Source: Chloroflexota bacterium | GTDB taxonomy: Bacteria > Chloroflexota > Anaerolineae > Aggregatilineales > J027 | Reading direction: 5' to 3' | DNA: 64,000 bases | Assembly: GCA_024434115.1 (NCBI GenBank) | Contig: QMIT01000006.1 | Location: 202,211 to 266,210, forward strand | Shown here: piece after piece, positions 1-64,000 of the stretch | How the letters are laid out: the number at the start of each line of letters is the position of its first letter | Numbering within the stretch: the stretch's first letter is position 1 | Position numbers and translations under genes: made by a program | Notes under the pieces: generated by a model | Told to the model about the DNA's origin: nothing | Database searches by the model: none | The model's input: the letters and a program-made list of their open reading frames with translations, nothing else

Positions 1-138
1 CTTTCCACCATTTTGCTGACCTTTTATGGTGCCAATCCAGAAGATGCCTCAGATACCTCTCTGGCTGAGTCCAACCGCTTAGAAAAATTGCGACGATGGG
101 TCGGTCTTGTGAACCGCGAAGGGAACATCGGCCAATGA
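1..138 (+). CDS. 3' end of a CDS running off the left edge (...LEKLRRWVGLVNREGNIGQ*); function not assignable (cdaA is only a synteny guess because a YbbR/CdaR-type gene follows)
   Basis: Frame 1 is open from base 1 to TGA at 136-138. The stop overlaps the next ATG (ATGA at 135-138). Confidence 0.4.
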   Translation, partial: LSTILLTFYGANPEDASDTSLAESNRLEKLRRWVGLVNREGNIGQ

Positions 139-1481
139 ACCGCCTGCGTGCAGAACTCCTAAAACTGCCCGCGATTCAGTTTATCATCGCCAACAGTGCG
201 TGGATCGTGACCTCGGTGGTACTAGCCTTCCTCATCTGGATTATCGCCACGTTAGAGGCCAACCCGATCCAACAGCGCGACTTTGCCCAGACCATCAGCA
301 TCCGCTTTATCGAAGACCCCGATATTGTTCATATCGCCACCGCGGGTGAAATCCGTACCAGCCGTGTCACCATCCGTGCCCCGCGCAGCACGTGGGACAT
401 CCTGCAAAGCAATGATATTGAAGTTTGGGCCGATTTGCGTGGTCTCGCTCCCGGTCAATATGAAATTGAGTTGGAGGGGCGTATCAAATCCGACGGGCCA
501 CGTGGTCGGGTCATTAGCATTTCGCCAGCCACCATCTCGGTTGAAATGGTACAGGTCAAAGAACGCTATGTCGAAGTACAGCCCATCGTTGTGGTCGAAC
601 CTCCCCCCGGTTACTCCTACCCCGCCACTGCCCCGGCCAAATGTAACCCGCCAGAGGTGTTGGTAAGTGGCCCTGCGACCTTAGTAGATGTGGTGATTGC
701 CGCCCAAGCCCGTCTCAATCTACAATCCTATACCGCCTCACGCAGCATCACCCGTGCTGTCACTTTGGTAGATGAGAACAACACTGCCATTGATAACCGC
801 CTGTTGGGTCAGCTTAGTATTGAGCCTGAAAACGTCACCTGTGAGGTGGAAATTCAAGCCTTAGAAGGATTGTTAACCGTGCAACCCGTCTACACAGGAG
901 AACCCGCCGAGGGGTATCGTGTCGAAGGGTATACGGTTGAACCCGAAACCATCATCGTGCAGGGCGATACCAATATTATTAATGCGATGGGCGGCATCGT
1001 CCAAACCGAACCCATTGATATTACGGGGCAAACCGGCACTTTTAGCCGCAACGTGCAGGTCATTTTGCCGGATGGAGTACAGTTGCAATCCGAAACACAA
1101 CTGATCACCGTGACGATTGCCATCTCCCCACGTATCGGGACCGCCAACTTTGATGAAGTCCCCATCCAAATCGCCAATCTTGACCCGACCCTGACCGCGA
1201 TTATGCTGCCCGATTCTGTCAGTGTGGTCGTGATTGGGCCACAACCGCTGATTGAGACCCTAACGATTGAGGACATCAGCGTGACGATAGATTTGAGCGG
1301 TCGTGCCGCTGGCCCACAGGTGGATGTCCCTGTACAGGTACGCCTCCTCCAAGATTCGCTGGTCAATGTCGCAACCGTCACGATAGAGCCGCAAACCGTC
1401 ACAGTAACCCTTGCGCCAGTTGCCACACCCGAAATTACGCCGACCCGCGAAATTTTCGGTAAAATCGCCGTCCAACCATAA
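135..1481 (+). CDS. YbbR/CdaR-like domain protein (membrane anchored)
   Basis: N-terminal TM helix (AIQFIIANSAWIVTSVVLAFLIWIIA) followed by several repeated beta-rich ~90-aa modules typical of YbbR repeats. Start moved from track position 96 to ATG 135 because of the ATGA coupling with the upstream stop. Confidence 0.75.
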   Translation: MNRLRAELLKLPAIQFIIANSAWIVTSVVLAFLIWIIATLEANPIQQRDFAQTISIRFIEDPDIVHIATAGEIRTSRVTIRAPRSTWDILQSNDIEVWADLRGLAPGQYEIELEGRIKSDGPRGRVISISPATISVEMVQVKERYVEVQPIVVVEPPPGYSYPATAPAKCNPPEVLVSGPATLVDVVIAAQARLNLQSYTASRSITRAVTLVDENNTAIDNRLLGQLSIEPENVTCEVEIQALEGLLTVQPVYTGEPAEGYRVEGYTVEPETIIVQGDTNIINAMGGIVQTEPIDITGQTGTFSRNVQVILPDGVQLQSETQLITVTIAISPRIGTANFDEVPIQIANLDPTLTAIMLPDSVSVVVIGPQPLIETLTIEDISVTIDLSGRAAGPQVDVPVQVRLLQDSLVNVATVTIEPQTVTVTLAPVATPEITPTREIFGKIAVQP

Positions 1482-1495
1482 CCTCGGAGGGATCA

Positions 1496-1777
1496 ATGGA
1501 ATCGCAAGATATTTTGGCCTTATTGATTGTCGGGGCAGTAGCGGGAACTGCTGCGGCTGCTATCCTGCGGGGACAGGCCGCCGCTAAAAGGGCTGACTGG
1601 ATTCGTAATACGGTGATTGGGGTATTGGGGGCGCTGGTTGGTGGTTTTCTATTTGATGTTTTGAACTTGAATGATGACCTACCCAAAATTCTAAGTGGCA
1701 CCTTAACCCCGGCGGACGTCTTGGTTGCCTTTGTGGGAGCGCTCGTCGTGATTGCGGTATCCAGATTGGTGGACTAG
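1496..1777 (+). CDS. GlsB/YeaQ/YmgE (transglycosylase-associated) family small membrane protein
   Basis: 93 aa with three Gly/Ala-rich TM segments (GAVAGTAAAAIL, VIGVLGALVGGFLF, VAFVGALVVIAV). SD-like GGAGGG lies just upstream. Confidence 0.7.
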   Translation: MESQDILALLIVGAVAGTAAAAILRGQAAAKRADWIRNTVIGVLGALVGGFLFDVLNLNDDLPKILSGTLTPADVLVAFVGALVVIAVSRLVD

Positions 1778-1798
1778 GACATTCTTCCCTACACATAC

Positions 1799-2188
1799 TT
1801 AGACATGACTGGCAGGCCGGGCTAAAGCGTTTTCAAGTGCGGTGTTCAGTTCTGGATAGGTAAAAGGATGAACCAAGAGGTGCGTCTGGTCATCTTGATA
1901 CTCTTGACATTGCCGCCGCCGACTCTCGCCTTCCAAAATCAAAACAATCGGCAGTGAGCTTAAAAGTGGCATCTGGCGTATTTCCCGCAGCAGGGTCGTC
2001 CCCAACGCCGGATGCCTCCCTGAATTAATCAGTAGAACATCGGGATACAGCCGCGCCACCCGCAACAACTGCCACACTTCACCAATCGTGGCTGCAACCA
2101 CTACCTTATCAAAGCGGCGTTTAAGGACAGTCGCCAAAAAACCCGCCATATCTGGATCAGCTTCAATTACTAGGGCGATTTTTGTCAT
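1799..2188 (-). CDS. Stand-alone receiver-like (pseudo-receiver) domain protein
   Basis: CheY-like layout (KIALVIEADPD ... DVLLINSG ... PIVLILEG ... LLVHPF). The expected phospho-acceptor Asp reads Asn and the conserved Lys reads His. Confidence 0.6.
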   Translation of the reverse strand: MTKIALVIEADPDMAGFLATVLKRRFDKVVVAATIGEVWQLLRVARLYPDVLLINSGRHPALGTTLLREIRQMPLLSSLPIVLILEGESRRRQCQEYQDDQTHLLVHPFTYPELNTALENALARPASHV

Positions 2189-2244
2189 AGGTTAGGTAGA
2201 AATTCGGATTTTGGCCCCCATTATTGGGCTTTGATGAGCATAGA

Positions 2245-2266
2245 CTAAATTCAGCACGGTGGCTTT
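2245..2266 (+). repeat. Copy A (5' half only) of the dispersed CTAAATTCAGCACGG-hairpin repeat family
   Basis: CTAAATTCAGCACGGTGGCTTT matches copy B (58915-58947) at 21 of 22 positions. It abuts the stop codon of the minus-strand gene 2272..3045. Confidence 0.6.
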
Positions 2267-2271
2267 CATAG

Positions 2272-3045
2272 TCAGTCTACTTCGACACTGTAGGCCACCT
2301 CACCCTCAAATTCTTCGTTGACTAAGATAGTCGGGATGATGAGTTTGTGCAAGAGGGTAATGAGACGCGGTGAATTGGCCGGCACGACAATCGTTACCAC
2401 TACAATCTGATTGCCGAGCGGATGTAAATAGACCTCACCCAGAAATGGCGCTTGCCGGAACATCAATAGATAATCCAGCGTCAGGGTATCCCCTGAATTT
2501 TCACTCTTGACCTCTTTAAACGAATCATACGCGCTCCAAATTTCCGCCAGTGCCTCTTCATTAAACCAATCCCGTGCCGCGTCGGTGCTGCTGCCTCCAG
2601 ACCATTCCACCACACCGATCTCCACAAAACTTGCCAGCAGGATATTGCTGTAGACCACATACGCTTCCTCAACCACTCCGCGCTGTTGGCGATCCCACCC
2701 CGGCAAATCCCCCATACTAAAGACCCCGGTGCCGTGTACATAGCGACTGCCAATCCGCCACTCCCGTACAATCCCTTCCATCTGGTCATCGGTGATCGGC
2801 GGCGGCAGTGTCACCCGTGCATCCGGCGTTCCGGTAGGGGCGATGGTAGGAAAAGGCGTATAGGTCGGGTATGGGGTGTAGGTGGGATAAAGGGTATAGG
2901 TTGGATAGGGCGTATAGGTGGGTGGAGACTGAATTGCCCGCGCTGGCAACGAGAGACCGCCCATGATCGAAAGTACCAAAAAACCTATTCCGGCCCAAAT
3001 TCGAGTGCGTTTGGGGGTCAACATGGGTGGCAATCCTCTCGACAA
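2272..3045 (-). CDS. Secreted hypothetical protein with tandem P-T-Y-T repeats
   Basis: N-terminal signal/TM segment (IWAGIGFLVLSIMGGLSLPARA), then PPTYTPYPTYTLYPTYTPYPTYTPFPT, then a ~170-aa globular C-terminal part. No recognisable family. Confidence 0.6.
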   Translation of the reverse strand: MSRGLPPMLTPKRTRIWAGIGFLVLSIMGGLSLPARAIQSPPTYTPYPTYTLYPTYTPYPTYTPFPTIAPTGTPDARVTLPPPITDDQMEGIVREWRIGSRYVHGTGVFSMGDLPGWDRQQRGVVEEAYVVYSNILLASFVEIGVVEWSGGSSTDAARDWFNEEALAEIWSAYDSFKEVKSENSGDTLTLDYLLMFRQAPFLGEVYLHPLGNQIVVVTIVVPANSPRLITLLHKLIIPTILVNEEFEGEVAYSVEVD

Positions 3046-3170
3046 ACAGATGTCCTCATCCCATCAAAGTATAGCCGAGCAGCGTCCAAAATCTACAAGA
3101 ATCTATTGTAGAGAGTGGAGGAGGCGAGTATATTCAGAGGGTGCAATTACACTTTCATACTTAGGAGTAG

Positions 3171-4277
3171 ATGATGGCAGACCCTCGCACCCAAAAATTG
3201 GCGGATATTTTGGTAAATTACTCGATTGGTGTACAACCCGGCAATTGGGTTCTGATCAATGGGGATGTGAACGGCTTACCGCTGGTGAATGCCGTCGTGG
3301 AACAAGTATTGCGGGCAGGTGGCAACCCAACCATATTCTTGGGTAGCGACGATATTCAAGAAATTATCCTGCGTGAAGCCAACGAAGATCAACTGCAATG
3401 GATTGCGCCCATTGAAAAACCCATGATGGAACAAATTGATGCCATGATCGCGGTACGGGCCAGCAGCAACACACGTGGCCTGACCGGAGTTGACCCTTCC
3501 AAGCAACGCATCCGCCAAAATTCCCGCCGCGAATTGATGCAGACCTATATGCAGCGCAGCGCCGAGGGCAGTTTGCGGTGGACAGTCACGCAATATCCCT
3601 GCCCCGCCTATGCTCAAGATGCCGATATGAGCCTCAGCGACTATGAGGATTTTGTTTATAAGGCGACCTTTGCCGACCAACCCGACCCTATTCAATGCTG
3701 GTCAGAACTACGCACTAATCAAGCGCGTTTGGTGGATTGGCTGCGTGGCAAAAAACAAATGGTGGCACGCGGGCCGAGTATTGATCTGACTGTCTCGATT
3801 GACGGGCGCACGTTCATCAATTGTCATGGCGATGCCAACATGCCCGACGGCGAAATTTTTACTGGCCCGGTTGAAAACTCGGTCAATGGCTGGGTGAAAT
3901 TTAGCTATCCCGCCGTAAAAAATGGACGCGAAGTCGAAGGGGTCGAGTTCTATTTTGAAAATGGCAAGGTGGTGAAGGCCACCGCCAAGAAAAATGAGGA
4001 TTATCTGATTAGTCAGCTAGACAGCGACGAAGGGTCACGCTATTTGGGCGAATTTGCCATCGGTACAAACTATGGTATTCAACGGTTTACCAAGAGCATC
4101 CTCTTTGACGAAAAAATCGGTGGAACCCTGCATATGGCGGTTGGTGCAGGTTATCCCGAAAGTGGCAGCCTCAATCGGTCTAGCATCCATTGGGATTTTA
4201 TTTGTGATATGCGCCACGAGAGCGAGATTTTGGTAGATGGCGAACTGTTTTATAAAGATGGACAATTCCAAGTCTAG
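3171..4277 (+). CDS. Aminopeptidase, M29 (AmpS/PepS, thermophilic metalloprotease) family
   Basis: 368 aa. N-terminus (LADILVNYSIGVQPGNWVLING) and C-terminal EFAIGTN...GGTLHMAVG...HWDF motifs are typical of M29 aminopeptidases. AGGAG SD upstream. Confidence 0.8.
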   Translation: MMADPRTQKLADILVNYSIGVQPGNWVLINGDVNGLPLVNAVVEQVLRAGGNPTIFLGSDDIQEIILREANEDQLQWIAPIEKPMMEQIDAMIAVRASSNTRGLTGVDPSKQRIRQNSRRELMQTYMQRSAEGSLRWTVTQYPCPAYAQDADMSLSDYEDFVYKATFADQPDPIQCWSELRTNQARLVDWLRGKKQMVARGPSIDLTVSIDGRTFINCHGDANMPDGEIFTGPVENSVNGWVKFSYPAVKNGREVEGVEFYFENGKVVKATAKKNEDYLISQLDSDEGSRYLGEFAIGTNYGIQRFTKSILFDEKIGGTLHMAVGAGYPESGSLNRSSIHWDFICDMRHESEILVDGELFYKDGQFQV

Positions 4278-4456
4278 CATTTAAATTTAAGCAGTTCTGA
4301 TATACCCTACAACACAGCATTCGCCGCTGCAATTTATACCCCTTTGGTATGAAGTTTGCGCGATTGGTTGTATTCAGTGTTTTGTAGAAACTTTGTTTGC
4401 AATTTCACAAGTCTTACGCTACGCTTTTGGGATGTCCAAGCAAAGGCAAAGCAGGC

Positions 4457-6166
4457 ATGTCATTGATTAGTAACTCAGCCCTTACCTCTAGATTTCGGGC
4501 GATGAAATTGCCCATGCCTTCGGTTCCGCTGCGAACTTTATTTGACCAGAATATCTTGCCAAATGGGGCGTTTCTGGTCAGTGGCAGTGATGAAACGCGG
4601 GTCAACTGGGCACGATTGGTCGCCCCTGAACCAGCCTCCCTGAATAGCGCCGCTGAGGGTGAATTTATCATCGTCCCCCTCGGAACATCTGAAAATCGTA
4701 AAGATGCTGACCGCGACATGACATGGATTATCAGCAAACTGGCCGAAACGCGGGTACGGGTCTTGTGTATTCAAGGGGTTGTCAGTGTCCTCGCATTTGA
4801 AGCCGCTGCCCGTTATCAGATGGCCGTCATTTATCTGCCAGAAGACGCCTCAGCGGAAAAGGTCGAACGCGGCATTATTCGTTTCTTGATGGAACGCCAG
4901 AGCATTCTCGAACAGCGCGACCAAGAACTCCAACAGGAATTGACGCGGCATGTCACTAGCAATCACGGCCTGCCGCAGGTGGTCAAAACCCTCGCCAACA
5001 TTACCCGCCTGCCAGTGTTCCTGCACGACGCCCGACGGCTGCGTCTGGTTTATGGTCTACCCGATGGCGAGTCGGAAAAATTGCTGCAATGGCATCAGCA
5101 CTATATGATGCTGCAAGACAGCGGATTGGTGGCCCATTTTGCCGATAATGCCCGTCCCACCCGTATGGATAGCTCCATTTTGGAAAGTGCCCAGAGCCTG
5201 AGCATCGCCCTGCACGCCGATAATGAAGTGATCGGTTATCTGACAGCGCTTAAGACCCGTACCGAGACGGATGAGTTCACCCACATTACGCTGAATCGTG
5301 GGGCGATTGTGTGCGGATTGCTGCTGTCGAAACTGCGGGCGAATGAAGCCACCGAAAAACGCTCCCGCAGCGATTGGATTTCATCGTGGCTAGAAGGTTA
5401 TTCCGCCGACGACCATATGATTTTGGCCCGTGCCGAGCAAACCGGTTACAGTGCCGAGCAGGTCTATGTGATTGTGGTCATGCGCTGGACTCCGGGGCGA
5501 AATCCCAAACGCCCACCGAAACCGATTCGGCCCGAACAATTGACCGAGCATGTCAAACATGAGGTCAGTATGCGCCGCATTTCCGCCATTGTGGGCCAAC
5601 ATGCAGATCGCACCATTTTGTTCCTCCCATTGGAACGTGCCCAACACACCGGACGTATGAAACAGTATGCCAAGAGCATCTGCGAAAAAATGTCGGAAAC
5701 GTTGGGGGGCAATGTCGTGTGTGGTGTGGGACGACCCGGCTTGGGCCTGACCGAAATCCGCCGCTCATTTGATGAGGCCGAACGCGCCCTGACCTTGACC
5801 GAGCAAATCTGGGATGGGACACGTTCCAGCTTTTTTGGCGATTTAAGTCTAAGCAAGCTGCTGCTGAATGTACAAGACCATCGCCATTTGCAGGGCTTCT
5901 GCCAAGATTGGCTGTCTGATATTTTGTCGTATGATGCCCAAAATCACAGTGATTTGCTGCTCACCATGTCGGTCTATTTCGGCAATAATGGCAACATGGC
6001 AGCCACCGCCAAACAGTTAAATGTGCATCGCAATACGCTGGTCTATCGGCTCAACCGCATTGCTGAAATCACCCAACTCGATATGGACGATGCCGACGTG
6101 CAGTTGAATTTGCATCTCGCCATCAAAGCCTATCAATTACTCGAAGCCCTCAATTTGCAAGAATAG
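4457..6166 (+). CDS. PucR/CdaR-family transcriptional regulator
   Basis: C-terminal PucR-type HTH (NMAATAKQLNVHRNTLVYRLNRIAEITQLD). The track ORF starts at TTG 4397; I prefer ATG 4457, but the start is uncertain. Confidence 0.75.
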   Translation: MSLISNSALTSRFRAMKLPMPSVPLRTLFDQNILPNGAFLVSGSDETRVNWARLVAPEPASLNSAAEGEFIIVPLGTSENRKDADRDMTWIISKLAETRVRVLCIQGVVSVLAFEAAARYQMAVIYLPEDASAEKVERGIIRFLMERQSILEQRDQELQQELTRHVTSNHGLPQVVKTLANITRLPVFLHDARRLRLVYGLPDGESEKLLQWHQHYMMLQDSGLVAHFADNARPTRMDSSILESAQSLSIALHADNEVIGYLTALKTRTETDEFTHITLNRGAIVCGLLLSKLRANEATEKRSRSDWISSWLEGYSADDHMILARAEQTGYSAEQVYVIVVMRWTPGRNPKRPPKPIRPEQLTEHVKHEVSMRRISAIVGQHADRTILFLPLERAQHTGRMKQYAKSICEKMSETLGGNVVCGVGRPGLGLTEIRRSFDEAERALTLTEQIWDGTRSSFFGDLSLSKLLLNVQDHRHLQGFCQDWLSDILSYDAQNHSDLLLTMSVYFGNNGNMAATAKQLNVHRNTLVYRLNRIAEITQLDMDDADVQLNLHLAIKAYQLLEALNLQE

Positions 6167-6210
6167 CCTCCGCCGATTCGCCGCCAAGCATTAAGATCAA
6201 ATATACTGCT

Positions 6211-6250
6211 CAACCATAAAAGCGTAACAACTGTTACGGATTTATGGTTG
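6211..6250 (+). terminator. Strong 40-nt hairpin downstream of the PucR-family gene (putative terminator, no U-tract)
   Basis: CAACCATAAA-AG-CGTAAC-aact-GTTACG-GA-TTTATGGTTG: 10 + 6 bp stem with a 2x2 internal loop, 45 nt after the stop. Confidence 0.45.
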
Positions 6251-6270
6251 AGAGTCGTAGCACAAATGAG

Positions 6271-6293
6271 CTAAATTCAAGGCGGCAAATGCC
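6271..6293 (+). repeat. Copy E (degenerate) of the CTAAATTCAGCACGG-hairpin repeat family
   Basis: CTAAATTCAAGGCGGCAAATGCC keeps the 5' tail and an inner GGC-AAAT-GCC hairpin. The outer stem is lost. Confidence 0.4.
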
Positions 6294-6487
6294 ATCTAAG
6301 CACTCAGAAATGATGCTAAAAATCACTGCCTGCGTACTGATTGAGGCGTAAAATCATTCAGTAGCTTAGGAGGTTGTTTATCATGAGGTTGCTGCCCCAC
6401 CGCAGCCTTCACTGTATTGTCACCCCTGTTGGCCTCTTACTTTGCTGCCCCGTCTTAAGCCACCGTAAAACGTAAAGGAGTATTCTG

Positions 6488-7312
6488 ATGAGACACATTC
6501 GGCGTTTATTGCTCATTGCGGCTCTATTGTATACGTTTGGATTTGAGCTAGGGTCGGTGTATGGCACCCCTCCCACTACCCACGTTTTTACCGGCTCAGT
6601 ATCAAGTGGCCCAAGCCCAAGCGGGTCGCCTTCGCAAACCTATACGATTCTGGTTGAGGCAGGTGATCTTTTGGATGTCACTCTCGATTACACTGGCACG
6701 ATTGGGTGTGGGATTACGCTGCTTGAGATTGAAATTGACGGCACAACTTATCCTATCCCCTACTCAGGATTTTTATTTTCAGGCACAACCCACTACACCG
6801 CCCAAGCGACAGCAACAGGCAATCTGCCCATTATCGTGCGGATTGGGTGCGCTCACAGCCCTACTCCATCTGGCAACACCATGAGTTATACACTGACGGT
6901 TGGGATTAACATCGCAACGCCCCCCATAACCCCAAGCAATCCATTTACTACAGAGGAAGCAGCGGGATTGTGGCGAGTCAATCGTGTGGCGACCATGCCT
7001 GTTGTCATCTATACCCCCACCTTTGCAGCAGCACGTGATGGCAACCTATTTATTGAGATTTGGGCGCTGAATGAAAATGCGATTTGGCAACCTGCCCTTT
7101 ATATAACAGAAGCAGAATTGACGGCACTGCCCGAATTTCCTTCCGAAAATGTTCTGATTGCTCATGTAGAGAACATCAGCGTATACAAACTCACCACAGG
7201 TGAATATCAAGTCAATGTCGGGCCGCTAAAAGATGGCAAAGTGCATGTGGTTATTTTTGAGGGGATTCCGCCCGCACATACCTATGGCTACACATTTTAT
7301 GCCACCCCTTGA
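6488..7312 (+). CDS. Secreted hypothetical protein
   Basis: Signal-like N-terminus (RRLLLIAALLYTFGF), Ser/Pro-rich segment, beta-rich body. AAGGAG SD 7 nt upstream of the ATG. Confidence 0.6.
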   Translation: MRHIRRLLLIAALLYTFGFELGSVYGTPPTTHVFTGSVSSGPSPSGSPSQTYTILVEAGDLLDVTLDYTGTIGCGITLLEIEIDGTTYPIPYSGFLFSGTTHYTAQATATGNLPIIVRIGCAHSPTPSGNTMSYTLTVGINIATPPITPSNPFTTEEAAGLWRVNRVATMPVVIYTPTFAAARDGNLFIEIWALNENAIWQPALYITEAELTALPEFPSENVLIAHVENISVYKLTTGEYQVNVGPLKDGKVHVVIFEGIPPAHTYGYTFYATP

Positions 7313-7331
7313 TTGGCACGGGCAAGTATTT

Positions 7332-7369
7332 GAAAGGGAAAGATGCCTGAATTAAAGGCGTTCCCTTTC
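7332..7369 (+). terminator. Hairpin after 6488..7312 (putative terminator)
   Basis: GAAAGGGAA (7332-7340) pairs with TTCCCTTTC (7361-7369). An inner GCCT/AGGC stem sits within the loop. It starts 20 nt after the stop; the U-tract is weak (CTTATT). Confidence 0.45.
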
Positions 7370-7737
7370 CTTATTGGGATGGATTAGGGGATGGGGATAA
7401 GATTACAACCTATTCACGAGACAAAGCAATAATCCACGCGCTCAATTTAAGTGTCAATAACCGTTCAGCTTCTAATGACTGCAACTCTGCGACAGCATAC
7501 TCTCGATTATTTGAATAACCATTCCAACACTCCAATCCATACGGCGTGATTTTGCCTTCATAAGTTGCCAAAGCGGGTTGAGAATCCACTTTGAATTCAC
7601 CGCATTAGATTTACAAAAAATGGCTGGCAACTTGCCACGAGAAATCGTTTGGCTAGATGTTGAGTGGTGTGTTAAACTTCCGTCGCAAATTGGTTGGTAG
7701 AGGATTAAATTCGGTTAAGTCAATTTTTTGAATAAGT

Positions 7738-7766
7738 TTGACAGTTATTCTTACGGATGTTAAACT
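7738..7766 (+). promoter_or_regulatory. Putative sigma-70-type promoter for the nuo operon (P2)
   Basis: TTGACA (7738-7743), 17-nt spacer, extended -10 TGtTAAACT (7758-7766). This is ~55 nt upstream of the nuoA GTG, with GGAG at 7812-7815 as SD. Confidence 0.5.
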
Positions 7767-7821
7767 TCTCACCACTCAATTGTGCTAAATTGAACAATCG
7801 CAATCATGTTCGGAGACGACA

Positions 7822-8178
7822 GTGTTATCTGATTACGCTCCCATCCTGCCCCTATTTTTGTTGGCGACTGGTGTCGGCATTTTGATCATTTTCCTTTCCC
7901 GCATCTTTGGCCCCTACAATCCCGAACCGCGCAAACAAGCGGTCTATGAAAGCGGGATGCGGCCCATCGGCGGCGGGATGCGAAAAGTACCGATTAAATT
8001 TTATCGGGTGGGCATGTTATTCATTTTGTTCGATATTGAAGTGATCTTTTTCCTGCCTTGGGCAGTGATTTTCCGCGATTTAGGACTCTATGGTTTATTG
8101 GTGATGGGTGTCTTTTTCTTCATCTTGACCGTCGGTTTTGCGTATGAATGGTTAATTGGAGGTCTCGAATGGGAGTAA
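7822..8178 (+). CDS. nuoA: NADH-quinone oxidoreductase subunit A
   Basis: 118 aa, three TM segments, conserved YESGM...FDIE motif, first gene of a syntenic nuoA-N set. GTG start. Confidence 0.9.
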
Positions 8179-8657
8179 GCAGCAAACTTGGCAATCTAGG
8201 CGTCGTCACTACCAAGTTGGAAGACGCTGTGAATTGGGGCCGCACCCGTGCGATGTGGCCGATGTTGTTTGGTCTGGCGTGCTGCGCCATTGAAATGATG
8301 AGTACCCAAGCGCCCTATTATGATGCGTCGCGCTTCGGGATGGAACTGATGCGGGCCAGCCCACGCCAAGCCGATTTGATGATTGTCGCCGGACGGGTTA
8401 GCCGCAAGATGGCCCCCGTGCTGCGTCAACTGTACGACCAGATGCCCGAACCCAAGTGGGTGCTGGCGATGGGCGACTGTGCCTCCTGCGGCGGGGTCTT
8501 CAACAACTATGCGATTGTGCAAGGTGTGGACGAAATTGTACCAGTAGATGTGTATGTTGCGGGCTGCCCACCGCGCCCCGAACAACTCATTCATGGCTTC
8601 ATGACCTTGCACGAAAAAGTCAAGGAAATGAAGTGGTACGAATGGGCAGGGAAATAA
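8169..8657 (+). CDS. nuoB: NADH-quinone oxidoreductase subunit B
   Basis: N2-cluster Cys motifs ([25 protein letters not shown]). ATG 8169 has a GGAGG SD and overlaps the nuoA end. Confidence 0.93.
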
Positions 8658-8661
8658 CACC

Positions 8662-9183
8662 ATGTCACACCCCCTTGACCCCAAACAAACCCTGATAGAT
8701 ACCTTTGGTGATGCGGTTGAAGGTTCAGAAGAATTTCGCGGCGAACTGACCGTGATTGTCAAAGCCGAGAAAATCATCGAGGTTGCCCAACATCTGCGTG
8801 ATGCTGACGGACTGAAATATAACCTGCTGTCCGATATTACGGTAGTAGATTATTACCCTGCCGAGCCACGTTTTGGCGTGTGTTATCACCTCTATTCAAT
8901 GGCGTTTAACCGCCGTCTGCGTCTCAAAGTGCTGTGGAGTGACGGGGATGCCCCGGTTCCCTCGATGACCCAACTCTGGCCGAGTGCAAATTGGGAAGAG
9001 CGTGAAGCCTATGACATGATGGGCATCGTGTTTTCCGGTCATCCCGACATGCGCCGCATCTTTATGCCGGATGATTGGCAAGGCTATCCACAGCGCAAAG
9101 ATTACCCGCTGGGATACGAAACGGTGCAGTTCTCGTTCAACTATGATGAAATTGCCAAACACAAGCCGTTTGCAAAGAAATAG
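8662..9183 (+). CDS. nuoC: NADH-quinone oxidoreductase subunit C
   Basis: 30-kDa subunit motifs (WPSANWEEREAYDMMGIVFSGHPD). Position between nuoB and nuoD. Confidence 0.9.
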   Translation: MSHPLDPKQTLIDTFGDAVEGSEEFRGELTVIVKAEKIIEVAQHLRDADGLKYNLLSDITVVDYYPAEPRFGVCYHLYSMAFNRRLRLKVLWSDGDAPVPSMTQLWPSANWEEREAYDMMGIVFSGHPDMRRIFMPDDWQGYPQRKDYPLGYETVQFSFNYDEIAKHKPFAKK

Positions 9184-9195
9184 GCAGGTAGTGAA

Positions 9196-10452
9196 ATGAC
9201 CGCAGACCCTCAAACGCATCATGCCGTCTGGGAAGGCAACATTGAAGAGCTAAAAGGGCTGGTTTCAGAAAAAGCCTTTTCTGGCGAGAGCATGATTCTC
9301 AATATGGGGCCACAACACCCCAGCACGCACGGCGTTTTGCGTGTGATTCTTGAATTGGAAGGCGAAGAAGTCCTAAGCTGCATCCCCGATGTCGGCTTTC
9401 TCCATACGGGCATTGAAAAAAATATGGAGTACAAGACCTACGAGAAGTCCATCGTCATGACTGACCGCATGGATTATCTCAACCCGATGGGCAATGGTCT
9501 GGTCTACTGCCTTGCGATGGAAAAGTTGTTTGAACTCGATGTGCCCATGCGTGCCCAAATTGCCCGCGTGGTGTTGGCAGAACTGACCCGTATCAACAGC
9601 CATCTGGTTTGGATGGGCATTGGCGGGTTGGACTTGGGTGTGACCAGCACCATGACCTATGCCTTCCGTGAACGGGAAGTGCTGCTCGATATTTTTGAAC
9701 TGGTTTCCGGCCAGCGCATGATGAGCACCTATTTCCGTCCGGGTGGCCTCTGGCGTGATCTGCCGGATGAATTTGAAGGCGCTGTCCAAAATGTGTTGGA
9801 TACCTTCCCGGCCAAGATTGACGACTATGACAAAATCATCACCCAAAATCCTGTATTTGTTGACCGGACGCAGGGGATTGGATTCATCAGTGCCGAAGAT
9901 GCTGTCGCTTATGGGTTAACCGGGGCGGCCCTGCGTGGCTCAGGCGTCAATTGGGACATCCGCAAAGCCATGCCCTATTCTTCCTATGAGCAGTTTGAAT
10001 TTGATGTTCCGCTGGGGCAGCACGGCGACGTGTATGACCGTTTCATCGTGCGGATTGCCGAAATGCGCCAAAGCCTGCGGATTATCGAACAGGGCATGAA
10101 ACGCCTGCAAAAAGAAAAAGGGCCGTTCCGTTCGGACAATCGCAAATATGTGCCGCCGCCGCGTGCCGAACTTGGCCGCAGCATGGAAGCGGTCATTCAT
10201 CACTTCAAGCTGTGGACAGAAGGTTTCCGTCCACCCAAAGGCGAAGTATATGTTTCGATTGAAGGGCCACGCGGCGAATTGGGTTGCTTCCTCGCCAGCG
10301 ATGGATCACCCAACCCGATGCGGGTGCATTTCCGTACCCCATCGTTTGTCAATCTCAGCGCATTGGAAAAACTTTCCAAAAATCACATGATTGCCGACCT
10401 TGTAGGGATTATCGGCAGCATTGATATTGTGCTGGGGGACTGCGATAGATAA
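9196..10452 (+). CDS. nuoD: NADH-quinone oxidoreductase subunit D
   Basis: 49-kDa subunit motifs (NMGPQHPSTHGVLR, HTGIEK, ...DIVLGDCDR C-terminus). Confidence 0.95.
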   Translation: MTADPQTHHAVWEGNIEELKGLVSEKAFSGESMILNMGPQHPSTHGVLRVILELEGEEVLSCIPDVGFLHTGIEKNMEYKTYEKSIVMTDRMDYLNPMGNGLVYCLAMEKLFELDVPMRAQIARVVLAELTRINSHLVWMGIGGLDLGVTSTMTYAFREREVLLDIFELVSGQRMMSTYFRPGGLWRDLPDEFEGAVQNVLDTFPAKIDDYDKIITQNPVFVDRTQGIGFISAEDAVAYGLTGAALRGSGVNWDIRKAMPYSSYEQFEFDVPLGQHGDVYDRFIVRIAEMRQSLRIIEQGMKRLQKEKGPFRSDNRKYVPPPRAELGRSMEAVIHHFKLWTEGFRPPKGEVYVSIEGPRGELGCFLASDGSPNPMRVHFRTPSFVNLSALEKLSKNHMIADLVGIIGSIDIVLGDCDR

Positions 10453-10463
10453 GAAAGCAAAAG

Positions 10464-10487
10464 GGGGTGGGTCTGAGACCCTACCCC
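10464..10487. other. GC-rich hairpin in the 96-nt nuoD-nuoE spacer
   Basis: GGGGTGGGTC-tga-GACCC(T)ACCCC: 10-bp stem with one bulge. A-rich run on the 5' side (T-rich when read on the minus strand). Confidence 0.5.
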
Positions 10488-10548
10488 TACAAAAACAAAG
10501 ATGATTAGACGGGATGGGTAAGCCATCCAACATGCCGGAGAAAAGATT

Positions 10549-11040
10549 GTGCTGGCAGAAAAATACGCGGAACGTATCCACAAAATTTTCAGCAAATATC
10601 CTGACAAACGCTCGGCGGTAATGCCGCTGTTGTATGTCGCACAGGAAGAATTTGGCTGGGTATCACCCGAAGCCATTGAAGAAGTGGCTGTGCTGTGCGA
10701 AATTGACCCCACGCAGGTCAAAAGCATCGCGGGTTTTTACACGATGTATTCCGAAAAACCCAAAGGCAAATATTGGTTACAGGTGTGTACTGATTTTCCT
10801 TGTGCCCTGCGCGGCGCCGATCAATTCCATGAAGCGCTACTGCAACATCTTGGGATTGAAGAGGGCGGCACAACCGAGGACGGCATGTTCACCGTTGAGC
10901 ATGTGATGTGCCTTGCCGCGTGCGACAAAGCACCGATGCTGCAATGCAATTTCCACTATGTCGAAAATTTGGACATGGACAAGATGAAAGCATTGCTCGA
11001 TCAGTGGCGGGCCGACGCCAAAGATTCGGCTGCGGATTAA
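10549..11040 (+). CDS. nuoE: NADH-quinone oxidoreductase subunit E
   Basis: 24-kDa subunit pattern: four Cys of the 2Fe-2S site (VCTDFPC ... CLAACDKAP). GTG start. Confidence 0.9.
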   Translation: MLAEKYAERIHKIFSKYPDKRSAVMPLLYVAQEEFGWVSPEAIEEVAVLCEIDPTQVKSIAGFYTMYSEKPKGKYWLQVCTDFPCALRGADQFHEALLQHLGIEEGGTTEDGMFTVEHVMCLAACDKAPMLQCNFHYVENLDMDKMKALLDQWRADAKDSAAD

Positions 11041-11056
11041 TCGGAGCGTCTTCTAA

Positions 11057-11494
11057 ATGCCTTCTGCACCTGTTCGCCTGACCGTCAACGATTACGACGC
11101 CATCATGGAGTTATGGAAAGCCGCTGGATTGACCACCGTCAAACCCACCGGACGTGATTCCCGTGAAGCCTTTGAACAGCAGATGGCACGTGGGATTCAA
11201 GCCGTGATTGGGTTGTATGAAGGTGAGCAGTTGATTGGGCTGGTCATGGCGACCCATGATACTCGCAAAGGCTGGGTGAATCGTCTGGCGGTGCATCCCG
11301 ATTTTCGCGGACAGGGCATCGGTGGGCAGTTGGTGAAAGCCGCCGAGGAGTATCTGGCGTCCGAGGGCATTGGCATTTATGCCGCCATGATTGAGACCGA
11401 CAATGTTGCCAGCCTCGCCACTTTTAAGCGGGCAGGCTACCATGTCCATGAGGATATGGTGTACGTTACCAAACGGATAACCGATGGAATTTAG
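11057..11494 (+). CDS. GNAT-family N-acetyltransferase (inserted in the nuo operon)
   Basis: Acetyl-CoA motif A (LAVHPDFRGQGIGGQLVKAAEEY) and typical ~145-aa size. GGAG SD right after the nuoE stop. Confidence 0.8.
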   Translation: MPSAPVRLTVNDYDAIMELWKAAGLTTVKPTGRDSREAFEQQMARGIQAVIGLYEGEQLIGLVMATHDTRKGWVNRLAVHPDFRGQGIGGQLVKAAEEYLASEGIGIYAAMIETDNVASLATFKRAGYHVHEDMVYVTKRITDGI

Positions 11495-11990
11495 GCCAGA
11501 CCCAAGTGTAGATCAATACGATCAACGGGGCGCGGTTTGGGTAAGTTTGCCATTACTCATTATAGGATTCTTTTTAGTGGCATTTGCCCTTTTTAACGCG
11601 AAATGGCCTCCCGATTACCTCAATTCTGATCCCAGTCAGCGTGTCTCCCATTGGAATCGCATGATGGGTAAAGACAGGCCGATTTTTAATGGGGCAGAAA
11701 TTGAAGTGGAACGTCCCCCCGCTTACCTAGCGCGGCGTATGGTGGACGCAGTAGCCTATATCTCGGTAATGATTGGGGTACTACTGCTGTTGGGGCTGGC
11801 ATGGTGGGGCGAGCGTGTATTTTACCTCCCCCTGATGGTCATTGGATTGTATGGTCTTTTCTATTCGATTGGACTAGGGATTGTCATTGGGCCAATAGTC
11901 GCCATCGCGGGCTACACCCCAATCTTTTTGGGGGCCATCGTTGGCTGGTTGATGACAGATAAAAACACTGAAATAGGATTTACAGGATAG
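11484..11990 (+). CDS. Hypothetical integral membrane protein (inserted in the nuo operon)
   Basis: 168 aa with ~4 hydrophobic helices. Its ATG overlaps the GNAT gene end by 11 nt, and its stop lies 8 nt before the nuoF ATG. Confidence 0.6.
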   Translation: MEFRPDPSVDQYDQRGAVWVSLPLLIIGFFLVAFALFNAKWPPDYLNSDPSQRVSHWNRMMGKDRPIFNGAEIEVERPPAYLARRMVDAVAYISVMIGVLLLLGLAWWGERVFYLPLMVIGLYGLFYSIGLGIVIGPIVAIAGYTPIFLGAIVGWLMTDKNTEIGFTG

Positions 11991-11997
11991 GTTGGAC

Positions 11998-13329
11998 ATG
12001 GCATACATACTCTTGCGCGATTTGGACATTCCCGATATTGGCAAATTAGATGTATACACCGCCAATGAGGGATGGGAAGGCTTTAAAAAGGCCGTTACAC
12101 AGCATACCCCGGAGGAAGTCATCAATATTGTGATTGACTCCAATTTGCGCGGGCGTGGTGGCGCGGGGTTTAGCGCAGGCCGTAAATGGAGCTTTATCCC
12201 CAAAAATGAACCAGTGAAATATGTGGTGGTGAATGCCGACGAAAGCGAACCCGGCACTTTTAAAGATCGCCAGATTATGGAAAAGAACCCCTATCAACTC
12301 ATTGAAGGGGCGATGATCTGTGCCTATGCCATCCAAGCAACAGCGGTTTACATTTACTGCCGGGGTGAGTTTTGGGATTTGGCCCATAACCTCGAAGCCT
12401 GCATTGCCGAAGCCCGCCAGCAAAATTTGATCGGGCAAAACATCCTCGGCGGCAATTGGTCATGTGATATGTTTGTCCATCTCGGCGCGGGGGCGTACAT
12501 CTGCGGGGAAGAAAGCGCCCTGCTAAACAGTCTGCAAGGCTTCTTGGGTCAGCCGCGTGTCCGTCCACCCTTCCCAGCCCAAAAAGGCGGCGGTCTCTAT
12601 TATGAACCCACCGTCGTCAATAATGTTGAAACCCTTGCCAATGTGCCTTGGATCCTCGTCAACGGCGCGGCGGAATATAAAAAGATCGGCACACCTGAAA
12701 GCCCCGGCCCCAAGATTTTCAGCGTCAGTGGGCATGTGGCGCGTCCGGGTAATTATGAAGTGCCGTTGGGCACAACCTTCCGTGAACTGCTGTTTGATAA
12801 GGCGGGTGGCACGGGCACCAATAAAGCCTTTAAAGCCCTACTGCCCTCCGGTGCATCTGGCCCGGTCATCCCGGTGAATGAACAGATGTTGGATACACCC
12901 ATGACCTATGAGGCGCTTGGTAAATTGGGGTCAACGCTCGGCTCGGCCTCGTTCATTTTGATGGACGAAAGCACCGACATGGTGTGGGCCGCCTATAAGA
13001 TGATTAAATTCTTCAAGCATGAAAGCTGTGGCAAATGCACCCCTTGTCGTGAAGGTACACATTGGCTGGCGAAATTGATGGAACACGTCATTCATGGCGA
13101 AGCAACCATGCTTGATCTTGAAAAATTGGAAAATGTCGCCAAGCAAATGAATGGCAAGAGCCTGTGCGCCTTGAACGATTTTGCGATCAATCCCATTCTC
13201 GCCACCTTGAAACATTTCCGCAGCGAATACGTGGCCTATATCAAGACTCCTGCTCCTGCGGCCAAACCCAAACAGCCTGCCCCGATCAAAAAGCAGGTGG
13301 AAGAGGTAGCGGAGCCAGCGGGTGATTAA
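11998..13329 (+). CDS. nuoF: NADH-quinone oxidoreductase subunit F
   Basis: 51-kDa subunit motifs: GRGGAGF (NADH/FMN), ESEPGT, ESCGKCTPCREG (N3 4Fe-4S). ATG 11998 preferred over track TTG 11992. Confidence 0.95.
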   Translation: MAYILLRDLDIPDIGKLDVYTANEGWEGFKKAVTQHTPEEVINIVIDSNLRGRGGAGFSAGRKWSFIPKNEPVKYVVVNADESEPGTFKDRQIMEKNPYQLIEGAMICAYAIQATAVYIYCRGEFWDLAHNLEACIAEARQQNLIGQNILGGNWSCDMFVHLGAGAYICGEESALLNSLQGFLGQPRVRPPFPAQKGGGLYYEPTVVNNVETLANVPWILVNGAAEYKKIGTPESPGPKIFSVSGHVARPGNYEVPLGTTFRELLFDKAGGTGTNKAFKALLPSGASGPVIPVNEQMLDTPMTYEALGKLGSTLGSASFILMDESTDMVWAAYKMIKFFKHESCGKCTPCREGTHWLAKLMEHVIHGEATMLDLEKLENVAKQMNGKSLCALNDFAINPILATLKHFRSEYVAYIKTPAPAAKPKQPAPIKKQVEEVAEPAGD

Positions 13330-13586
13330 TGGCAAACACCGTAGATATGCGCTTGCGGCTGTTGAATCGGGCCATTGAGCAACACCCCGACGCTGCGGTA
13401 AACTACGTGCTGCGTGGGGAATACTGGCTTGCCACCGATGACCGCGCCGCCGCCCAAGCCGATTTTGAGCAGGCCATCTTGTTAGGCATGGTCGAGTTGG
13501 AAGCCAGCGACTGGGGTTATTTGCAGCAAGCCCTGATTGACCGCGCCCGACAAGGTTTGCGGCAGGCAGGTACAGGATTTTTTTGA
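13329..13586 (+). CDS. Small TPR-like hypothetical protein (inserted between nuoF and nuoG)
   Basis: 85 aa with a single TPR-like helix pair (YVLRGEYWLATDDRAAAQADFEQAI). Its ATG overlaps the nuoF stop (TAATG at 13327-13331). Confidence 0.55.
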   Translation: MANTVDMRLRLLNRAIEQHPDAAVNYVLRGEYWLATDDRAAAQADFEQAILLGMVELEASDWGYLQQALIDRARQGLRQAGTGFF

Positions 13587-13671
13587 GAATCCGCATCCCC
13601 CATTAAGTAGGGGAAATTGATTTTGAGAGAACATTGTAGAGGTTTTATAGCTCAAAAAAGGGCTGAGTAAA

Positions 13672-16254
13672 ATGGTAACAATTTATATAGATGGCGTAGG
13701 CTATGAAGTTCCGGCGGGGACAAACTTGGTAGATGTTGCCAAGTTCTATGCCGACAATGATATTCCTGTGTTCTGCTATCATCCTAAGATGACTCCAGTA
13801 GGCATGTGTCGCATGTGTCTGGTGGAGATGGGGTCGGTTGAGAAAGATAAAGAATCCGGTGCGGTGCTGTTGGATGAACAGGGCAGCCCGAAAATTCGCT
13901 GGATGCCCAAAATGCAAACCGCCTGTACCCAAACGGTCTATGACGGCCTTGCCATCCGCACCAACACCCAACAGGTCAAGGAAGCCCGCGAAGATATTGT
14001 CGAATTCCTGCTGACCAGCCACCCGCTCGACTGCCCAGTTTGTGATAAGGGCGGGGAATGCCCGCTGCAAAACCTGACCATGCGGCATGGGCCGGGAGTG
14101 TCGGTCTTCTATTTTGAGGACAAGCTGCACCTCGCCAAACATGTGCCACTGGGGGAGTTGATTTATCTTGACCGCGAACGCTGCATCCAATGTGCCCGCT
14201 GCATCCGCTTCTCGGACGAATTGGCTGGTGACGACGTATTGGCCTTCCATGAACGCGGACGGGCGCTGCAAATTATCACAGTCTCCGATCCACCTTTCGA
14301 CAGCAAATTCAGCGGCAACACCACCGATATTTGCCCGGTGGGTGCATTAACAACCGCCGACTTCCGCTTTGGGGCGCGTCCGTGGGAACTCAAAGAAGTG
14401 CCCAGCATTGACCCCTATGGCCCGGAAGGTGCGAATATCAGCCTCAGCACCCGCCTAGACCGCGATTCGGGTGGGGTCGTCATCATCAAACGGGTAATGC
14501 CGCGCCAGAACGAATATGTCAATGAAATTTGGATTTCCGATAAGACCCGCTTCGGTCATCATCACAGTCGCCATGCAGATCGTTTGGTCGCCCCACTGCA
14601 CCGTGAAAAGACCACCCTCGTTGAAACGACTTGGGACAAAGCCTTCAAACAGGTCATTGATAAATTGAAGGGTGCGGCCAGTGTTGGCGCGATTGCTGGC
14701 CCCGGTCTCTCCAATGAAGACCTGTGGGAACTGCGTCAACTGGTGCTGACAGCAGGTGGCAGCGAAAAATCATTGGGCATTTGGCCCGCCACGATGAGCG
14801 GCGGTGAAGTCGTCAAGCAGGTCGGCATTACCAAAGGGTCGACCTTCAATACGATGGGCAAGGGCACTGTCATTGTCCTCGTTGCTACCGACCTTGAAGA
14901 AGAAGCGCCCATTTGGTGGCTGCGTGCAAAAGCGGCCCGTGATCGTGGCGCGACGGTGGTCGTGTTGAATGGTCGCCCCACCAAGATGGATCGCTATGCC
15001 AAATTCTCGCTGCGTTATGACTATGGCGATGCGGTAGGTGCAGTCAACAGCCTGACGGCCCACATTGTCAACGGCAACCATCACAAAGCAGACCGCGCCG
15101 AAGGTTTTGCCGATTTGCAAAAGGCCCTCAAGAAGGTGAAGGCCGATGACCGTTACACCGCCGCTGCTGAAGCCATTGCAGATGCGGATAACGTGGTCGT
15201 GTTCTGTGGGGCGGAAGGCGTGACATTGGCCCAACATGCCGAATTGATGCAAGCCTGCGCCAACACGCTGACTTTGACCGGGCATGTCGGACGGGTAAAC
15301 AATGGCCTGATTCCCGTGTGGCCGGGTGCCAATACACAGGGCGCGATTGACTTGGGCTACACGGCTGAGGCCACCGCCGAACTGCTGCAAAATCCTCCAT
15401 CTGTGCTGATTTTGGCGGGCTGCAACCCTGTCGGGGAAGACATCGCCGCTGCCAATCTCAAGAACGCCGATTTTGTCATCGTCACCTCCCAATTTGACAC
15501 GGCCACAACGGAAATCGCCGATGTCGTGCTGCCCCAGCAAAGTTTTGCCGAGCGTGAAGGCACATTCACCAGCGGCGAACGACGGGTACAGCGGTTTTAT
15601 GCGGCGCAAGGGGTCATTGGGGAAAGCCTGCCCGATTGGAAGATTTTCACCCAAGTACGCCATGCTATTGATAAAACCACCGCCAAAGTGTCGGCGGGTG
15701 CGGTGATGGCAGAAATTACGAGATCAGTAGCGGCCTACAGCGAGATGGGCTATAAAAATCTCGCCCAAGTGGAACGCCAATTCCCGGACGTCGGCGGCAC
15801 CGACCAATATTATGGTGGAACCGCCTATCAAAACACGGGCGGCATTGGAGTCCAGTGGCCTGTATCAGCCGAAAACGTCGAGGCCAAGTTGAAGGTCGCC
15901 GCTGTTACTGCTGAAAAATCAAAGGCGAAGGGGCTGCTGGTTGTGCCCACGACCCTATTGTATGACCGGGGGATGCTGTTTGTCCGCAGTGAGATTATGT
16001 CCCTGCGTATTCCACCCGCCCATGCCAATTTCAACCCTGCCGATGCCCAAAAACTGAAACTTCAGGACGGGGACACGGTTGAAATGAATCTCGAAGGGGC
16101 AAGCCTCACCGTTCAGGTAATCATAAATGAAACGATTCCGGCGGGGGTGATTACCCTGCCCAAATGCCTAAGCGAGCAACCCGGCCCATTTGCGCCAATG
16201 GTCGCAGGCAGTATTGAAAAAGTTGCCCAAGCACTAGCTGCAACTGGGGATTAA
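13672..16254 (+). CDS. nuoG: NADH-quinone oxidoreductase subunit G
   Basis: N-terminal 2Fe-2S ferredoxin fold (CYHPKM...CRMCLVE), 4Fe-4S motifs (HPLDCPVCDKGGEC, CIQCARC), then a molybdopterin-oxidoreductase-like domain. Confidence 0.93.
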   Translation: MVTIYIDGVGYEVPAGTNLVDVAKFYADNDIPVFCYHPKMTPVGMCRMCLVEMGSVEKDKESGAVLLDEQGSPKIRWMPKMQTACTQTVYDGLAIRTNTQQVKEAREDIVEFLLTSHPLDCPVCDKGGECPLQNLTMRHGPGVSVFYFEDKLHLAKHVPLGELIYLDRERCIQCARCIRFSDELAGDDVLAFHERGRALQIITVSDPPFDSKFSGNTTDICPVGALTTADFRFGARPWELKEVPSIDPYGPEGANISLSTRLDRDSGGVVIIKRVMPRQNEYVNEIWISDKTRFGHHHSRHADRLVAPLHREKTTLVETTWDKAFKQVIDKLKGAASVGAIAGPGLSNEDLWELRQLVLTAGGSEKSLGIWPATMSGGEVVKQVGITKGSTFNTMGKGTVIVLVATDLEEEAPIWWLRAKAARDRGATVVVLNGRPTKMDRYAKFSLRYDYGDAVGAVNSLTAHIVNGNHHKADRAEGFADLQKALKKVKADDRYTAAAEAIADADNVVVFCGAEGVTLAQHAELMQACANTLTLTGHVGRVNNGLIPVWPGANTQGAIDLGYTAEATAELLQNPPSVLILAGCNPVGEDIAAANLKNADFVIVTSQFDTATTEIADVVLPQQSFAEREGTFTSGERRVQRFYAAQGVIGESLPDWKIFTQVRHAIDKTTAKVSAGAVMAEITRSVAAYSEMGYKNLAQVERQFPDVGGTDQYYGGTAYQNTGGIGVQWPVSAENVEAKLKVAAVTAEKSKAKGLLVVPTTLLYDRGMLFVRSEIMSLRIPPAHANFNPADAQKLKLQDGDTVEMNLEGASLTVQVIINETIPAGVITLPKCLSEQPGPFAPMVAGSIEKVAQALAATGD

Positions 16255-16259
16255 ATGCC

Positions 16260-17615
16260 ATGATGGACTTTCTTGAACAACTCTTAATGGGGCCAAATGA
16301 CCCCAACTCAATTGTTACGTGTTCCAGCAATTCGACCTGCTCGACGGTTCATGCCATCGTCACAACCTTGTTGGTCTTTTTTGTGCTGCTGACTGGGTTC
16401 GCCTATACCACTGTGCTGGAACGCCGCTTCATCAGTTTTATGCAATCCCGGCTTGGGCCAAATCGTGCTGGCCCCAAAGGTCTGCTGCAACCCGTGTCGG
16501 AAGGGGTAAAGCTGATCTTTAAGGAAGAAATCATTCCCGATGGCGCGGATCGAGCCGTTTATTCCTTTGCCCCGCTGCTCAAACTCGTCCCATCATTGAT
16601 TGTCTTGGCCGTTGTGCCGCTCGGCCCCAATGTTTACATTCCTTGGTTTGACGACAAGTGGTACGAGATGGCGCAGGGTTTCACCGATGTCAATGTCGGG
16701 GTACTGTGGCTGTTGGCCGTGACCAGCATCAGCGTCTATGGCATCACCCTTGCCGGCTGGGCCAGCAATAACAAATATGCGTTGTTGGGTGCGTTGCGGG
16801 CCAGTGCCAGCATGATTAGTTATGAACTCAGCCTCGGAACGGTTTTTGCCGTGCCGATTATGTTGGCAGGTTCGATGAGCATTGGCGACATCATTGGCGA
16901 ACAATCAGGCCTGTTCCTCAAATGGTTCATTTTCCAGAACCCTCTTGCCGCGATTATTATGTTTATCGCGCTGATGGCCGAAATCAGCCGTGCGCCGTTT
17001 GATATGCCCGAAGCCGAGCAGGAATTGGTAGCAGGCCATATCACCGAATACAGCGGAATGAAGTTCGCCATGTTCTTCCTTGCCGAATACGTCAACATGA
17101 TTGGCATCTCGGTCATTTTCGTCACCATGTTTATGGGTGGCTATCACGACGGCTTCGGATTGGTACAAGGTGCGCCGCTCTTAGCTCTGCCAGTGTTAAT
17201 CGGTAAGGTCATCCCCTTCCTGATTATTATGGTCTGGGTGCGAGGGAGCATCTTCCGCCCCCGTTATGACCGCCTGATGGCCTTTGGGTGGAAAGTCCTG
17301 CTGCCCCTCTCAATGCTGGCCGTCGCATGGACAGCCGTTTCAATTGTGATCGAGCAAGAAGGTGGCTCCACGGCCTATCTGATTTCGGTGGCAATCCTCT
17401 TTGTGATCGTCGGTGCGTTGGGCTATCTGTTTAATCGCAGCACCACGCCGGAAACCGTGCTTAACATAGACGAAGTTGAATCAGAAAAACTCGGCTTCGG
17501 CTATTATGTGCTGCAATTTGTGGGAGGTATCCTGTCCATCCCGTTTGTGGCCTATGAAGCCGCCAAGAATCTCCGACCCGGTGGTTCCAAAAAAGAAGCC
17601 AAAGCAAAATCATAG
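16260..17615 (+). CDS. nuoH: NADH-quinone oxidoreductase subunit H (with N- and C-terminal extensions)
   Basis: Conserved ERRFISFMQSRLGPNR, YELS, APFDMPEAEQELVAG, EYS. 451 aa against ~330-365 typical. Confidence 0.93.
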   Translation: MMDFLEQLLMGPNDPNSIVTCSSNSTCSTVHAIVTTLLVFFVLLTGFAYTTVLERRFISFMQSRLGPNRAGPKGLLQPVSEGVKLIFKEEIIPDGADRAVYSFAPLLKLVPSLIVLAVVPLGPNVYIPWFDDKWYEMAQGFTDVNVGVLWLLAVTSISVYGITLAGWASNNKYALLGALRASASMISYELSLGTVFAVPIMLAGSMSIGDIIGEQSGLFLKWFIFQNPLAAIIMFIALMAEISRAPFDMPEAEQELVAGHITEYSGMKFAMFFLAEYVNMIGISVIFVTMFMGGYHDGFGLVQGAPLLALPVLIGKVIPFLIIMVWVRGSIFRPRYDRLMAFGWKVLLPLSMLAVAWTAVSIVIEQEGGSTAYLISVAILFVIVGALGYLFNRSTTPETVLNIDEVESEKLGFGYYVLQFVGGILSIPFVAYEAAKNLRPGGSKKEAKAKS

Positions 17616-17644
17616 TCGGTACGGGTAAGTAAAGGGTAGACACA

Positions 17645-18139
17645 ATGGGTTTGATTAATGGATTGATGACCACCATCAAGCATGTGCTTCAGGAAAAGGC
17701 GACCTTTCAGTATCCTGAAATTGAACGGCCTGTGCGCGAACGCTATAAGGGCCGCCATGCGTTGAAGCGTTATGAAAATGGGATGGAAAAATGTATCGGG
17801 TGTGCGCTGTGTGCCGCCGCCTGCCCTGCCGATGCCATCTGGGTTGAGGCCGCCGAAAACACCGATGATGAGCGTTATAGCCCCGGTGAACGTTATGCCA
17901 AAACCTATGAAATCAACATGCTGCGCTGCATCTTCTGTGGGTATTGCGAAGACGCCTGCCCCACTGAAGCCATTGTATTGGAACATGAATACAAATTGAG
18001 CTTCACGGATCGGCGCGACTCGATTTACACCAAAGATGTGTTGATTGATCCGGTGCCGCCGGGGGGTCAAGATACACCCCATCAGGTGGAGCCACACAGC
18101 TATGATCGGCCCATTCCAGACATGGAAAATCCGAAATAA
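17645..18139 (+). CDS. nuoI: NADH-quinone oxidoreductase subunit I
   Basis: Two 4Fe-4S ferredoxin motifs (CIGCALCAAACP, CIFCGYCEDACP). Confidence 0.95.
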   Translation: MGLINGLMTTIKHVLQEKATFQYPEIERPVRERYKGRHALKRYENGMEKCIGCALCAAACPADAIWVEAAENTDDERYSPGERYAKTYEINMLRCIFCGYCEDACPTEAIVLEHEYKLSFTDRRDSIYTKDVLIDPVPPGGQDTPHQVEPHSYDRPIPDMENPK

Positions 18140-18151
18140 CCGAATCTGATT

Positions 18152-18177
18152 CCCCTCTCCGGAAGGTTGGCGAGGGG
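18152..18177. repeat. CCCCTCTCC...GAGGGG palindromic GC-rich repeat unit in the nuoI-nuoJ spacer
   Basis: CCCCTC-tccggaaggttggc-GAGGGG. Same family as the cluster at 41519-41765. Confidence 0.6.
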
Positions 18178-18280
18178 CTTTATATCGGCTAGTAAAACTT
18201 GAATTTCGTTAATTTGGCGTTGGAACAAGATTGCGATAAACTTCACGGGTCTGACGCCATAATCTACAGGACATTTTTGA

Positions 18281-19582
18281 ATGGTAGGCACAGAATTAGC
18301 TCTGTTTATCATGATTGGGGCGCTTTCGATCCTTGCCGCCGTCATGATGCTGATTAGTGAAAATGCCATACACAGTGCATTGTTTCTTATTATAAACTTT
18401 GCGTGTGTGGCGTTTCTCTATCTGATGCTCAATGCACCGTTCCTGTTTGCCGTGCAAATTACGGTCTATGCAGGCGCAATCATGGTCTTATTTCTATTCG
18501 TGATCATGTTGATGGGTGCCGAGCGTGTTTTACCCCAAGAGACACAGCGCTTTCCATGGCTGGCTCCTGCCACACTTGGCGTCACGATGGTGATTTTGTT
18601 TGTAGCGGGTCTCGCCATTATCCGCAGCGATCTTGATACCAGCGAACCCGAACCTGCCGAACCCATTTTCCGTTTTGTTCACGCTGCCGCCGGAACCGAC
18701 GCGGTAGATGTCTATATTGACGGCGAAAAGGTGGTCTCGGATCTGCTCTATCGGGAAGCCTCCGATTTTGAGGAATTCCCAGCCGGCAGTTACACCGCGC
18801 AGGTCGTTCCACATGAGGCCGAACTGCTCCCAGAAAATATCGTGTTGGAAACCCCGGTTTTTCTGGCAGGTAATGGCGTCCTCTCGTACGTTTTGACTGC
18901 CGATGCTGCCAATGGCGGAGTACAGGCGTTGCAAGTTGAGGGGCGCATTGACCCGAACGACGAAAAAGATATTGCCCGCCTAACGGTGGTTCATGCAATT
19001 CCGTGTGCGGATGGCACAACCACTTGCTCGATTGAAGTCGCGGACATCACCGAACCCGGTGACGACCCGATGGTGCTGGTCAAGAGTCTCGATTATGGTC
19101 AAGCCGCCCATTTTGAAATCAAAGAGGGCGAATATACCCTAGCGTCCTATCCTCAAGGTGACATTCGCGCAGCGATTGATGAACGCGGCGACGGTGATGA
19201 AAAACTTGACCTAGATGCGCTGGTACAGGTAGACGAAAAAGTCATTGACCAAAATACCGGGGTGTTGTGGGTTGTCACCCAAGATACGACGGGTGGCACA
19301 ATCCGTCCCAAAATTTTGTGGTTCGCGCTGGATAACAATCCCGATTTTGGTAGTGGAGAGGGGATAGGCCAACTCTTGTTTACCGATTACCTGCTGCCAT
19401 TTGAAGTGATCGGCTTGCTGCTGCTGACGGCGATGGTCGGGGTGATTGTATTGACCAAACAACATGAAACACCCAAGAAGCCGCGTTTCCGCCGTCGGAT
19501 GGCAAATGTTCCCGGCAACCCAACGGTTGAAGAATATATGCAGTCCTTACGCAAGAATCCAGCCGATAGCAGCGGTGATTAA
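18281..19582 (+). CDS. nuoJ: NADH-quinone oxidoreductase subunit J carrying a large DUF4397-like insertion
   Basis: NuoJ TM1-4 (aa 1-114) and the conserved [22 protein letters not shown] segment (aa ~365-390) are separated by ~245 aa. 433 aa against ~170-210 typical. Confidence 0.85.
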
Positions 19583-19592
19583 AGGGAAGGTT

Positions 19593-19907
19593 ATGGATAA
19601 GCCAGAAGTCGCTACCGAATTATATGTATTGTTGAGCGCGGTGTTGTTTACCCTCGGCTCAATGGGTGTGCTGCTGCGTCGGAATGCCATCTTGATTTTC
19701 ATGTCCATTGAGTTAATGCTGAACTCAGCGAACTTGGCGCTGGTGGCCTTTGCACGCCAGTGGAATCAGATGGATGCACATTTGATGGTGTTTTTTGTGA
19801 TGACCGTCGCTGCTGCCGAAGTTGCAGTCGGGTTGGCCTTAATTGTCACCATCTACCGCACCAGACAAAGCACCGATGTGGACGATTTACATGCGTTGCA
19901 GGGTTAA
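19593..19907 (+). CDS. nuoK: NADH-quinone oxidoreductase subunit K
   Basis: 104 aa, three TM segments, conserved [11 protein letters not shown] and [10 protein letters not shown] motifs. ATG 19593 has an AAGGGAAGG SD; the track ORF start at 19464 lies inside nuoJ. Confidence 0.92.
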
Positions 19908-19939
19908 TCCGGTAATTCAGAACGGGGCCTCGTAAATTT

Positions 19940-22345
19940 ATGGAAGGTTTTTATTCTGCGGTTTCATTGGTAGTCATTGTCCCTTTGCTGGGGATGCTGA
20001 CCAACCTCTTTTTTGGCAAAAAGCTAGGGGAAAAAGGCGCCGGATTCATCGCGGTCAGTGCCAGCGCATTTGCGTTTGTCGTCGCGCTGATTTTATGGGC
20101 CACGCTGGTGGATCAACACTACGAACCTGCCATCGTCAACGCCCCGCTGATTCATTCGTGGATTTCTATCCCATCAGCAGGTATTGATATTCCTTGGCAG
20201 TTCCGTGTAGACACCCTCAGCGTCACCATGATGTTGGTGGTGACCGGGGTCGGAACGCTCATCCACATTTATGCTACTGGCTATATGCACGGGGATGAAC
20301 GGTTCCCGCGCTTTTTTGTCTATCTCAATTTGTTCTTGGTATTCATGCTGATTCTGGTGACGGGCAATAACCTGTTGGTGATGTTCGTCGGCTGGGAAGG
20401 CGTGGGCTTGTGTTCGTTCCTCCTCATCGGCTTCTGGTTTGATAAACCCGGCAAACATCCCACCGAAGGCACAGTTGGCTGGTCGAACAGTAACGCGGCA
20501 CGCAAGGCCTTTATTGTCAACCGTATCGGCGACTTCGGCCTACTGATGGGGATTTTCTTGACCTTCTGGACGTTTGGCACGCTCGATTATTACAAACCCC
20601 ACGAAGTTATCCATCTGGAACATGATGAAGCCCCCCCACCCGTCTTTGCCGTTGAAGGGACGGAAGCGGAAGCCGAGGGCGAACCTACTGGCGAGGCGGC
20701 CCATGCTGAATCTGGCAGTGAGATTCATGGCATTTATACACAGGCCGAACTCTGGTTTGAAGAAGGCAATCACAAAGTTAGTTTTGGTTCAATTGACCTC
20801 GACTTTGATGCCGTTATCACCCTGATTACACTGTTTTTCCTGCTCGGGGCAACCGGCAAGAGTGCCCAAATTCCGCTGTTTGTATGGCTGCCCGACGCGA
20901 TGGCAGGCCCAACCCCCGTCAGTGCGTTGATTCACGCTGCAACGATGGTAACGGCGGGAATCTATATGATGGTGCGGTCAAATTCCTTCTTCTATAACTC
21001 CGACCTCACCTCGTTTGTCGTGACGATTATCGGGATTTCAACCGCCCTTGCCGCTGGGTTTATGGCATTGGGGCAATGGGACATCAAGAAAGTGCTGGCC
21101 TATTCAACCGTCAGCCAATTAGGGTTCATGGTCGCCGCCGTCGGGTTGGGGGCCTATGCCGCTGCGATGTTCCACCTTGTCACCCATGCGTTTTTTAAGG
21201 CCCTGTTGTTCCTCGGCTCCGGCTCAGTCATCCACGCGATGGAGCATGGGCATCACCACGCGCATGAACATGGGCACGATCATGATGAACATAGCGACGA
21301 GCACGATGAACACGCCGAACATGAGGCGCATGACGAACACGCGACCCACACCCATCATGATGACCACGAATTCGACCCTCAAGACATGCGCAATATGGGG
21401 GGTCTGCGAAAACTCAGTGTTACCTTCTGGACATATCTCGTCGGTGGGTTAGCACTAGCGGGTATCTTCCCATTCGCGGGCTTCTGGTCAAAAGATGAAA
21501 TCATCGCTGATGCCTTTACTGTCGGTTTTGATGAGGGTGAACTCAAGGGGTATCTAGCCATCGCTGTATTACTCGCCGCCGCTGCGATGACCGCCTTCTA
21601 TACATGGCGTCAAATTTGTCTTGTGTTTTTTGGCAAGCCGCGTACCGCCGCCGCTGAACATGCCCCCGAAAGTTCAGCCTTGATGACAACCCCGCTGGCG
21701 ATTTTAGCGATAGGGACGTTCCTCATTGGGTTCATCATTAACGCACCAAAGGGCTTCCCGATTTTTGGCTGGATGTTTGGAGAACACCGCTTCACCTTGT
21801 TCCTTGAAGAAAGTGTCATCCACGCTCACGCCGGGTCGTTCAATTGGTTTATGGCAATTCTAGCGACGGGTATCGCCCTAGCCATGATTGGCATTGCGGA
21901 CTCGATCTATCGTAAGCCAATGCCCATTCCGATGGAACAAGACCCATTGGAAGAAAATCCGCAGACCCAACCCTTGTTTGCGCTCTCAAACGCCAAACTC
22001 TATTGGGACGAGGCTTATTTCAAATACATCGTCTATCCCTTCCAAGGGGCAGCGCGATTCCTTGCCAATACCATTGACTGGGATTTCTGGCACAACTTTT
22101 TCCATGACCGCATCATTGGACAAGGCTTCCAAGGAGCGGCAGATGTCATCAGCCAACCGATTGACCGCCAAGTGGTGGACAAAGGGTTTATGTCGCTGGC
22201 AACGGGTGTTTTGGCGGCGGCATCACGGCTGCGTAAGACCCAAACAGGCTATGTGCGTACTTATGCGCTCTCGCTGATGATGGGCGTATTGTTAGTCATC
22301 GTAATTATTCTGTTTCCCACGCTGCGTGATCTGCTGGGAATCTAG
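19940..22345 (+). CDS. nuoL: NADH-quinone oxidoreductase subunit L (with two insertions)
   Basis: Antiporter-like subunit motifs (VGWEGVGLCSFLLIGFW, GKSAQIPLFVWLPDAMAGPTPVSALIHAATMV, AYSTVSQLG). 801 aa against ~610-670 typical. Confidence 0.93.
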   Translation: MEGFYSAVSLVVIVPLLGMLTNLFFGKKLGEKGAGFIAVSASAFAFVVALILWATLVDQHYEPAIVNAPLIHSWISIPSAGIDIPWQFRVDTLSVTMMLVVTGVGTLIHIYATGYMHGDERFPRFFVYLNLFLVFMLILVTGNNLLVMFVGWEGVGLCSFLLIGFWFDKPGKHPTEGTVGWSNSNAARKAFIVNRIGDFGLLMGIFLTFWTFGTLDYYKPHEVIHLEHDEAPPPVFAVEGTEAEAEGEPTGEAAHAESGSEIHGIYTQAELWFEEGNHKVSFGSIDLDFDAVITLITLFFLLGATGKSAQIPLFVWLPDAMAGPTPVSALIHAATMVTAGIYMMVRSNSFFYNSDLTSFVVTIIGISTALAAGFMALGQWDIKKVLAYSTVSQLGFMVAAVGLGAYAAAMFHLVTHAFFKALLFLGSGSVIHAMEHGHHHAHEHGHDHDEHSDEHDEHAEHEAHDEHATHTHHDDHEFDPQDMRNMGGLRKLSVTFWTYLVGGLALAGIFPFAGFWSKDEIIADAFTVGFDEGELKGYLAIAVLLAAAAMTAFYTWRQICLVFFGKPRTAAAEHAPESSALMTTPLAILAIGTFLIGFIINAPKGFPIFGWMFGEHRFTLFLEESVIHAHAGSFNWFMAILATGIALAMIGIADSIYRKPMPIPMEQDPLEENPQTQPLFALSNAKLYWDEAYFKYIVYPFQGAARFLANTIDWDFWHNFFHDRIIGQGFQGAADVISQPIDRQVVDKGFMSLATGVLAAASRLRKTQTGYVRTYALSLMMGVLLVIVIILFPTLRDLLGI

Positions 22346-22366
22346 GTTGCTGGGAGTTATTGACGG

Positions 22367-23902
22367 ATGCAACTCGAAACAACAAGCGTTTCGCTAACAA
22401 GCGTCACTCTCTTTGCGCCGATGGTCGGCTTCTTCATTCTGCTGTTTTTAAACAAGCTGAGTGATGAGCGGATTAAATGGGGGGCGTTGATTACCTCCCT
22501 CATTACCCTCGGCTTCTCCATTTTGCTGCTGGCCCAATTTAAGAGTGACGAAACCGGGCTGCAATCAGAGCACATTGCCGAATGGATTCCCACCTTTGGG
22601 ATTTATTATCATGTCGCGGTAGATGGGGTTAGTATTTGGCTGGTCATGTTGACCACCTTCATCATGCCCCTGTCTATCCTGATTTCCTTTAACATGATCC
22701 ATGAGCGCATCCGGCTCTATTACCTGTTCATGCTGCTCATCGAATTTGCGATGCTCGGTGTGTTCGTAGCGCAGGATATGTTCTTGTTCTACGTGTTCTG
22801 GGAATTGACCCTTGTGCCGATGTATTTCCTTATCGGGATTTGGGGCGGCGAAGAACGACGTTATGCGGCGGTCAAGTTCTTCCTCTACACAATGGCTGGC
22901 TCGATTCTGATGCTGCTGGCGATTTTGTGGCTGGGGAATGAAGCAGACACATTCGACGTGAAGGTGATTACCGAGATGGTGCAAAGCGGCGCGTTGAGCT
23001 TCGGCACCGACACGGAACGCTTGCTGTTCTTGGGTTTCTTCATCGCGTTTGCCATCAAAGTTCCGCTGTGGCCGTTGCACTCATGGCTGCCGGATGCCCA
23101 CGTCCAAGCCCCTACGGCTGGCTCAATCATCCTAGCGGGTATCTTGCTGAAACTGGGGACATACGGGTTGATCCGCTTTAATCTCGGCTTCTTCCCGAAT
23201 GCCGCCGCCGATTTTGCCCCTTGGATTGCGGCCCTCGCCGTCATCGGCATTATTTATGGCGCATGGGTGGCCTACGCCCAAACCGATGTCAAGAAATTGG
23301 TTGCCTATACCTCGGTCAGCCACCTCGGTTTTGTAGTGTTGGGCATTTTCTCGCTGACCAGCAGTGGGGTACAAGGCGCGGTGCTGCAAATGGTGAATCA
23401 CGGCATTAGTACGGGCGGATTGTTCGCACTGGTCGGGATTTTGTATGACCGTCGCCACACCAAAGCGATTAATGCCTTCGGGGGTATCTGGAAGGTCATG
23501 CCTCTGTTCAGTGGTATCGCGTTGGTGATTTCGCTGTCCAGCATGGGTCTACCCAGTTTAAACGGCTTCGTCGGTGAATTCGCCATTCTGCTTGGCTCTG
23601 CCAGTTCAGAAGTCTTGAGCATCTGGTTTACGGCTGTCGCCACCCTCGGTGTGATTTTGGCAGCCGTGTACACCCTGTTCATGTTCAATAAGGTCTTTAT
23701 GGGGCCGCTGGACAAGAAAGAAAATCAGGAACTCGAAGACCTGACATGGAGCAAGAATTGGACGGAACTCGGCGCGTTGGTGCCGCTGGTCATCATGATT
23801 TTTGTGATTGGCCTCTATCCCAGCCCATTCTTTGAATTGATGGATGGCTCGGTTGGACACTTGGTGAATTTTGTCCACACGGTTGCCGTCGCGGGTAAAT
23901 AA
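22367..23902 (+). CDS. nuoM: NADH-quinone oxidoreductase subunit M
   Basis: Antiporter-like motifs (FYVFWELTLVPMYFLIG, KVPLWPLHSWLPDAHVQAPTAGS, AYTSVSHLG). Confidence 0.93.
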   Translation: MQLETTSVSLTSVTLFAPMVGFFILLFLNKLSDERIKWGALITSLITLGFSILLLAQFKSDETGLQSEHIAEWIPTFGIYYHVAVDGVSIWLVMLTTFIMPLSILISFNMIHERIRLYYLFMLLIEFAMLGVFVAQDMFLFYVFWELTLVPMYFLIGIWGGEERRYAAVKFFLYTMAGSILMLLAILWLGNEADTFDVKVITEMVQSGALSFGTDTERLLFLGFFIAFAIKVPLWPLHSWLPDAHVQAPTAGSIILAGILLKLGTYGLIRFNLGFFPNAAADFAPWIAALAVIGIIYGAWVAYAQTDVKKLVAYTSVSHLGFVVLGIFSLTSSGVQGAVLQMVNHGISTGGLFALVGILYDRRHTKAINAFGGIWKVMPLFSGIALVISLSSMGLPSLNGFVGEFAILLGSASSEVLSIWFTAVATLGVILAAVYTLFMFNKVFMGPLDKKENQELEDLTWSKNWTELGALVPLVIMIFVIGLYPSPFFELMDGSVGHLVNFVHTVAVAGK

Positions 23903-23909
23903 CAATCAT

Positions 23910-23936
23910 GGGGTAGTTTTCGGACTATCCCTTTTT
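23910..23936 (+). terminator. Intrinsic-terminator-like hairpin + T5 between nuoM and nuoN
   Basis: GGGGTAGT-tttcgg-ACTATCCC (8 bp including one G-T pair) followed by TTTTT at 23932-23936. It starts 8 nt after the nuoM stop. Confidence 0.45.
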
Positions 23937-23987
23937 CAAATTTTCGATTTAGATTCGGTCAAAATTTCGCAGGGGTAAATAAGGGCT

Positions 23988-25514
23988 ATGTTTTCAACCC
24001 CCACGTTTGATGAATTGAATATTTGGGCCGCGCTGCCCATGATGGCACTGGCTCTTGGCACCTGCATTCTGCTGGTTGCCGACCTGTTCATTCCCAAAGA
24101 TAAAAAGGTCTATACAGCGGCATTGGCAGGCATAGGTTTGGGCGTTTCGCTTTTGATTGCCCTGCTCCAAGCGTCGGGTGTCGAAATCGGCGATAAACCC
24201 ACCGCCTTTGAGGGTATCTTTGTAGTAGACCAGTTCACCCATGTGGTGAATGTCATTTCCCTCATGGCAGGCATCATTGGCATTATGGTGTCGTATGATT
24301 ATCTCGAACGCACCGGTACAGAACGCGGCGAATTTTACACCCTGATACTCTTCAGTACACTCGGTGCGATGCTGATGGGGTCGTCCCGCAATTTGGTGAT
24401 GATCTTTATCGCCCTCGAACTGCTCTCGATTCCGTTGTATATCCTCTCCGGGTTCCGCCGTCCCATGCTGGAAAGCGAAGAAAGCGCCATGAAATATTTC
24501 TTGCTCGGCGCGTTCTCATCCGGCTTTCTGGTCTACGGCATCGCCCTAATTTATGGCGCGACAGGTAGCTTTGAATTGGTCAACGTCTGGCAGACCGCCG
24601 TTGATATTCTCGAAGGTGAAGGCGCGGGTCAATTTACCCTGCTGATTGGCATTGCTATGGTGCTAATCGCGCTCGGTTTCAAGGTCGGGGCGGTGCCGTT
24701 CCATATGTGGCAACCTGATGTGTATCAGGGTGCGCCTACCCCCGTGACCGCCTTCATGAGCGTCACCGCCAAAACAGGTGGATTTGCCGCCATGCTGCGT
24801 GTACTAGTAACGGGTCTTGCCGTCGTATCCGCCTCACAGGGCAAAGCCATTGATGTCTGGCAGGATTCGGTGCAGGTCATCGCGGTCTTGACCCTGATTT
24901 TAGGCAATTTTGTTGCCATCACCCAAACCGACCTCAAGCGTATGCTGGCCTATTCGAGCATCGCGCACGGCGGGTACATCCTGATTGCGATTGCAGCCGG
25001 GGGTACGTTCGGCGTTGGGGATAGCTCCGCCCAAGCCGCGCTGGTCTATCTGATGGCCTATACCTTTACCAACATTGGGGCATTTGCGGTGGTAATCGCG
25101 TTGGAACGCAGCGAACGCAACACCATTACTCTGAACGATACCAAAGGTCTGGCCCAGCACAGCCCTCTGCTTGCCGCCGCCATGACCATTTTTATGCTCA
25201 GTCTGACAGGTGTGCCGTTAACCGCCGGGTTCATTGGCAAATTCTTTGTGTTTAAGGCCGCGCTGGAAGCCAATCTTGAAGTCTTGGCGGTCATCGGTGT
25301 GTTGGCGAGTGTCGTCTCGGCATACTACTATCTACGCATCATCGTGAATATGTATATGGTCGAAGGTGATGCCCACCCGGTTTCTGAGAAACAACCGCTG
25401 GCCCTTCGTTCGGCCCTTTGGCTAACGGCAATGGGCACCTTGATTCTGGGGATTCTGCCCTATATCATGACCGACCTTGCCCGCGATGTCACACTGGCGA
25501 TTGTAGGCCGATAA
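23988..25514 (+). CDS. nuoN: NADH-quinone oxidoreductase subunit N
   Basis: Antiporter-like motifs (ALELLSIPLY, KVGAVPFHMWQPDVYQGAPTPVTAF, AYSSIAHGG). Last gene of the nuo series. Confidence 0.93.
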   Translation: MFSTPTFDELNIWAALPMMALALGTCILLVADLFIPKDKKVYTAALAGIGLGVSLLIALLQASGVEIGDKPTAFEGIFVVDQFTHVVNVISLMAGIIGIMVSYDYLERTGTERGEFYTLILFSTLGAMLMGSSRNLVMIFIALELLSIPLYILSGFRRPMLESEESAMKYFLLGAFSSGFLVYGIALIYGATGSFELVNVWQTAVDILEGEGAGQFTLLIGIAMVLIALGFKVGAVPFHMWQPDVYQGAPTPVTAFMSVTAKTGGFAAMLRVLVTGLAVVSASQGKAIDVWQDSVQVIAVLTLILGNFVAITQTDLKRMLAYSSIAHGGYILIAIAAGGTFGVGDSSAQAALVYLMAYTFTNIGAFAVVIALERSERNTITLNDTKGLAQHSPLLAAAMTIFMLSLTGVPLTAGFIGKFFVFKAALEANLEVLAVIGVLASVVSAYYYLRIIVNMYMVEGDAHPVSEKQPLALRSALWLTAMGTLILGILPYIMTDLARDVTLAIVGR

Positions 25515-25541
25515 AAGCCGCTAAAATTTGGGTGGTGGCGT

Positions 25542-26060
25542 ATGAGCAATATAGTGATTGGTGAACCGCTGGCTTCACGGTTACGGGCGCTGGCGGAACA
25601 AAAACATCAAGCATTAGAGGAATTTCTCGAAACGCTCATTGAAGCCTCCGAAAAAGATGCACTGCCGCCACCCTATAACCCCGATTATCCCTCCCGCCCC
25701 GCTGAGAGCCTAACAGACGACGATATAGACCTGCCAGATAAAGTTGAAGATGTGGAAGCGTATCGGGCGGCTGTGCGGGCCATGCGACCCAAGCTGTATG
25801 AAAAAGCCCGCCGCTATTGGCAGAAAATGGGGGATACCGACAAACTGGCCCTCACTGATGAGCAGTTAGATAAGGTGTTTTGGCTCATTGATGCTGAGGG
25901 CATTCCCCGCTTCAAATCCGAAAAAGGGACGATTGTTATCCCCCCCGATCCATTTGATGACATCATGGGCATTTTTGATGATGACATCTCGGATTTATCC
26001 TCTACGGTAAACGAATCCGTCGCCGAATATTTCCGCCAAAAACATGACCGTACTGATTGA
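25542..26060 (+). CDS. Putative antitoxin (unusually long, 172 aa) paired with the PIN toxin
   Basis: Its end overlaps the following PIN gene by 17 nt. The N-terminus is RHH/CopG-like by eye (NIVIGEPLASRLRALAEQKHQALEEFLETLIE). Acidic C-terminus. The family call is weak. Confidence 0.5.
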   Translation: MSNIVIGEPLASRLRALAEQKHQALEEFLETLIEASEKDALPPPYNPDYPSRPAESLTDDDIDLPDKVEDVEAYRAAVRAMRPKLYEKARRYWQKMGDTDKLALTDEQLDKVFWLIDAEGIPRFKSEKGTIVIPPDPFDDIMGIFDDDISDLSSTVNESVAEYFRQKHDRTD

Positions 26061-26457
26061 TACCAGTTTCCTCGTGGCGGTGGCCTTCCGCAAAGACAAC
26101 AATCACGAAGCGGCAAAAGCAGCTTTGCGAGAGTTGGGAGAACTACGCCTTATCCCCGTCGTGGTATTACCGGAAATGTTTTATATGCTGGCGACCAGAG
26201 CCGATTATGCAGCTGCCGCAACCATGTTTAATCGTATTAGAACGGGAGCTTTTCAGATTGAATCCCTGACTAAATCAGACATGGCTCGTATGGAAGAAAT
26301 AATGGGACAATATCGAGATAACCGCTTTGATTTCGTGGATACTGTAATTATGGCAATGGCGGAACGGCTCAATATTGAGGATATTTACACCTTTGACCGC
26401 CGTGATTTTTCGGCTTTTCGCCCGCAACATTGCTCCTATTTGAGATTACTGCCGTAA
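26044..26457 (+). CDS. vapC: PIN-domain ribonuclease toxin (VapC family)
   Basis: 137 aa. PIN acidic residues in the expected spacing (LIDTSF, LPEMFY, FVDTV, TFDRRDF). Confidence 0.8.
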   Translation: MTVLIDTSFLVAVAFRKDNNHEAAKAALRELGELRLIPVVVLPEMFYMLATRADYAAAATMFNRIRTGAFQIESLTKSDMARMEEIMGQYRDNRFDFVDTVIMAMAERLNIEDIYTFDRRDFSAFRPQHCSYLRLLP

Positions 26458-26548
26458 TCAAAAATAACTCCCGCCCATCTTGGCAATAGCAATAAGACCC
26501 GCTATGCTTTATCTGTGTTGTTGATAGACCTGCCACGAAGAGTCAAAG

Positions 26549-26770
26549 ATGAAACACGAACGCATCACAGTCAATCCGCGTGTCATGGTAGGCAAGCCTG
26601 TCATTAGAGGGACACGCCTGCCTGTTGAACAGATTTTGCGCGAACTGGGTGACGGCCTAACCATCAGTGAACTGATTGAGGCTCATCCGCGCCTGACCCC
26701 TGATGATATTTACGCAGCGATTGCCTATGCCGCCGATACAGAGATTATCAATGACCAGCGCATCCTTTAA
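26549..26770 (+). CDS. DUF433 domain protein
   Basis: 73 aa; ITVNPRVMVGKPVIRGTRLPVEQIL ... PRLTPDDIYAAIAYA is the DUF433 signature as I recall it. Confidence 0.7.
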   Translation: MKHERITVNPRVMVGKPVIRGTRLPVEQILRELGDGLTISELIEAHPRLTPDDIYAAIAYAADTEIINDQRIL

Positions 26771-27059
26771 TGTTACCGAAACCCACATCACCAAAACGCC
26801 CAAAATTGCAGGCGGCAAAGCCTGTATCGCGGGTCGGCGTATCCGTGTCCAAGATGTTTATGTGTGGCATGAGTACGAAGGCATGAGTGCCGACGAAATT
26901 GCCAATGAGTACAATTTGTCATTGGCCCAAGTCTATGCGGCCCTTACCTATGCTTTCGATCACCTAGACGAAATTCAAGCAGATATCCGGCAAAGTGAAA
27001 CAACTTATCAAGCGACCAAACAGCACTTTCCCTCGAAATTACCCCATAGCAAGTCTTAG
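26751..27059 (+). CDS. DUF433 domain protein (second, tandem copy)
   Basis: ITKTPKIAGGKACIAGRRIRVQDVY ... YNLSLAQVYAALTYA. ATG 26751 overlaps the previous gene by 20 nt; track start 26703 rejected. Confidence 0.7.
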   Translation: MTSASFNVTETHITKTPKIAGGKACIAGRRIRVQDVYVWHEYEGMSADEIANEYNLSLAQVYAALTYAFDHLDEIQADIRQSETTYQATKQHFPSKLPHSKS

Positions 27060-27081
27060 GCTGATCGGGCAGCATTTCAAG

Positions 27082-27113
27082 CTAGATTCAACATGGCGGC
27101 TTTAGCCCCCTGT
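27082..27113 (+). repeat. Copy C of the CTAAATTCAGCACGG-hairpin repeat family
   Basis: CTAGATTCAACATGG-C-GGC-TTTA-GCC-CCCTG, 26 nt from the xseA stop (minus strand). Confidence 0.6.
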
Positions 27114-27138
27114 ACACTCATCAACATTGAAATTTGCT

Positions 27139-28422
27139 CTAATCTCCCAACTCCCGCGATTTAACCGCCGCCCTCAGACTGCCTTTATCCAATTGAATGA
27201 CCACATCTACCCCCGGCGCGGCATCTTGGGCATTGCTCAGGCGTTTGCCATCCCCGGCGCGTGTCACAATCGCATAACCGCGTGACAAAATGGCGAGTGG
27301 GCTGTTGGCGCGTAGGGCAGTTTCTTGGGTGTTCAATCGCTGGCGGGCCGAATTCAAATTCCCCACCATCCCCCGCTGCAACCGCATCGTTAAATCATCC
27401 ACCCGCTGACGATAATTTTGGATCCGTACATAGGGCGATAAATGGCGCAGCGAACGTTCATATGCCCCCAAATCATCCTGTAGTTCATCTAGATGATTTT
27501 GCATGGCATTCTGGGCACGTTCCCACAAAATTTCGACACTATCCCGCAGGATATCAATCTGAGGCGTAATCATTTCGGCGGCAGCGGAGGGTGTGGGGGC
27601 ACGACGATCTGAAGCAAAGTCCACCAGCGTAAAATCAATCTCATGCCCAACTCCGGTCACAATCGGCCAGCGCGATGCAGCCACCGCACGCACCACCTGT
27701 TCGTCATTGAAGCACCATAAATCTTCCAGACTGCCCCCCCCACGCACCAACAAGATCACATCTATATCCTCGCGGCGATTAATGCGATCTAGCGCGGCGA
27801 TAATTTGCAGCGGGGCTTGTTCGCCCTGCACCATCGTTGGGCTGAGGATGATTTCAGCAACCGGAAATCGTCGGCCAAGAACTTTTAACACATCTTGGAA
27901 GGCGGCGGTTGTCGGCGATGTCACCACCCCGATGCGACGAGGGAAAAATGGCAGGGGGCGTTTGCGTGTCTCATCAAATAACCCCTCAGCAGTTAATTTC
28001 GCTTTGAGCAGTTCAAGTTGTTGATTCAGATCACCCAACCCCGCCATTTGGATGACCTGCGCGACCAATTGATACTCACTGCGCTGCTCGTAAATCCCGA
28101 CGTTGCCCAACACGATGACCTGATCGCCATGTTCAGGGAATTGTTGCAGGCGGGCCACATTGCCCTTCCACATGACACATTTGAGTTGGGCGTTGGCATC
28201 TTTGATCGTGAAATAGAGATGACCGGAGGCCGCCCGTGTAAGGTTGCTGACCTCGCCTTCGACCCACACCCCGCTTAACTGCCTGTCCATCTCAAATTTG
28301 AGGCGGATATAGGTCGCTAATTCGCTGACGGTGTAGTGTGAAGGTTCATCTTCCGGTGGTAGCTCACCAGTATCTAAAAAATCGTCGTCGGGGTTGGATG
28401 AAAAAAGTGGTAAGTTTTGCAT
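27139..28422 (-). CDS. xseA: Exodeoxyribonuclease VII large subunit
   Basis: N-terminal OB-fold region (VWVEGEVSN...SGHLYFTLKD-type: GHLYFTIKDANAQLKCVMW), central catalytic region (IGVVTSPTTAAFQDV, RGGGSLEDLW) and coiled-coil tail. No xseB adjacent. Confidence 0.9.
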   Translation of the reverse strand: MQNLPLFSSNPDDDFLDTGELPPEDEPSHYTVSELATYIRLKFEMDRQLSGVWVEGEVSNLTRAASGHLYFTIKDANAQLKCVMWKGNVARLQQFPEHGDQVIVLGNVGIYEQRSEYQLVAQVIQMAGLGDLNQQLELLKAKLTAEGLFDETRKRPLPFFPRRIGVVTSPTTAAFQDVLKVLGRRFPVAEIILSPTMVQGEQAPLQIIAALDRINRREDIDVILLVRGGGSLEDLWCFNDEQVVRAVAASRWPIVTGVGHEIDFTLVDFASDRRAPTPSAAAEMITPQIDILRDSVEILWERAQNAMQNHLDELQDDLGAYERSLRHLSPYVRIQNYRQRVDDLTMRLQRGMVGNLNSARQRLNTQETALRANSPLAILSRGYAIVTRAGDGKRLSNAQDAAPGVDVVIQLDKGSLRAAVKSRELGD

Positions 28423-28509
28423 AGTTTGATTGTACGATAGAAGGCGGGTTTTGTGTTAAAATCGTGAGCCGACTCACATCATTATCATGGCGACTGTTGG
28501 AGAGGTATT

Positions 28510-28827
28510 ATGACCACGACGTTCACCGAAGAGGAACGCCAAAAAATTGCACAAAAACTTGCCGGGTTAAGCTATCGCAAGGCGCGTAAGGAAATCCGCA
28601 AGATGGATAACAAAGCCAATCTGAAATTTTGGCGCAATGGAGCCAAAACGGGTGAGATTCACACCACCTATGAACTGCCCACGCTTGGCCTAAAAATCAG
28701 CTTGGTCGAAATTGGGCAGGCGAACCCCATTGAAGAGGGCAAGCGCCTAAAGAAAGAATATTTTTATACCGAAGCGCGGGTTGAACCGCTGGCGAAACCA
28801 CCCGCCCCTCAACGCCGCCGCGATTAG
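28510..28827 (+). CDS. Hypothetical protein (Lys/Arg-rich, 105 aa)
   Basis: ORF with a GGAGAGG SD. Its 3' end overlaps the convergent kinase gene stop by 4 nt. No family recognised. Confidence 0.45.
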   Translation: MTTTFTEEERQKIAQKLAGLSYRKARKEIRKMDNKANLKFWRNGAKTGEIHTTYELPTLGLKISLVEIGQANPIEEGKRLKKEYFYTEARVEPLAKPPAPQRRRD

Positions 28828-30809
28828 GGCAGGGCAAATTCACACACCCCTGCACTAACCTCACATTCCGCGATAACTCGGTTACTGCGGAGTACAGTAA
28901 ACGTCGTGTTGCCACCGATGGTTCGCCAGAAGTGGCTATCACTGTCTGTGCGCCAGATATAGGCGTTGTAGTAGCGACAGCTTGGACCACTCACAAATTG
29001 ATCAATCGAGACTTGCACACAGCCCTGTGACGCAAAATTGAAAATATCCCCGCCAGATTCCTCAATCGCTCTGTTCCAATCAAAGGCCTCAAAGCTACCG
29101 CTGTTATTCCCTTGAAAGATCAAATTGCCGATATTCTGCACCCGGTTGGAAATGTTATAGAGAACAAAATGGTCATCCGAATACTCTAAACGAATTTCAG
29201 GCGGGATAGTAGATGTAGCAGACAGCGCAACGGTTGGCGTCGGGGTCACAGTTGGGCTGGCTGTCTCGCTGGCGGTTGGTGTAGAAGTCGAAGTGGCGCT
29301 GGAGGTCGCCGTAGCTGTTGAACTGCTGGTTGGACTCGTTGTTGCCGATGCAGACCCACCTCCCACTTGGGTATCTTGTGTAGTGGTCATGCTCGGTGTC
29401 AAAGTGCGGGTTGCCGTCGCGCTGGTAATGGCACTCAGGGTTTGGTTGCTTTGAAAAACCGCCGTGAGTGTCAACAAAGCACTATCTGGGGTGGGCGACT
29501 GGGTTGGCGCTTGCGATGCCGATGGGGTATCCGTGAGATTGGCAGCGGCCTGATTAGTCGGATTATCTTGTTTATCATCGTCGTTTTGTCCGAGCATCAC
29601 CACAACCACTACAATCCCAACCAGTAGGAGCAAAATCGGAATCATGCCCGCCAACCACAGCCAGCGATTGCCCCGTTTTTCTTCCACTGGCGGCAGGACA
29701 GTGCGATACGGCGGCGACACGATTTCATTTTTGAGGGTCTTGGCGTCATTGCTAAATGCCGACTGGCGCGAAAGGGGCGGCGGTTGGGTAGCAACATTCG
29801 ATGCCACATCCCCGACTGTTTGTACACCCTGCGTGGTCGGTTTAGGTGGCTCATTCCGCAACGTCTTCAAATAGGCTTCCAGCGCAGCCGGTGAGTGCGG
29901 TTGGGCAGCGGATTTCTTCGGCCCTGAATTAGTCGAGATTTCTACCGTATCTTCATCTTCGGTGCGTTTCAATGCCACGTCTAACGCCAGATATAAATCA
30001 TGGCAGGTGGCATAGCGCTGACGGGGGTCTTTGTGCAGCGCCATCAACAGGACTTTTTCGACCTCAGATGGCAGGTCCGGATTATAAAAAGTGGGCGGCG
30101 GCGGTTCTTCATTGAGATGTTTAAGCGCCACCGTCATCGCCGATGGGTCATCAAACGGCACTTTGCCCGTCAAGGCTTCATATAGAACCACGCCAAATGA
30201 ATAGAGGTCGCTTTGGGGAACGGCCCTTGCCGAAGAGACTGCTTGTTCGGGGGCGATATAATGCGCACTTCCAAAGGTATCCCCCAATGTGCCTTCCATT
30301 GTGGTCAGCGCCAAGCCGAAATCGGTTAGCACGGCCCCATTAGTGGTCATCATGATATTGGAAGGCTTGATGTCGCGGTGAATCACCCCCTGCGTATGGG
30401 CATAATCGAGCGCACTGCAAATCTCACGTGCCATTTTGAGGATGATAAGGGGTGGAATACGTTCGCCGCGTGTGGCCGCTTCTTTTAACATGATGCGCAG
30501 GTCTTTGCCATCCAAAAAGACCATCGCCATGTAGTACATGCCTTCGACCTGACCAAATTGGTAGATACTGACGATATTGGGATGATGCAGGCGGGCAATA
30601 GCACGGGCCTCGCGTTGAAAGCGTGCCGTATATTCAGCTTCATCGGCGGTGGCAAATTCCCCCGTGATGACCTTTACGGCGGCATAGCGTTGGAGGGCTT
30701 CATCAAAACCCTTGTAGACGCGGGCCATGCCACCTTTGCCTAACAAAGCAACAATTTTGTAATCGCCTAATTTTCGACCAATCAGGGGGTCAGGCAGAAC
30801 CATAATCAC
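28824..30809 (-). CDS. Membrane Ser/Thr protein kinase with an extracytoplasmic C-terminal domain
   Basis: Hanks kinase motifs (GKGGMARVY, AAVKVI, HRDIKPSNIM, DFGLA, YIAPEQ), one TM (WLWLAGMIPILLLLVGIVVVVVML), a Ser/Thr/Pro-rich linker and a ~140-aa Cys-containing C-terminal domain. Confidence 0.88.
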   Translation of the reverse strand: MIMVLPDPLIGRKLGDYKIVALLGKGGMARVYKGFDEALQRYAAVKVITGEFATADEAEYTARFQREARAIARLHHPNIVSIYQFGQVEGMYYMAMVFLDGKDLRIMLKEAATRGERIPPLIILKMAREICSALDYAHTQGVIHRDIKPSNIMMTTNGAVLTDFGLALTTMEGTLGDTFGSAHYIAPEQAVSSARAVPQSDLYSFGVVLYEALTGKVPFDDPSAMTVALKHLNEEPPPPTFYNPDLPSEVEKVLLMALHKDPRQRYATCHDLYLALDVALKRTEDEDTVEISTNSGPKKSAAQPHSPAALEAYLKTLRNEPPKPTTQGVQTVGDVASNVATQPPPLSRQSAFSNDAKTLKNEIVSPPYRTVLPPVEEKRGNRWLWLAGMIPILLLLVGIVVVVVMLGQNDDDKQDNPTNQAAANLTDTPSASQAPTQSPTPDSALLTLTAVFQSNQTLSAITSATATRTLTPSMTTTQDTQVGGGSASATTSPTSSSTATATSSATSTSTPTASETASPTVTPTPTVALSATSTIPPEIRLEYSDDHFVLYNISNRVQNIGNLIFQGNNSGSFEAFDWNRAIEESGGDIFNFASQGCVQVSIDQFVSGPSCRYYNAYIWRTDSDSHFWRTIGGNTTFTVLRSNRVIAECEVSAGVCEFALP

Positions 30810-30908
30810 TCAACTCTTTGTTTTTAAATTGGCAGTCAGAAGGGTGTTCTGATGGTTGAAAAATCGTTTCAAGTATACCCCACCCCATCGTATAACCATA
30901 ATAGCCCC

Positions 30909-32378
30909 TTAGTCCCCTGCATAAAAATCATCCACCACCCACAGCACATTATAAAGGGCATGGGCGATTAACATGAAAAAGAGGATCACGTTTGCCAGCG
31001 AAACCCAACGCACCCTCTCCCCGCTCATGTTGACATACAGCGTTTGAAAAAGGGGCAAATTCATTGCCATCGTTGCGGAAAACATCAGGGGCAGGAACAG
31101 CGCCAGCATGAATCGCTGCCCCCCGCTGATTTGCATATAAAACAGATACAGCAAGCTATATCCCACCCAAAAGAGCACCACGTACAGCAGCAGATAGCGA
31201 TGCTCCCCTAGAAGCCGCATGAACTCAGCCCGCTGCGGCTGATTGAAATAGGCCATCAGCGCCAATAGCAGCACAATCAACGGATACCCCACGATATACG
31301 GTGAGTAGCCATACGAACCGGGCATGATATGGCGGCGAAAGGATAATTTCGCTCCAAACACCATCCGCTCCCAAAATTCACGGGGCGTGGTTTCGCGCAG
31401 ATATTTTTGTAAACTCGGTAGTTCATCATCTGGCAAATCCGGCCACCCCACACTATCGCCATGTGCTTTGGTGCTGGTCGGTGCTTCGACCTCGGCCTTG
31501 TTGTCATACCAGATGTAGAAGGTCGTGTTGACGTTATAAAAATAATGCCCAAAGGTGTCCTTCACTCGACTGATATAGGGATACAGCACTAGCAAAAACA
31601 CCCCCAGCATCAATCCCAACGAAAGGGCATCACTCCAAAATGGCCGCCATCGCCTTTCCTGTCGTGCTACCAAAGCCATTTTGAGGCCCATCACGAACCC
31701 GAACGCGAACAAGGCGGGTAAAAAAGAGGCTTTGGTCAGATGCGCCAATCCCGCCAAGCTGCCGGTCAAAATGGCAAATTTCCATTCAGCCTGTCGCAGC
31801 AACCGCAGCATCAACACAAACGCCCCAAAACTGAGTGTGTAATACAGCAACTCCGCTTGAAAATAGGCCGCCCGAAACATATAGAGTTGAAAGGTCGTGA
31901 CCAGCATCAAATTCATAGCGGCAAGGGGTGAGAAATAGTGCAGGAAAATCCCAAATAGGCCCATCAACAGGAGGATGGATAGACCTACGTTCAGATACTT
32001 GCCCTGCACAAAATAATCTTCCATCGAGAGGGTAGGGCTGTAATGCAGCGCTTGGAGGGCGGGATACAGGGGCATCCGGTTGCCATCCCCCACATACCGA
32101 TAGTCCGAGAAATAGAGCGCTTTGGCATAAAGCATGTAATCTTCTTGGTCGTTTTTCTGATACCCCGTGTTACGCTCACCAATATTGCGTTCATGCAGAT
32201 GTTGATACGCGCCATAGCTGTGCAGGGCTAGTACCACGACTAGGAAGGAGGTCATCCAAAAAATTTTGCGGACGCCTTGTAGTGAATTGATCGTTTGCTC
32301 GAAACGAATCAGCGCTTTGAGGGGGTAATGTATCGAACCCCTCTGAAACCAAGATTGGTACTTCAATTCTTCTAACAT
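30909..32378 (-). CDS. Polytopic membrane protein, possibly a GT-C (ArnT/PMT-like) glycosyltransferase
   Basis: 489 aa with ~11 hydrophobic helices and an early loop with acidic residues. The family call is based on architecture only. Confidence 0.4.
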   Translation of the reverse strand: MLEELKYQSWFQRGSIHYPLKALIRFEQTINSLQGVRKIFWMTSFLVVVLALHSYGAYQHLHERNIGERNTGYQKNDQEDYMLYAKALYFSDYRYVGDGNRMPLYPALQALHYSPTLSMEDYFVQGKYLNVGLSILLLMGLFGIFLHYFSPLAAMNLMLVTTFQLYMFRAAYFQAELLYYTLSFGAFVLMLRLLRQAEWKFAILTGSLAGLAHLTKASFLPALFAFGFVMGLKMALVARQERRWRPFWSDALSLGLMLGVFLLVLYPYISRVKDTFGHYFYNVNTTFYIWYDNKAEVEAPTSTKAHGDSVGWPDLPDDELPSLQKYLRETTPREFWERMVFGAKLSFRRHIMPGSYGYSPYIVGYPLIVLLLALMAYFNQPQRAEFMRLLGEHRYLLLYVVLFWVGYSLLYLFYMQISGGQRFMLALFLPLMFSATMAMNLPLFQTLYVNMSGERVRWVSLANVILFFMLIAHALYNVLWVVDDFYAGD

Positions 32379-32540
32379 TCGTTCCTCCCACCATCCAATT
32401 ATAGGGTGCTAGAGAAAGAGGTGTATCAGTCATCCATCACAATTTACGTACCAAAAGCGAAATCGGTGTCTAGGATACTTGGCAAAAGTCGCTATAATGG
32501 GTTCATCCAACCGTTTTGGCTGAGGACTTATGAGGCCGTC

Positions 32541-34910
32541 ATGCGAGATTCATCCCACGATATGAGCGAAATGGAAATCCGCCAGCGATGCGGTGAACTA
32601 CTGCAAAAAGCGCAGGAAGAAGCCACTCGTCTGAAGCATGGATATATTGGGACCGAACACATCTTCAACGCCCTAACCCGCAACCCCAGCGGCATTACCA
32701 ACTTGATCTTGACCGAAAGCGGCCTTGACCCCCGTGAAGTACGCAATTCGATTCGCAAAGAAGTCGGCGGTGGGGATGATGAGGAAACCCGTGTCCCCAT
32801 CTTGACCCCCCGCGCCCGTCACGTACTAGCCGAAAGCATCTATCTGGCTGATGACGTAGGCAGCATTCTGGTCGAAGAAGAACACGTCCTACTGGCGATG
32901 CTGCAAGAGGGCGAAGGCGTGCCGATTCGCAAACTCAAACAAATGGGCGTAGCGATTCAGCGCTGGGTTGAATATTTGATGCGCTTCTTGGATATTGAAG
33001 GCAAATCAGACGATTCCAGTAACGAAAAAGATCTGTTTGGCGACCTAATGGATCATCGGGATTTTGGTGATTTGATGGAACCAGATAATGAACGGGTGCC
33101 GGGCCGCGCCATGCCCACTCCATTATTGGACAAATATGGCCGCGACCTGACCGAACAAGCCCGTCTCGGTAAATTGGGGCCAGCCGTCGGACGTGATACC
33201 GAAATCCGCGCCGTCGCTCGTACCTTGACCCGCAGCAAGAAAAATAACCCGTTGCTGGTGGGCGATGCTGGCGTGGGGAAAACCGCCATCATTGAAGGGT
33301 TGGCATGGCAAATCGCTAACGATACTGCCCCCGGCCCACTCAAAAACAAACGCATCGTGCAAATCGAAGTCGGCATGTTGGTGGCGGGTACCAGCCTGCG
33401 CGGTCAATTTGAGGAACGTCTGGGTGGCATTGTCGAAGAAGCCCGCAGTTCCAAAGATGTCATTTTGTTTATTGATGAAATCCACACCATCGTCGGGGCT
33501 GGCGATACCATTGACAGCAATTTAGATGCCGCCAACATCCTCAAACCGGCTTTGGCACGTGGCGATATCTCGTGCATCGGTGCGACCACCTTTGAAGAAT
33601 ATCGCAAGGCCATCGCCAAAGACCCCGCCCTAGATCGCCGTTTCCGCACCATTGATATTGGCGAACCCACCATCGAAGACACCCTCATCATCATTGAAAA
33701 TGTCTACAAGCGTTACGAAGAACACCACCATGTCACGATTTTGCCGGAAGCCCGTGAACAGGCCGTGAAACTTTCCGCGAAATACCTCACTGACCGCCGA
33801 CTGCCCGACAAAGCCCTTGATTTGTTGGATGAAGCCTGCGCCCGTATGGTCATCCAGACACAATCTCCCGATGTGGAACCGGGCACGCCGCTTGAAGTAA
33901 CGTGGTATACGATTCACGAAGTCCTCAGCGAGTGGACAGGTATCCCGGTGGTGGAGCTAGGCGCAACCGAGCGTGAAAAATTCTCACATCTCCATGAAAC
34001 CCTCGCCAAACGGGTTCGTGGGCAAACCTACGCGATTAAGGTGGTATCGGATGCCATCAAGACTCACCGCGCTGGCCTAAGTGATCCACGTCGGCCTGTT
34101 GGTGTCTTTCTATTTGTCGGGCCAAGCGGCGTCGGAAAAACAGAATTAGCCCGCGCCCTAGCCGATTTCCTATTTGGCAACGAAAAAAACATGATCCGGC
34201 TCGACATGTCGGAATTTCATGATGAACACACCGTCTCCCGCCTGATTGGTGCGCCCCCCGGCTATAAAGGTACGGAGCGGGGTGGTCAATTGACCGAGGC
34301 CCTACGCCGCAAACCTTATTCTGTCGTGCTGCTGGATGAGGTCGAAAAAGCGGCCCCACAGGTCTTTGATGTGTTTCTACAGGTGTTTGATGAAGGCCGT
34401 CTGACCGATTCGCTAGGTGCGACGGTAGATGCGCGTCATGCCCTCTGGATTATGACCAGCAACATTGGCACGGGGGATGTCGGCAAAGGCATTGGTTTTA
34501 TCAACAAGGCCGATGGTTTGCCCGATTACAGCTTCCATCTCAAAAAATTCTTCCGGCCCGAATTCCTGAATCGGCTCGACGAGGTTATCGTTTTTAACCC
34601 CTTAGATCGAGATACCCTGAATGAAATCCTTGACCTTCAATTGGCGGAGGTCATGGAACGTATGGACGCACAGGAAATCACGTTGGAACTTGACAGCACG
34701 GTGCGTGAACTGATGGTAAATGAGGGCTATAGTCCGGCGAATGGTGCCCGCCCGCTGCGTCGCGCTATCGAACGTCTTCTAACCCGCCCTCTCTCTTCCG
34801 CCCTGATCGAAAACACCTATATGCCGGGAGACAGAATCCTAGTAACGGCGAAAGGGGACAGCATAAAATTGGAGCATATCAGTCGGGCGGAACCTGCTGC
34901 TAAAGATTAA
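32541..34910 (+). CDS. ClpA/ClpC-like two-ring AAA+ unfoldase (no ClpB-type M-domain)
   Basis: Clp_N double repeat (GYIGTEHIFNAL; VEEEHVLLAML). D1 Walker A GDAGVGKT and Walker B ILFIDEIH. D2 Walker A GPSGVGKT and Walker B VVLLDEVEKA. GIGF loop resembles the ClpP-docking IGF tripeptide. ATG 32541 preferred over track start 32406. Confidence 0.85.
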   Translation: MRDSSHDMSEMEIRQRCGELLQKAQEEATRLKHGYIGTEHIFNALTRNPSGITNLILTESGLDPREVRNSIRKEVGGGDDEETRVPILTPRARHVLAESIYLADDVGSILVEEEHVLLAMLQEGEGVPIRKLKQMGVAIQRWVEYLMRFLDIEGKSDDSSNEKDLFGDLMDHRDFGDLMEPDNERVPGRAMPTPLLDKYGRDLTEQARLGKLGPAVGRDTEIRAVARTLTRSKKNNPLLVGDAGVGKTAIIEGLAWQIANDTAPGPLKNKRIVQIEVGMLVAGTSLRGQFEERLGGIVEEARSSKDVILFIDEIHTIVGAGDTIDSNLDAANILKPALARGDISCIGATTFEEYRKAIAKDPALDRRFRTIDIGEPTIEDTLIIIENVYKRYEEHHHVTILPEAREQAVKLSAKYLTDRRLPDKALDLLDEACARMVIQTQSPDVEPGTPLEVTWYTIHEVLSEWTGIPVVELGATEREKFSHLHETLAKRVRGQTYAIKVVSDAIKTHRAGLSDPRRPVGVFLFVGPSGVGKTELARALADFLFGNEKNMIRLDMSEFHDEHTVSRLIGAPPGYKGTERGGQLTEALRRKPYSVVLLDEVEKAAPQVFDVFLQVFDEGRLTDSLGATVDARHALWIMTSNIGTGDVGKGIGFINKADGLPDYSFHLKKFFRPEFLNRLDEVIVFNPLDRDTLNEILDLQLAEVMERMDAQEITLELDSTVRELMVNEGYSPANGARPLRRAIERLLTRPLSSALIENTYMPGDRILVTAKGDSIKLEHISRAEPAAKD

Positions 34911-34919
34911 TGACGGACT

Positions 34920-37900
34920 ATGATTGAGCTACCCTCTGTTCCACAAAATGGATACAAGCGGCTAACTTTGCCCGACGAGGAATCTTCTCGTCTGCTACGG
35001 CGGCGACGTGATGCCGATTACACCGACCTCTTTGCCACCGACCCCAACCCCGATGTACGCGAATTGGGGCGGCTGATTTTGCGGCGTGATCTGCCCTATG
35101 TCGGTGACTATATGGAATTGGCCGATGTGTGTGCGCGGCTGTCACTCCAAAAGGTTGGCAATGGCAGTGACCCCCAGTTGATGATTTTTTATGTCGGCAA
35201 GACCCTCCAAGCCTATCGCAAAGCCTTGACGCTCGATACCACGAATCCCGCCATTGGGGAATCCCTTAGTCGTTACCTACAATGGCTGATGCGGGTGGCC
35301 CGCAGTCTACCCACCCCGCGTAATATTGCGACGACGTTGTGGGCGGCAGCAGAAGACATCCCCGGCGGCAGTATGGTCTTTACCCCTGCCGAACTCGAAC
35401 GTCTCTTGGTGTGGTATGTTAATCCCCCTACCGCCAAAAATCCGACCCCCGCACCAGACACTACTCCCAGTCCGGATTTACGCATGGGCTTGACTCAAGA
35501 TGCGCTTGGGGAATCGCTTGAATCTGAGGTTCGACCTAGCCCATTTGCGCCGCGTCCCCCGCTGGGTAAAAAAGATAAATTCGAGGTCGAGACGCAGGGT
35601 AATCTCGATGAGCCAGCCCTGTCCATGTTGAGCAACATGCAGGTGCATCTGCCTCCTGATGAAACCCGTTCCGGTGAATCGGTCAGCATAGATATTGAGC
35701 CTTCCGATGCCCATCAATCTATGGACGCCCCACCCATTATCGTGCGCCAGAAACCAGATGAACGCGACGACTTTGTGAATAATGGGCGCATCGCTGATCG
35801 TTTCGAGGTCAAGCAAAAATTTTCCGGCGGGATGGGCAGTGTCTATCTGTGTTACGACCCCAAAGATCGTATCCCGGTGGCGATTAAGACGTTCCAGAGC
35901 AAGTTTTTGAACAATGAACGGGCTGTAACGCGCTTTACTCACGAAGCCCTGACATGGATTCGCTTGGAAAAACACCGCCATATCGTGCAGGCGCTCAAGG
36001 TGCAAAAATGGAATGGCCGGCCCTATATCATCTTGGAACATATTTCCGGGCCAGAGGGCTTGGGGCCAGATTTGCGCTCATGGATTGACCACAACCGCCT
36101 TGATCTGGAAACCGCGATCACGTTTGGACTGCAAATTGCTTTGGGAATGCAGCACGCCATCCAAAAAATGCCGGATATGGTGCATCGAGATTTAAAACCG
36201 GGCAACATTTTGGTGCATCACGATATGATTGCCAAAGTCACCGATTTTGGTTTGGTGCGCTCGCTCGACTTTGATGACCTCCCCGACGACAACTCCGATG
36301 CCGCTGACGGACACCAACGCCTAACACGAGTTGGTGCAGTCGTCGGCACCGCCCCCTATATGTCGCCCGAACAATGCCGTTCCGTTGAGCTAGATTTGCG
36401 CTCCGATATTTATGCCTTTGGGTGCGTATTATATGAAATGTTGGCCCGCCAGACCGTTTTTACGGCGGCCTCCTTCCCGGAATGGGCACGCGCCCATAAC
36501 CAGCAAAAACCCAAACTGCCTGACGACCTACCCTTTGTGATTCCCCGCTCCGTGCAGGCGCTTTTGATGAGTTGTCTGGAAAAATCGCCCGATAATCGTC
36601 CTCAGACATGGGGGGAACTAGCGAATTCCCTAGCCCGCTTGGTTGAACAGATCACGGGCAAGCCGCCGGAAATTGAAATCAGCGGCCCGGCCCTTGAGGT
36701 CAATGACTTGTTGGACAAAGCCTACAGTCTGACCGAATTGGGCTATCTCAACGAGGCACTGGCAACCTATGACCGCGCCCTCGCCCTCGATTCCAACAGT
36801 CCACATACATGGTCACGCAAAGCCCGTGCTCTCCGCATCGCCAATCGTAATGAAGAAGCCCTTGAAGCCGTCAACCGTGCACTGGAGATTAATCCGCGTT
36901 TCGGCTGGGCATGGATGGTCAAAGGCCAAATTTTGGAGCGTCTGGGTCAACTGGAACGAGCGTTGGCGGCGCATGAAACAGCGGCGGAAATCAAACCCGG
37001 CGATGTGCATGTCTGGTACAACCAAGCCATCGTATTATTCACACTGGGTCGCTGGCAGGACGCCCTCAATCGGCTGGATAACGCCCTCAATATTGACCCC
37101 CTGCATGAATCCTCATGGGCCAAACGCGGTCAAGTGCTGCGGGCACAGGGCCAATATTTGCAGGGGCTAAACGCCTACAATCGGGCACTTGAACTCACCC
37201 CCAATTTTGCGTGGGCATGGAATGGCAAAGGGCTGTGTCTTAAAGCGCTGGGACGTTTGGACGAAGCCTTTGAAGCCTTCCAGCAGGCCGCCGTTTATCA
37301 ACCCGATGATGTGTGGCACTGGTATAACCAAGCCGAGACGTTGGTGGATTTGGGTCGTTATAAAGATGCGATGGAGGTGGCCCAACAAGCCATCAAAGTG
37401 CAGGCCGATCACTCGTATAGCTGGGCAAAATTGGCGCAGGTGTTTCGCTATCTCGAACGTTATGAGGACAGCCTCAAAGCCTATGACCGCGCCATTGAAT
37501 TAAACCCCACCTACGCATGGGCCATTAACGGTAAAGGCATCGTCTTGGAGCGACTGCGGCGGTTTGATGAAGCCCAACAAGCCTATCGTCAAGCCGCCGA
37601 ACTGTATCCCGACGACGTGTGGCACTGGTACAATCAGGGCAATCTGCTGGTGCTGCAAGAGCGTTTCCAAGAAGCGATTACCGTCTTGGAGCGGGCCGTC
37701 AAGGTCAATTCGCAGCACGCCCGCTCGTGGGCACGGCTCGGCAATGCCCACCGACGGCTAGGCGACGACAAAACCGCCCTTGTTTATCTGGATCGCGCCC
37801 TCAAACTCGACCCAGCCTATGCGTGGGCATGGAACGAAAAAGGCGTGGCCTTTGAAAGCGCGGGCAAATTACAGGAAGCCCTTGACGCCTATAAACGTGC

Positions 37901-39005
37901 CGCCATGAACGAGCCGGAAAATGCGCTCTACTGGTATAACCAAGCCGATGTGTTGGTGCGCCTCAATCAATTTAATGAAGCCCTTACCCCCCTCAGCCGT
38001 TCCCTCCAAGCCGATCCGCGTTTTTATCGGGCATGGGGCAAACATGGACAGGTCTTGCGGCGGCTCAATCGTTTGGAAGAAGCCCTTGCCTCCTATACCC
38101 GTGCCGTTGAATTGGCCCCAGATTATGGATGGGCCTTAAACGGACGCGGCTTGGCGTTAAGTGCCCTCAATCGCCACCATGAAGCCTTGCAATGTTTCCA
38201 AAAGGCGGCAGAAATCCTGCCCGACGACATCTGGTTCTGGTACAACCAAGCCGATGAATACCTAGCGCTGGGCCGTTATGTCGAGGCGCTTGAACCCCTT
38301 GCCAGAGCCATCGAAATCAACCCCAATCATGTCGAAAGTTGGGCCAAGCGTGGTCAGATTTTGCGGCGATTAGGGCGCTTCAAAGATGCTGTGCAAGCCT
38401 ATGACCAAGCCCTTGCCATTGATAATAATTACGGCTGGGCATGGAACGGACGCGGCCTTGCTTTGGAGAGTATGGCGCGATTGGAAGAAGCCCTCGCCAG
38501 CTATGAACGCGCCGCCCAAGAAGAACCCAACAGCGTGTGGTATTGGATTAATCAAGTTCACCCGCTGCTCAATTTGGGGCGCAGTGAACAGGCCCTGCAC
38601 GTCGTAGATGAGGCCCTAAAAATTGACGCCAAAAATGAATCGGCATGGGCCAGACGTGGGCAAATTTTGCGCCGCCTAGACCGCTTTGAGGAAGCAATTG
38701 AAGCGTATCAAAAGGCGATTGAACTTGCGCCCAATTATGGCTGGGCATGGAATGGTATGGGGGCAGCGTTTGCGGCAATCGAAGACACAGCCCGCGCCCT
38801 CGAATGTTATGAAATGGCAACCTCCGTCACCCCGAATGACGCATGGTTCTGGCACGACTTGGGGGAAATGGTCATGACGCAAGGCCGTTATCGTGATGCC
38901 ATCAAAGCCTTTAACCGTGCCCTAGAGGTTGATGCCTCCCACGAAGCCTCGCGCCGCAAACGTGCCGAAGCCCGCCAAAAATTGGGTGATGATGATTTGG
39001 AATAA
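34920..39005 (+). CDS. Ser/Thr protein kinase fused to a ~22-repeat TPR array (1361 aa)
   Basis: Kinase motifs at aa ~300-570 (GGMGSVYLC, VAIKTF, HRDLKPGNIL, DFGLV, YMSPEQ), then continuous 34-aa TPRs to the C-terminus. Starts 9 nt after the clp-like gene. Confidence 0.88.
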   Translation: MIELPSVPQNGYKRLTLPDEESSRLLRRRRDADYTDLFATDPNPDVRELGRLILRRDLPYVGDYMELADVCARLSLQKVGNGSDPQLMIFYVGKTLQAYRKALTLDTTNPAIGESLSRYLQWLMRVARSLPTPRNIATTLWAAAEDIPGGSMVFTPAELERLLVWYVNPPTAKNPTPAPDTTPSPDLRMGLTQDALGESLESEVRPSPFAPRPPLGKKDKFEVETQGNLDEPALSMLSNMQVHLPPDETRSGESVSIDIEPSDAHQSMDAPPIIVRQKPDERDDFVNNGRIADRFEVKQKFSGGMGSVYLCYDPKDRIPVAIKTFQSKFLNNERAVTRFTHEALTWIRLEKHRHIVQALKVQKWNGRPYIILEHISGPEGLGPDLRSWIDHNRLDLETAITFGLQIALGMQHAIQKMPDMVHRDLKPGNILVHHDMIAKVTDFGLVRSLDFDDLPDDNSDAADGHQRLTRVGAVVGTAPYMSPEQCRSVELDLRSDIYAFGCVLYEMLARQTVFTAASFPEWARAHNQQKPKLPDDLPFVIPRSVQALLMSCLEKSPDNRPQTWGELANSLARLVEQITGKPPEIEISGPALEVNDLLDKAYSLTELGYLNEALATYDRALALDSNSPHTWSRKARALRIANRNEEALEAVNRALEINPRFGWAWMVKGQILERLGQLERALAAHETAAEIKPGDVHVWYNQAIVLFTLGRWQDALNRLDNALNIDPLHESSWAKRGQVLRAQGQYLQGLNAYNRALELTPNFAWAWNGKGLCLKALGRLDEAFEAFQQAAVYQPDDVWHWYNQAETLVDLGRYKDAMEVAQQAIKVQADHSYSWAKLAQVFRYLERYEDSLKAYDRAIELNPTYAWAINGKGIVLERLRRFDEAQQAYRQAAELYPDDVWHWYNQGNLLVLQERFQEAITVLERAVKVNSQHARSWARLGNAHRRLGDDKTALVYLDRALKLDPAYAWAWNEKGVAFESAGKLQEALDAYKRAAMNEPENALYWYNQADVLVRLNQFNEALTPLSRSLQADPRFYRAWGKHGQVLRRLNRLEEALASYTRAVELAPDYGWALNGRGLALSALNRHHEALQCFQKAAEILPDDIWFWYNQADEYLALGRYVEALEPLARAIEINPNHVESWAKRGQILRRLGRFKDAVQAYDQALAIDNNYGWAWNGRGLALESMARLEEALASYERAAQEEPNSVWYWINQVHPLLNLGRSEQALHVVDEALKIDAKNESAWARRGQILRRLDRFEEAIEAYQKAIELAPNYGWAWNGMGAAFAAIEDTARALECYEMATSVTPNDAWFWHDLGEMVMTQGRYRDAIKAFNRALEVDASHEASRRKRAEARQKLGDDDLE

Positions 39006-39016
39006 AGGAAAATCCT

Positions 39017-39406
39017 ATGTTCAAACAAGTGACCGTGACCCTCATGAGTGGGCCGCGTGATGGCACGATTTTGGCCTTTCCACTCCCAAAAGATTTCCCG
39101 ATGAGTTCTCTCGTCTTGACCATTGGACGACGAGAAGGGTTAGACATCAGCTTGGAATATGATAGTCAGGTCTCGCGCCTGCACGCCCATTTAATGTTTG
39201 ATGGTGAACAATTCTGGCTAGAAGATACCGGCAGTCGCAACGGCACGTTTATTGGTGAAGAGCGCCTCCCAGCCAATGAACGCCGACCCGTTTTGCCCGA
39301 CATGATGTTTCGCGTAGGGCGTACATGGATGCGGCTCGACCCTCTACCTACCGATGTGACTGCCCCCGCCGACCCCATCAATCCTGATGACGGCACATTG
39401 TTTTAG
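39017..39406 (+). CDS. FHA domain protein
   Basis: 129 aa. FHA core (LTIGRREGLDISLEYDSQVSRLHAHLMFDGEQFWLEDTGSRNGTFI). AAGGA SD 11 nt after the kinase stop. Confidence 0.85.
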   Translation: MFKQVTVTLMSGPRDGTILAFPLPKDFPMSSLVLTIGRREGLDISLEYDSQVSRLHAHLMFDGEQFWLEDTGSRNGTFIGEERLPANERRPVLPDMMFRVGRTWMRLDPLPTDVTAPADPINPDDGTLF

Positions 39407-39415
39407 GCGAAAGCG

Positions 39416-40864
39416 CTAACCCCCGAAGCGACGTGGTGGCTCTGCGGTGGGGGTAAACGAGGGTTGCGGTGTCCAAGTCGCGCTTGGGGTTGCGGTATGG
39501 GTCGCGGCAGCAGCGGTCTGAGTTACAAAATCAGCTTGGCGCGTCGCTTCAATGTCCAACTGTAAGGTGGCGGTTGAGGCCGATGGGTTGTCCACCTCGT
39601 CATCGTCATTCAATAGGAACGCCAACCCCAACAGGATGACCGCCACAATCGGCGCAAGTGCAATCATCACCAATGTACGCCGCGAGAAGCGTGGTTTGGG
39701 TAATAAAGCGGGTGGACGCCGCACAGTTTCCGCCGGGGCATCCACAATATACACCGTGAGCCAATCCGCCTGAATCCCCGCCGAAAAAGAATATTCCCCC
39801 TGCTCGTTGGTCTGCACGATTCCCAGATATTCCAAACCGCGCAGAGCCGCCGCCAACTGAACCGAGTTCAGCGGGTAATCGGTTTTGCTGAGCCATTCAC
39901 GCAGACCATCCGCCGCAAAATGCTCATGGGGGTTATGTTTGCGTAAATCGAGCAATGCTGTGAGCGCCAAGCGTTCATTCGGGCGGATATGCTCCCATAA
40001 AGGCCGGACAATATCACCTGCCTGCTCCAACGCCGCCGGATAGACCGCCTCAATATCCACCATCGCAATCGTCGAGACCCGCCGTTCCTGCTCGTATAGA
40101 CGATAGATCAAACGGCAGATAGAATGCAGATGAAAGGGATGCCCCCCTGCCAATTCCAATACCCGACGCAATGCAGGCGGCTCAAATGCGTAGAATTCTT
40201 TAACTGGTTCGGTGACAACCGCCTCTGCAATTTCGGGGGTGAGATTGGTCAGCCGGTGATGAAATTGGGCATTATCAAAAGGGGCGGTTTGCAAAGCACG
40301 GGTTTCATAGGTGATGTCGAGCGCCGCAATCATATTGAGACGGTCATAACGATCTAACAGCACCGATAAAAACGTCATCAAATGGGCGGGCAGGTTTCCG
40401 GTGTCCATCGCATCAAACAACAAATGCACATCATCAAACATCAGCACCAGATGGCGCGAACGTCGGATGGCGGCCAACACCACTTCCAGATATTCCCCTG
40501 CCAGCCAATCCAATAAATCTACGTCCGCCGCGTCAGGAAAAGACGGCAGGCGCAAGGTGCTGGCTTCAATGACCTCCAACATAGCGCGGATTTGATCTAC
40601 CACAGCAGCAATAAACCCGCTCACATCATCCAATTCGACTTGGTTCAGGTCAATATAGACACACACAAAGCGTTCATCAATATTAAGCGGGACTTGCGAT
40701 AACAGTGAACTTTTGCCCATGCCGCGCTGCCCAAAAATCGTGACGGCATGACGATTTGTCCCACTGACCAGATGAAGCTGAATCGCTGCCAGTGTTTCTT
40801 CCCGCCCATAAAATAATAGGGGATCGCTGGTGGGTTGCAGCGGATTATAGGGATTTTCACTCAT
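39416..40864 (-). CDS. Membrane-anchored P-loop NTPase (AAA/STAND-like) with a Pro/Thr-rich tail
   Basis: Walker A GQRGMGKSSLL and Walker B LVLMFDDVH, a helical/winged-helix-like middle, one TM (LVMIALAPIVAVILLGLAFLL), then a T/P/A-rich tail. Convergent with the FHA gene (9-nt gap). Confidence 0.7.
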   Translation of the reverse strand: MSENPYNPLQPTSDPLLFYGREETLAAIQLHLVSGTNRHAVTIFGQRGMGKSSLLSQVPLNIDERFVCVYIDLNQVELDDVSGFIAAVVDQIRAMLEVIEASTLRLPSFPDAADVDLLDWLAGEYLEVVLAAIRRSRHLVLMFDDVHLLFDAMDTGNLPAHLMTFLSVLLDRYDRLNMIAALDITYETRALQTAPFDNAQFHHRLTNLTPEIAEAVVTEPVKEFYAFEPPALRRVLELAGGHPFHLHSICRLIYRLYEQERRVSTIAMVDIEAVYPAALEQAGDIVRPLWEHIRPNERLALTALLDLRKHNPHEHFAADGLREWLSKTDYPLNSVQLAAALRGLEYLGIVQTNEQGEYSFSAGIQADWLTVYIVDAPAETVRRPPALLPKPRFSRRTLVMIALAPIVAVILLGLAFLLNDDDEVDNPSASTATLQLDIEATRQADFVTQTAAAATHTATPSATWTPQPSFTPTAEPPRRFGG

Positions 40865-41008
40865 GGAGAAGTCCTAAAGTTTAAGAAATGCGCCCAGAAT
40901 TTTACGGCCAGATTACACACTTTTTACAGCGCTTGACGCTTTGGTTACATTCGCCAGTTAGCATAAAAAGCATCGGAATGTAATGAAACCAAACAGAGGA
41001 TACCCTCC

Positions 41009-41476
41009 ATGAAACTCACCCGCAAGATGATGATTATGCTCGTAATGATTGGCATACTCGCAGCAATGGCCCTCCCCGCCTTTGCCCAAAGTGGCACACG
41101 CAGCAAGACCGTGACCGAAGAAACCATTAATGCGTTCTACCGCGTAAGCAACCCCTATCGTAGTCGAGTCAGCAACTTATCGGTGGATTTACAAGCGGGG
41201 CAGGTCGTCATTAGCTCAACCCATAATTTCCGCAATGCCAGCTATGACACCGTGACCACCATCACCCCCACCGTCAGCAATGGCCGTGTCACATGGTCGG
41301 TGCTTTCGGCAACCACCAATGGCGAACCCGTCTCCGCCGATTTGCTGGCCCAAATTAATGCGTCTATTGCATCTTCATGGCGCAATTTCATCAAAAATCA
41401 GGCAGGTACGGGCCGCGTGACCAGTATCGTCATCACCGACACCGACATCACCTATACCTTTGAATCCCGGCGCTAA
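41009..41476 (+). CDS. Secreted hypothetical protein
   Basis: Signal peptide (MMIMLVMIGILAAMALPAFA) and a 155-aa Ser/Thr/Asn-rich body. No family recognised. Confidence 0.6.
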   Translation: MKLTRKMMIMLVMIGILAAMALPAFAQSGTRSKTVTEETINAFYRVSNPYRSRVSNLSVDLQAGQVVISSTHNFRNASYDTVTTITPTVSNGRVTWSVLSATTNGEPVSADLLAQINASIASSWRNFIKNQAGTGRVTSIVITDTDITYTFESRR

Positions 41477-41518
41477 ATCGGCTGAGTCCAACCGTAGTTA
41501 ACTGAAAACGGCCTATTG

Positions 41519-41765
41519 AAGCCCCTCTCCATGCAATGGTTGATGGAGGGACACTTTTTGCGAAAGGCCATCCGCAAGCGAATTTCAGCTGGTTGACCTC
41601 ACCCCCCGGCCCCCTTGTATGTTAGAGGCAGGCGAGGGGGAGTCGGAAACGCTGTATTCAAGCCCCTCTCACGTGGGAGAGGGGTTGGGGGTGAGGTTGG
41701 TTTTCCTGCGCCACCCCAAAAGTGTCCCCCCGCCAACATGCAATGGGGAGGGGTTGGGGGTGGGG
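41519..41765. repeat. Cluster of four GC-rich palindromic repeat units (CCCCTCTCC-loop-GGAGAGGGG-TTGGGGGTGAGG family)
   Basis: Units at ~41519-41551, 41597-41640 (inverted orientation), 41663-41696 and 41725-41765. The track ORF 41615..41800 (PLSRGRGVGGEV...) is just their translation. Confidence 0.75.
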
Positions 41766-41793
41766 ATGATTCAACGAATTTAAATATTAAAGA

Positions 41794-41810
41794 GCTTTAG
41801 CCCCGTGTGA
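41794..41810 (+). repeat. Copy D (3' half) of the CTAAATTCAGCACGG-hairpin repeat family
   Basis: GCTTTAGCCCCGTGTGA matches the 3' half of copy B. GATTCAAC at 41768-41775 resembles the 5' tail of copy C. It lies 5 nt from the M16 peptidase stop. Confidence 0.45.
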
Positions 41811-41814
41811 GATT

Positions 41815-43191
41815 TTATCTGGCGCGATGTCGGGGACGAAACGACAGCCGTACCGCCGCACTCAGCATCCCAAAAGCCGCCACCGCCGCCAGTGGCTTAA
41901 GTCGGCGGGGGGTGACAACCGGACGGTGTTCAACATAGAAGCGTTTTTGTGGCGCGAAATATTGCCCTGCGATTCGTTTGACCTCATCCGGTGTTAAACG
42001 CGAAATTTCGGCAAAATAATCGGGGATAGGCGTCGAATCATTGCGGGTGGCAAGGGCATCCGTCGAAAGCCACCACGCCAACTCCATATTATCCTGCAAA
42101 TTCAGCAGTGCCCGCCCCCGGAGTGAGGCTTGGGCCTCCGCCAATTCTTCCGTCGTAAAATCGCCATGCACCAAGCGATCAAGGTGTTTTTCGATAATCT
42201 GGCGAATCCTCTCAAAATCCTCAATGTTGGCCGAGGTGTACACGCAAAAATAGCCTGTATCGGTATACAGCACGGTAAACACATTGACCCCATACGTCAG
42301 GCCGAGTTCAAAACGGATGTCGCGCATACAGGCGTTTTCAAGGATTTCTTCAATAATCCACCAACCAAAACGATCCGGGTGTTCGGCATAATCCAACAAC
42401 ACCCCAATCAACAACTGCCCCTGCTCATTTGGGGATGGGCCATGCAGCCGAACATCAAACGAATTGGGCACAACCCGCACGCGGGGATGGGTTGGCGGGA
42501 AGGGTCGCGCCGGAATATCCCCAAACGTTTTCTGCGCCAAATCGAAAGCGGCTTGGGGTTCAATATCCCCGACCACGATCAATGTAACATTATTGGGGAC
42601 ATAATAGCGCCGATAATAATCCACCAATTCCTGATGGGTAATCGCGTTGAGCGTCTTATCCCGCCCGATGATAGACAGCAACAGTGAGGAATCGGGATAG
42701 ATGCGCCGCCGAATAGCCCGTGCAACATGCCACCCCCAATTGTGATCTTCAATCCACTCCCATACCGTTTGCAGCAGGTCAAATTCGCCGCCTTTTTCAT
42801 TGATAATCACTTGCCGTTCTTTTTCAAATTTTTCCGGCAGTAGGGTCGGCTTAAACACCAATTGATACAGCCAGTCCAACCCAAATGCAGCATCCTGTGC
42901 CGCGACATGGATATGAAAGTTGGTAGATTCGCGCGAGGTATGGGCATTGACTTCCCCACCCCGCCGCCGCACTACATCTGTCACCTCGGATTCGGCCCAA
43001 CGTTCCGTCCCCGTAAACACCATATGTTCCAGAAAATGACTGATGCCGTTGTTGTGTTTATTTTCCGTGCGTGATCCGACAGGCAGTTGGGCCATCATCG
43101 CCACCGTGCCCGTGTTGGGGCGTGGGATACACCAAACCCGCATTCCATTGGCTAAGGTGTGACGATGGAGTTGAAAATAGGGGGTTTCCAA
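41815..43191 (-). CDS. M16 (pitrilysin/insulinase) family zinc peptidase
   Basis: Inverted zinc motif HFLEHMVF, downstream Glu (E...NAHTS region) and a two-lobe size. The hydrophobic C-terminal segment (LAAVAAFGMLSAAV) suggests a membrane anchor. TTG start uncertain. Confidence 0.85.
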   Translation of the reverse strand: METPYFQLHRHTLANGMRVWCIPRPNTGTVAMMAQLPVGSRTENKHNNGISHFLEHMVFTGTERWAESEVTDVVRRRGGEVNAHTSRESTNFHIHVAAQDAAFGLDWLYQLVFKPTLLPEKFEKERQVIINEKGGEFDLLQTVWEWIEDHNWGWHVARAIRRRIYPDSSLLLSIIGRDKTLNAITHQELVDYYRRYYVPNNVTLIVVGDIEPQAAFDLAQKTFGDIPARPFPPTHPRVRVVPNSFDVRLHGPSPNEQGQLLIGVLLDYAEHPDRFGWWIIEEILENACMRDIRFELGLTYGVNVFTVLYTDTGYFCVYTSANIEDFERIRQIIEKHLDRLVHGDFTTEELAEAQASLRGRALLNLQDNMELAWWLSTDALATRNDSTPIPDYFAEISRLTPDEVKRIAGQYFAPQKRFYVEHRPVVTPRRLKPLAAVAAFGMLSAAVRLSFRPRHRAR

Positions 43192-43295
43192 AGAGGATAC
43201 AACCTTGCAGAACTAGATGGACAATAACAAATTCCGGCTTAAATAAGCTGTTTTCGATTTAGGCGGCCAATGAAAACGGTAACAACTTTCTCAGC

Positions 43296-43328
43296 CTAAC
43301 TTCAGCGCGGCGGATTCATCCTCGCGTG
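43296..43328 (+). repeat. Copy F of the CTAAATTCAGCACGG-hairpin repeat family (with compensatory changes)
   Basis: CTAACTTCAG-CGCGG-C-GGA-TTCA-TCC-TCGCG: 25/33 identical to copy B, with both stems maintained by paired substitutions. Confidence 0.6.
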
Positions 43329-43391
43329 CCAAGATCAGATTTTTGAAAAGGGCGATTTTTTGGGAAACCGCCCCATTAAAATTGACGCTAT

Positions 43392-43907
43392 TTACGCTTC
43401 GGTGATCTCAATCGAGATGAGTTTATCGCCGGGGTTGCGGTCACTCATGGGGTCACGCTCACGAATGGCATTGACCACATCCATGCCGCCGACCACCCGA
43501 CCAAAAACGCCGTGTTTGCCATCCAAATGCGGGGTCGCCACATGCGTAATGAAAAATTGACTGCCATTGGTATTGGGGCCAGCGTTCGCCATGCTAAGTG
43601 TCCCCGGCCCTTCATGTTTCAAACGCAGTGCACCCGGTTCGTCGTTAAATTTGTAGCCGGGGCCACCACGACCTGTAGCCGTCGGATCGCCACCCTGCAC
43701 CATAAATTTCTTAATGACGCGATGAAAGGTGGTGTCATTGTAATAGCCTTCGCGGGCCAAAAAGACAAAGTTATTCACCGTAATCGGTGCTTCTTTGGCA
43801 AACAGTTCTATCACAATATCCCCACGTTCGGTTTTGAAAGTGGCGGTATATTTCTTCTCAGGGTCAATTTGCAGCGCTGGTGGTGCGGAATATTGTTTCG
43901 CAGCCAT
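43392..43907 (-). CDS. ppiB: Peptidyl-prolyl cis-trans isomerase, cyclophilin type
   Basis: Cyclophilin signature ([15 protein letters not shown] ... [19 protein letters not shown]). Confidence 0.92.
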
Positions 43908-43995
43908 GTTTTTCTCCTTGTCTGGTTATCTGGTTTTTGCAGATGCACGTAGTTTACACTAAACGAGCAGGGGCGTATACCCTTACCCTTTTACT

Positions 43996-45363
43996 TTACT
44001 GCCCTGCCGCAAAATGCCCCATCAGCGCGGCGGTCAGGTGCATGGCGTCAAAATAATCCTGCACAAAAATATTCTCATTGGGTGCATGGGCACGGGCATG
44101 AGGATGCCATGTCGCCCCTGCTGAAATAACCGGAATTCCCAACATCACACTCAGCGGATACATTGGCCCACTGCCCGCGAACCACGGCGAGATAATTGGC
44201 TCATGCCCAAACACATCTTGGCAAGCGGCAATCGCAGCCCGGCGCACCAAGCTGTCCTGTGGTTCCATCGCGGGTTCTTCCCCACCCAACAGCGTCAGTG
44301 AAATATCATGAAAACCGCGTGCATCGAGATGGCTGCGAATAAGGTCTTGAACCAAGTGGGGAGTGAGATTTGGCACGAGACGGCAGTCGAGTTTGACCAT
44401 CGCTTCGGCGGGCAAAACCGTCTTAGTCCCCTCACCCTTATAGCCGCTATCAAATCCACAGATCGTCAAGGTGGGTCCCAGCATATAACGACGCAGGGCG
44501 GTCTTATCGTCCATATCATTCAGCCAATGCTCAAGGCCAACCCGCTGGCGGATTTTTTCACTTTCAAATGGCAGGTCATCAATGCGCTCAATCACCCAAT
44601 CGGGCATCTGCCGGACATGCTCCATATAACCGTCAATCGTGATTTTGTCACGCTCATTTTTCATCGTGCTGAGTGCCCATACCAACCGCCATGCCGGATT
44701 GGGGACAATCGGGGCAATCGAAGAATGTTGGTCATAGGCCGCACCCTTGCTGCGCAGTTCAAAATACGCGATACCTTTGCAGCCCTCCGCCATTGAATTT
44801 TTGCCCGTCTCATCCCGTCCGCCGCCTTCCCACAGCAGACCATCCGCCCCCAAAATATTGCGGTGTGTTTCAGCCCACGCTGGCAGGTTGATACTACCGA
44901 TTTCTTCCTCGCCCTCAAACACAAACTTGATTTTGACGGGTAGCTCGCCCTGTGTGGCCTGCCATGTTTCAATCGCTTGGATACGGGCCAACAATTCGCC
45001 CTTGTCATCCACCACTCCCCGCCCGAACAACGTACCTTCGCGCAAGGTCAGTTCAAAAGGCGATGTCTCCCATTGTTCCAGCGGTTCTTCCGGTTGCACA
45101 TCATAATGGTTATAAACCAGCAGCGTCCGTTCACCTGTGCCGATTTCCCCAAAGATCACCGGACTGCCCCCATTCGGAAGCTCGAATTTTTTCACCGCCG
45201 CACCGATTTTTTCCAATCGGGCCACCACCCAATCGGCACATTCATGGATGCCGCGTTTTTGGGCCGCCACGCTGGGGAATGCGATAATTTGCCTAAGTTC
45301 ATCCAGAAACCGTTCACGATGGGTATCAAGGTAGGTCTGGAATGCGTTCTGGTTATAGACCAT
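43996..45363 (-). CDS. M20-family metallopeptidase (dipeptidase/ArgE-DapE-like)
   Basis: 455 aa. M20 metal-ligand context (YNHYDVQP, GRGVVDDKG, FEGEEEIGS) and a dimerisation-domain-sized insert. Confidence 0.85.
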   Translation of the reverse strand: MVYNQNAFQTYLDTHRERFLDELRQIIAFPSVAAQKRGIHECADWVVARLEKIGAAVKKFELPNGGSPVIFGEIGTGERTLLVYNHYDVQPEEPLEQWETSPFELTLREGTLFGRGVVDDKGELLARIQAIETWQATQGELPVKIKFVFEGEEEIGSINLPAWAETHRNILGADGLLWEGGGRDETGKNSMAEGCKGIAYFELRSKGAAYDQHSSIAPIVPNPAWRLVWALSTMKNERDKITIDGYMEHVRQMPDWVIERIDDLPFESEKIRQRVGLEHWLNDMDDKTALRRYMLGPTLTICGFDSGYKGEGTKTVLPAEAMVKLDCRLVPNLTPHLVQDLIRSHLDARGFHDISLTLLGGEEPAMEPQDSLVRRAAIAACQDVFGHEPIISPWFAGSGPMYPLSVMLGIPVISAGATWHPHARAHAPNENIFVQDYFDAMHLTAALMGHFAAGQ

Positions 45364-45489
45364 TGCTTAAAGGGCCTTTCTGAATGGATGTTGTGATAGG
45401 TCGAGATTATAACGCGCCAATGGATTTGCAGGGCACTTATTCAAAGCCTTAAAATGGAACAGGGGGAAATCAATTAGGGAGAAATTTTC

Positions 45490-46542
45490 ATGTCCAAACG
45501 GTTTGCTATTTTGCTGGTTTTAAGCATCGGGCTAGGGTTTGGTTTAATCGGCATGGGTTTGGCGACCCCCCATCAGATCGCCTTCATGAGCGCGGCCCAA
45601 ATCACGCCTAGCAATTCCCTCACCGTACTACCCCCGACTTCAACCATCACGCTCACGCCTTCAATCACCCCTATTCCACCGACCAGTACACCAACCCCCA
45701 CTTGGACACCGACGCTAACGCCATTTCCCGACGATCATGAGCTTTTCGTGTATGTTTCAGACAGGAGTGGCTATCGGGAACTCTATCTACACGATTTGGA
45801 TACCGGGGTAGAGCGTCAGCTAACGAATAATTTTGGGTTATCGGTAGATGCCCCCTCACTCTCGCCAGATCGAGCATGGGTTGTGTATGAAGAACTCCTC
45901 CACGAGTCTTTTTTGGTAATGACCAATATGAGCGCGACCTATGAACAAGCCCTATCATGGGAAGTCATTGATTTTCTGGAATACAGCCAATGGGGGCCAG
46001 CATGGTCACTAGACGGCACACAAATCGCTCTGCATTCAGATCAGTATGGCAATTCGGATATTTTCATCATGAATCCAGAGACCTACGAGGTGGTACAAGT
46101 GACGACCAATTCCGAAGCCGATGCCTATGCTGCTTGGTCACCCGATGGCACGCAGCTGGTCTATCAATGTACAGTCAACGAAGGGCGTGAAATCTGCGTC
46201 ATTGATGTAACGGGCAACAACCTCGTACAACTCACCGACAATGATCGCTTCGACGGCCTGCCGGATTGGTCACCCGATGGCACGCAAATCGTCTTTGCCT
46301 CCACCCGCGACGAGGAAAAAGAAGAACTGTATATCATGAATGTGGACGGCAGCGATGTGCGGCGTTTAACCAATTTGCCTGACAGTGTGGAAACCGACCC
46401 CAAATGGTCGCCAGACGGGGAACATATTTTATTTGAATCGAACGCGGGTGGAGACTACGAAATTTGTATGATTCGCGCCGATGGGGGTAATCTTGAATGC
46501 CTAACCGACAATCATGTAGATGACCGTTCTGCCGATTGGTAA
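45490..46542 (+). CDS. TolB-like PD40/WD40 beta-propeller repeat protein (secreted or membrane anchored)
   Basis: N-terminal TM/signal, PT-rich linker, then repeated ...WSPDGTQ(I/L)V(F/Y)... PD40 motifs (at least 5). Confidence 0.8.
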   Translation: MSKRFAILLVLSIGLGFGLIGMGLATPHQIAFMSAAQITPSNSLTVLPPTSTITLTPSITPIPPTSTPTPTWTPTLTPFPDDHELFVYVSDRSGYRELYLHDLDTGVERQLTNNFGLSVDAPSLSPDRAWVVYEELLHESFLVMTNMSATYEQALSWEVIDFLEYSQWGPAWSLDGTQIALHSDQYGNSDIFIMNPETYEVVQVTTNSEADAYAAWSPDGTQLVYQCTVNEGREICVIDVTGNNLVQLTDNDRFDGLPDWSPDGTQIVFASTRDEEKEELYIMNVDGSDVRRLTNLPDSVETDPKWSPDGEHILFESNAGGDYEICMIRADGGNLECLTDNHVDDRSADW

Positions 46543-46553
46543 ACCCGAAAAAA

Positions 46554-47498
46554 ATGAAGAAACCACTCGACTTTTCTGATATAAAAGCCGCCCGCCAGCG
46601 CATTCAGCCCTATCTCTATCCGACCCCGCTAGAACGAGCCGCCGATTACGAAACGCCGATCTATTGCAAACTAGAAAACCTCAACCCTACCCGATCCTTC
46701 AAAATTCGTGGGGCGCTCAACGCTGTACTGCTGAATCAAGAACAAGCCCTCCAGCGTGGCATCATCACCGCCTCGGCGGGCAATCATGGGCAAGGGGTGG
46801 CCTATGGCGCAGCAATGGTCGGCGCAGATGCCATCATCGTCATGCCCAAACAAGCTCCTCGCCGCAAAGTGGATGGAGTCGAACGATCTGGCGCAACCGC
46901 CCTGCTGCATGGTGACACCTACGATGAAGCCGAGCAGCACGCCCGTGAATTGGAGCGTGAAACCGGACGGTTGTTTATATCCCCCTACAACGATTTCGAC
47001 GTGATGGCGGGGCAGGGCACCATCGCCCTCGAAATTTTTGAGCAACGCCCTTCCATTCAGCGCATATTAGTCCCTGTCAGCGGCGGGGGGCTATTAGGGG
47101 GGATTGCCCTCGCCGCCAAGACCATCCGCCCTGATGTCGAGGTCATTGGGGTGCAATCCATTGCCACACCTGCTATGTACAATTTTTTCTACCGCCTCGA
47201 ACTGCCCGAAGAAGAAACGGTTGCCGATGCACTGTCTGGGGGTATCGAAGAAAACTCGGTAACGCTACCCATTTGTCAGCAATACGTAGATAAAATTGTA
47301 CTCGTTGAAGAAGCTGCAATTGAAGAAGCCATTCGCTGGATGTTTTACAAACACGGTTGGGTAATTGAGGGTGCGGCGGCGGTTGGCTTGGCGGCCCTTG
47401 CCCAAAAGCATGTCGAAATTGAGGATGGCAAAGAAACCGCCGTCATCATTTCTGGCGGCAACATTGATGCCGATAAATTTTTGGGCTTGATGACGTAA
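46554..47498 (+). CDS. PLP-dependent threonine/serine dehydratase (threonine ammonia-lyase-like, no ACT domain)
   Basis: PLP-lysine motif (PTRSFKIRGA), GNHGQG, and the Gly-rich phosphate loop (VSGGGLLGG). ATG 46554 preferred over track 46536. Confidence 0.8.
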   Translation: MKKPLDFSDIKAARQRIQPYLYPTPLERAADYETPIYCKLENLNPTRSFKIRGALNAVLLNQEQALQRGIITASAGNHGQGVAYGAAMVGADAIIVMPKQAPRRKVDGVERSGATALLHGDTYDEAEQHARELERETGRLFISPYNDFDVMAGQGTIALEIFEQRPSIQRILVPVSGGGLLGGIALAAKTIRPDVEVIGVQSIATPAMYNFFYRLELPEEETVADALSGGIEENSVTLPICQQYVDKIVLVEEAAIEEAIRWMFYKHGWVIEGAAAVGLAALAQKHVEIEDGKETAVIISGGNIDADKFLGLMT

Positions 47499-47570
47499 AA
47501 CAATTGCCCTCCTGCCCCGAAAGTGTTACGCTGATACAGTTGTGAGTTTTGAAGTTAGTTGGAGCTACGA

Positions 47571-48125
47571 ATGATTGAAAGTCTTGGAACATTGTTGACG
47601 CCCATTATCAATTTGCGCCCCATCCGGCGTGTACGGCGTAATCACGGTTTGGAACATGCGACGATTCATCTGCTGAGTCGTAAAATTCAAAATTTGAGTA
47701 TGGCGGGTCGCTCCGTCGTAGATGGCTTTTTCCTCTATGGCAATGCCGATACTGAACAAGTTGAATCGGCAGTCAACGAGGCCCTCAAGCGGATGCAAGG
47801 CGGAGAGCACCATCTTGCCGTCCACCCCAACTGTGGCACGGGTTTGGTCACAGCGGGTTTTTTGACCAGCATGGCAACCCTTGTCGGCACAGCCGGGGTT
47901 GGGGAACAATGGCAGCAAAAACTTAGCCGCCTCCCTAGCCTCATTCTGCTTTCTATCATGGCGATTATCATTGCCCAACCCACCGGGTTATCGTTGCAGC
48001 GCTATATCACCACTTTGGGCGATCCGGGTGATCTGGAAATTGTGGAAATCGTCCGGCGCGAAGTCAAAGTACCGTTTTCAAGTGACACTTTGACCGTGCA
48101 TCGCGTTTGGACACGACGTGGCTAG
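47571..48125 (+). CDS. Conserved hypothetical membrane-associated protein
   Basis: RRNHGLEHATIHLL and HPNCGTG motifs, then hydrophobic segments. I do not recognise the family with confidence. Confidence 0.55.
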   Translation: MIESLGTLLTPIINLRPIRRVRRNHGLEHATIHLLSRKIQNLSMAGRSVVDGFFLYGNADTEQVESAVNEALKRMQGGEHHLAVHPNCGTGLVTAGFLTSMATLVGTAGVGEQWQQKLSRLPSLILLSIMAIIIAQPTGLSLQRYITTLGDPGDLEIVEIVRREVKVPFSSDTLTVHRVWTRRG

Positions 48126-48211
48126 ATTGCACGTAATGTAAATCTACCGATAATAGAAAGTGTGATTCTATCAATTCGGTCATAAAAGCATGAAACTTGG
48201 AGGTGGGGAAA

Positions 48212-48895
48212 ATGCACTTCATGGATGCCCTTCAATACCCAATGCAAGATAAAGGTTGGTTGGGCAAATTGGCGATACTGGTCGTATTGTTGTTTATCCC
48301 AATTTTTGGTTGGTTCGTCATTGGGGGTTATGAACTACGTCTAATCCAGCGAATTTATCGGCGCGAACCCGGTCTACCCGAATGGGATGATTGGGGTGGC
48401 GATTTGAGTCGCGGGTTTATGGCGTTTGTGGGTGGCCTGATCTATTCCATTCCAAACATCATTATTGCTTGCTGCAATGCGGGTCTTGGTCAAAGCGATA
48501 GTGGTGGGGCAGCCGCTCTATCCTGTCTATTGAATTTCGTCAGTTTAGGCTATTCGCTGCTGATTACCCCACTAGTCTTCTCTGCCATCGCGCACTACGC
48601 CGCGACCGAAGATTTCAGCGCCTTTACCAATATTTCGGCCCGTATCCAAGATGCGACGAGCAATCTGAACAACACGCTCATGCTGTATGTTGATCTAATC
48701 ATCTTCTACATTATCGCGTGGATCATCATTGCTATCGGCATTCTCTTGTGCTGCATACCGGGATTGTTGGCAATTGCCGCTTCAAGTCTCGCCGTCTATT
48801 ACATCATCGCCCAATGGGGTATTCAAATTGGGGCGGCGGGGGGCGCTGGCCCACAATACATGGGACCACCCCCACAACAAGGCTTCTCTTTCTAG
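48212..48895 (+). CDS. DUF4013-like integral membrane protein
   Basis: N-terminus (MDALQYPMQDKGWLGKLAILVVLLFIPIFGWFVIGGYELRLI) resembles DUF4013 as I recall it. Multiple TM segments. GGAGG SD 8 nt upstream of ATG 48212. Confidence 0.6.
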   Translation: MHFMDALQYPMQDKGWLGKLAILVVLLFIPIFGWFVIGGYELRLIQRIYRREPGLPEWDDWGGDLSRGFMAFVGGLIYSIPNIIIACCNAGLGQSDSGGAAALSCLLNFVSLGYSLLITPLVFSAIAHYAATEDFSAFTNISARIQDATSNLNNTLMLYVDLIIFYIIAWIIIAIGILLCCIPGLLAIAASSLAVYYIIAQWGIQIGAAGGAGPQYMGPPPQQGFSF

Positions 48896-48958
48896 GTTGT
48901 CTAGTTGTTAAGGTCTTCGTCCATCTCTTGCTACATGTATGGCAGGGGATGGACGATT

Positions 48959-50920
48959 TTATTGGTTCTCAATCACTAACGATTGCGCCAGATAACGCCC
49001 TTCCGCATCCAACAATTCGCTATTTTGATAGCTCCCATCCGCCAAAAACCGATACATGCCGATGCTTAATTTTTGCGCCCCATCCAAATTCAATTGGGCA
49101 TGTACCAACACTTTATCGCCCGCTTGCCAATAGCCACCGGGCCAAAATGCTAAATCGGTCTGGGATAATTTTTGGTCATCGGCATCCAAGCCATGTACAA
49201 ACGTGATATATTGCATTCCGACTTGGGCATCCGGCACGCGCCACACCAACCATAATTCATCCGCATTATGACCATCGTGCCAGATGGATTCCAACACGAC
49301 CCCATTGGCAAAATGGGCGTCCAACGCCGTTCGTGTCCCTGCCACACTCGCTAACGGGTTTTGCCAAATTTGATACACCCCTTCACCCGGGCGCAGCGCC
49401 ACTGTTTTATAGGGTTGCACTTCAGGGGTAATCGGCATCAAATCGCTGTCAATCTTCGGGGATACCAAGAGGAGGGTTGGTTCAGCAGGCACGACCCATA
49501 AATGATCGGGATTTACAAAACGAACCTCCCCCGCCCCATCCAGCAGCACATCCCACACCGCCGGCTCATGGTCATACAACACCGAATCGCCGTCGCTGGC
49601 GACCAGCACCCCATCCGCGTCGGCATCCAAAATCGTCTGGCGCACGTCCAACAAATACCCCAGCGGTGTACCAAACGCCCCTGTCGTGTCATGTGTATTG
49701 AGAAAATTAAACAGCCCCAACGTGAGCCAAATCTGCAAAGCTCCAATCACGCCGAGAGCCACCCAAGTAATTCGATAGGCGCGAATCTTTTTTAATTGGG
49801 CAACCCCCGCCCCCATCACAATAAACGCGGCGGGCATCATCGGGATAAAATAATGCGGTTGCACGGCTGTCCACGTATAGATATAGGCCGCCACCGGAAC
49901 AATCAACCAGACCAACAATACCAGCAAAATCGGGCGTTGGGCCGATTCGCGCCATGCCAGCACCATCAATCCAAGCGCCGCCAGCACCGCCCCCATCGGC
50001 ACCAGATTAAACACCCCATAGGCAGGCGGCATAGCATCCAAATACCGTTGAAATTGATTCGCCCCCGCCAGCGAATGGATATTTTTACCTGCGACGGTGA
50101 ACCACGCATAATCAAGCGCCGTACTGTGGATTGCTCGCGGATTTTCAACAATCGAAATCGGGTCGCCACTGTCGCTAGGGCTACTACTGCGTTCAAGGCT
50201 CTCCTGTATTTTGCTGATACTCAATAAATCATCTTGATACAGGCCATAGGCAAATGGCACACATAGCAGTACCGCCCCCACCAACCCGAACCAAAATTCG
50301 CGCCGGATTCTGCGCCACCCCAAACCGGCCATCACCAGCGAAATTGGGGCTAAAACAACCGCCGCGAAATGGATTTGAGCCGTGATTACCAACAGCGGTA
50401 AATGCCAAAATTGCGCCCATACCCGTTGCTTGGCTTTGACTTCAACCAACCCCACCAGACCCGTCAGCAGCGTAACAATTACAAAGGGTGGCAGCATATC
50501 CTGTGCCCAAATTTTGCGCGAATAAATCACCGCCCAAGGACTGACGGCATACAAAAAACCTGCCACCAGTGCCGCCTCTGCCCCAAAATAGCGCCGGGCC
50601 ACCCGCCACGTCAGCGCCACTGCCAGCACATTGAGAAATCCGACAAACAGGGTCGCCAAAATCGGGTTGTTACCAGCGGCATAGGGGATAGCCAACAGAT
50701 AAACATTCATCGGCGAATTAGGGAAACCCACCGACGACCCGATTCCTAAAACGGGAAAATCCTTGCCCTGTGCTAAATTGAGCGCCAAACGCGATAGGGT
50801 GGCTTCATCGCGCTTAAATTCGGTGATGCCGGGAGCATGAAGACGCAAAAACGCCGCCAGCAAAAGGATGCCAACGGCGGTAATCCATTCCCAACGGCGC
50901 AGGGGGGAGTAATTTACCAA
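48959..50920 (-). CDS. Glycosyltransferase family 39 (ArnT/PMT-like, GT-C fold) membrane protein
   Basis: First loop carries the FKRDEA-type acidic motif. ~12 TM helices are followed by a ~230-aa soluble C-terminal domain. TTG start. Confidence 0.7.
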   Translation of the reverse strand: MVNYSPLRRWEWITAVGILLLAAFLRLHAPGITEFKRDEATLSRLALNLAQGKDFPVLGIGSSVGFPNSPMNVYLLAIPYAAGNNPILATLFVGFLNVLAVALTWRVARRYFGAEAALVAGFLYAVSPWAVIYSRKIWAQDMLPPFVIVTLLTGLVGLVEVKAKQRVWAQFWHLPLLVITAQIHFAAVVLAPISLVMAGLGWRRIRREFWFGLVGAVLLCVPFAYGLYQDDLLSISKIQESLERSSSPSDSGDPISIVENPRAIHSTALDYAWFTVAGKNIHSLAGANQFQRYLDAMPPAYGVFNLVPMGAVLAALGLMVLAWRESAQRPILLVLLVWLIVPVAAYIYTWTAVQPHYFIPMMPAAFIVMGAGVAQLKKIRAYRITWVALGVIGALQIWLTLGLFNFLNTHDTTGAFGTPLGYLLDVRQTILDADADGVLVASDGDSVLYDHEPAVWDVLLDGAGEVRFVNPDHLWVVPAEPTLLLVSPKIDSDLMPITPEVQPYKTVALRPGEGVYQIWQNPLASVAGTRTALDAHFANGVVLESIWHDGHNADELWLVWRVPDAQVGMQYITFVHGLDADDQKLSQTDLAFWPGGYWQAGDKVLVHAQLNLDGAQKLSIGMYRFLADGSYQNSELLDAEGRYLAQSLVIENQ

Positions 50921-50946
50921 ACGATTTCCCGCTTGTTATTTATATG

Positions 50947-52728
50947 CTATTCATGATGTTCGTCATCAGCTTCCGCGAAGACCTGCCACGCCCCATGCAG
51001 CCCTTCAACTGTGACACCATAATAGATGCGCGTTTGCCCATTTTGGCGCTGGGCCAAATCGTAACGAATTTCGTTGCCGCGTTCATAGCGTTTAATCAGG
51101 CCAATATCACCAATCCAATGTACCGCACGCGGGTCAAAGGTCTGGTTTTCGTGTTCGGTAATGGCATAGTGCCACAAACGGCGGGCCGAAGCGCGGGTCA
51201 CATTCCGCACCACACTGCCATTTCGTAGATCGTGCATGGTGTGATAGAACTTGCCATTGCGCTCCTCGGTGCTGGCAATTTCAACCCCTGTCAGCGGGGG
51301 TGTCGCCCCACCCTCCGGTACTTCCACTACCGTAAACTCCCCGGTCTCATGGGCCGTCACTTGAGGCAATATGATCGTTTCTTTGGAGGGAGGCAAAATC
51401 GGCATCGCAGGCACAGGCATATTCGACAGCATGGCTCGCTGTACCAATTGAACAATCTCATCCCGCACCGCTAACGACGTTTCGGTTTCATCCCGCACAT
51501 AAATCTTGTTTTCGTCAATCGCATACGGCACATCTGGGCCACGTGGCACCCGGATACGGACAATCGGGATGCCCTGACTTTCTTGCGCATCTATTTCGAC
51601 TTCCAGCTTGGGTGTGATCTTGCTGTCAATCTCGTCGTAGAGATGGTCAATTTCTTGGGCGATTTTTTCAACCCCGATGGGTTTCTTTTTGGGGTTTTCA
51701 TTGCACCCGATGTATATCGTGCCGCCGTTGGTATTCGCCATCGCGCACACATCCGCCACAATGTTATACAAATAGCCGTTGCGCTTCGCCATAAATTCAT
51801 GGAACGACTGCACAATGCTGGGGCCTTCTTCACGCGCCGCCTGAATATGGTCATACGGGTCACGAGTGCTGCGATAGGGCCGGGTGCTGGCAAAATCCGT
51901 GCTTTGGAACACCTGCACCAATGCGGCAAAACTGCGCTCCGTCAGGGCGATTTCCGTGATGCGATCCCCAATCCCCAAATTTTTGCCCATACTGCGCGGG
52001 TCGGCATTCAGGCGGTGAGCATCTGATCCCTGAATACAGCGCATTCGGCGCGGATATTCCGGCTTCGACCCATCAAAAAAACGCGCCGTCGTCATACGGG
52101 TTCGTTTTTCAAGGTCGGTGACTTCCAGCGCGTGTAGATAGGGGTCTTGGGTATAGGCGATTTTGGTTTGCCCACCAAAATCAAAGCCGCGCATGGCGAC
52201 CCCATTGGTCGAATTGACATGCGCCGCGATGACAATGCCACCCCCCTCATTAATCAAGCGATAGGCGGTCAGCACATCCGACGATGCCCCTGTCGCAGGG
52301 TTGCCTTCATCCATCGCATCCGGTGGAACGCGCAAACTCAACAAAATATGTTCCAGTTTTCGAATAGGGGTCTTGGGCGAAAACACGCCGATGATATGGA
52401 AGCCAAAGGTCGCCGTAAATTCAAAACCGGGCAGGACAAGCATCTTGTCCAGCAGACGGTGATATTCATTCAGACGACGTACCTCATCGGGTTCAACTCG
52501 CCCTAACCGCTCCAAAAATTCGAGTTGTTCAATCTCCTGCATCATCTCGGCATAACCCCGCACCGTGTTATGGTCGGTGAAGGCGATGATGTCGAGGCCG
52601 CGTAGTTCGGCTTTGCGCAATATATCCAGATAGGTAACATTCGGCTCTTGGTAATCTACCGAGCCGGGGGTATGCAGATGTAAATCCATCCGATACCACT
52701 TGGTTTGTTTCGATCTTCCTGATGACAC
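50947..52728 (-). CDS. PHP-domain phosphoesterase fused to an AlbA_2 (Schlafen-type) putative nucleic-acid-binding domain and an unknown C-terminal domain
   Basis: PHP motifs (MDLHLHTPGS, IIAFTDHNT, AAHVNS, GSDAH). AlbA_2-like core (ADVCAMANTNGGTIYIGC...IPIVRIRVPRG). Last ~150 aa unassigned. Confidence 0.65.
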   Translation of the reverse strand: MSSGRSKQTKWYRMDLHLHTPGSVDYQEPNVTYLDILRKAELRGLDIIAFTDHNTVRGYAEMMQEIEQLEFLERLGRVEPDEVRRLNEYHRLLDKMLVLPGFEFTATFGFHIIGVFSPKTPIRKLEHILLSLRVPPDAMDEGNPATGASSDVLTAYRLINEGGGIVIAAHVNSTNGVAMRGFDFGGQTKIAYTQDPYLHALEVTDLEKRTRMTTARFFDGSKPEYPRRMRCIQGSDAHRLNADPRSMGKNLGIGDRITEIALTERSFAALVQVFQSTDFASTRPYRSTRDPYDHIQAAREEGPSIVQSFHEFMAKRNGYLYNIVADVCAMANTNGGTIYIGCNENPKKKPIGVEKIAQEIDHLYDEIDSKITPKLEVEIDAQESQGIPIVRIRVPRGPDVPYAIDENKIYVRDETETSLAVRDEIVQLVQRAMLSNMPVPAMPILPPSKETIILPQVTAHETGEFTVVEVPEGGATPPLTGVEIASTEERNGKFYHTMHDLRNGSVVRNVTRASARRLWHYAITEHENQTFDPRAVHWIGDIGLIKRYERGNEIRYDLAQRQNGQTRIYYGVTVEGLHGAWQVFAEADDEHHE

Positions 52729-52817
52729 TACATTCTCTCCGCATCAATAATCTCAGATAGGCCACGCAGACACTGGTCGAGACGCTGCGAGGCCTTAAAA
52801 CTCATTGGCGGAAAGCA

Positions 52818-53234
52818 TTACCCAATCAATTTATTGAAATGAACGGCAAGTTGATCCGGTTCAAACGGTTTCACCAAAAATAGGTTGGCCCCCGCTTCTT
52901 TGGCCTCGCGCTCAACATCCCGCCCAGAGGCCATCACCACCGGCGTTGTCAAGAAATCTTTGGAGGCCCTTAGCTGGCGCACAAATTCTACCCCGGCAAT
53001 ATCCGCGAGGTAGTAATCTACTAGAAACACGTCCGGGCGGAATTCTTGGGCTTTTTGAAAAGCATCTAATCCGCGTGGAACGACCATGACCTCAAAATCA
53101 TCCATCTCCAGCAATTGTTTTAGGAGCGATGTCGTCGTTCGGTCATCATCCACAATCATTACTTTGGGCAACGCTATCCTCTCGCTTTCCCCGGCTCCAA
53201 AAGCTCTAGGCGTATAAATCTGTGTGTTGGACAT
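52818..53234 (-). CDS. Stand-alone response regulator receiver (CheY-like)
   Basis: Canonical MIVDDD, FLVDYYL (acceptor Asp), VVMASG, LVKPF. ATG 53234 chosen; it overlaps the lon 3' end by 29 nt. Confidence 0.8.
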
Positions 53235-55797
53235 ACTGGCGATGCGATTCCGCCTCAGTGCCAATTGGCTCAAGAGCCGCATGGAGCGCCTCATCCACTG
53301 TCTTTGCCAACACAAACTTCATGGCACTTCGCACTTCATCCGGCAGTTTTTCTAATTCAGGCTTATTCCGGGCCGGAAGAATCACCGTATCTAAGCCAAG
53401 TCGGTGCGCTGCCAAGACTTTATCTTTGATGCCTCCAACGGGCAACACCAAACCATGCAAGGTAATTTCACCTGTCATTGCCACATTGCTGCGCGTCAAT
53501 CGGCCTGTCGCCAGTGATGCCAGCGCTGCGGTAATGGCTACCCCGGCGGATGGGCCATCTTTGGGTTGCGCCCCGGCGGGTACGTGCAGGTGGATGTCAT
53601 GCCCATCGAAATAATTGGGTTTGACCCCCAATTCTTCGGCCCGTGAGCGCAGATAGCTAAACGCCGCCCGCGCACTTTCCTGCATAACCTCGCCCAAATG
53701 CCCGGTAAGTTGGAATCCACTGCGCCCCGGCATCTCGGTAGCCTCAATAAACAGCACATCACCCCCAACGGATGTGACGGCCAAGCCAGTCGCCACCCCC
53801 GGACGTTTGACACGCTGCTCAATCTCGGTACGATAGCCAAAGGGCGGATGACCCAATAACTCATGGACTTTTTCGCGTGTCACCACTACCCGTTTCTCTT
53901 TACCCTCGGCGATGCGTGTCACCACCTTACGGGCCGCCTTGCCGATTTGCCGCTCCAAATTACGTACCCCGGCTTCACGGGTATAGTCCTGAATAATCTC
54001 GACAATCGCTTCGTCATTAAAGCTGATTTCTTCAGGGAACAGGCCGTTTTCTTGAATCTGGCGCGGCACCAAATATTGCTTGGCGATTTGCACCTTCTCA
54101 CGCTCAGTATAGCCGCTGAGTTCAATAATCTCCATACGGTCAAGCAGGGGTGGTGGAATCGTATCAAGTTCGTTGGCAGTTGTGACGAAAATCGTTTCAG
54201 ACAAATCGAACGCCACATCCAAATAGTGGTCACGGAATTCGTTGTTCTGCTCAGGGTCAAGCACTTCGAGCAGTGCCGCCGCCGGGTCGCCCCGGAAATC
54301 GTGACCGAGTTTGTCAATCTCATCCAGCATCATAATCGGGTTGCGCGTTTCGGCTCGACGCAGGGTTTGAATAATGCGCCCCGGCATCGCTCCCACATAG
54401 GTACGGCGGAAACCACGAATTTCGGCTTCATCCCGAACCCCACCCAGACTCATGCGGACAAATTTACGCCCCATAGCACGTGCAATCGAAGCCCCCAGCG
54501 AAGTTTTACCTACACCGGGTGGGCCAATAAAGCATAAAATCGCGCCCTCACGCCGCCGCCGGATTTTGTCATCCCCAGTCAGTTTGGCAAGTTGATCGGC
54601 CCGTTCCAAGCGGATTTTACGCACGGCCAGATATTCCAAAATGCGCTCTTTGATGTCTTCGAGGTCATAATGATCCTCATCCAAGATCGTGCGGGCATGG
54701 GCAATATCGAGATTATCGGCGGTACGCTTGTCCCACGGCAGATTCACCAGCCAATCCAGATAGGTGCGAATCACCCCATATTCAGCGGCAGCAGTGGGCA
54801 ATTTCGCCAGACGGTCTAGTTCTCGGCGGGCCTCACGTTCGGCCTCTTCCGACATATGAATTTCAGCAATTTTCTGGCGAAACTCTTCAATTTCAAGCGT
54901 CTGCTCGTCGCCTTCACCCAATTCACGCTGGATGGCCTTGAGTTGTTCGCGCAGGAAATATTCGCGCTGCACCTTTTCCATCTCGGATTGAGCTTCGGTT
55001 TGAATCTTGTGACCGAGTTCAAGGACTTCCAGTTCCTTGCTCATAATCTGCATGAGACTGTGCAGTTTTTCGATTACGCTGTCCAGTTCCAACAATTTCT
55101 GCTGGTCTTCGAGGTCAATGCGAATGTAGGTCGCCACTGTATATACCAGTTGCAGTGGGTCATCCAAATTCAGCGCCGATGAAATCAGTTCGCCGGGGAT
55201 GCTGGGCACAAGATCAGCCAAGCGACCAAACTGCTCAACGATATTACGCATCAGGGCTTCAACTTCGATGGTTTCTTCCAGCGATTCGGGGGCAAGATCA
55301 ACTTTGGCCTTAAGATAGGGTTCTTGCGTGGTGTATTCTTCAATCCGAATCCGCGACAAACCCTGCACCAGCAGTCGAATTGTGCCGTCGGGTGCCCGGA
55401 ACAACCGATGAATTTGGGCCAGTGTGCCAATCTTATAAATTTCATCCGGCCCCGGCGTCTCTTGCATCGGGTCTTTGGCGGCAAACAGTCCAATAATCCG
55501 ACCTGTTGTGGCAACTTCATCCACTAAGCGAATCGAACGTGGCTGCCCAACCGTTAGGGGAATCGCCGTCTGCGGAAAGACCACAATACCCCGTAAGGGC
55601 AAAATGGGTAGCTCGCTAGGAATAGGGGGAATTTCATTATCTTCGTCAGAGGGTTCGCCGTTGTCTTCTGGGGTTGTAACACTAATCTGACGTTTGGTCT
55701 CTTCAGACTTACCCGACTTGCCTGCAAACCATGCGGCGAGTGGCGAGCCTGTTAGCTCAATTTCAACAAGGCCATCATGCCAAGTCATATTATCCAT
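53206..55797 (-). CDS. lon: ATP-dependent Lon protease (LonA type)
   Basis: LON N-domain, AAA+ Walker [10 protein letters not shown] and Walker B MMLDEIDK, protease Ser motif ([10 protein letters not shown]) with the downstream Lys. ~60-aa acidic N-terminal extension. Confidence 0.95.
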
Positions 55798-55853
55798 AGA
55801 ATTTTTACTATCCTTGTGGTGCTTAACGCACGGTTGTTGTCATGCCAGACAAC

Positions 55854-56300
55854 TTATTCTTCGTCGGTTTCATCTATGCGGACATTGATGATGTGAATTT
55901 GACGATCTTGACGACGGGGAAGTTCTACCTGCAAAAAACCATCCCGATAATTCGCTTCAATCCGGCTGCGATCTACTGCCCAAGGCAGCATCAATTCAAC
56001 TCTAAACTCACCATGTCGAATTTCTAATTGGTGCAAGGACGGCTGCGGGTGTTCATAATCGCGTATCCGCACCCCACTGATAATCAAAAGCCGTTCATCA
56101 ATCGTAATATGAAATTCGCCATCCCGCATACCAGCGACTTCAACGCAGACAATCAAACGATCATCGGCTTCATACACATCGGTTGGGGGACGCCAAGCAG
56201 CAGGTTTGCCACCGCGCCGTTGTACCAAGCTGTGAGTATAAACAGCCTCTAACGTGGAAAGCAGTTTTGAAAACTCATCATCCGGTTGACCAAAAAACAT
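55854..56300 (-). CDS. Hsp20/alpha-crystallin family small heat-shock protein
   Basis: ACD core (WRPPTDVYEADDRLIVCVEVAGM...GEFRVELMLPWAVD...YRDGFLQVELP). ATG 56300 preferred over track start 56453. Confidence 0.88.
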   Translation of the reverse strand: MFFGQPDDEFSKLLSTLEAVYTHSLVQRRGGKPAAWRPPTDVYEADDRLIVCVEVAGMRDGEFHITIDERLLIISGVRIRDYEHPQPSLHQLEIRHGEFRVELMLPWAVDRSRIEANYRDGFLQVELPRRQDRQIHIINVRIDETDEE

Positions 56301-56339
56301 GCTTATCCCTACTTGACTTTGGTAAAAGGCATTAAACTC

Positions 56340-56368
56340 ATCATACCACACCGATATAGTGTACTCAA
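56340..56368 (-). promoter_or_regulatory. Putative sigma-70-type promoter for hsp20(-lon)
   Basis: Minus strand reads TTGAGT (56368-56363), 17-nt spacer, extended -10 TGgTATGAT (-10 hexamer at 56345-56340). This is ~35 nt upstream of the hsp20 ATG. Confidence 0.45.
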
Positions 56369-56467
56369 ATAAGAGTTGCACAAGAAAAAGTGCCTGCGCA
56401 CTCGGAATAAATTGCGGCGTTATAATAAAGAATAGATCATGTTGTAGCGCCATAGGAGAAGACTCCA

Positions 56468-56920
56468 GTGACCAATCAATTACAGCTATATAAAGCAGTC
56501 GAATTGTTTAATGGCCTAACCAATGAACAAATCGAGGCACTCATTACCATTAGCCAAGAAGAGGTCTATCAGGAAGACCAAGTGATTTTTTCGCAGGATG
56601 ATGAAGGCGAAAAGATGTATATCATCCGAAGTGGGCAGGTCGAAATCAGCGTCCAAGCCAACCGACAGGCCCCCGCCGAAACCAAGATTTTTTTGGGGCA
56701 GGGTCAAATTTTTGGGGAAATCGCCCTCATTGACTATGGCACACGCTCGGCTACCGTGCGAGCGATGAACGACGAAACCATTGTAGACGCCATTCATCGG
56801 GACAGTTTTAATCAACTTTGTCAATCGAGCACCGCGATTGGGTTTGTGGTCATGCGCAATCTAGCCATTGACCTGTCCTACAAGCTGCGCCACCAGAATC
56901 TACGAAGCACGAAGCGCTAG
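56468..56920 (+). CDS. Cyclic-nucleotide-binding (CAP_ED) domain protein, stand-alone
   Basis: cNMP-binding beta-barrel motifs (LFNGL, GQIFGEIALIDYGTRSATVRA). 150 aa with no output domain. GTG start. Confidence 0.8.
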   Translation: MTNQLQLYKAVELFNGLTNEQIEALITISQEEVYQEDQVIFSQDDEGEKMYIIRSGQVEISVQANRQAPAETKIFLGQGQIFGEIALIDYGTRSATVRAMNDETIVDAIHRDSFNQLCQSSTAIGFVVMRNLAIDLSYKLRHQNLRSTKR

Positions 56921-56938
56921 GTACAAGGAGCGGATCAG

Positions 56939-57148
56939 ATGGTCTATAAAGTGAGTTATGTCGTTCTCGGCGGCGCACACCCCGGTGCAATTATCAACCA
57001 GTTTGAGCAACCGAAAGTGGGGGGGCACGTCAAAATTGGCAAAAACACCTTTGAAATTGTTGAAGTCAATGAACTCATGCCGGCACGCGGCGATTTTGCC
57101 TTTTTACATGCCACCGTCAAACAGGTCGGAAAATCGAAGAAAAAATAG
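56939..57148 (+). CDS. Small hypothetical protein (69 aa)
   Basis: ORF with a GGAGCGG SD-like sequence 18 nt after the previous stop. Lys-rich tail. No family recognised. Confidence 0.45.
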   Translation: MVYKVSYVVLGGAHPGAIINQFEQPKVGGHVKIGKNTFEIVEVNELMPARGDFAFLHATVKQVGKSKKK

Positions 57149-57271
57149 TACCGCGCTTCGGGGGATATAATTTTATACTATAACTCAACTATACCTCATG
57201 TACACAACAACCTATTATGTTAGAATAGAGTTAGAATTAAGCTAGTTTTTCACTTTGCCTCCAAAAAGGAC

Positions 57272-57655
57272 TTATCAACAGGTTATCAACAAGTTATCAA
57301 CAGATAATTTGTTCTGTTGATAACGTTCAACCCCTCCCGCAAGCCATATCATGAAGTATTGAGGAAGTTGCCTGTTCATAACTTTTTCAAACCTGTTGAT
57401 AACCTGTTGATAACTTGCCTTTCCGCTTCTTACACAAACCTTAACTGTTGATAACCTGTTGATAACTCAAAAAGTTATGAACAGGTTATCAACAAGTTAT
57501 CAACATGCTGATTCATCAATCAATATATTCGAAATCGCCTCATTAAAGCATTCTAATAGGGGTGTCACAAACAAGGAAAAAGTTATCAACAGGTTGCCCC
57601 CTCTCTACTACTACGACTATTTAAAAATAAAAAATAGTGGGAAAGGTGTTGATAA
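57272..57655. other. oriC: Candidate chromosomal replication origin: array of 14 DnaA-box-like 9-mers plus AT-rich flanks
   Basis: Perfect TTATCAACA starts at 57272, 57283, 57294, 57486, 57497 and 57583. Its complement TGTTGATAA starts at 57315, 57394, 57405, 57446, 57457 and 57647. One-mismatch copies start at 57373 (TGTTCATAA) and 57475 (TTATGAACA). AT-rich tracts lie at 57601-57640 and 57690-57760. Confidence 0.6.
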
Positions 57656-57768
57656 CTTTCCCAAATTTTCCCGCACTCCTCCACCCCAAAAAAGTACAGT
57701 ACAATTTTTGAGCGAACTTTTTTTGCAGTCGTTATTTTTATTTTTCAAATTTTCAACTTAGGTATCCA

Positions 57769-58878
57769 ATGGCCTATCACGAATATATTGGCAATCTTCA
57801 TATGCACACTCCCTACTCCGATGGTGAAGCATGGCATTCTGAAATCGCCGATGCTGCCATTGCCACCAAACTCGACTTTGTGGTCGTAACCGATCACAAC
57901 ATTTGGATTGATGGAGTACAGGGTTATTATGGCGATGAAAAACGTGGCTACGTTCTGTTATTGACTGGGCAAGAAATTCATGACCGCACCCGCCTGCCCC
58001 AAGTCAATCACTGCCTAGTCTATAATGCCAAAGCCGAAATGAATCGGTATGCCCCCGACCCGCAGGCCCTTATCAAAGCGGTCAATCGCGCAGGTGGTAT
58101 GACTTTTTTGGCCCACCCCTTTGATAAAGGGATAGATTGGCGCGAAGACATTGAAGGTATTCCTTGGGTAGATTGGGATATTGAGGGTTATACAGGCCTC
58201 GAAATTTGGAACTACATGAGTTCATTTAAGGCCGTCCTCGAAAATCCGCTGAAAAGTGTACGGCGTTTATTTTCACCTGAAGACGCGATTATTGGCCCGG
58301 ACGAAGAAACCCTTGCCAAATGGGATCAATTATTGGCTCAGGGCAAACGGGTCGTGGGGATTGGCAATTCTGATGCACACGGCACGCCTATGAAAATTGG
58401 CCCGATTACCCACATCGTGTTCCCTTATGATTTTTTGTTTAACTGCGTCAACACCCATATCCTGACCCAACACCCGTTGATCGGCGAGATGGAACACGAC
58501 GCCGATATTATTTATCGCGCTTTGGCACGGGGCAGTACGTTTATGAGCTATCGTATCCCCGGCGAGGCCAAAGGGTTTCGATATTCGGCGCAGGGGGCAC
58601 AAGGCGCAACTGCTCAAATGGGGGATAGTATCCGTTTGGGACATGGGGTCACGTTGCAAGTGTTGATGCCAGTCCGCACCCACATCAAAATGATTTTTCG
58701 CGGGCAGGTTGTCGCGGATGAGACCAATGTCGAAAATCTGACCTATGTCGCCTCCCAACCGGGGGCCTACCGTGTCGAGGTCTGGCGTGAATATAAGGGG
58801 ATTGAACGCTGTTGGATTCTCAGCAACCCCATTTATGTTGAACCCAATATCGCGCCGATTGGAGTCACGGGGAGCTAA
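57769..58878 (+). CDS. PHP-domain metallophosphoesterase (CehA/McbA-like)
   Basis: N-terminal GNLHMHTPYSDG and FVVVTDHN PHP motifs, later AHPF and NSDAHG. 369 aa. Confidence 0.75.
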   Translation: MAYHEYIGNLHMHTPYSDGEAWHSEIADAAIATKLDFVVVTDHNIWIDGVQGYYGDEKRGYVLLLTGQEIHDRTRLPQVNHCLVYNAKAEMNRYAPDPQALIKAVNRAGGMTFLAHPFDKGIDWREDIEGIPWVDWDIEGYTGLEIWNYMSSFKAVLENPLKSVRRLFSPEDAIIGPDEETLAKWDQLLAQGKRVVGIGNSDAHGTPMKIGPITHIVFPYDFLFNCVNTHILTQHPLIGEMEHDADIIYRALARGSTFMSYRIPGEAKGFRYSAQGAQGATAQMGDSIRLGHGVTLQVLMPVRTHIKMIFRGQVVADETNVENLTYVASQPGAYRVEVWREYKGIERCWILSNPIYVEPNIAPIGVTGS

Positions 58879-58883
58879 TCAAA

Positions 58884-58908
58884 AAGGCAGGGTATTGAAT
58901 CCTGCCTT
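58884..58908 (-). terminator. Intrinsic terminator (best read on the minus strand, for 58964..59488; may also stop the convergent plus-strand gene)
   Basis: AAGGCAGG-gtattgaat-CCTGCCTT. On the minus strand the stem is followed by a T run (CCTGCCTTTTTGA). Confidence 0.6.
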
Positions 58909-58914
58909 CAATAA

Positions 58915-58947
58915 CTAAATTCAGCACGGCGGCTTTAGCTCCGTGTG
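58915..58947 (+). repeat. Copy B (reference copy) of the CTAAATTCAGCACGG-hairpin repeat family
   Basis: CTAAATTCAG-CACGG-C-GGC-TTTA-GCT-CCGTG-TG, located between the stop of 58964..59488 (minus strand) and its terminator. Confidence 0.65.
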
Positions 58948-58963
58948 ATAATAGACTGTCGTT

Positions 58964-59488
58964 TTATTCTTCGTCCAGATTATCCAGATCGAGTGTTTCC
59001 ACAAAATCCTTGAACAAACCCAGCTTGTCATCCAATGCCGCGCCTTTTTCAGTCGGGACATCGGGTTCATGTTCAACATCTTCTTCGGGGGTAACAGCGG
59101 CGGCATCCATCACTTCAGGTTCAACATAAATCGGTACGCGGGCACGGACGGCTAATGCAATGGCGTCACTAGGGCGAGAATCTACTTCAAGTTCACGCCC
59201 ATCCAATTCAATCACAATCTTGGCGAAGAATATATCATCGGGACGGCGCAGTTCGGTGACCACCACATATTGAACTTCGGCTCCCATTTCGACAATGAGC
59301 GATTTTAGCAGGTCGTGGGTCAAAGGGCGTTTGTGTTGAACATCTTGAAGCTCAGTGGTAATGGCTTCCGCTTCGTATGGCCCAATCCAGATTGCCAGAT
59401 ACCGCTCGCTGCCTTCTTCTTTTAGAATGACCACCCGGTTTTGGGTCATCAAGCTCATTCTAATACAATCAATTTTGACCTCTACCAT
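58964..59488 (-). CDS. Bifunctional nuclease (BFN/DUF151) family protein
   Basis: N-terminal 130 aa match the DUF151 pattern (VVILKEEGSERYLAIWIGPYEAEAI...RPLTHDLL...SRPSDAIALAVRARVPIYV). Acidic C-terminal tail. Confidence 0.8.
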   Translation of the reverse strand: MVEVKIDCIRMSLMTQNRVVILKEEGSERYLAIWIGPYEAEAITTELQDVQHKRPLTHDLLKSLIVEMGAEVQYVVVTELRRPDDIFFAKIVIELDGRELEVDSRPSDAIALAVRARVPIYVEPEVMDAAAVTPEEDVEHEPDVPTEKGAALDDKLGLFKDFVETLDLDNLDEE

Positions 59489-59754
59489 ACCTCTACTTCC
59501 TCATCCGATCCCTAGCCTTTTATGTGATAGGCCTCGTGTTGTCATTGGGATTGTATTTTGGGGGATTCTTCAATTGAAAGGCTCCCCCAAAGGCCGGTGA
59601 CATTTCGGACAAGTGCGAAATGAAAAGCGGAGTTGGCAAATCCCCTGCACTTGAAAACGCCAGACTCCTAATCACCAGCAGGCATTGGAGATAGGTTTCG
59701 ATGACTGCTGATTTCCACTGCCCTAACCGAGATGTCGGTAAAAGCGTATGCTGT

Positions 59755-59782
59755 AGTATAGCACCGGGACGAACAAATGCAA
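59755..59782 (-). promoter_or_regulatory. Putative promoter reading leftward toward the BFN gene (implies a ~260-nt leader)
   Basis: Minus strand reads TTGCAT (59782-59777), 16-nt spacer, extended -10 TGcTATACT (-10 hexamer at 59760-59755). Confidence 0.3.
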
Positions 59783-59797
59783 AACCTTTACTTATTT

Positions 59798-59826
59798 GCT
59801 TCCATTCGCTTCCATTAGCTTCCACC
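59798..59826. repeat. Three 10-bp-phased direct repeats GCTTCCATT / GCTTCCATT / GCTTCCACC
   Basis: Repeats at 59798-59806, 59808-59816 and 59818-59826 (AATGGAAGC on the minus strand), 16-45 bp upstream of the putative -35 at 59777-59782. Confidence 0.6.
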
Positions 59827-60003
59827 AGTTTTAGTGTATAACAAATTTGCCCTCTTGAGACCGAAATTTTTTTGAAACTTCATTTCCCTCACCGCTTGAC
59901 CTATGGTTGCTTTTCGCTTTCATGCCGTCGCGCCTTTTCCATCCCAACTTTCTGTAAAATCAAATGAGGAATGAGATCAGCATGAAGATTTTGGCAGGCA
60001 ATC

Positions 60004-62550
60004 ATGAAAAAATCTTTCCCCAAAAATCTTTACCAGCGATTTTGGAAAAAGCGCAAACGATGGCAGCGTACCCTGTTGATCTTGCTCATTCTGGGTATTT
60101 CGAGCATCGTCTATCTTTATCAATGGCTGTTTGTTGATCTCCCCGATATTGATAATTTGGAAGCGGGCCTAGCGCTCCCCAGTACACGCATCTATGACCG
60201 CAATGGCAAATTGTTGTATGAAATCGTGGATTTGTATGGGGGCAGCCACAAAGCCGTCACCCTTGACGAAATGGCAAGCTGCCTGCCCGATGCGACCATC
60301 GCTACTGAGGACGCCAATTTTTATCACCACCCCGGCGTAGACATTGAAGGCATTGCCCGTGCCCTGTGGATTAATGTGCGTGGTGGGGAAGTTCGCGCTG
60401 GTGGCAGCACCATTACCCAACAGGTCGCCCGCAATTTACTATTGACCAAACAACCCAGCCAAGATCGTACCGTCCGCCGCAAACTGCGTGAGAGCATCCT
60501 TGCCATTCGTTTAAACATGGCCTATTCCCGCGAGGAAATCTTGACACTCTATCTCAATCAGACCTATTATGGCAATCTCGCCTACGGGGTCGAAGCCGCC
60601 TCCCGCATCTATTTTGGCAAGTCGCCTGCCTCGTTGAGTCTAGCTGAATGTGCGATGCTGGCGGGCCTGCCCCAATCCCCTGCCATCTATAACCCGCTCG
60701 AAAATCCAACCATTGCCAAAGGCCGCCAGACGATTGTCTTGGATTTAATGGTTAAACACGGCTATATTTCCGAATCCGAAGCGGAGCAGGCCAAAAAAGA
60801 ACCGCTCGATTACAGCGCGGGCACATTTGAAATTTTAGCCCCCCATTTTGTCGCCGCCGTCTGGACACAGTTGGAGCGCGATTACGCTGACGACCTTTAT
60901 ACAGGGGGTTTGGAGGTTTACACCACCCTTGACCTCAATTGGCAGAATGCCGCCGAACGGATTGCCCGCCAACACCTAGCTGAACTGAACAACCCACCGA
61001 ACGGATCGCCGTCCAAAGATGTCCATAACGCTGCCTTAGTCGCCATTGATCCTTATACAGGCCAGATTTTAGCCATGTTGGGCAGTCCCGATTATTTTGA
61101 CGAAAGCATAGATGGCAACGTCAACGCCGCCCTTGCGCCACGCCAACCGGGGTCGGCCTTGAAACCCTTTACTTATGCCGCCGCCTTTAATCCGGCCTAT
61201 GAAGAACCTTTCACCCCAGCTACCATGCTGCTCGATGTCAAAACGCCCTTTGTCACCCGCCGTCTCGAAAGTTATACCCCGCTGAATTTTGGCCTTGCCG
61301 AGCATGGCCCGGTGTTGGTGCGGGAGGCTTTGGCCTCATCTTATAACATCCCGGCGGTGGAGGCCCTCAATGAAATTGGTGTGCAATCATTGGTGACGTT
61401 GGTCACTCGTTTGGGCATTTCGACCCTGACCGACACCAGCCGCTTTGATTTATCACTGACGTTGGGTGGCGGGGAGGTACGTTTGGTGGAACTGACCGCT
61501 GCCTACAGTGCTTTTGCCAATGGGGGACAGCGTGTCGAGCCGAACTATATTTTGGAAATTCGTAACAGTGCAGGGGAGACGATCTACGAGGCCCAAACCC
61601 CTGCCCTCGGTAAACCCGAACTCGATCCGCGTGTTGCCTATCTGATTACGGACATTCTCTCGGATAATGAAGCGCGTATTCCGGCGTTTGGCGCGGTCAG
61701 TTCCCTCAATATTGGGCGACCCGCCGCCGCCAAAACAGGCACGACCACCGATTTCCGCGATAACTGGACAATGGGCTACACCCCGAATTTAGTCGTGGGC
61801 GTCTGGGTGGGCAATGCCGACAACACCCCCATGACCAATGTGACGGGTATAACTGGGGCAGGGCCGATCTGGAATCAATTTATGCGGGAAGTGCTCTATG
61901 GTCAGCCTGAATTGCAATTTGAGCGCCCTGAAGGGTTGGTACGGGCCGAAGTCTGCGCGACCTCCGGCTTGCTGCCAACTGAATATTGCCCCGTCCGCAA
62001 ATGGGAGTGGTTTATTGACGGCACTGCCCCCACCGAGTCCGATAATTTTTATCAACCCTTCTTAATTGACAACCGCACTGGACTGCTGGCAACCGAGGAA
62101 ACCCCCGCCGAATTCCAACAAGAAAAAGTCTATCTGGTGCTGCCCCCCGAAGCGCGTGATTGGGCCGCCCGCCAAAACATTCCCCCCCCGCCAGATTCTG
62201 CTATGCGGGTGGGTGAAGAACCGGAGCGCCCTTTACGCATGGTCTCCCCCGACCCCTATACGGTTTTTGCCTTGACGCCGCTTCTGCCATTGGAAACGCA
62301 GCGCATCCGTCTGTCGGTTATCACCCCTCTCGAAACCACCAGCATTACCTATTGGATTGATGGCAATGTCGTCCAATCCATAGACCAAGCGCCTTTTGAT
62401 GTTTGGTGGTCTTTGCAACCGGGGGATCATCTCGTCTGGTCAACTGCGCAGTTAGCTGATGGTAGCAGTTTGGAAAGCCAGCCCATCGCTTTTCGGGTAG
62501 ATTCCTATGTGCCGCCAGACGAACGCCCATCTTCTGGCCCTGCTGAATAG
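60004..62550 (+). CDS. Class A penicillin-binding protein (bifunctional glycosyltransferase/transpeptidase, PBP1A family)
   Basis: N-terminal TM. GT51 motifs (EDANFYHHPG, GGSTITQQVARN, RKLRE). Transpeptidase SxxK (GSALKP), SxN (SYN) and KTG (KTGTT). ~200-aa C-terminal extension. Confidence 0.92.
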   Translation: MKKSFPKNLYQRFWKKRKRWQRTLLILLILGISSIVYLYQWLFVDLPDIDNLEAGLALPSTRIYDRNGKLLYEIVDLYGGSHKAVTLDEMASCLPDATIATEDANFYHHPGVDIEGIARALWINVRGGEVRAGGSTITQQVARNLLLTKQPSQDRTVRRKLRESILAIRLNMAYSREEILTLYLNQTYYGNLAYGVEAASRIYFGKSPASLSLAECAMLAGLPQSPAIYNPLENPTIAKGRQTIVLDLMVKHGYISESEAEQAKKEPLDYSAGTFEILAPHFVAAVWTQLERDYADDLYTGGLEVYTTLDLNWQNAAERIARQHLAELNNPPNGSPSKDVHNAALVAIDPYTGQILAMLGSPDYFDESIDGNVNAALAPRQPGSALKPFTYAAAFNPAYEEPFTPATMLLDVKTPFVTRRLESYTPLNFGLAEHGPVLVREALASSYNIPAVEALNEIGVQSLVTLVTRLGISTLTDTSRFDLSLTLGGGEVRLVELTAAYSAFANGGQRVEPNYILEIRNSAGETIYEAQTPALGKPELDPRVAYLITDILSDNEARIPAFGAVSSLNIGRPAAAKTGTTTDFRDNWTMGYTPNLVVGVWVGNADNTPMTNVTGITGAGPIWNQFMREVLYGQPELQFERPEGLVRAEVCATSGLLPTEYCPVRKWEWFIDGTAPTESDNFYQPFLIDNRTGLLATEETPAEFQQEKVYLVLPPEARDWAARQNIPPPPDSAMRVGEEPERPLRMVSPDPYTVFALTPLLPLETQRIRLSVITPLETTSITYWIDGNVVQSIDQAPFDVWWSLQPGDHLVWSTAQLADGSSLESQPIAFRVDSYVPPDERPSSGPAE

Positions 62551-62617
62551 GTTGCGTTTTGTCGTGTTTTGAGCATACAATCGCCCTCAGCAACAATAGA
62601 TAGATGGGTGATATGCG

Positions 62618-63478
62618 ATGGATCAACCACAAAATCTTCGAGACCCCAACGCGCTGGACGAACTTGAAATCAGCGGTTTCTTGGCGGAAATCATGGAAAA
62701 TATCCGGCAGCAGCTTGAGATCAATAAACAAGAAATCTCACAGTCGGGCCTGCACGCCTTGACCAGTATTCAACGCCGTGCGCTGGCCCTCTCCAGTGTG
62801 CTGCGTTATGACCGGGGCCTCTCGCTGATCGTTGAACTAAAACGCCAATCCCATCGTGGTAAGACATTGGTGGATCGCTACGACCCCGTTGAGCAGGCCC
62901 ACCTTTTTGAAAATTTGGGTGTCCAAGCCCTCTCCGTCGCCACCAATCCCCTCTACTATCAGGGTGAAATCCATCACCTGACGCTGGTTTCTCAAGAAAC
63001 ACGCATCCCGGTTATTCGTAACGACTTTGTATTTGACCGCTATCAGGTGCATGAAGCACGTGCCGCCGGAGCCGATGCGGTGATCTTGATTGCGGCCCTC
63101 TTGGGCGAGTATCGTTTGTGGGATTTGGTTTCGATTACCCAGCGCCTCCGCATGACTGCCGTCGTGCAAGTGCAAAACGAGCAGGAATTGGCCCGCACCT
63201 TAAAATCCGATCCGTTGGTGATCGCCATTAGCAATGTGGACTGGCGCACTTTTGACGTTGATTTAAGCCGCACCACCCGCCTGTGCCCGCAGATTCCGCG
63301 CCACATTGTCGTCGTCAGCATGGGCGGCATACGTACCCCCGAAGACATGGCGATGGTGGCTGAATCTGGTATTGATGGGGTGGTTGTGGGCGAAGGGCTG
63401 CTCGGTGTGCCAAATCCTGAAGAAGCCATCCACACACTTTTTTCGCTGGTAAATCCCGATAACAGAGCGATTCGATGA
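62618..63478 (+). CDS. Indole-3-glycerol-phosphate synthase-like TIM-barrel protein with divergent catalytic residues
   Basis: Collinear with the IGPS motifs that I recall from T. maritima and S. solfataricus: IVELKRQS, PVIRNDF, GADAVILIAALL, VVQVQN, IAISNVDW, VVSMGGI, VVVGEGL. Several catalytic positions are substituted (see findings). Confidence 0.65.
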   Translation: MDQPQNLRDPNALDELEISGFLAEIMENIRQQLEINKQEISQSGLHALTSIQRRALALSSVLRYDRGLSLIVELKRQSHRGKTLVDRYDPVEQAHLFENLGVQALSVATNPLYYQGEIHHLTLVSQETRIPVIRNDFVFDRYQVHEARAAGADAVILIAALLGEYRLWDLVSITQRLRMTAVVQVQNEQELARTLKSDPLVIAISNVDWRTFDVDLSRTTRLCPQIPRHIVVVSMGGIRTPEDMAMVAESGIDGVVVGEGLLGVPNPEEAIHTLFSLVNPDNRAIR

Positions 63479-64000
63479 TGAAAAAATTTGCCTTTTGTAT
63501 GATCGCGGCAGTATTAGTCTTAGCCGCTTGTACCGACAACAATAATCCCACCCCCGACGCCGATGGGCCGATTCTGGCGGGTGTCAATGACATGCCCAAG
63601 ATGTTAATAACCGTGCAGTTTACGGCCACATCCCCCGTCGCCGATCAACTGCCCACCGCGACCATTGACCTCTCATTCCCCACTGAAACCCCGGAGCCAC
63701 CCGAACCCACCTCGACCCCCACACCCTATGTCGGGGTCTATGTCGGCCCGCAGTCCAGCGGCACCCCTTTGGCGGGGAATGTCACGCAGATTGCGCCGGG
63801 GAATTTACCGGGGGCGACGGTTCCGGTATTTTTGGGCGCTCCCACTGCCCAAACCATCCCGATTGGCCCAGTTTTGACGACCCCCACTCTTGCTGTCGCT
63901 GGCCCGGTGAACTGCCCTATTCAACCCAATGCCTCGTTCATCAATGCCTATGGCCGCGACCCCAATTTACAGCAGCGTTTGGGTTGCCCGCGTGATGCCG
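63475..64000 (+). CDS. Putative lipoprotein, 5' part (runs off the right edge)
   Basis: My own translation: MMKKFAFCMIAAVLVLAAC|TDNNNPTPDADG..., a signal peptide with lipobox LAAC. Open to the window end. Its ATG overlaps the trpC-like stop. Confidence 0.6.
   Translation, partial: MMKKFAFCMIAAVLVLAACTDNNNPTPDADGPILAGVNDMPKMLITVQFTATSPVADQLPTATIDLSFPTETPEPPEPTSTPTPYVGVYVGPQSSGTPLAGNVTQIAPGNLPGATVPVFLGAPTAQTIPIGPVLTTPTLAVAGPVNCPIQPNASFINAYGRDPNLQQRLGCPRDA

Follow-up and report, generated by a model that had tools for sequence, protein, structure and literature searches.

A Chloroflexota NuoJ with two tandem DUF4397 domains in place of the TM4-TM5 loop

The nuo operon and the nuoJ open reading frame

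The window (the whole 64,000-nucleotide stretch of DNA that was analyzed) contains a complete nuoA-N operon for a 14-subunit NADH:quinone oxidoreductase. Its genes are arranged as nuoA-B-C-D-E-(two extra ORFs)-F-(one extra ORF)-G-H-I-J-K-L-M-N, and the nuo order is preserved in the six loci recovered by exact-protein look-up (L081-L086). In the ORF list, nuoJ lies between nuoI (17645-18139) and nuoK (19593-19907). A first-pass annotation had described nuoJ as a 433-aa ORF, quoting three peptide strings from it, and had proposed that NuoJ is split by a DUF4397-type insertion. All three strings were located in the translated ORF (aa 130-176, 234-245, and 269-290). The features of the ORF are given below in window coordinates.

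18281 to 19582, forward strand: nuoJ ORF, the whole feature as a single polypeptide of 433 aa plus stop (ORF list, PF00499)
18281 to 18625, forward strand: NuoJ N-terminal core, TM1-TM4, aa 1-115, including the conserved TM3 motif (AF2, hydropathy, 8e9g_J 18-127)
18626 to 18664, forward strand: acidic, proline-rich linker after TM4, aa 116-128 (conservation table; unstructured in the AF2 model)
18665 to 19006, forward strand: DUF4397 beta-sandwich domain 1, aa 129-242 (PF14344, AF2)
19004 to 19027, forward strand: Cys242...Cys249 pair, a candidate disulfide at the junction of the two domains (conservation in 50 homologues)
19007 to 19336, forward strand: diverged DUF4397-like beta-sandwich domain 2, aa 243-352 (hhalign, domain-2 HMM, AF2)
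19337 to 19465, forward strand: pre-TM5 segment and canonical TM5, aa 353-395 (second PF00499 stretch, 8e9g_J 143-189)
19466 to 19579, forward strand: basic C-terminal tail, aa 396-433, predicted to be cytoplasmic (nine Lys plus Arg in the window sequence)

The ORF was matched by PF00499 (Oxidored_q3) with an E value of 4e-39 and 134.1 bits (Pfam cutoff 33.2), and the match fell into two stretches, aa 20-115 and the C-terminal helix, on either side of the insert. The N-terminus could be aligned from residue 1 with 49 homologues, and the N-terminal core had a mean pairwise identity of 68% among homologues. Helices of this core were placed by AF2 at aa 3-25, 29-49, 55-80, and 94-115, and those of the pre-TM5/TM5 segment at aa 359-368 and 371-393, the pre-TM5 residues F356, G357, and G363 being invariant in the homologue alignment. 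The protein thus has the five TM helices and the conserved TM3 and TM5 (with a G-x-G/LLF-type segment before TM5) by which NuoJ is recognized, and the sequences flanking the insert on either side were aligned at residue level with 8e9g_J and 9g83_J.

Canonical members of the NuoJ/Nqo10/ND6 family were represented by chains from E. coli (3rko_J, 184 aa), T. thermophilus (4he8_J, 176 aa), and M. smegmatis (8e9g_J, 252 aa). The window protein resembles them in its five TM helices, TM3 motif, pre-TM5/TM5 motif, position between nuoI and nuoK, and alignable flanks, and differs from them in a TM4-TM5 loop of about 243 residues folded into two beta-sandwiches, where canonical proteins have about 16-24 residues. 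The insert was matched by none of the NuoJ chains in a PDB sequence search, and no comparable domain was found on the NuoJ of solved complex I structures.

None of the NCBIfam NuoJ equivalog cutoffs was reached by the ORF (best model NF005165, 135.6 bits against a cutoff of 192). This shortfall reflects the split match and the divergent loop rather than loss of the core, and a possible consequence is that automated pipelines call the protein only "DUF4397 domain-containing protein". For some long NuoJ proteins, that name or "hypothetical protein" is the only one given.

Boundaries and fold of the insert

The hydrophilic block at 18623-19360 corresponds to aa 115-360. In the alignment to M. smegmatis NuoJ (8e9g_J), query residues 4-112 correspond to chain residues 18-127 and query residues 356-403 to chain residues 143-189, so that a loop of about 16 residues has been exchanged for about 243. 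The same columns hold 16-24 residues in short-form Chloroflexota NuoJ. The insertion of about 245 aa given in the first-pass annotation therefore stands as the length of the whole loop, while the net gain over the canonical loop is about 225 residues.

The insert begins with the linker, in which P123 and P128 are kept in 92% of homologues. Domain 1 was identified by PF14344 (DUF4397) over aa 131-242 with an E value of 3.5e-14 and 53.8 bits (cutoff 30.6), covering profile positions 4-112 of 119, and the score was 56.0 bits when the insert was searched alone. Both of the Pfam models that had been proposed as a check, PF14344 and PF00499, were thus returned above cutoff. In the AF2 model, aa 129-351 form two all-beta domains, with pLDDT above 90 overall and about 87-95 in domain 2. 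Domain 1 consists of eight strands over aa 129-238 (pLDDT >90) and domain 2 of strands over aa 251-351 together with one short helix (aa 294-302).

Domain 2 was not reported by Pfam itself. When a profile of aa 126-242 was compared with a profile of aa 243-352 using hhalign (50 homologues), the two were matched with a probability of 96.4% and an E value of 1.3e-9, and an HMM built from domain 2 only matched 105 of 139 unrelated multi-repeat DUF4397 proteins. These profile comparisons indicate that domain 2 is a diverged DUF4397 copy of the same family as domain 1, and the two repeats originally suggested for the block are borne out by the profiles and by the two domains of the AF2 model alike.

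Homologues, integrity of the fusion, and selection

Independent assemblies contribute more than 100 protein clusters with the fused architecture, all of them from Chloroflexota of the Anaerolineae type. PF14344 and PF00499 occur together in the best 120 homologue clusters with one exception, P0098, which has no precomputed PF14344 match yet is 450 aa long and keeps the insert. As the fused architecture recurs in all of these best 120 clusters, with insert lengths of 224-282 aa, its recurrence is far beyond chance. Operon synteny holds down to 37-48% NuoJ identity. Within the 90% cluster of the window protein, 10 of the 11 members have the protein either complete or as a truncated copy in which the N-terminal half is present. 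No DUF4397 ORF outside the long nuoJ was detected in an HMM scan of all plus-strand ORFs of 80 loci, and none of the six frames of the window held a second one; an orthologue carrying the insert as a separate gene was accordingly not encountered in the loci scanned.

Two database records have a different appearance. In the NCBI annotation of a near-identical contig (P0124), merely a 170-aa C-terminal fragment is called, and its start is an internal Met in the same reading frame. In a related locus (L010), nuoJ is broken across frames; this break was attributed to sequencing errors because the adjoining nuo genes are also fragmented.

Both records could be taken as signs that an error of assembly or annotation created the fusion, a concern raised at the outset, or else that a functionless insertion has been tolerated. 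This explanation is effectively refuted. The ORF recurs uninterrupted in many independent NCBI, ENA, JGI, and Logan assemblies, and the damage in L010 extends to neighboring genes, while the P0124 start lies in frame. Length and fold of the insert are kept down to 36% identity. Estimates of dN/dS were 0.057-0.070 for the insert and 0.067-0.073 for the TM core (0.03-0.06 for domain 1, against close orthologues), so the insert, at about 0.06, is under purifying selection. The ORF at 18281-19582 is a genuine single-polypeptide NuoJ (ND6) with a tandem DUF4397 insert, and this architecture and fold are established.

In a tree built from the TM core, the long forms fell into one clade that was separate from 23 short Chloroflexota NuoJ. 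The tree points to a single origin of the long NuoJ within a monophyletic group of Chloroflexota (Anaerolineae-type).

Predicted orientation of the insert

Over 50 homologues, the density of Lys plus Arg was 0.17 for both the TM3-4 loop and the C-terminal tail, compared with 0.06 for the insert. The number of Cys residues in the insert was two in 20 of these homologues, zero in 30, and never one, and the pair always occupied the same two columns, from which we infer a Cys242-Cys249 disulfide. A hydrophobic segment resembling a signal peptide was seen at the N-terminus of 109 out of the 127 closest DUF4397 proteins other than NuoJ whose sequence begins with Met. For the E. coli enzyme, the beginning of NuoJ TM5 (Glu142, Ser145) has been reported to lead to the periplasmic surface (PMC8357420). 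Taken together, the charge bias, the paired Cys, the signal-like N-termini of the relatives, and the topology known for NuoJ predict an outward-facing insert, in agreement with the first-pass annotation. The insert would then protrude from the complex I heel on its outer (P) face, beside NuoH, NuoA, and NuoK.

Comparison with known beta-sandwich proteins

The best Foldseek matches to the insert were to the extracellular domain (ECD) of the peptide transporters PepT1/PepT2 (7s8u, 7pmy_A, and 5a9i_A; E values of 2e-8 to 4e-8), with 5a9i_A at an E value of 4e-8 and a TM-score of 0.67 (normalized to the target). As in PepT1/PepT2 (SLC15A1/2; 5a9d, 5a9i, 7pmy, 7s8u), tandem Ig-like domains occupy a loop between two TM helices, which is extracytoplasmic in PepT and predicted to be so in NuoJ, and the host is, like NuoJ, a polytopic and proton-coupled membrane protein. 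The PepT ECD does not occur in bacterial homologues, can be separated in function from the transport core, and has trypsin as a binding partner (PMC4597091). Unlike the NuoJ insert, however, it is carried by an MFS transporter from another kingdom; identity in the structural alignments was 9-14%, and no PepT chain was returned by the PDB sequence search with NuoJ. The PepT1/PepT2 ECD is an analogue in design and not a family member.

With regard to secreted DUF4397 proteins, domain 1 of the insert belongs to PF14344 proper, and domain 2 is a divergent member. The nearest non-NuoJ relatives have 4-13 DUF4397 repeats per protein and signal peptides. The setting in NuoJ differs from that of these proteins and of AlgF, since the repeats sit inside a polytopic respiratory subunit rather than a soluble or anchored protein. 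Membership in the AlgF family (PF11182; 6czt, 6d10) was rejected based upon Pfam scores of 12.9-13.8 bits against a cutoff of 34.4; AlgF was found at an E value of 0.86 in the PDB sequence search, and the Foldseek match to its C-domain (6d10) was weak (E value 7e-3). AlgF is a periplasmic protein-protein adaptor that does not bind its polysaccharide (PMC10641220).

These relatives bring up the idea that the tandem beta-sandwich is an envelope tether or glycan binder that contacts polysaccharide or protein of the cell wall, sheath, or S-layer and positions complex I with respect to the envelope in these filamentous bacteria. DUF4397 repeats are mostly found in large secreted or surface repeat proteins, and Foldseek also matched Bacteroides "cell adhesion" and fimbrial proteins and pilins, but at an rmsd of 17-23 Å and with low TM-scores. 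Sub-threshold CBM_4_9 or AMPK1_CBM matches occur in some multi-repeat relatives, although none of these stretches passes alone and they overlap the DUF4397 repeats. No conserved surface tryptophan or aromatic platform was seen in the insert, its conserved aromatics fitting the repeat-core pattern, and the characterized relative AlgF leaves its own polysaccharide unbound. A tethering role is considered rather unlikely.

Conservation and charge of the insert

Pairwise identity was 28-32% in the insert and 63-68% in the TM core, with length and fold of the insert kept. Conserved insert positions are glycines, prolines, and core aromatics that recur in both domains (Y157, F163, and Y171 in domain 1; Y272 and Y290 in domain 2). 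No conserved His, Cys, or Asp cluster was found in the insert among 50 homologues, nor any conserved ligand motif. A catalytic or cofactor role was rejected, there being no such cluster.

No segment of the window is more acidic than the insert, whose net charge is -0.14 per residue compared with a window mean of -0.034 (SD 0.026), about 4 SD from the mean of the 29 other proteins. The insert is acidic in all 50 homologues (net charge -3 to -50, median -29), and two of the homologous proteins (P0046 and P0095) have extra long Asp/Glu-rich loops in it. Only one acidic residue is conserved, D143, at 88% in the 50 homologues.

This acidity could mean that the domain, lying over the outer end of NuoA/J/K (the E-channel), collects or buffers protons or binds cations and so tunes proton release or surface potential. 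The depth of the charge relative to the rest of the window, its occurrence in every homologue, and the loop additions of P0046 and P0095 fit such a role, as does the hydrophilic route to the periplasmic surface that is bordered by the start of TM5 in E. coli NuoJ (PMC8357420). On the other hand, the acidic residues are individually unconserved apart from D143, the net charge differs widely among homologues, and canonical complex I works without such a domain. Marine or saline organisms, moreover, commonly have acidic extracytoplasmic domains. An electrostatic function of this kind is considered quite improbable.

Other clade-specific features of the operon

Long NuoJ co-occurs with an enlarged NuoH, which has two extra C-terminal TM helices, and with an enlarged NuoL. 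A conserved extra gene of 85 aa lies between nuoF and nuoG; it was present in all six loci from the exact-protein look-up and, by tblastn, also in seven genome-scan loci (L001-L004 and L007-L009). Neither a signal peptide nor a TM segment was found in this 85-aa ORF, and its product is probably cytoplasmic. A multi-TM protein of about 150-168 aa was present in L081, L083, and L084 and absent in L085 and L086. The NuoJ insert would thus be one of several clade-specific enlargements of complex I, together with NuoH, NuoL, and the 85-aa gene, though their co-occurrence may reflect shared ancestry only.

Proposed role of the insert

The reading that we prefer, at a probability of roughly one half, is that of a real NuoJ in which the tandem DUF4397 domains that replace the TM4-TM5 loop serve as a built-in accessory or protein-interaction domain on the outer face. 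The short extracytoplasmic loop has been swapped for two tandem DUF4397 (Ig-like) domains, and the resulting ectodomain would act as a built-in accessory, protein-protein interaction, or scaffold module. It may act as a clamp across the outside of the membrane arm, much like the supernumerary subunits or lineage-specific extensions of other complex I enzymes, or hold a partner there. Of the roles suggested in the first-pass annotation (envelope anchoring, a partner, or an assembly factor), the evidence would favor those of a structural or protein-interaction module.

Such a scaffold or interaction role is favored because the conserved positions are structural and without a catalytic cluster, because the insert diverges fast while keeping its length and fold, because the PepT ECD analogue binds a protein partner, and because enlargements of NuoH and NuoL accompany the long NuoJ. 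It is favored also because extensions stabilize complex I in E. coli, where species-specific extensions and insertions occupy positions that overlap those of supernumerary subunits found in other species (PMC8357420). The insert resembles such lineage-specific additions (the E. coli NuoG "G-loop" and C-terminal tails, T. thermophilus Nqo15, and mitochondrial accessory subunits) in being restricted to one lineage and having no catalytic residues. These additions have been proposed to stabilize assembly (PMC8357420), and by analogy the NuoJ insert may do the same. The bacterial additions in the E. coli structure paper belong to the cytoplasmic peripheral arm (PMC8357420), whereas the NuoJ insert is predicted to lie on the outer face of the membrane arm. 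A decoration under weak constraint would also be compatible with how little of the insert sequence is conserved, and the strong, conserved acidity of the insert is not explained by a simple clamp and could signal another role.

A partner held by the ectodomain might be a respiratory one (alternative complex III, an oxidase, or an accessory protein encoded in the operon), docked to form a supercomplex. Both tandem beta-sandwich analogues, the PepT ECD and AlgF, bind other proteins, and the long-form operons supply extra conserved genes as possible partners. However, the product of the 85-aa ORF is probably on the cytoplasmic side, and the multi-TM protein is missing from two of the six look-up loci. 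Supercomplex docking is regarded as unlikely; it overlaps with the accessory-domain explanation and does not exclude it.

Taking the accessory-domain reading further, a large Chloroflexota clade might independently have evolved an "elaborated" complex I with an outer (P)-side superstructure made of the NuoJ ectodomain, NuoH helices, NuoL insertions, and small accessory proteins, which would dock an envelope or respiratory partner or shape proton release. We offer this as a tentative and, on balance, doubtful extension. If true, the elaborated complex I would be a bacterial parallel to the mitochondrial accessory subunits of the intermembrane space.

Implications

The long NuoJ architecture is already annotated in databases, and no published description of it was found. 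The DUF4397 literature that was searched contains passing mentions of the domain, with none concerning complex I among the papers found, in part going by their titles. The insert is likewise not treated in the literature on NuoJ, Chloroflexi, and complex I, as far as titles and abstracts indicate. In metabolic reconstructions, complex I of these organisms may look incomplete, because long NuoJ falls below the NuoJ equivalog cutoffs and sometimes receives vague names.

Few core subunits of complex I are as small or as constrained as NuoJ/ND6, which lies where the quinone site is coupled to the proton pumps. The bacterial enzyme tends to be regarded as "minimal", with next to no protein exposed on its outer face, and to our knowledge only mitochondrial complex I carries accessory protein on that side of the membrane arm. 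A conserved and selected ectodomain of two domains, as predicted here on NuoJ, would mean that bacteria too can decorate the outer face of complex I. As a single loop in a single gene, it would offer a simple genetic handle on what outer-face mass does for stability, positioning, partner recruitment, or proton release, and the uncharacterized DUF4397 family would gain its first defined molecular context.

Complex I operon of the window

The window carries a complete complex I operon, nuoA-nuoN, on the + strand, with three further genes set among the nuo genes.

Genes of the complex I operon
7822-8178, + strand, nuoA
8148-8657, + strand, nuoB
8662-9183, + strand, nuoC
9196-10452, + strand, nuoD
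10549-11040, + strand, nuoE
11057-11494, GNAT acetyltransferase, 145 aa, between nuoE and nuoF
11484-11990, multi-TM protein, 168 aa, between nuoE and nuoF, no Pfam match
11992-13329, + strand, nuoF
13329-13586, 85-aa ORF, between nuoF and nuoG, no Pfam match
13672-16254, + strand, nuoG
16260-17615, + strand, nuoH
17645-18139, + strand, nuoI
18281-19582, + strand, nuoJ, 433 aa
19593-19907, + strand, nuoK
19940-22345, + strand, nuoL
22367-23902, + strand, nuoM
23988-25514, + strand, nuoN

Two ORFs flank the operon. The first (6488-7312, 274 aa, no Pfam match) has a signal-peptide-like N-terminus, MRHIRRLLLIAALLYTFG, and lies ~500 bp upstream of nuoA. The second (25542-26060, 172 aa) lies immediately 3' of nuoN, is strongly acidic (net -0.093 per residue) and is without obvious family; this synteny was absent in the related loci L081 (where a DUF433/DUF5615 pair was found instead) and L082.

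Domain architecture and fold of NuoJ

The first-pass annotation had described a NuoJ split by an insertion with two DUF4397-like repeats at 18623-19360, which corresponds to aa 115-360, and the peptide strings it quoted were all located in the 433-aa ORF at the positions it gave. This architecture was borne out by Pfam matches, profile comparison of the two repeats, and structure prediction. Oxidored_q3 (PF00499) matched NuoJ (E 4e-39) in two stretches either side of a hydrophilic block, and DUF4397 (PF14344) matched aa 131-242 (E 3.5e-14, 53.8 bits against a cutoff of 30.6). NCBIfam NuoJ equivalogs also matched in two pieces, every one under its strict cutoff. Solved NuoJ chains aligned on both flanks of the insert; for M. 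smegmatis 8e9g_J, chain residues 18-127 aligned to query 4-112 and 143-189 to query 356-403, and thus a loop of ~16 residues has become one of ~243. The insert itself matched no complex I chain in the PDB.

The second half of the insert was not called by Pfam. A profile of aa 126-242 aligned with a profile of aa 243-352 (probability 96.4%, E 1.3e-9), and an HMM built from the second domain alone recognized 105 of 139 unrelated multi-repeat DUF4397 proteins. AlphaFold2, run on a 50-sequence alignment, predicted two all-beta domains, one with strands at 129-238 and the other at 251-351, flanked by TM4 (helix 94-115) and TM5 (helix 371-393), with pLDDT >90 across nearly all of aa 129-351.

Membrane orientation of the insert

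The TM3-4 loop of ND6/NuoJ faces the cytoplasm (matrix) in known complex I structures, and the TM4-5 loop therefore lies on the P side. Across 50 homologues, K+R density was 0.17 in both the TM3-4 loop and the C-terminal tail, 0.06 in the insert, and 0.00 in the N-terminus and TM2-3 loop, which by the positive-inside rule places the insert outside. The insert cysteines C242 and C249 were both present in 20 of these homologues and both missing from the other 30; such a both-or-neither pattern is that of a disulfide, and a C242-C249 disulfide would fit an extracytoplasmic location. In E. coli NuoJ, two residues where TM5 begins, Glu142 and Ser145, are described as belonging to a hydrophilic region that may connect to the periplasmic surface (PMC8357420). 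The outward-facing topology, which had been predicted at first pass by analogy, is thus well supported as a prediction.

Distribution, selection, and origin of the insert

Among 5.8 billion proteins searched, 1085 relatives were recovered. In the best 120 clusters, PF14344 and PF00499 occurred together in all but P0098, which was without a precomputed PF14344 hit yet retained the insert, and full-length insert-bearing (long-form) NuoJ measured 393-482 aa. Long forms came from NCBI, ENA, JGI and Logan assemblies, with taxon labels, where given, of Chloroflexota, Anaerolineae, Anaerolineales, Aggregatilineaceae and Phototrophicales. In locus L010 (6213-7201), from a MAG that bears the label 'uncultured Actinomycetota', the long-form nuoJ was split over two reading frames, and adjacent nuo genes were fragmented too; sequencing frameshifts probably account for this, and the bin may be mislabelled.

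Insert length ranged from 224 to 282 residues in the homologues. Using the Nei-Gojobori method with two close orthologues (L081 and L082, respectively), dN/dS was 0.070 and 0.057 for the insert against 0.067 and 0.073 for TM1-4. Mean pairwise identity in the 50 homologues was 28-32% for the insert and 63-68% for the TM core, a faster divergence that would be expected of a folded surface domain, not junk. These sequence comparisons show that the insert is real and maintained by selection. A neighbor-joining tree of the TM core (145 columns, without bootstrap values) placed 12/12 long forms in one clade, apart from 23 Chloroflexota NuoJ with a short TM4-TM5 loop (Chloroflexus, Anaerolinea thermophila, Ca. 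Leptofilum and others), which suggests a single acquisition.

That orthologues might carry the insert as a separate gene had been raised at first pass; an HMM scan of + strand ORFs in 80 loci found no stand-alone DUF4397 gene, and no DUF4397 ORF other than nuoJ was found within the window. With the insert as query, a complete HMMER search of 1.84 billion cluster representatives returned 1018 proteins at E<=1e-3, and the best matches beyond long-form NuoJ were large proteins built almost wholly of DUF4397 repeats (4-13 copies). Among the DUF4397 relatives that start with Met, 109 of 127 carried a signal-like hydrophobic segment at the N-terminus, which often included a lipobox-like Cys. These relatives trace the insert to the pool of secreted tandem-DUF4397 proteins.

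Possible clade-specific remodeling of complex I

Other subunits were also enlarged in long-NuoJ loci. NuoH alignments reached window residues 400-451 in these loci, whereas in most short-NuoJ loci they ended at ~365-385; window NuoH (451 aa) has an N-terminal extension of ~25 aa and a C-terminal extension with an acidic loop between its TM helices and a Lys-rich tail, the latter extension being conserved in long-NuoJ loci. NuoL aligned over 756-845 residues in long-NuoJ loci against 620-738 in short-NuoJ loci, and, compared with M. smegmatis NuoL, window NuoL (801 aa) shows three insertions.

Additions to NuoH and NuoL
17367-17615, + strand, NuoH C-terminal extension, ~80-100 aa, two additional predicted TM helices
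~20591-20806, + strand, NuoL insertion 1, acidic block of ~72 aa ahead of TM7
21245-21373, + strand, NuoL insertion 2, 43-aa block rich in His/Asp/Glu, HGHHHAHEHGHDHDEHSDEHDEHAEHEAHDEHATHTHHDDHE, immediately ahead of the conserved DMRxMGGL motif
~21740-22080, + strand, NuoL insertion 3, ~110 additional aa preceding the C-terminal part

The His-rich insertion of NuoL looks like a metal-binding tract. The 85-aa ORF occurred in L001-L004, L007-L009 and L081-L086, that is, in all long-form operons whose upstream sequence reached far enough, except the frameshifted L010, and tblastn found none in short-form loci. The GNAT acetyltransferase and a ~150-168-aa multi-TM protein, whose genes in the window overlap each other and abut nuoF, occurred in some long-form operons, not all. 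All three genes are candidates for encoding accessory subunits or assembly factors. Their co-occurrence, with that of the NuoH and NuoL additions, suggests a wider remodeling of complex I to which the NuoJ ectodomain belongs, although the association may be purely phylogenetic.

Structural likeness and proposed role

The top Foldseek matches of the insert in the PDB were the extracellular domains of PepT1 and PepT2 (7s8u, 7pmy_A, 5a9i_A; E 2e-8 to 4e-8), with a TM-score of 0.67 normalized to 5a9i_A; lower matches were Bacteroides fimbrial or 'adhesion' proteins, the HGSNAT luminal domain and the AlgF C-domain. The PepT domain comprises two tandem Ig-like folds, which a polytopic transporter carries in one of its extracellular loops; bacterial homologues lack it, its function does not depend on transport, and it binds trypsin (PMC4597091). 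AlgF, linked to DUF4397 by Pfam, is a periplasmic protein of two beta-sandwiches that mediates contacts between proteins without binding alginate (PMC10641220). In E. coli complex I, lineage-specific insertions and tails stabilize the enzyme and fill positions of other species' supernumerary subunits (PMC8357420); the NuoJ addition is predicted to lie on the opposite, outer face.

Conserved insert positions were P123, P128, R131, D143, G169, G273, G293 and L329, together with repeat-core aromatics (Y145, Y157, F163, Y171, Y272, Y290, W330), and no conserved metal- or cofactor-type cluster was found in the 50 homologues. This result and the likeness to PepT and AlgF argue for a non-catalytic scaffold or interaction domain, which would be attached to the heel of complex I at its outer face. 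A structural role is most likely; we give an even chance (about 0.5) to the insert acting as an intramolecular clamp or a partner dock, taken jointly.

In locus L086, the distant long-form operon to which P0098 belongs (37-38% NuoJ identity), a 616-aa membrane-anchored ORF (8056-9906, no Pfam match) lies between nuoI and nuoJ and has a GDS(M)-type motif, IAVIGDSM, recalling SGNH hydrolases. The motif is of note since AlgJ and AlgX, with which AlgF-type beta-sandwich proteins associate, are SGNH-like. As a single case, the position of this ORF beside a DUF4397 NuoJ may be coincidence.

The acidity of the insert is a property that the scaffold reading leaves without explanation. Net charge was -0.14 per residue, against a mean of -0.034 (SD 0.026, minimum -0.111) for 29 other window proteins, and the insert was acidic in all homologues (median net charge -29, n=50). 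Three homologues of 474-482 aa (P0046, P0095, P0120) have an extra Asp/Glu/Ala-rich low-complexity loop of ~60-70 residues within the first domain, which makes the ectodomain more acidic still. Such strong acidity and the long Asp/Glu loops of some variants could point to an electrostatic, proton-handling or cation-binding role by the outer end of the NuoA/J/K region, and the acidity may also be a simple reflection of habitat.

Prior annotation and significance

The long-NuoJ architecture is already visible in public annotation (Pfam domain pair, NCBI product names), where its naming is inconsistent. The exact NuoJ protein of the window occurs in the searched protein collection, and near copies from Chloroflexota MAGs (GIK65063.1, NOG63705.1) are named 'hypothetical protein' or 'DUF4397 domain-containing protein'. 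On a contig near-identical to the window's, MBL1135600.1 (NCBI; P0124, window ~19073-19579) is annotated from an internal Met as the last 170 aa of NuoJ and named 'NADH-quinone oxidoreductase subunit J'; in other annotations of a same-length contig, the 433-aa protein is called 'hypothetical' or 'DUF4397 domain-containing'. No published description of a DUF4397-bearing NuoJ was found in the literature searched, and a PDB search found no solved structure containing the insert. The long form is a core complex I subunit with a folded tandem Ig-like domain that is predicted to face outward; folded protein on the outside of a bacterial NuoJ would surprise complex I specialists, and the feature is easily testable.

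Follow-up and report, generated by a model that had tools for sequence, protein, structure and literature searches.

The 620-bp gap at positions 57149–57768 of the 64-kb stretch of DNA analysed in this study (the window) is probably the DnaA-dependent chromosomal origin of replication (oriC) of an uncultured Anaerolineae (Chloroflexota) bacterium, unlinked from dnaA. Judged from its sequence, the locus appears to carry every feature of a DnaA-dependent origin together with a basal unwinding system (BUS), and to have been conserved over deep divergence. In the preliminary description of this DNA, the gap had been interpreted as a chromosomal origin or, at the minimum, a locus that titrates DnaA, and this proposal is now supported by four independent lines of evidence: the repeated motif marks DnaA-linked origins elsewhere; the gap contains a complete module of box, GC-rich spacer, DnaA-trios and AT-rich DNA, with the orientation and spacing of the published rule; the module is conserved beside an orthologous PHP gene in seven further relative loci of five lineages; and the flanking gene blocks have been exchanged and inverted around the locus between lineages. 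What was directly observed is the sequence anatomy of the gap, how rare it is statistically, how well it is conserved, and how closely it resembles dnaA-linked origins. Our confidence in the origin reading is limited by the mixed skew evidence and by the extent of the DNA covered, 72.7 kb around the locus, in which dnaA does not lie.

Anatomy of the intergenic gap

The gap is bordered on the left by a 69-aa ORF (56939–57148, +), which itself follows a cNMP-binding gene, and on the right by a PHP-domain gene (57769–58878, +). Exact protein matches (MCQ3931096–MCQ3931140, from a contig of 384,718 bp) assign the window to a Chloroflexota/Anaerolineae MAG. The same locus was found in four independent Logan assemblies, and its junctions are therefore real. 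The sole ORF inside the gap (57459–57761, 100 aa, TTG start) overlaps the boxes and is not credible as a real gene. Within 384 bp of the gap (57272–57655), 12 perfect copies of the 9-mer TTATCAACA are found on the two strands, together with two one-mismatch copies, both TTATGAACA, at 57373 (−) and 57475 (+). This recount gives the same numbers as the preliminary description, and the 11-bp spacings listed there (57272/57283/57294; 57394/57405; 57446/57457; 57475/57486/57497) are all exact; the extended unit that it gave, GTTATCAACA(G/A)G, fits most copies, but not every one. In the whole window, perfect TTATCAACA occurs 13 times on both strands, with the only copy outside the cluster at 34498, while dinucleotide-preserving shuffles yielded 0.56 copies per 64 kb on average and never more than 3. 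The box density of the intergenic cluster (14 boxes, 12 of them perfect) is thus far above chance, as would be expected of an oriC, and both the cluster and the trio run described below are unique within 72.7 kb of the source genome. The 9-mer has an A at position 6 and differs from TTATCCACA by one mismatch; based on this similarity, its co-occurrence with dnaA and its pattern of variation, it is a candidate DnaA recognition site.

The cluster opens with three perfect boxes (57272–57302, +; starts at 57272, 57283 and 57294, 11 bp apart), of which box 57272 is kept in 5/5 aligned genomes, while boxes 57283 and 57294 vary. A perfect inverted box (57315–57323, −), which forms a 12-bp inverted repeat with box 57294, is kept only in the closest relative (96% PHP identity). 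It is followed by a one-mismatch box TTATGAACA (57373–57381, −), identical across the four closest genomes, and by two perfect boxes in 11-bp phase (57394–57413, −), where box 57405 is invariant in 5/5 genomes. Another two perfect boxes in the same phase (57446–57465, −) face the next array over a 9-bp gap between boxes, which results in a [-,-][+,+,+] arrangement. This next array consists of three boxes in 11-bp phase (TTATGAACA, TTATCAACA, TTATCAACA; 57475–57505, +), whose positions are kept in 5/5 genomes, with changes only at box positions 3, 5 and 6.

To the left of the arrays, a site at 57216–57241, TATGTTAGAATAGAGTTAGAATTAAG, contains two GTTAGAAT repeats 11 bp apart and is conserved in the four closest genomes, while the neighbouring sequence diverges. 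It is promoter-like (TGTACA-16-TAGAAT, with TG upstream), points right into the box arrays, and may be a start point for transcripts that enter the origin or a binding site for another protein.

The unwinding module, which was overlooked in the preliminary description, consists of a box at 57583–57591 (+), a 13-nt GC-rich spacer GGTTGCCCCCTCT (57592–57604, +), the DnaA-trios CTACTACTACGACTA (57605–57619, −) and an AT-rich stretch TTTAAAAATAAAAAATAG (57620–57637), in this order. The box, a putative anchoring DnaA box, is invariant in 5/5 aligned genomes, and the spacer occupies the second-box position of relatives. The top strand of the trios reads CTA CTA CTA CGA CTA, and the bottom strand 3'-GAT GAT GAT GCT GAT-5', so that the CTA repeats correspond to the DnaA-trio consensus, 3'-GAT-5', on the bottom strand. 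The distance from the start of box 57583 to the first trio is 22 nt, the same as in the relative locus L143 (21 nt in L148, L071, L154 and L155). The string CTACTACTA occurs once in the 64 kb, at the module, with an expectation of 0.01. According to the published BUS rule, the system comprises a box with up to two mismatches, a spacer of 0–16 nt (observed peak at 10–13) and at least three trios, the boxes and trios being written 3'-to-5' on one strand in the supplementary table of that study (PMC8287927). The module of the window shows the same strand relationship as this table, and a box, a spacer of no more than 16 nt and at least three 3'-GAT-5' trios are found in the correct orientation at 57583–57619.

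For the 25-mer at 57615–57639, the duplex free energy is −24.1 kcal/mol, compared with −34.6 (sd 2.9) on average over the window, which places it among the least stable in the 64 kb, as is fitting for easily melted AT-rich DNA. In all relatives, AT-rich DNA comes after the trios, and the stretch at 57620–57637 is the probable first site of duplex opening. A perfect inverted box (57647–57655, −), kept only in the 96% relative, lies past it. Thus, the tract 57601–57640, previously taken to flank the array, is located inside it, between boxes 57583 (+) and 57647 (−), and is composed of the DnaA-trios and the AT stretch.

A second tract, 57690–57760, had also been regarded as an AT-rich flank of the array. 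It was rejected as an unwinding element, being poorly conserved and carrying a promoter-like −10: apart from the −10-like TACAAT at 57700–57705, the tract is unconserved. This hexamer belongs to a conserved AAAAGTACAGTACAATTTT (57690–57708, +), which the four closest genomes retain amid unconserved surroundings, and which, to judge by its sequence and position, is probably the PHP promoter and not a part of the origin. The tract as a whole is more likely the PHP promoter and leader.

Binding of DnaA, unwinding and firing at the gap are what we infer from this anatomy. DnaA would bind the 14 boxes through its domain IV, the boxes forming short arrays, each with two or three sites facing the same side of the helix and with the 9-mers 2 bp apart; the cooperative site arrays of E. 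coli oriC are spaced in this way (PMC6070618), and it is this spacing that supports their cooperative filling. Box 57583–57591 would serve as the anchor, from which a DnaA-ATP oligomer would extend over the 13-nt GC spacer, reach the bottom-strand GAT trios (57605–57619) and keep that strand single-stranded. The oligomer would open the adjoining AT stretch (57620–57637), and the helicase would be loaded there.

As had been stated before, dnaA is absent from the window, and tblastn with a DnaA protein query detected it neither there nor in any related locus. Pfam scans revealed no dnaN, recF, gyrB or par genes among the larger ORFs of the window, and none of dnaA, dnaN, recF, gyrB, gidA and par is found in the 57 kb left of the locus or the 15 kb right of it. 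Typical origin neighbours (dnaA, dnaN etc.) are missing from both the 64-kb window and the 20-kb loci of the relatives. The parS search gave no match, and no family was matched in the Rfam search. Linkage to dnaA/dnaN is common for oriC, but not obligatory.

Conservation in relatives and occurrence of the motif in other genomes

PHP orthologues were obtained by protein search, and their contigs gave a series of 96–61% identity with seven further loci of five Anaerolineae-relative lineages. Clusters of TTATCAACA boxes were found beside PHP in L145 (96%) and in L144 and L125 (80%). The cluster comprises 12 boxes of the TTTTCAACA type in L155 (68%), 13 boxes, mostly TTTTCAACA, in L154 (66%), 15 boxes with TTATGAACA and TTTTCCACA mixed in on the 3.68-Mb contig L143 (65%), and 9–10 boxes in Anaerolinea sp. 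L148/L149 (61%). In L148/L149 the cluster is located downstream of PHP, and in all the others, i.e., six relative loci of four lineages, directly upstream. The orthologous loci keep the 9–15-box cluster and the box/GC/CTA-trio/AT module directly beside PHP, and the element is thus conserved, as an oriC should be, in L145, L144, L125, L155, L154, L143 and L148. The cluster ends with 'box-GC spacer-CTACTACTAC...-AT' in L145, L144 and L125, and with 'box-box-CCC-CTACTACTACTACTA-AT' in L143, L154 and L155; the module of L148/L149 reads TTTTCAACAC TTTCCACACCT CTACCACTACTACTG, followed by AT-rich DNA. Four more distant PHP orthologues (L147, L151, L152 and L156; 57–64% identity) have no cluster within 10 kb.

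In the five-genome alignment, 63% of the box columns and 87% of the trio columns are invariant, compared to 17–25% elsewhere. The box substitutions fall at positions 3, 5 and 6 and lead to TTATGAACA, TTTTCCACA and TTTTCAACA; the same positions differ among the box variants of these clusters. The dominant box drifts by lineage, being TTATCAACA in the window, TTATGAACA/TTTTCCACA in L143, TTTTCAACA in L154 and L155, and TTATCCACA/TTTTCCACA in L148, and the CTA trios stay fixed while the box sequence drifts. Such a drift suggests co-variation with the DNA-binding domain of DnaA.

The order of genes around the locus differs between lineages. In the window, a Lon block (minus strand, 46.5–56.4 kb) is followed by the origin, PHP and BFN, and then by PBP1A (plus strand), whereas L154 and L155 have PBP1A (minus) first, then origin-PHP-BFN and finally the Lon block (plus). 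The Lon block and PBP1A have swapped both side and strand, at similar distances to the locus, and in both arrangements they are always transcribed away from it. This exchange has the pattern of inversions centred on an origin, which is suggestive, but not a proof. A terminus-centred arrangement would give head-on genes.

The surroundings of the locus have several further peculiarities. About 5 kb from the origin, within the conserved Lon block, a second PHP-domain protein is encoded (50947–52728, −), which is fused to a Schlafen AlbA_2 domain; its gene moves with the block in relatives. The longest ORF of the response-regulator gene (52818–53315, −; 165 aa) overlaps the Lon gene (53206–55797, −) by 110 bp, and its true start is probably located further downstream, because 117 or 138 aa are called in other assemblies. 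The independent Logan contigs L139 and L140 share the same right end (window-equivalent of about 72.7 kb), just after a GAF/PAS protein gene, which suggests a repeat or another assembly breaker.

For the search in other genomes, one genome per species was scanned with the pattern TTATCAACANGTTATCAACA, which represents an 11-bp-phased box pair. The scan gave at least 120 8-kb blocks from many phyla, and the source genome is not among the matches listed. DnaA is encoded in 32 of the 120 blocks among the matches listed, with only about 0.2 expected for random placement; hence, the 11-bp-phased TTATCAACA pair is an origin marker. In five Poribacteria loci (L071, L087, L099, L076 and L009), the clusters fill the spacer between dnaA and a RecF-like gene. 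These clusters consist of 11-bp-phased arrays, [-,-][+,+], with 'GTTATCCACTTATCAACAGCCC CTACTACTACTACTA' next, then AT-rich DNA and finally an inverted box, which has a place analogous to that of box 57647–57655; the [-,-][+,+] arrangement was seen in the dnaA-recF origins of L099, L071 and L087. No synteny was found between the Poribacteria origin loci and the window. Pelolinea (Anaerolineae, L061) has a comparable cluster, composed of TTATCCACA and TTATCAACA boxes together with 'CCACATATCCACAGTCC CTACTATTAATACTA', and no dnaA lies alongside it. The protein search with a Poribacteria DnaA query returned Poribacteria matches only, and no Anaerolineae dnaA locus.

Clusters of TTATCAACA boxes located away from dnaA were also observed. 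In MAG GFS_9287 (L072, 4933–5649), 12 boxes lie between a phosphoribosyltransferase-like gene and recA; in L111 (2950–3124), a large cluster lies between gidA/mnmG and nusA; and in L095 (6191–6418), nine boxes are flanked by the genes for an LRR protein and a T2SSE ATPase. The window shares no synteny with the TTATCAACANGTTATCAACA matches listed, save for a bifunctional-nuclease (BFN) gene near the box pairs in two Desulfobacterales loci. In these two MAGs (L043, 3083–3451; L074, 5079–5447), the BFN gene is about 350–500 bp from a phased TTATCAACA pair. In the window, the BFN gene (58964–59488, −) comes after PHP, as it also does in L145, L152, L154 and L155. The proximity of BFN to phased pairs may be a coincidence.

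Strand asymmetry and alternative explanations

Since whole-sequence GC skew is confounded by gene strand, the skew was determined at four-fold degenerate sites for plus- and minus-strand genes separately. The window was combined with the identical Logan contig L139, which reaches 8.7 kb past it, and the resulting 72.7 kb take in 57 kb left of the locus and 15 kb right of it. On the left flank, the skew is −0.19 in plus genes and −0.12 in minus genes, with a strand-independent value of about −0.15 to −0.20; on the right flank, the corresponding values are −0.32, −0.05 and about −0.185. Within 10 kb of the locus, the strand-independent skew is −0.17 on both sides. The skew check advised in the preliminary description, when run locally at four-fold sites, thus failed to reveal a switch across the locus in the source genome (57 kb left, 15 kb right), and a mirror-image switch would be many standard errors from the values observed. 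No skew switch was found at the locus in L145 either. The asymmetry of the window is real, because the sign of the estimator flips on reverse complementation, and its mean over 48 control loci is an unbiased 0.02 (sd 0.16). On the other hand, a four-fold-site step across the locus in the expected direction was detected in L143 (+0.15), L154 (+0.19) and L155 (+0.17), with a change of sign in L154, while L148 has nearly no asymmetry. The skew evidence is therefore mixed: it speaks for an origin in one subclade and against it in the window's own lineage. A skew switch is a usual correlate of origins, but not a strict defining feature.

About two-thirds of the CDS to the left of the locus are on the plus strand, head-on to a leftward fork. 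The gene-strand majority was rejected as evidence, as it did not predict the sign of the skew at the 8-kb scale in controls (r = 0.03). Throughout the 72.7 kb, the strand-independent four-fold skew stays negative (about −0.12 to −0.29). Relative to the PHP strand, it is negative in most independent orthologous loci, including the cluster-free ones (loci L127–L156), with L144, L152 and L134 as exceptions. Nothing specific on Anaerolineae origins or skew was found in the literature.

The absence of a four-fold-site skew change in the window and L145, as well as the lack of origin-marker genes and parS nearby, would also be consistent with an origin-type DnaA-box cluster that is not the main origin here, i.e., a titrating or regulatory site, or a dormant, secondary or former origin, with the active oriC elsewhere, e.g., beside dnaA. 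We regard this as rather unlikely. The trios are the best-conserved part of the locus (87% invariant columns), and twelve perfect boxes argue for continuing selection; in addition, three relatives (L143, L154 and L155) have the expected skew step, and the gene blocks on either side have been inverted around the locus. For Anaerolinea thermophila UNI-1, the BUS prediction in the literature is weak, with two mismatches in the box, a spacer of 16 nt and a score of 7 at coordinates 420–460 (PMC8287927, supplementary file 3), which also argues against this alternative and, as a hint and not as a test, fits a true origin elsewhere in the class. The explanation survives only because the skew switch is missing and because the 72.7 kb covered do not extend to dnaA. 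In Anaerolinea sp. L148/L149, a strong box-plus-trio cluster is located by the PHP orthologue, compared to the weak prediction for A. thermophila UNI-1, and the database origin for the genus Anaerolinea may be misplaced.

In six relative loci of four lineages, the cluster immediately precedes PHP and is followed by a −10-like element, which raises the possibility that the boxes serve as operators, and that DnaA or a different DNA-binding protein regulates the PHP phosphoesterase gene downstream by binding to them. However, a simple operator is excluded because in L148/L149 the cluster is on the other side of PHP, and the orthologues in L147, L151, L152 and L156 have no cluster at all. Fourteen sites with trios and an AT stretch are far beyond the needs of an operator, and in other phyla this motif is a mark of origins linked to dnaA, which leaves this explanation very improbable. 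Even less credible is the iteron-type origin of an integrated plasmid or another mobile element, a reading that the short direct repeats and the AT-rich intergenic region might evoke. No Rep, partition, integrase or transfer gene is found nearby, neither the adjacent Rep gene nor the 17–22-bp iterons of plasmid-type origins are present, and there is no similarity to 72,556 plasmid and 50,697 phage records. Moreover, the flanks are housekeeping genes with synteny conserved across relatives, and the repeat is a 9-mer of DnaA-box type, not a 17–22-bp iteron.

The chromosomal-origin reading provides a concrete candidate origin for an uncultured Anaerolineae lineage and several of its relatives, which could be used in closing and orienting MAGs, in estimating growth rates from coverage, and in correcting dnaA-anchored origin predictions in the class. 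It also offers a clean natural example of a box/trio/AT unwinding module in Chloroflexota, where the box sequence drifts among relatives (TTATCAACA, TTATGAACA, TTTTCAACA, TTATCCACA) and the trios are fixed. A more far-reaching possibility, which we consider quite doubtful, is that in this Anaerolineae group the origin has long been unlinked from dnaA and travels with the PHP gene, and that in the lineage of the window the module sits where the asymmetry does not switch. If an origin long unlinked and travelling with PHP is true, any dnaA-adjacent origin prediction in Anaerolineae would be wrong; a conserved module without an asymmetry switch would mean that replication is markedly asymmetric or runs in one direction, that a second origin exists, or that the strand bias is not set by replication.

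Comparison with known systems

Most likely, the locus is an ordinary origin that merely does not lie beside dnaA, a separation also known from E. coli and other lineages, and no new kind of system is revealed. It resembles the titration and reactivation loci datA and DARS1/2 of E. coli and the DnaA-box clusters of B. subtilis in having DnaA boxes clustered away from dnaA. Such titration/reactivation loci have few boxes and are not known to carry trios or an unwinding element, whereas the gap has trios as well as an unwinding element, both of which are conserved, and this counts against a titrating role. The likeness to E. coli oriC lies in the location apart from dnaA (between gidA/mnmG and mioC in E. 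coli) and in arrays of 9-mers 2 bp apart in opposite orientations. In contrast to the window, where most sites are identical consensus copies, E. coli has low-affinity sites in its arrays, set between anchors of high affinity, and a weak trio signal.

The dnaA-recF origins of Poribacteria share with the gap the TTATCAACA box, the 11-bp-phased arrays, the [-,-][+,+] arrangement and the subsequent box/GC/CTACTACTA/AT/inverted-box order. They differ in being located beside dnaA, in belonging to another phylum, and in having a tandem anchoring pair with a 4-nt GC spacer. Similarly, in the incC-type oriC of B. subtilis with its BUS (Pelliciari et al. 2021, PMC8287927), a top-strand TTATC(A/C)ACA box precedes a 13-nt GC-rich spacer, three or more bottom-strand 3'-GAT-5' trios and AT-rich DNA, with further boxes upstream, as in the window. 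The differences from this system are that the window box is TTATCAACA, with A at position 6, that the locus does not lie between dnaA and dnaN, and that the window has one anchoring box instead of the tandem pair, which its relatives keep.
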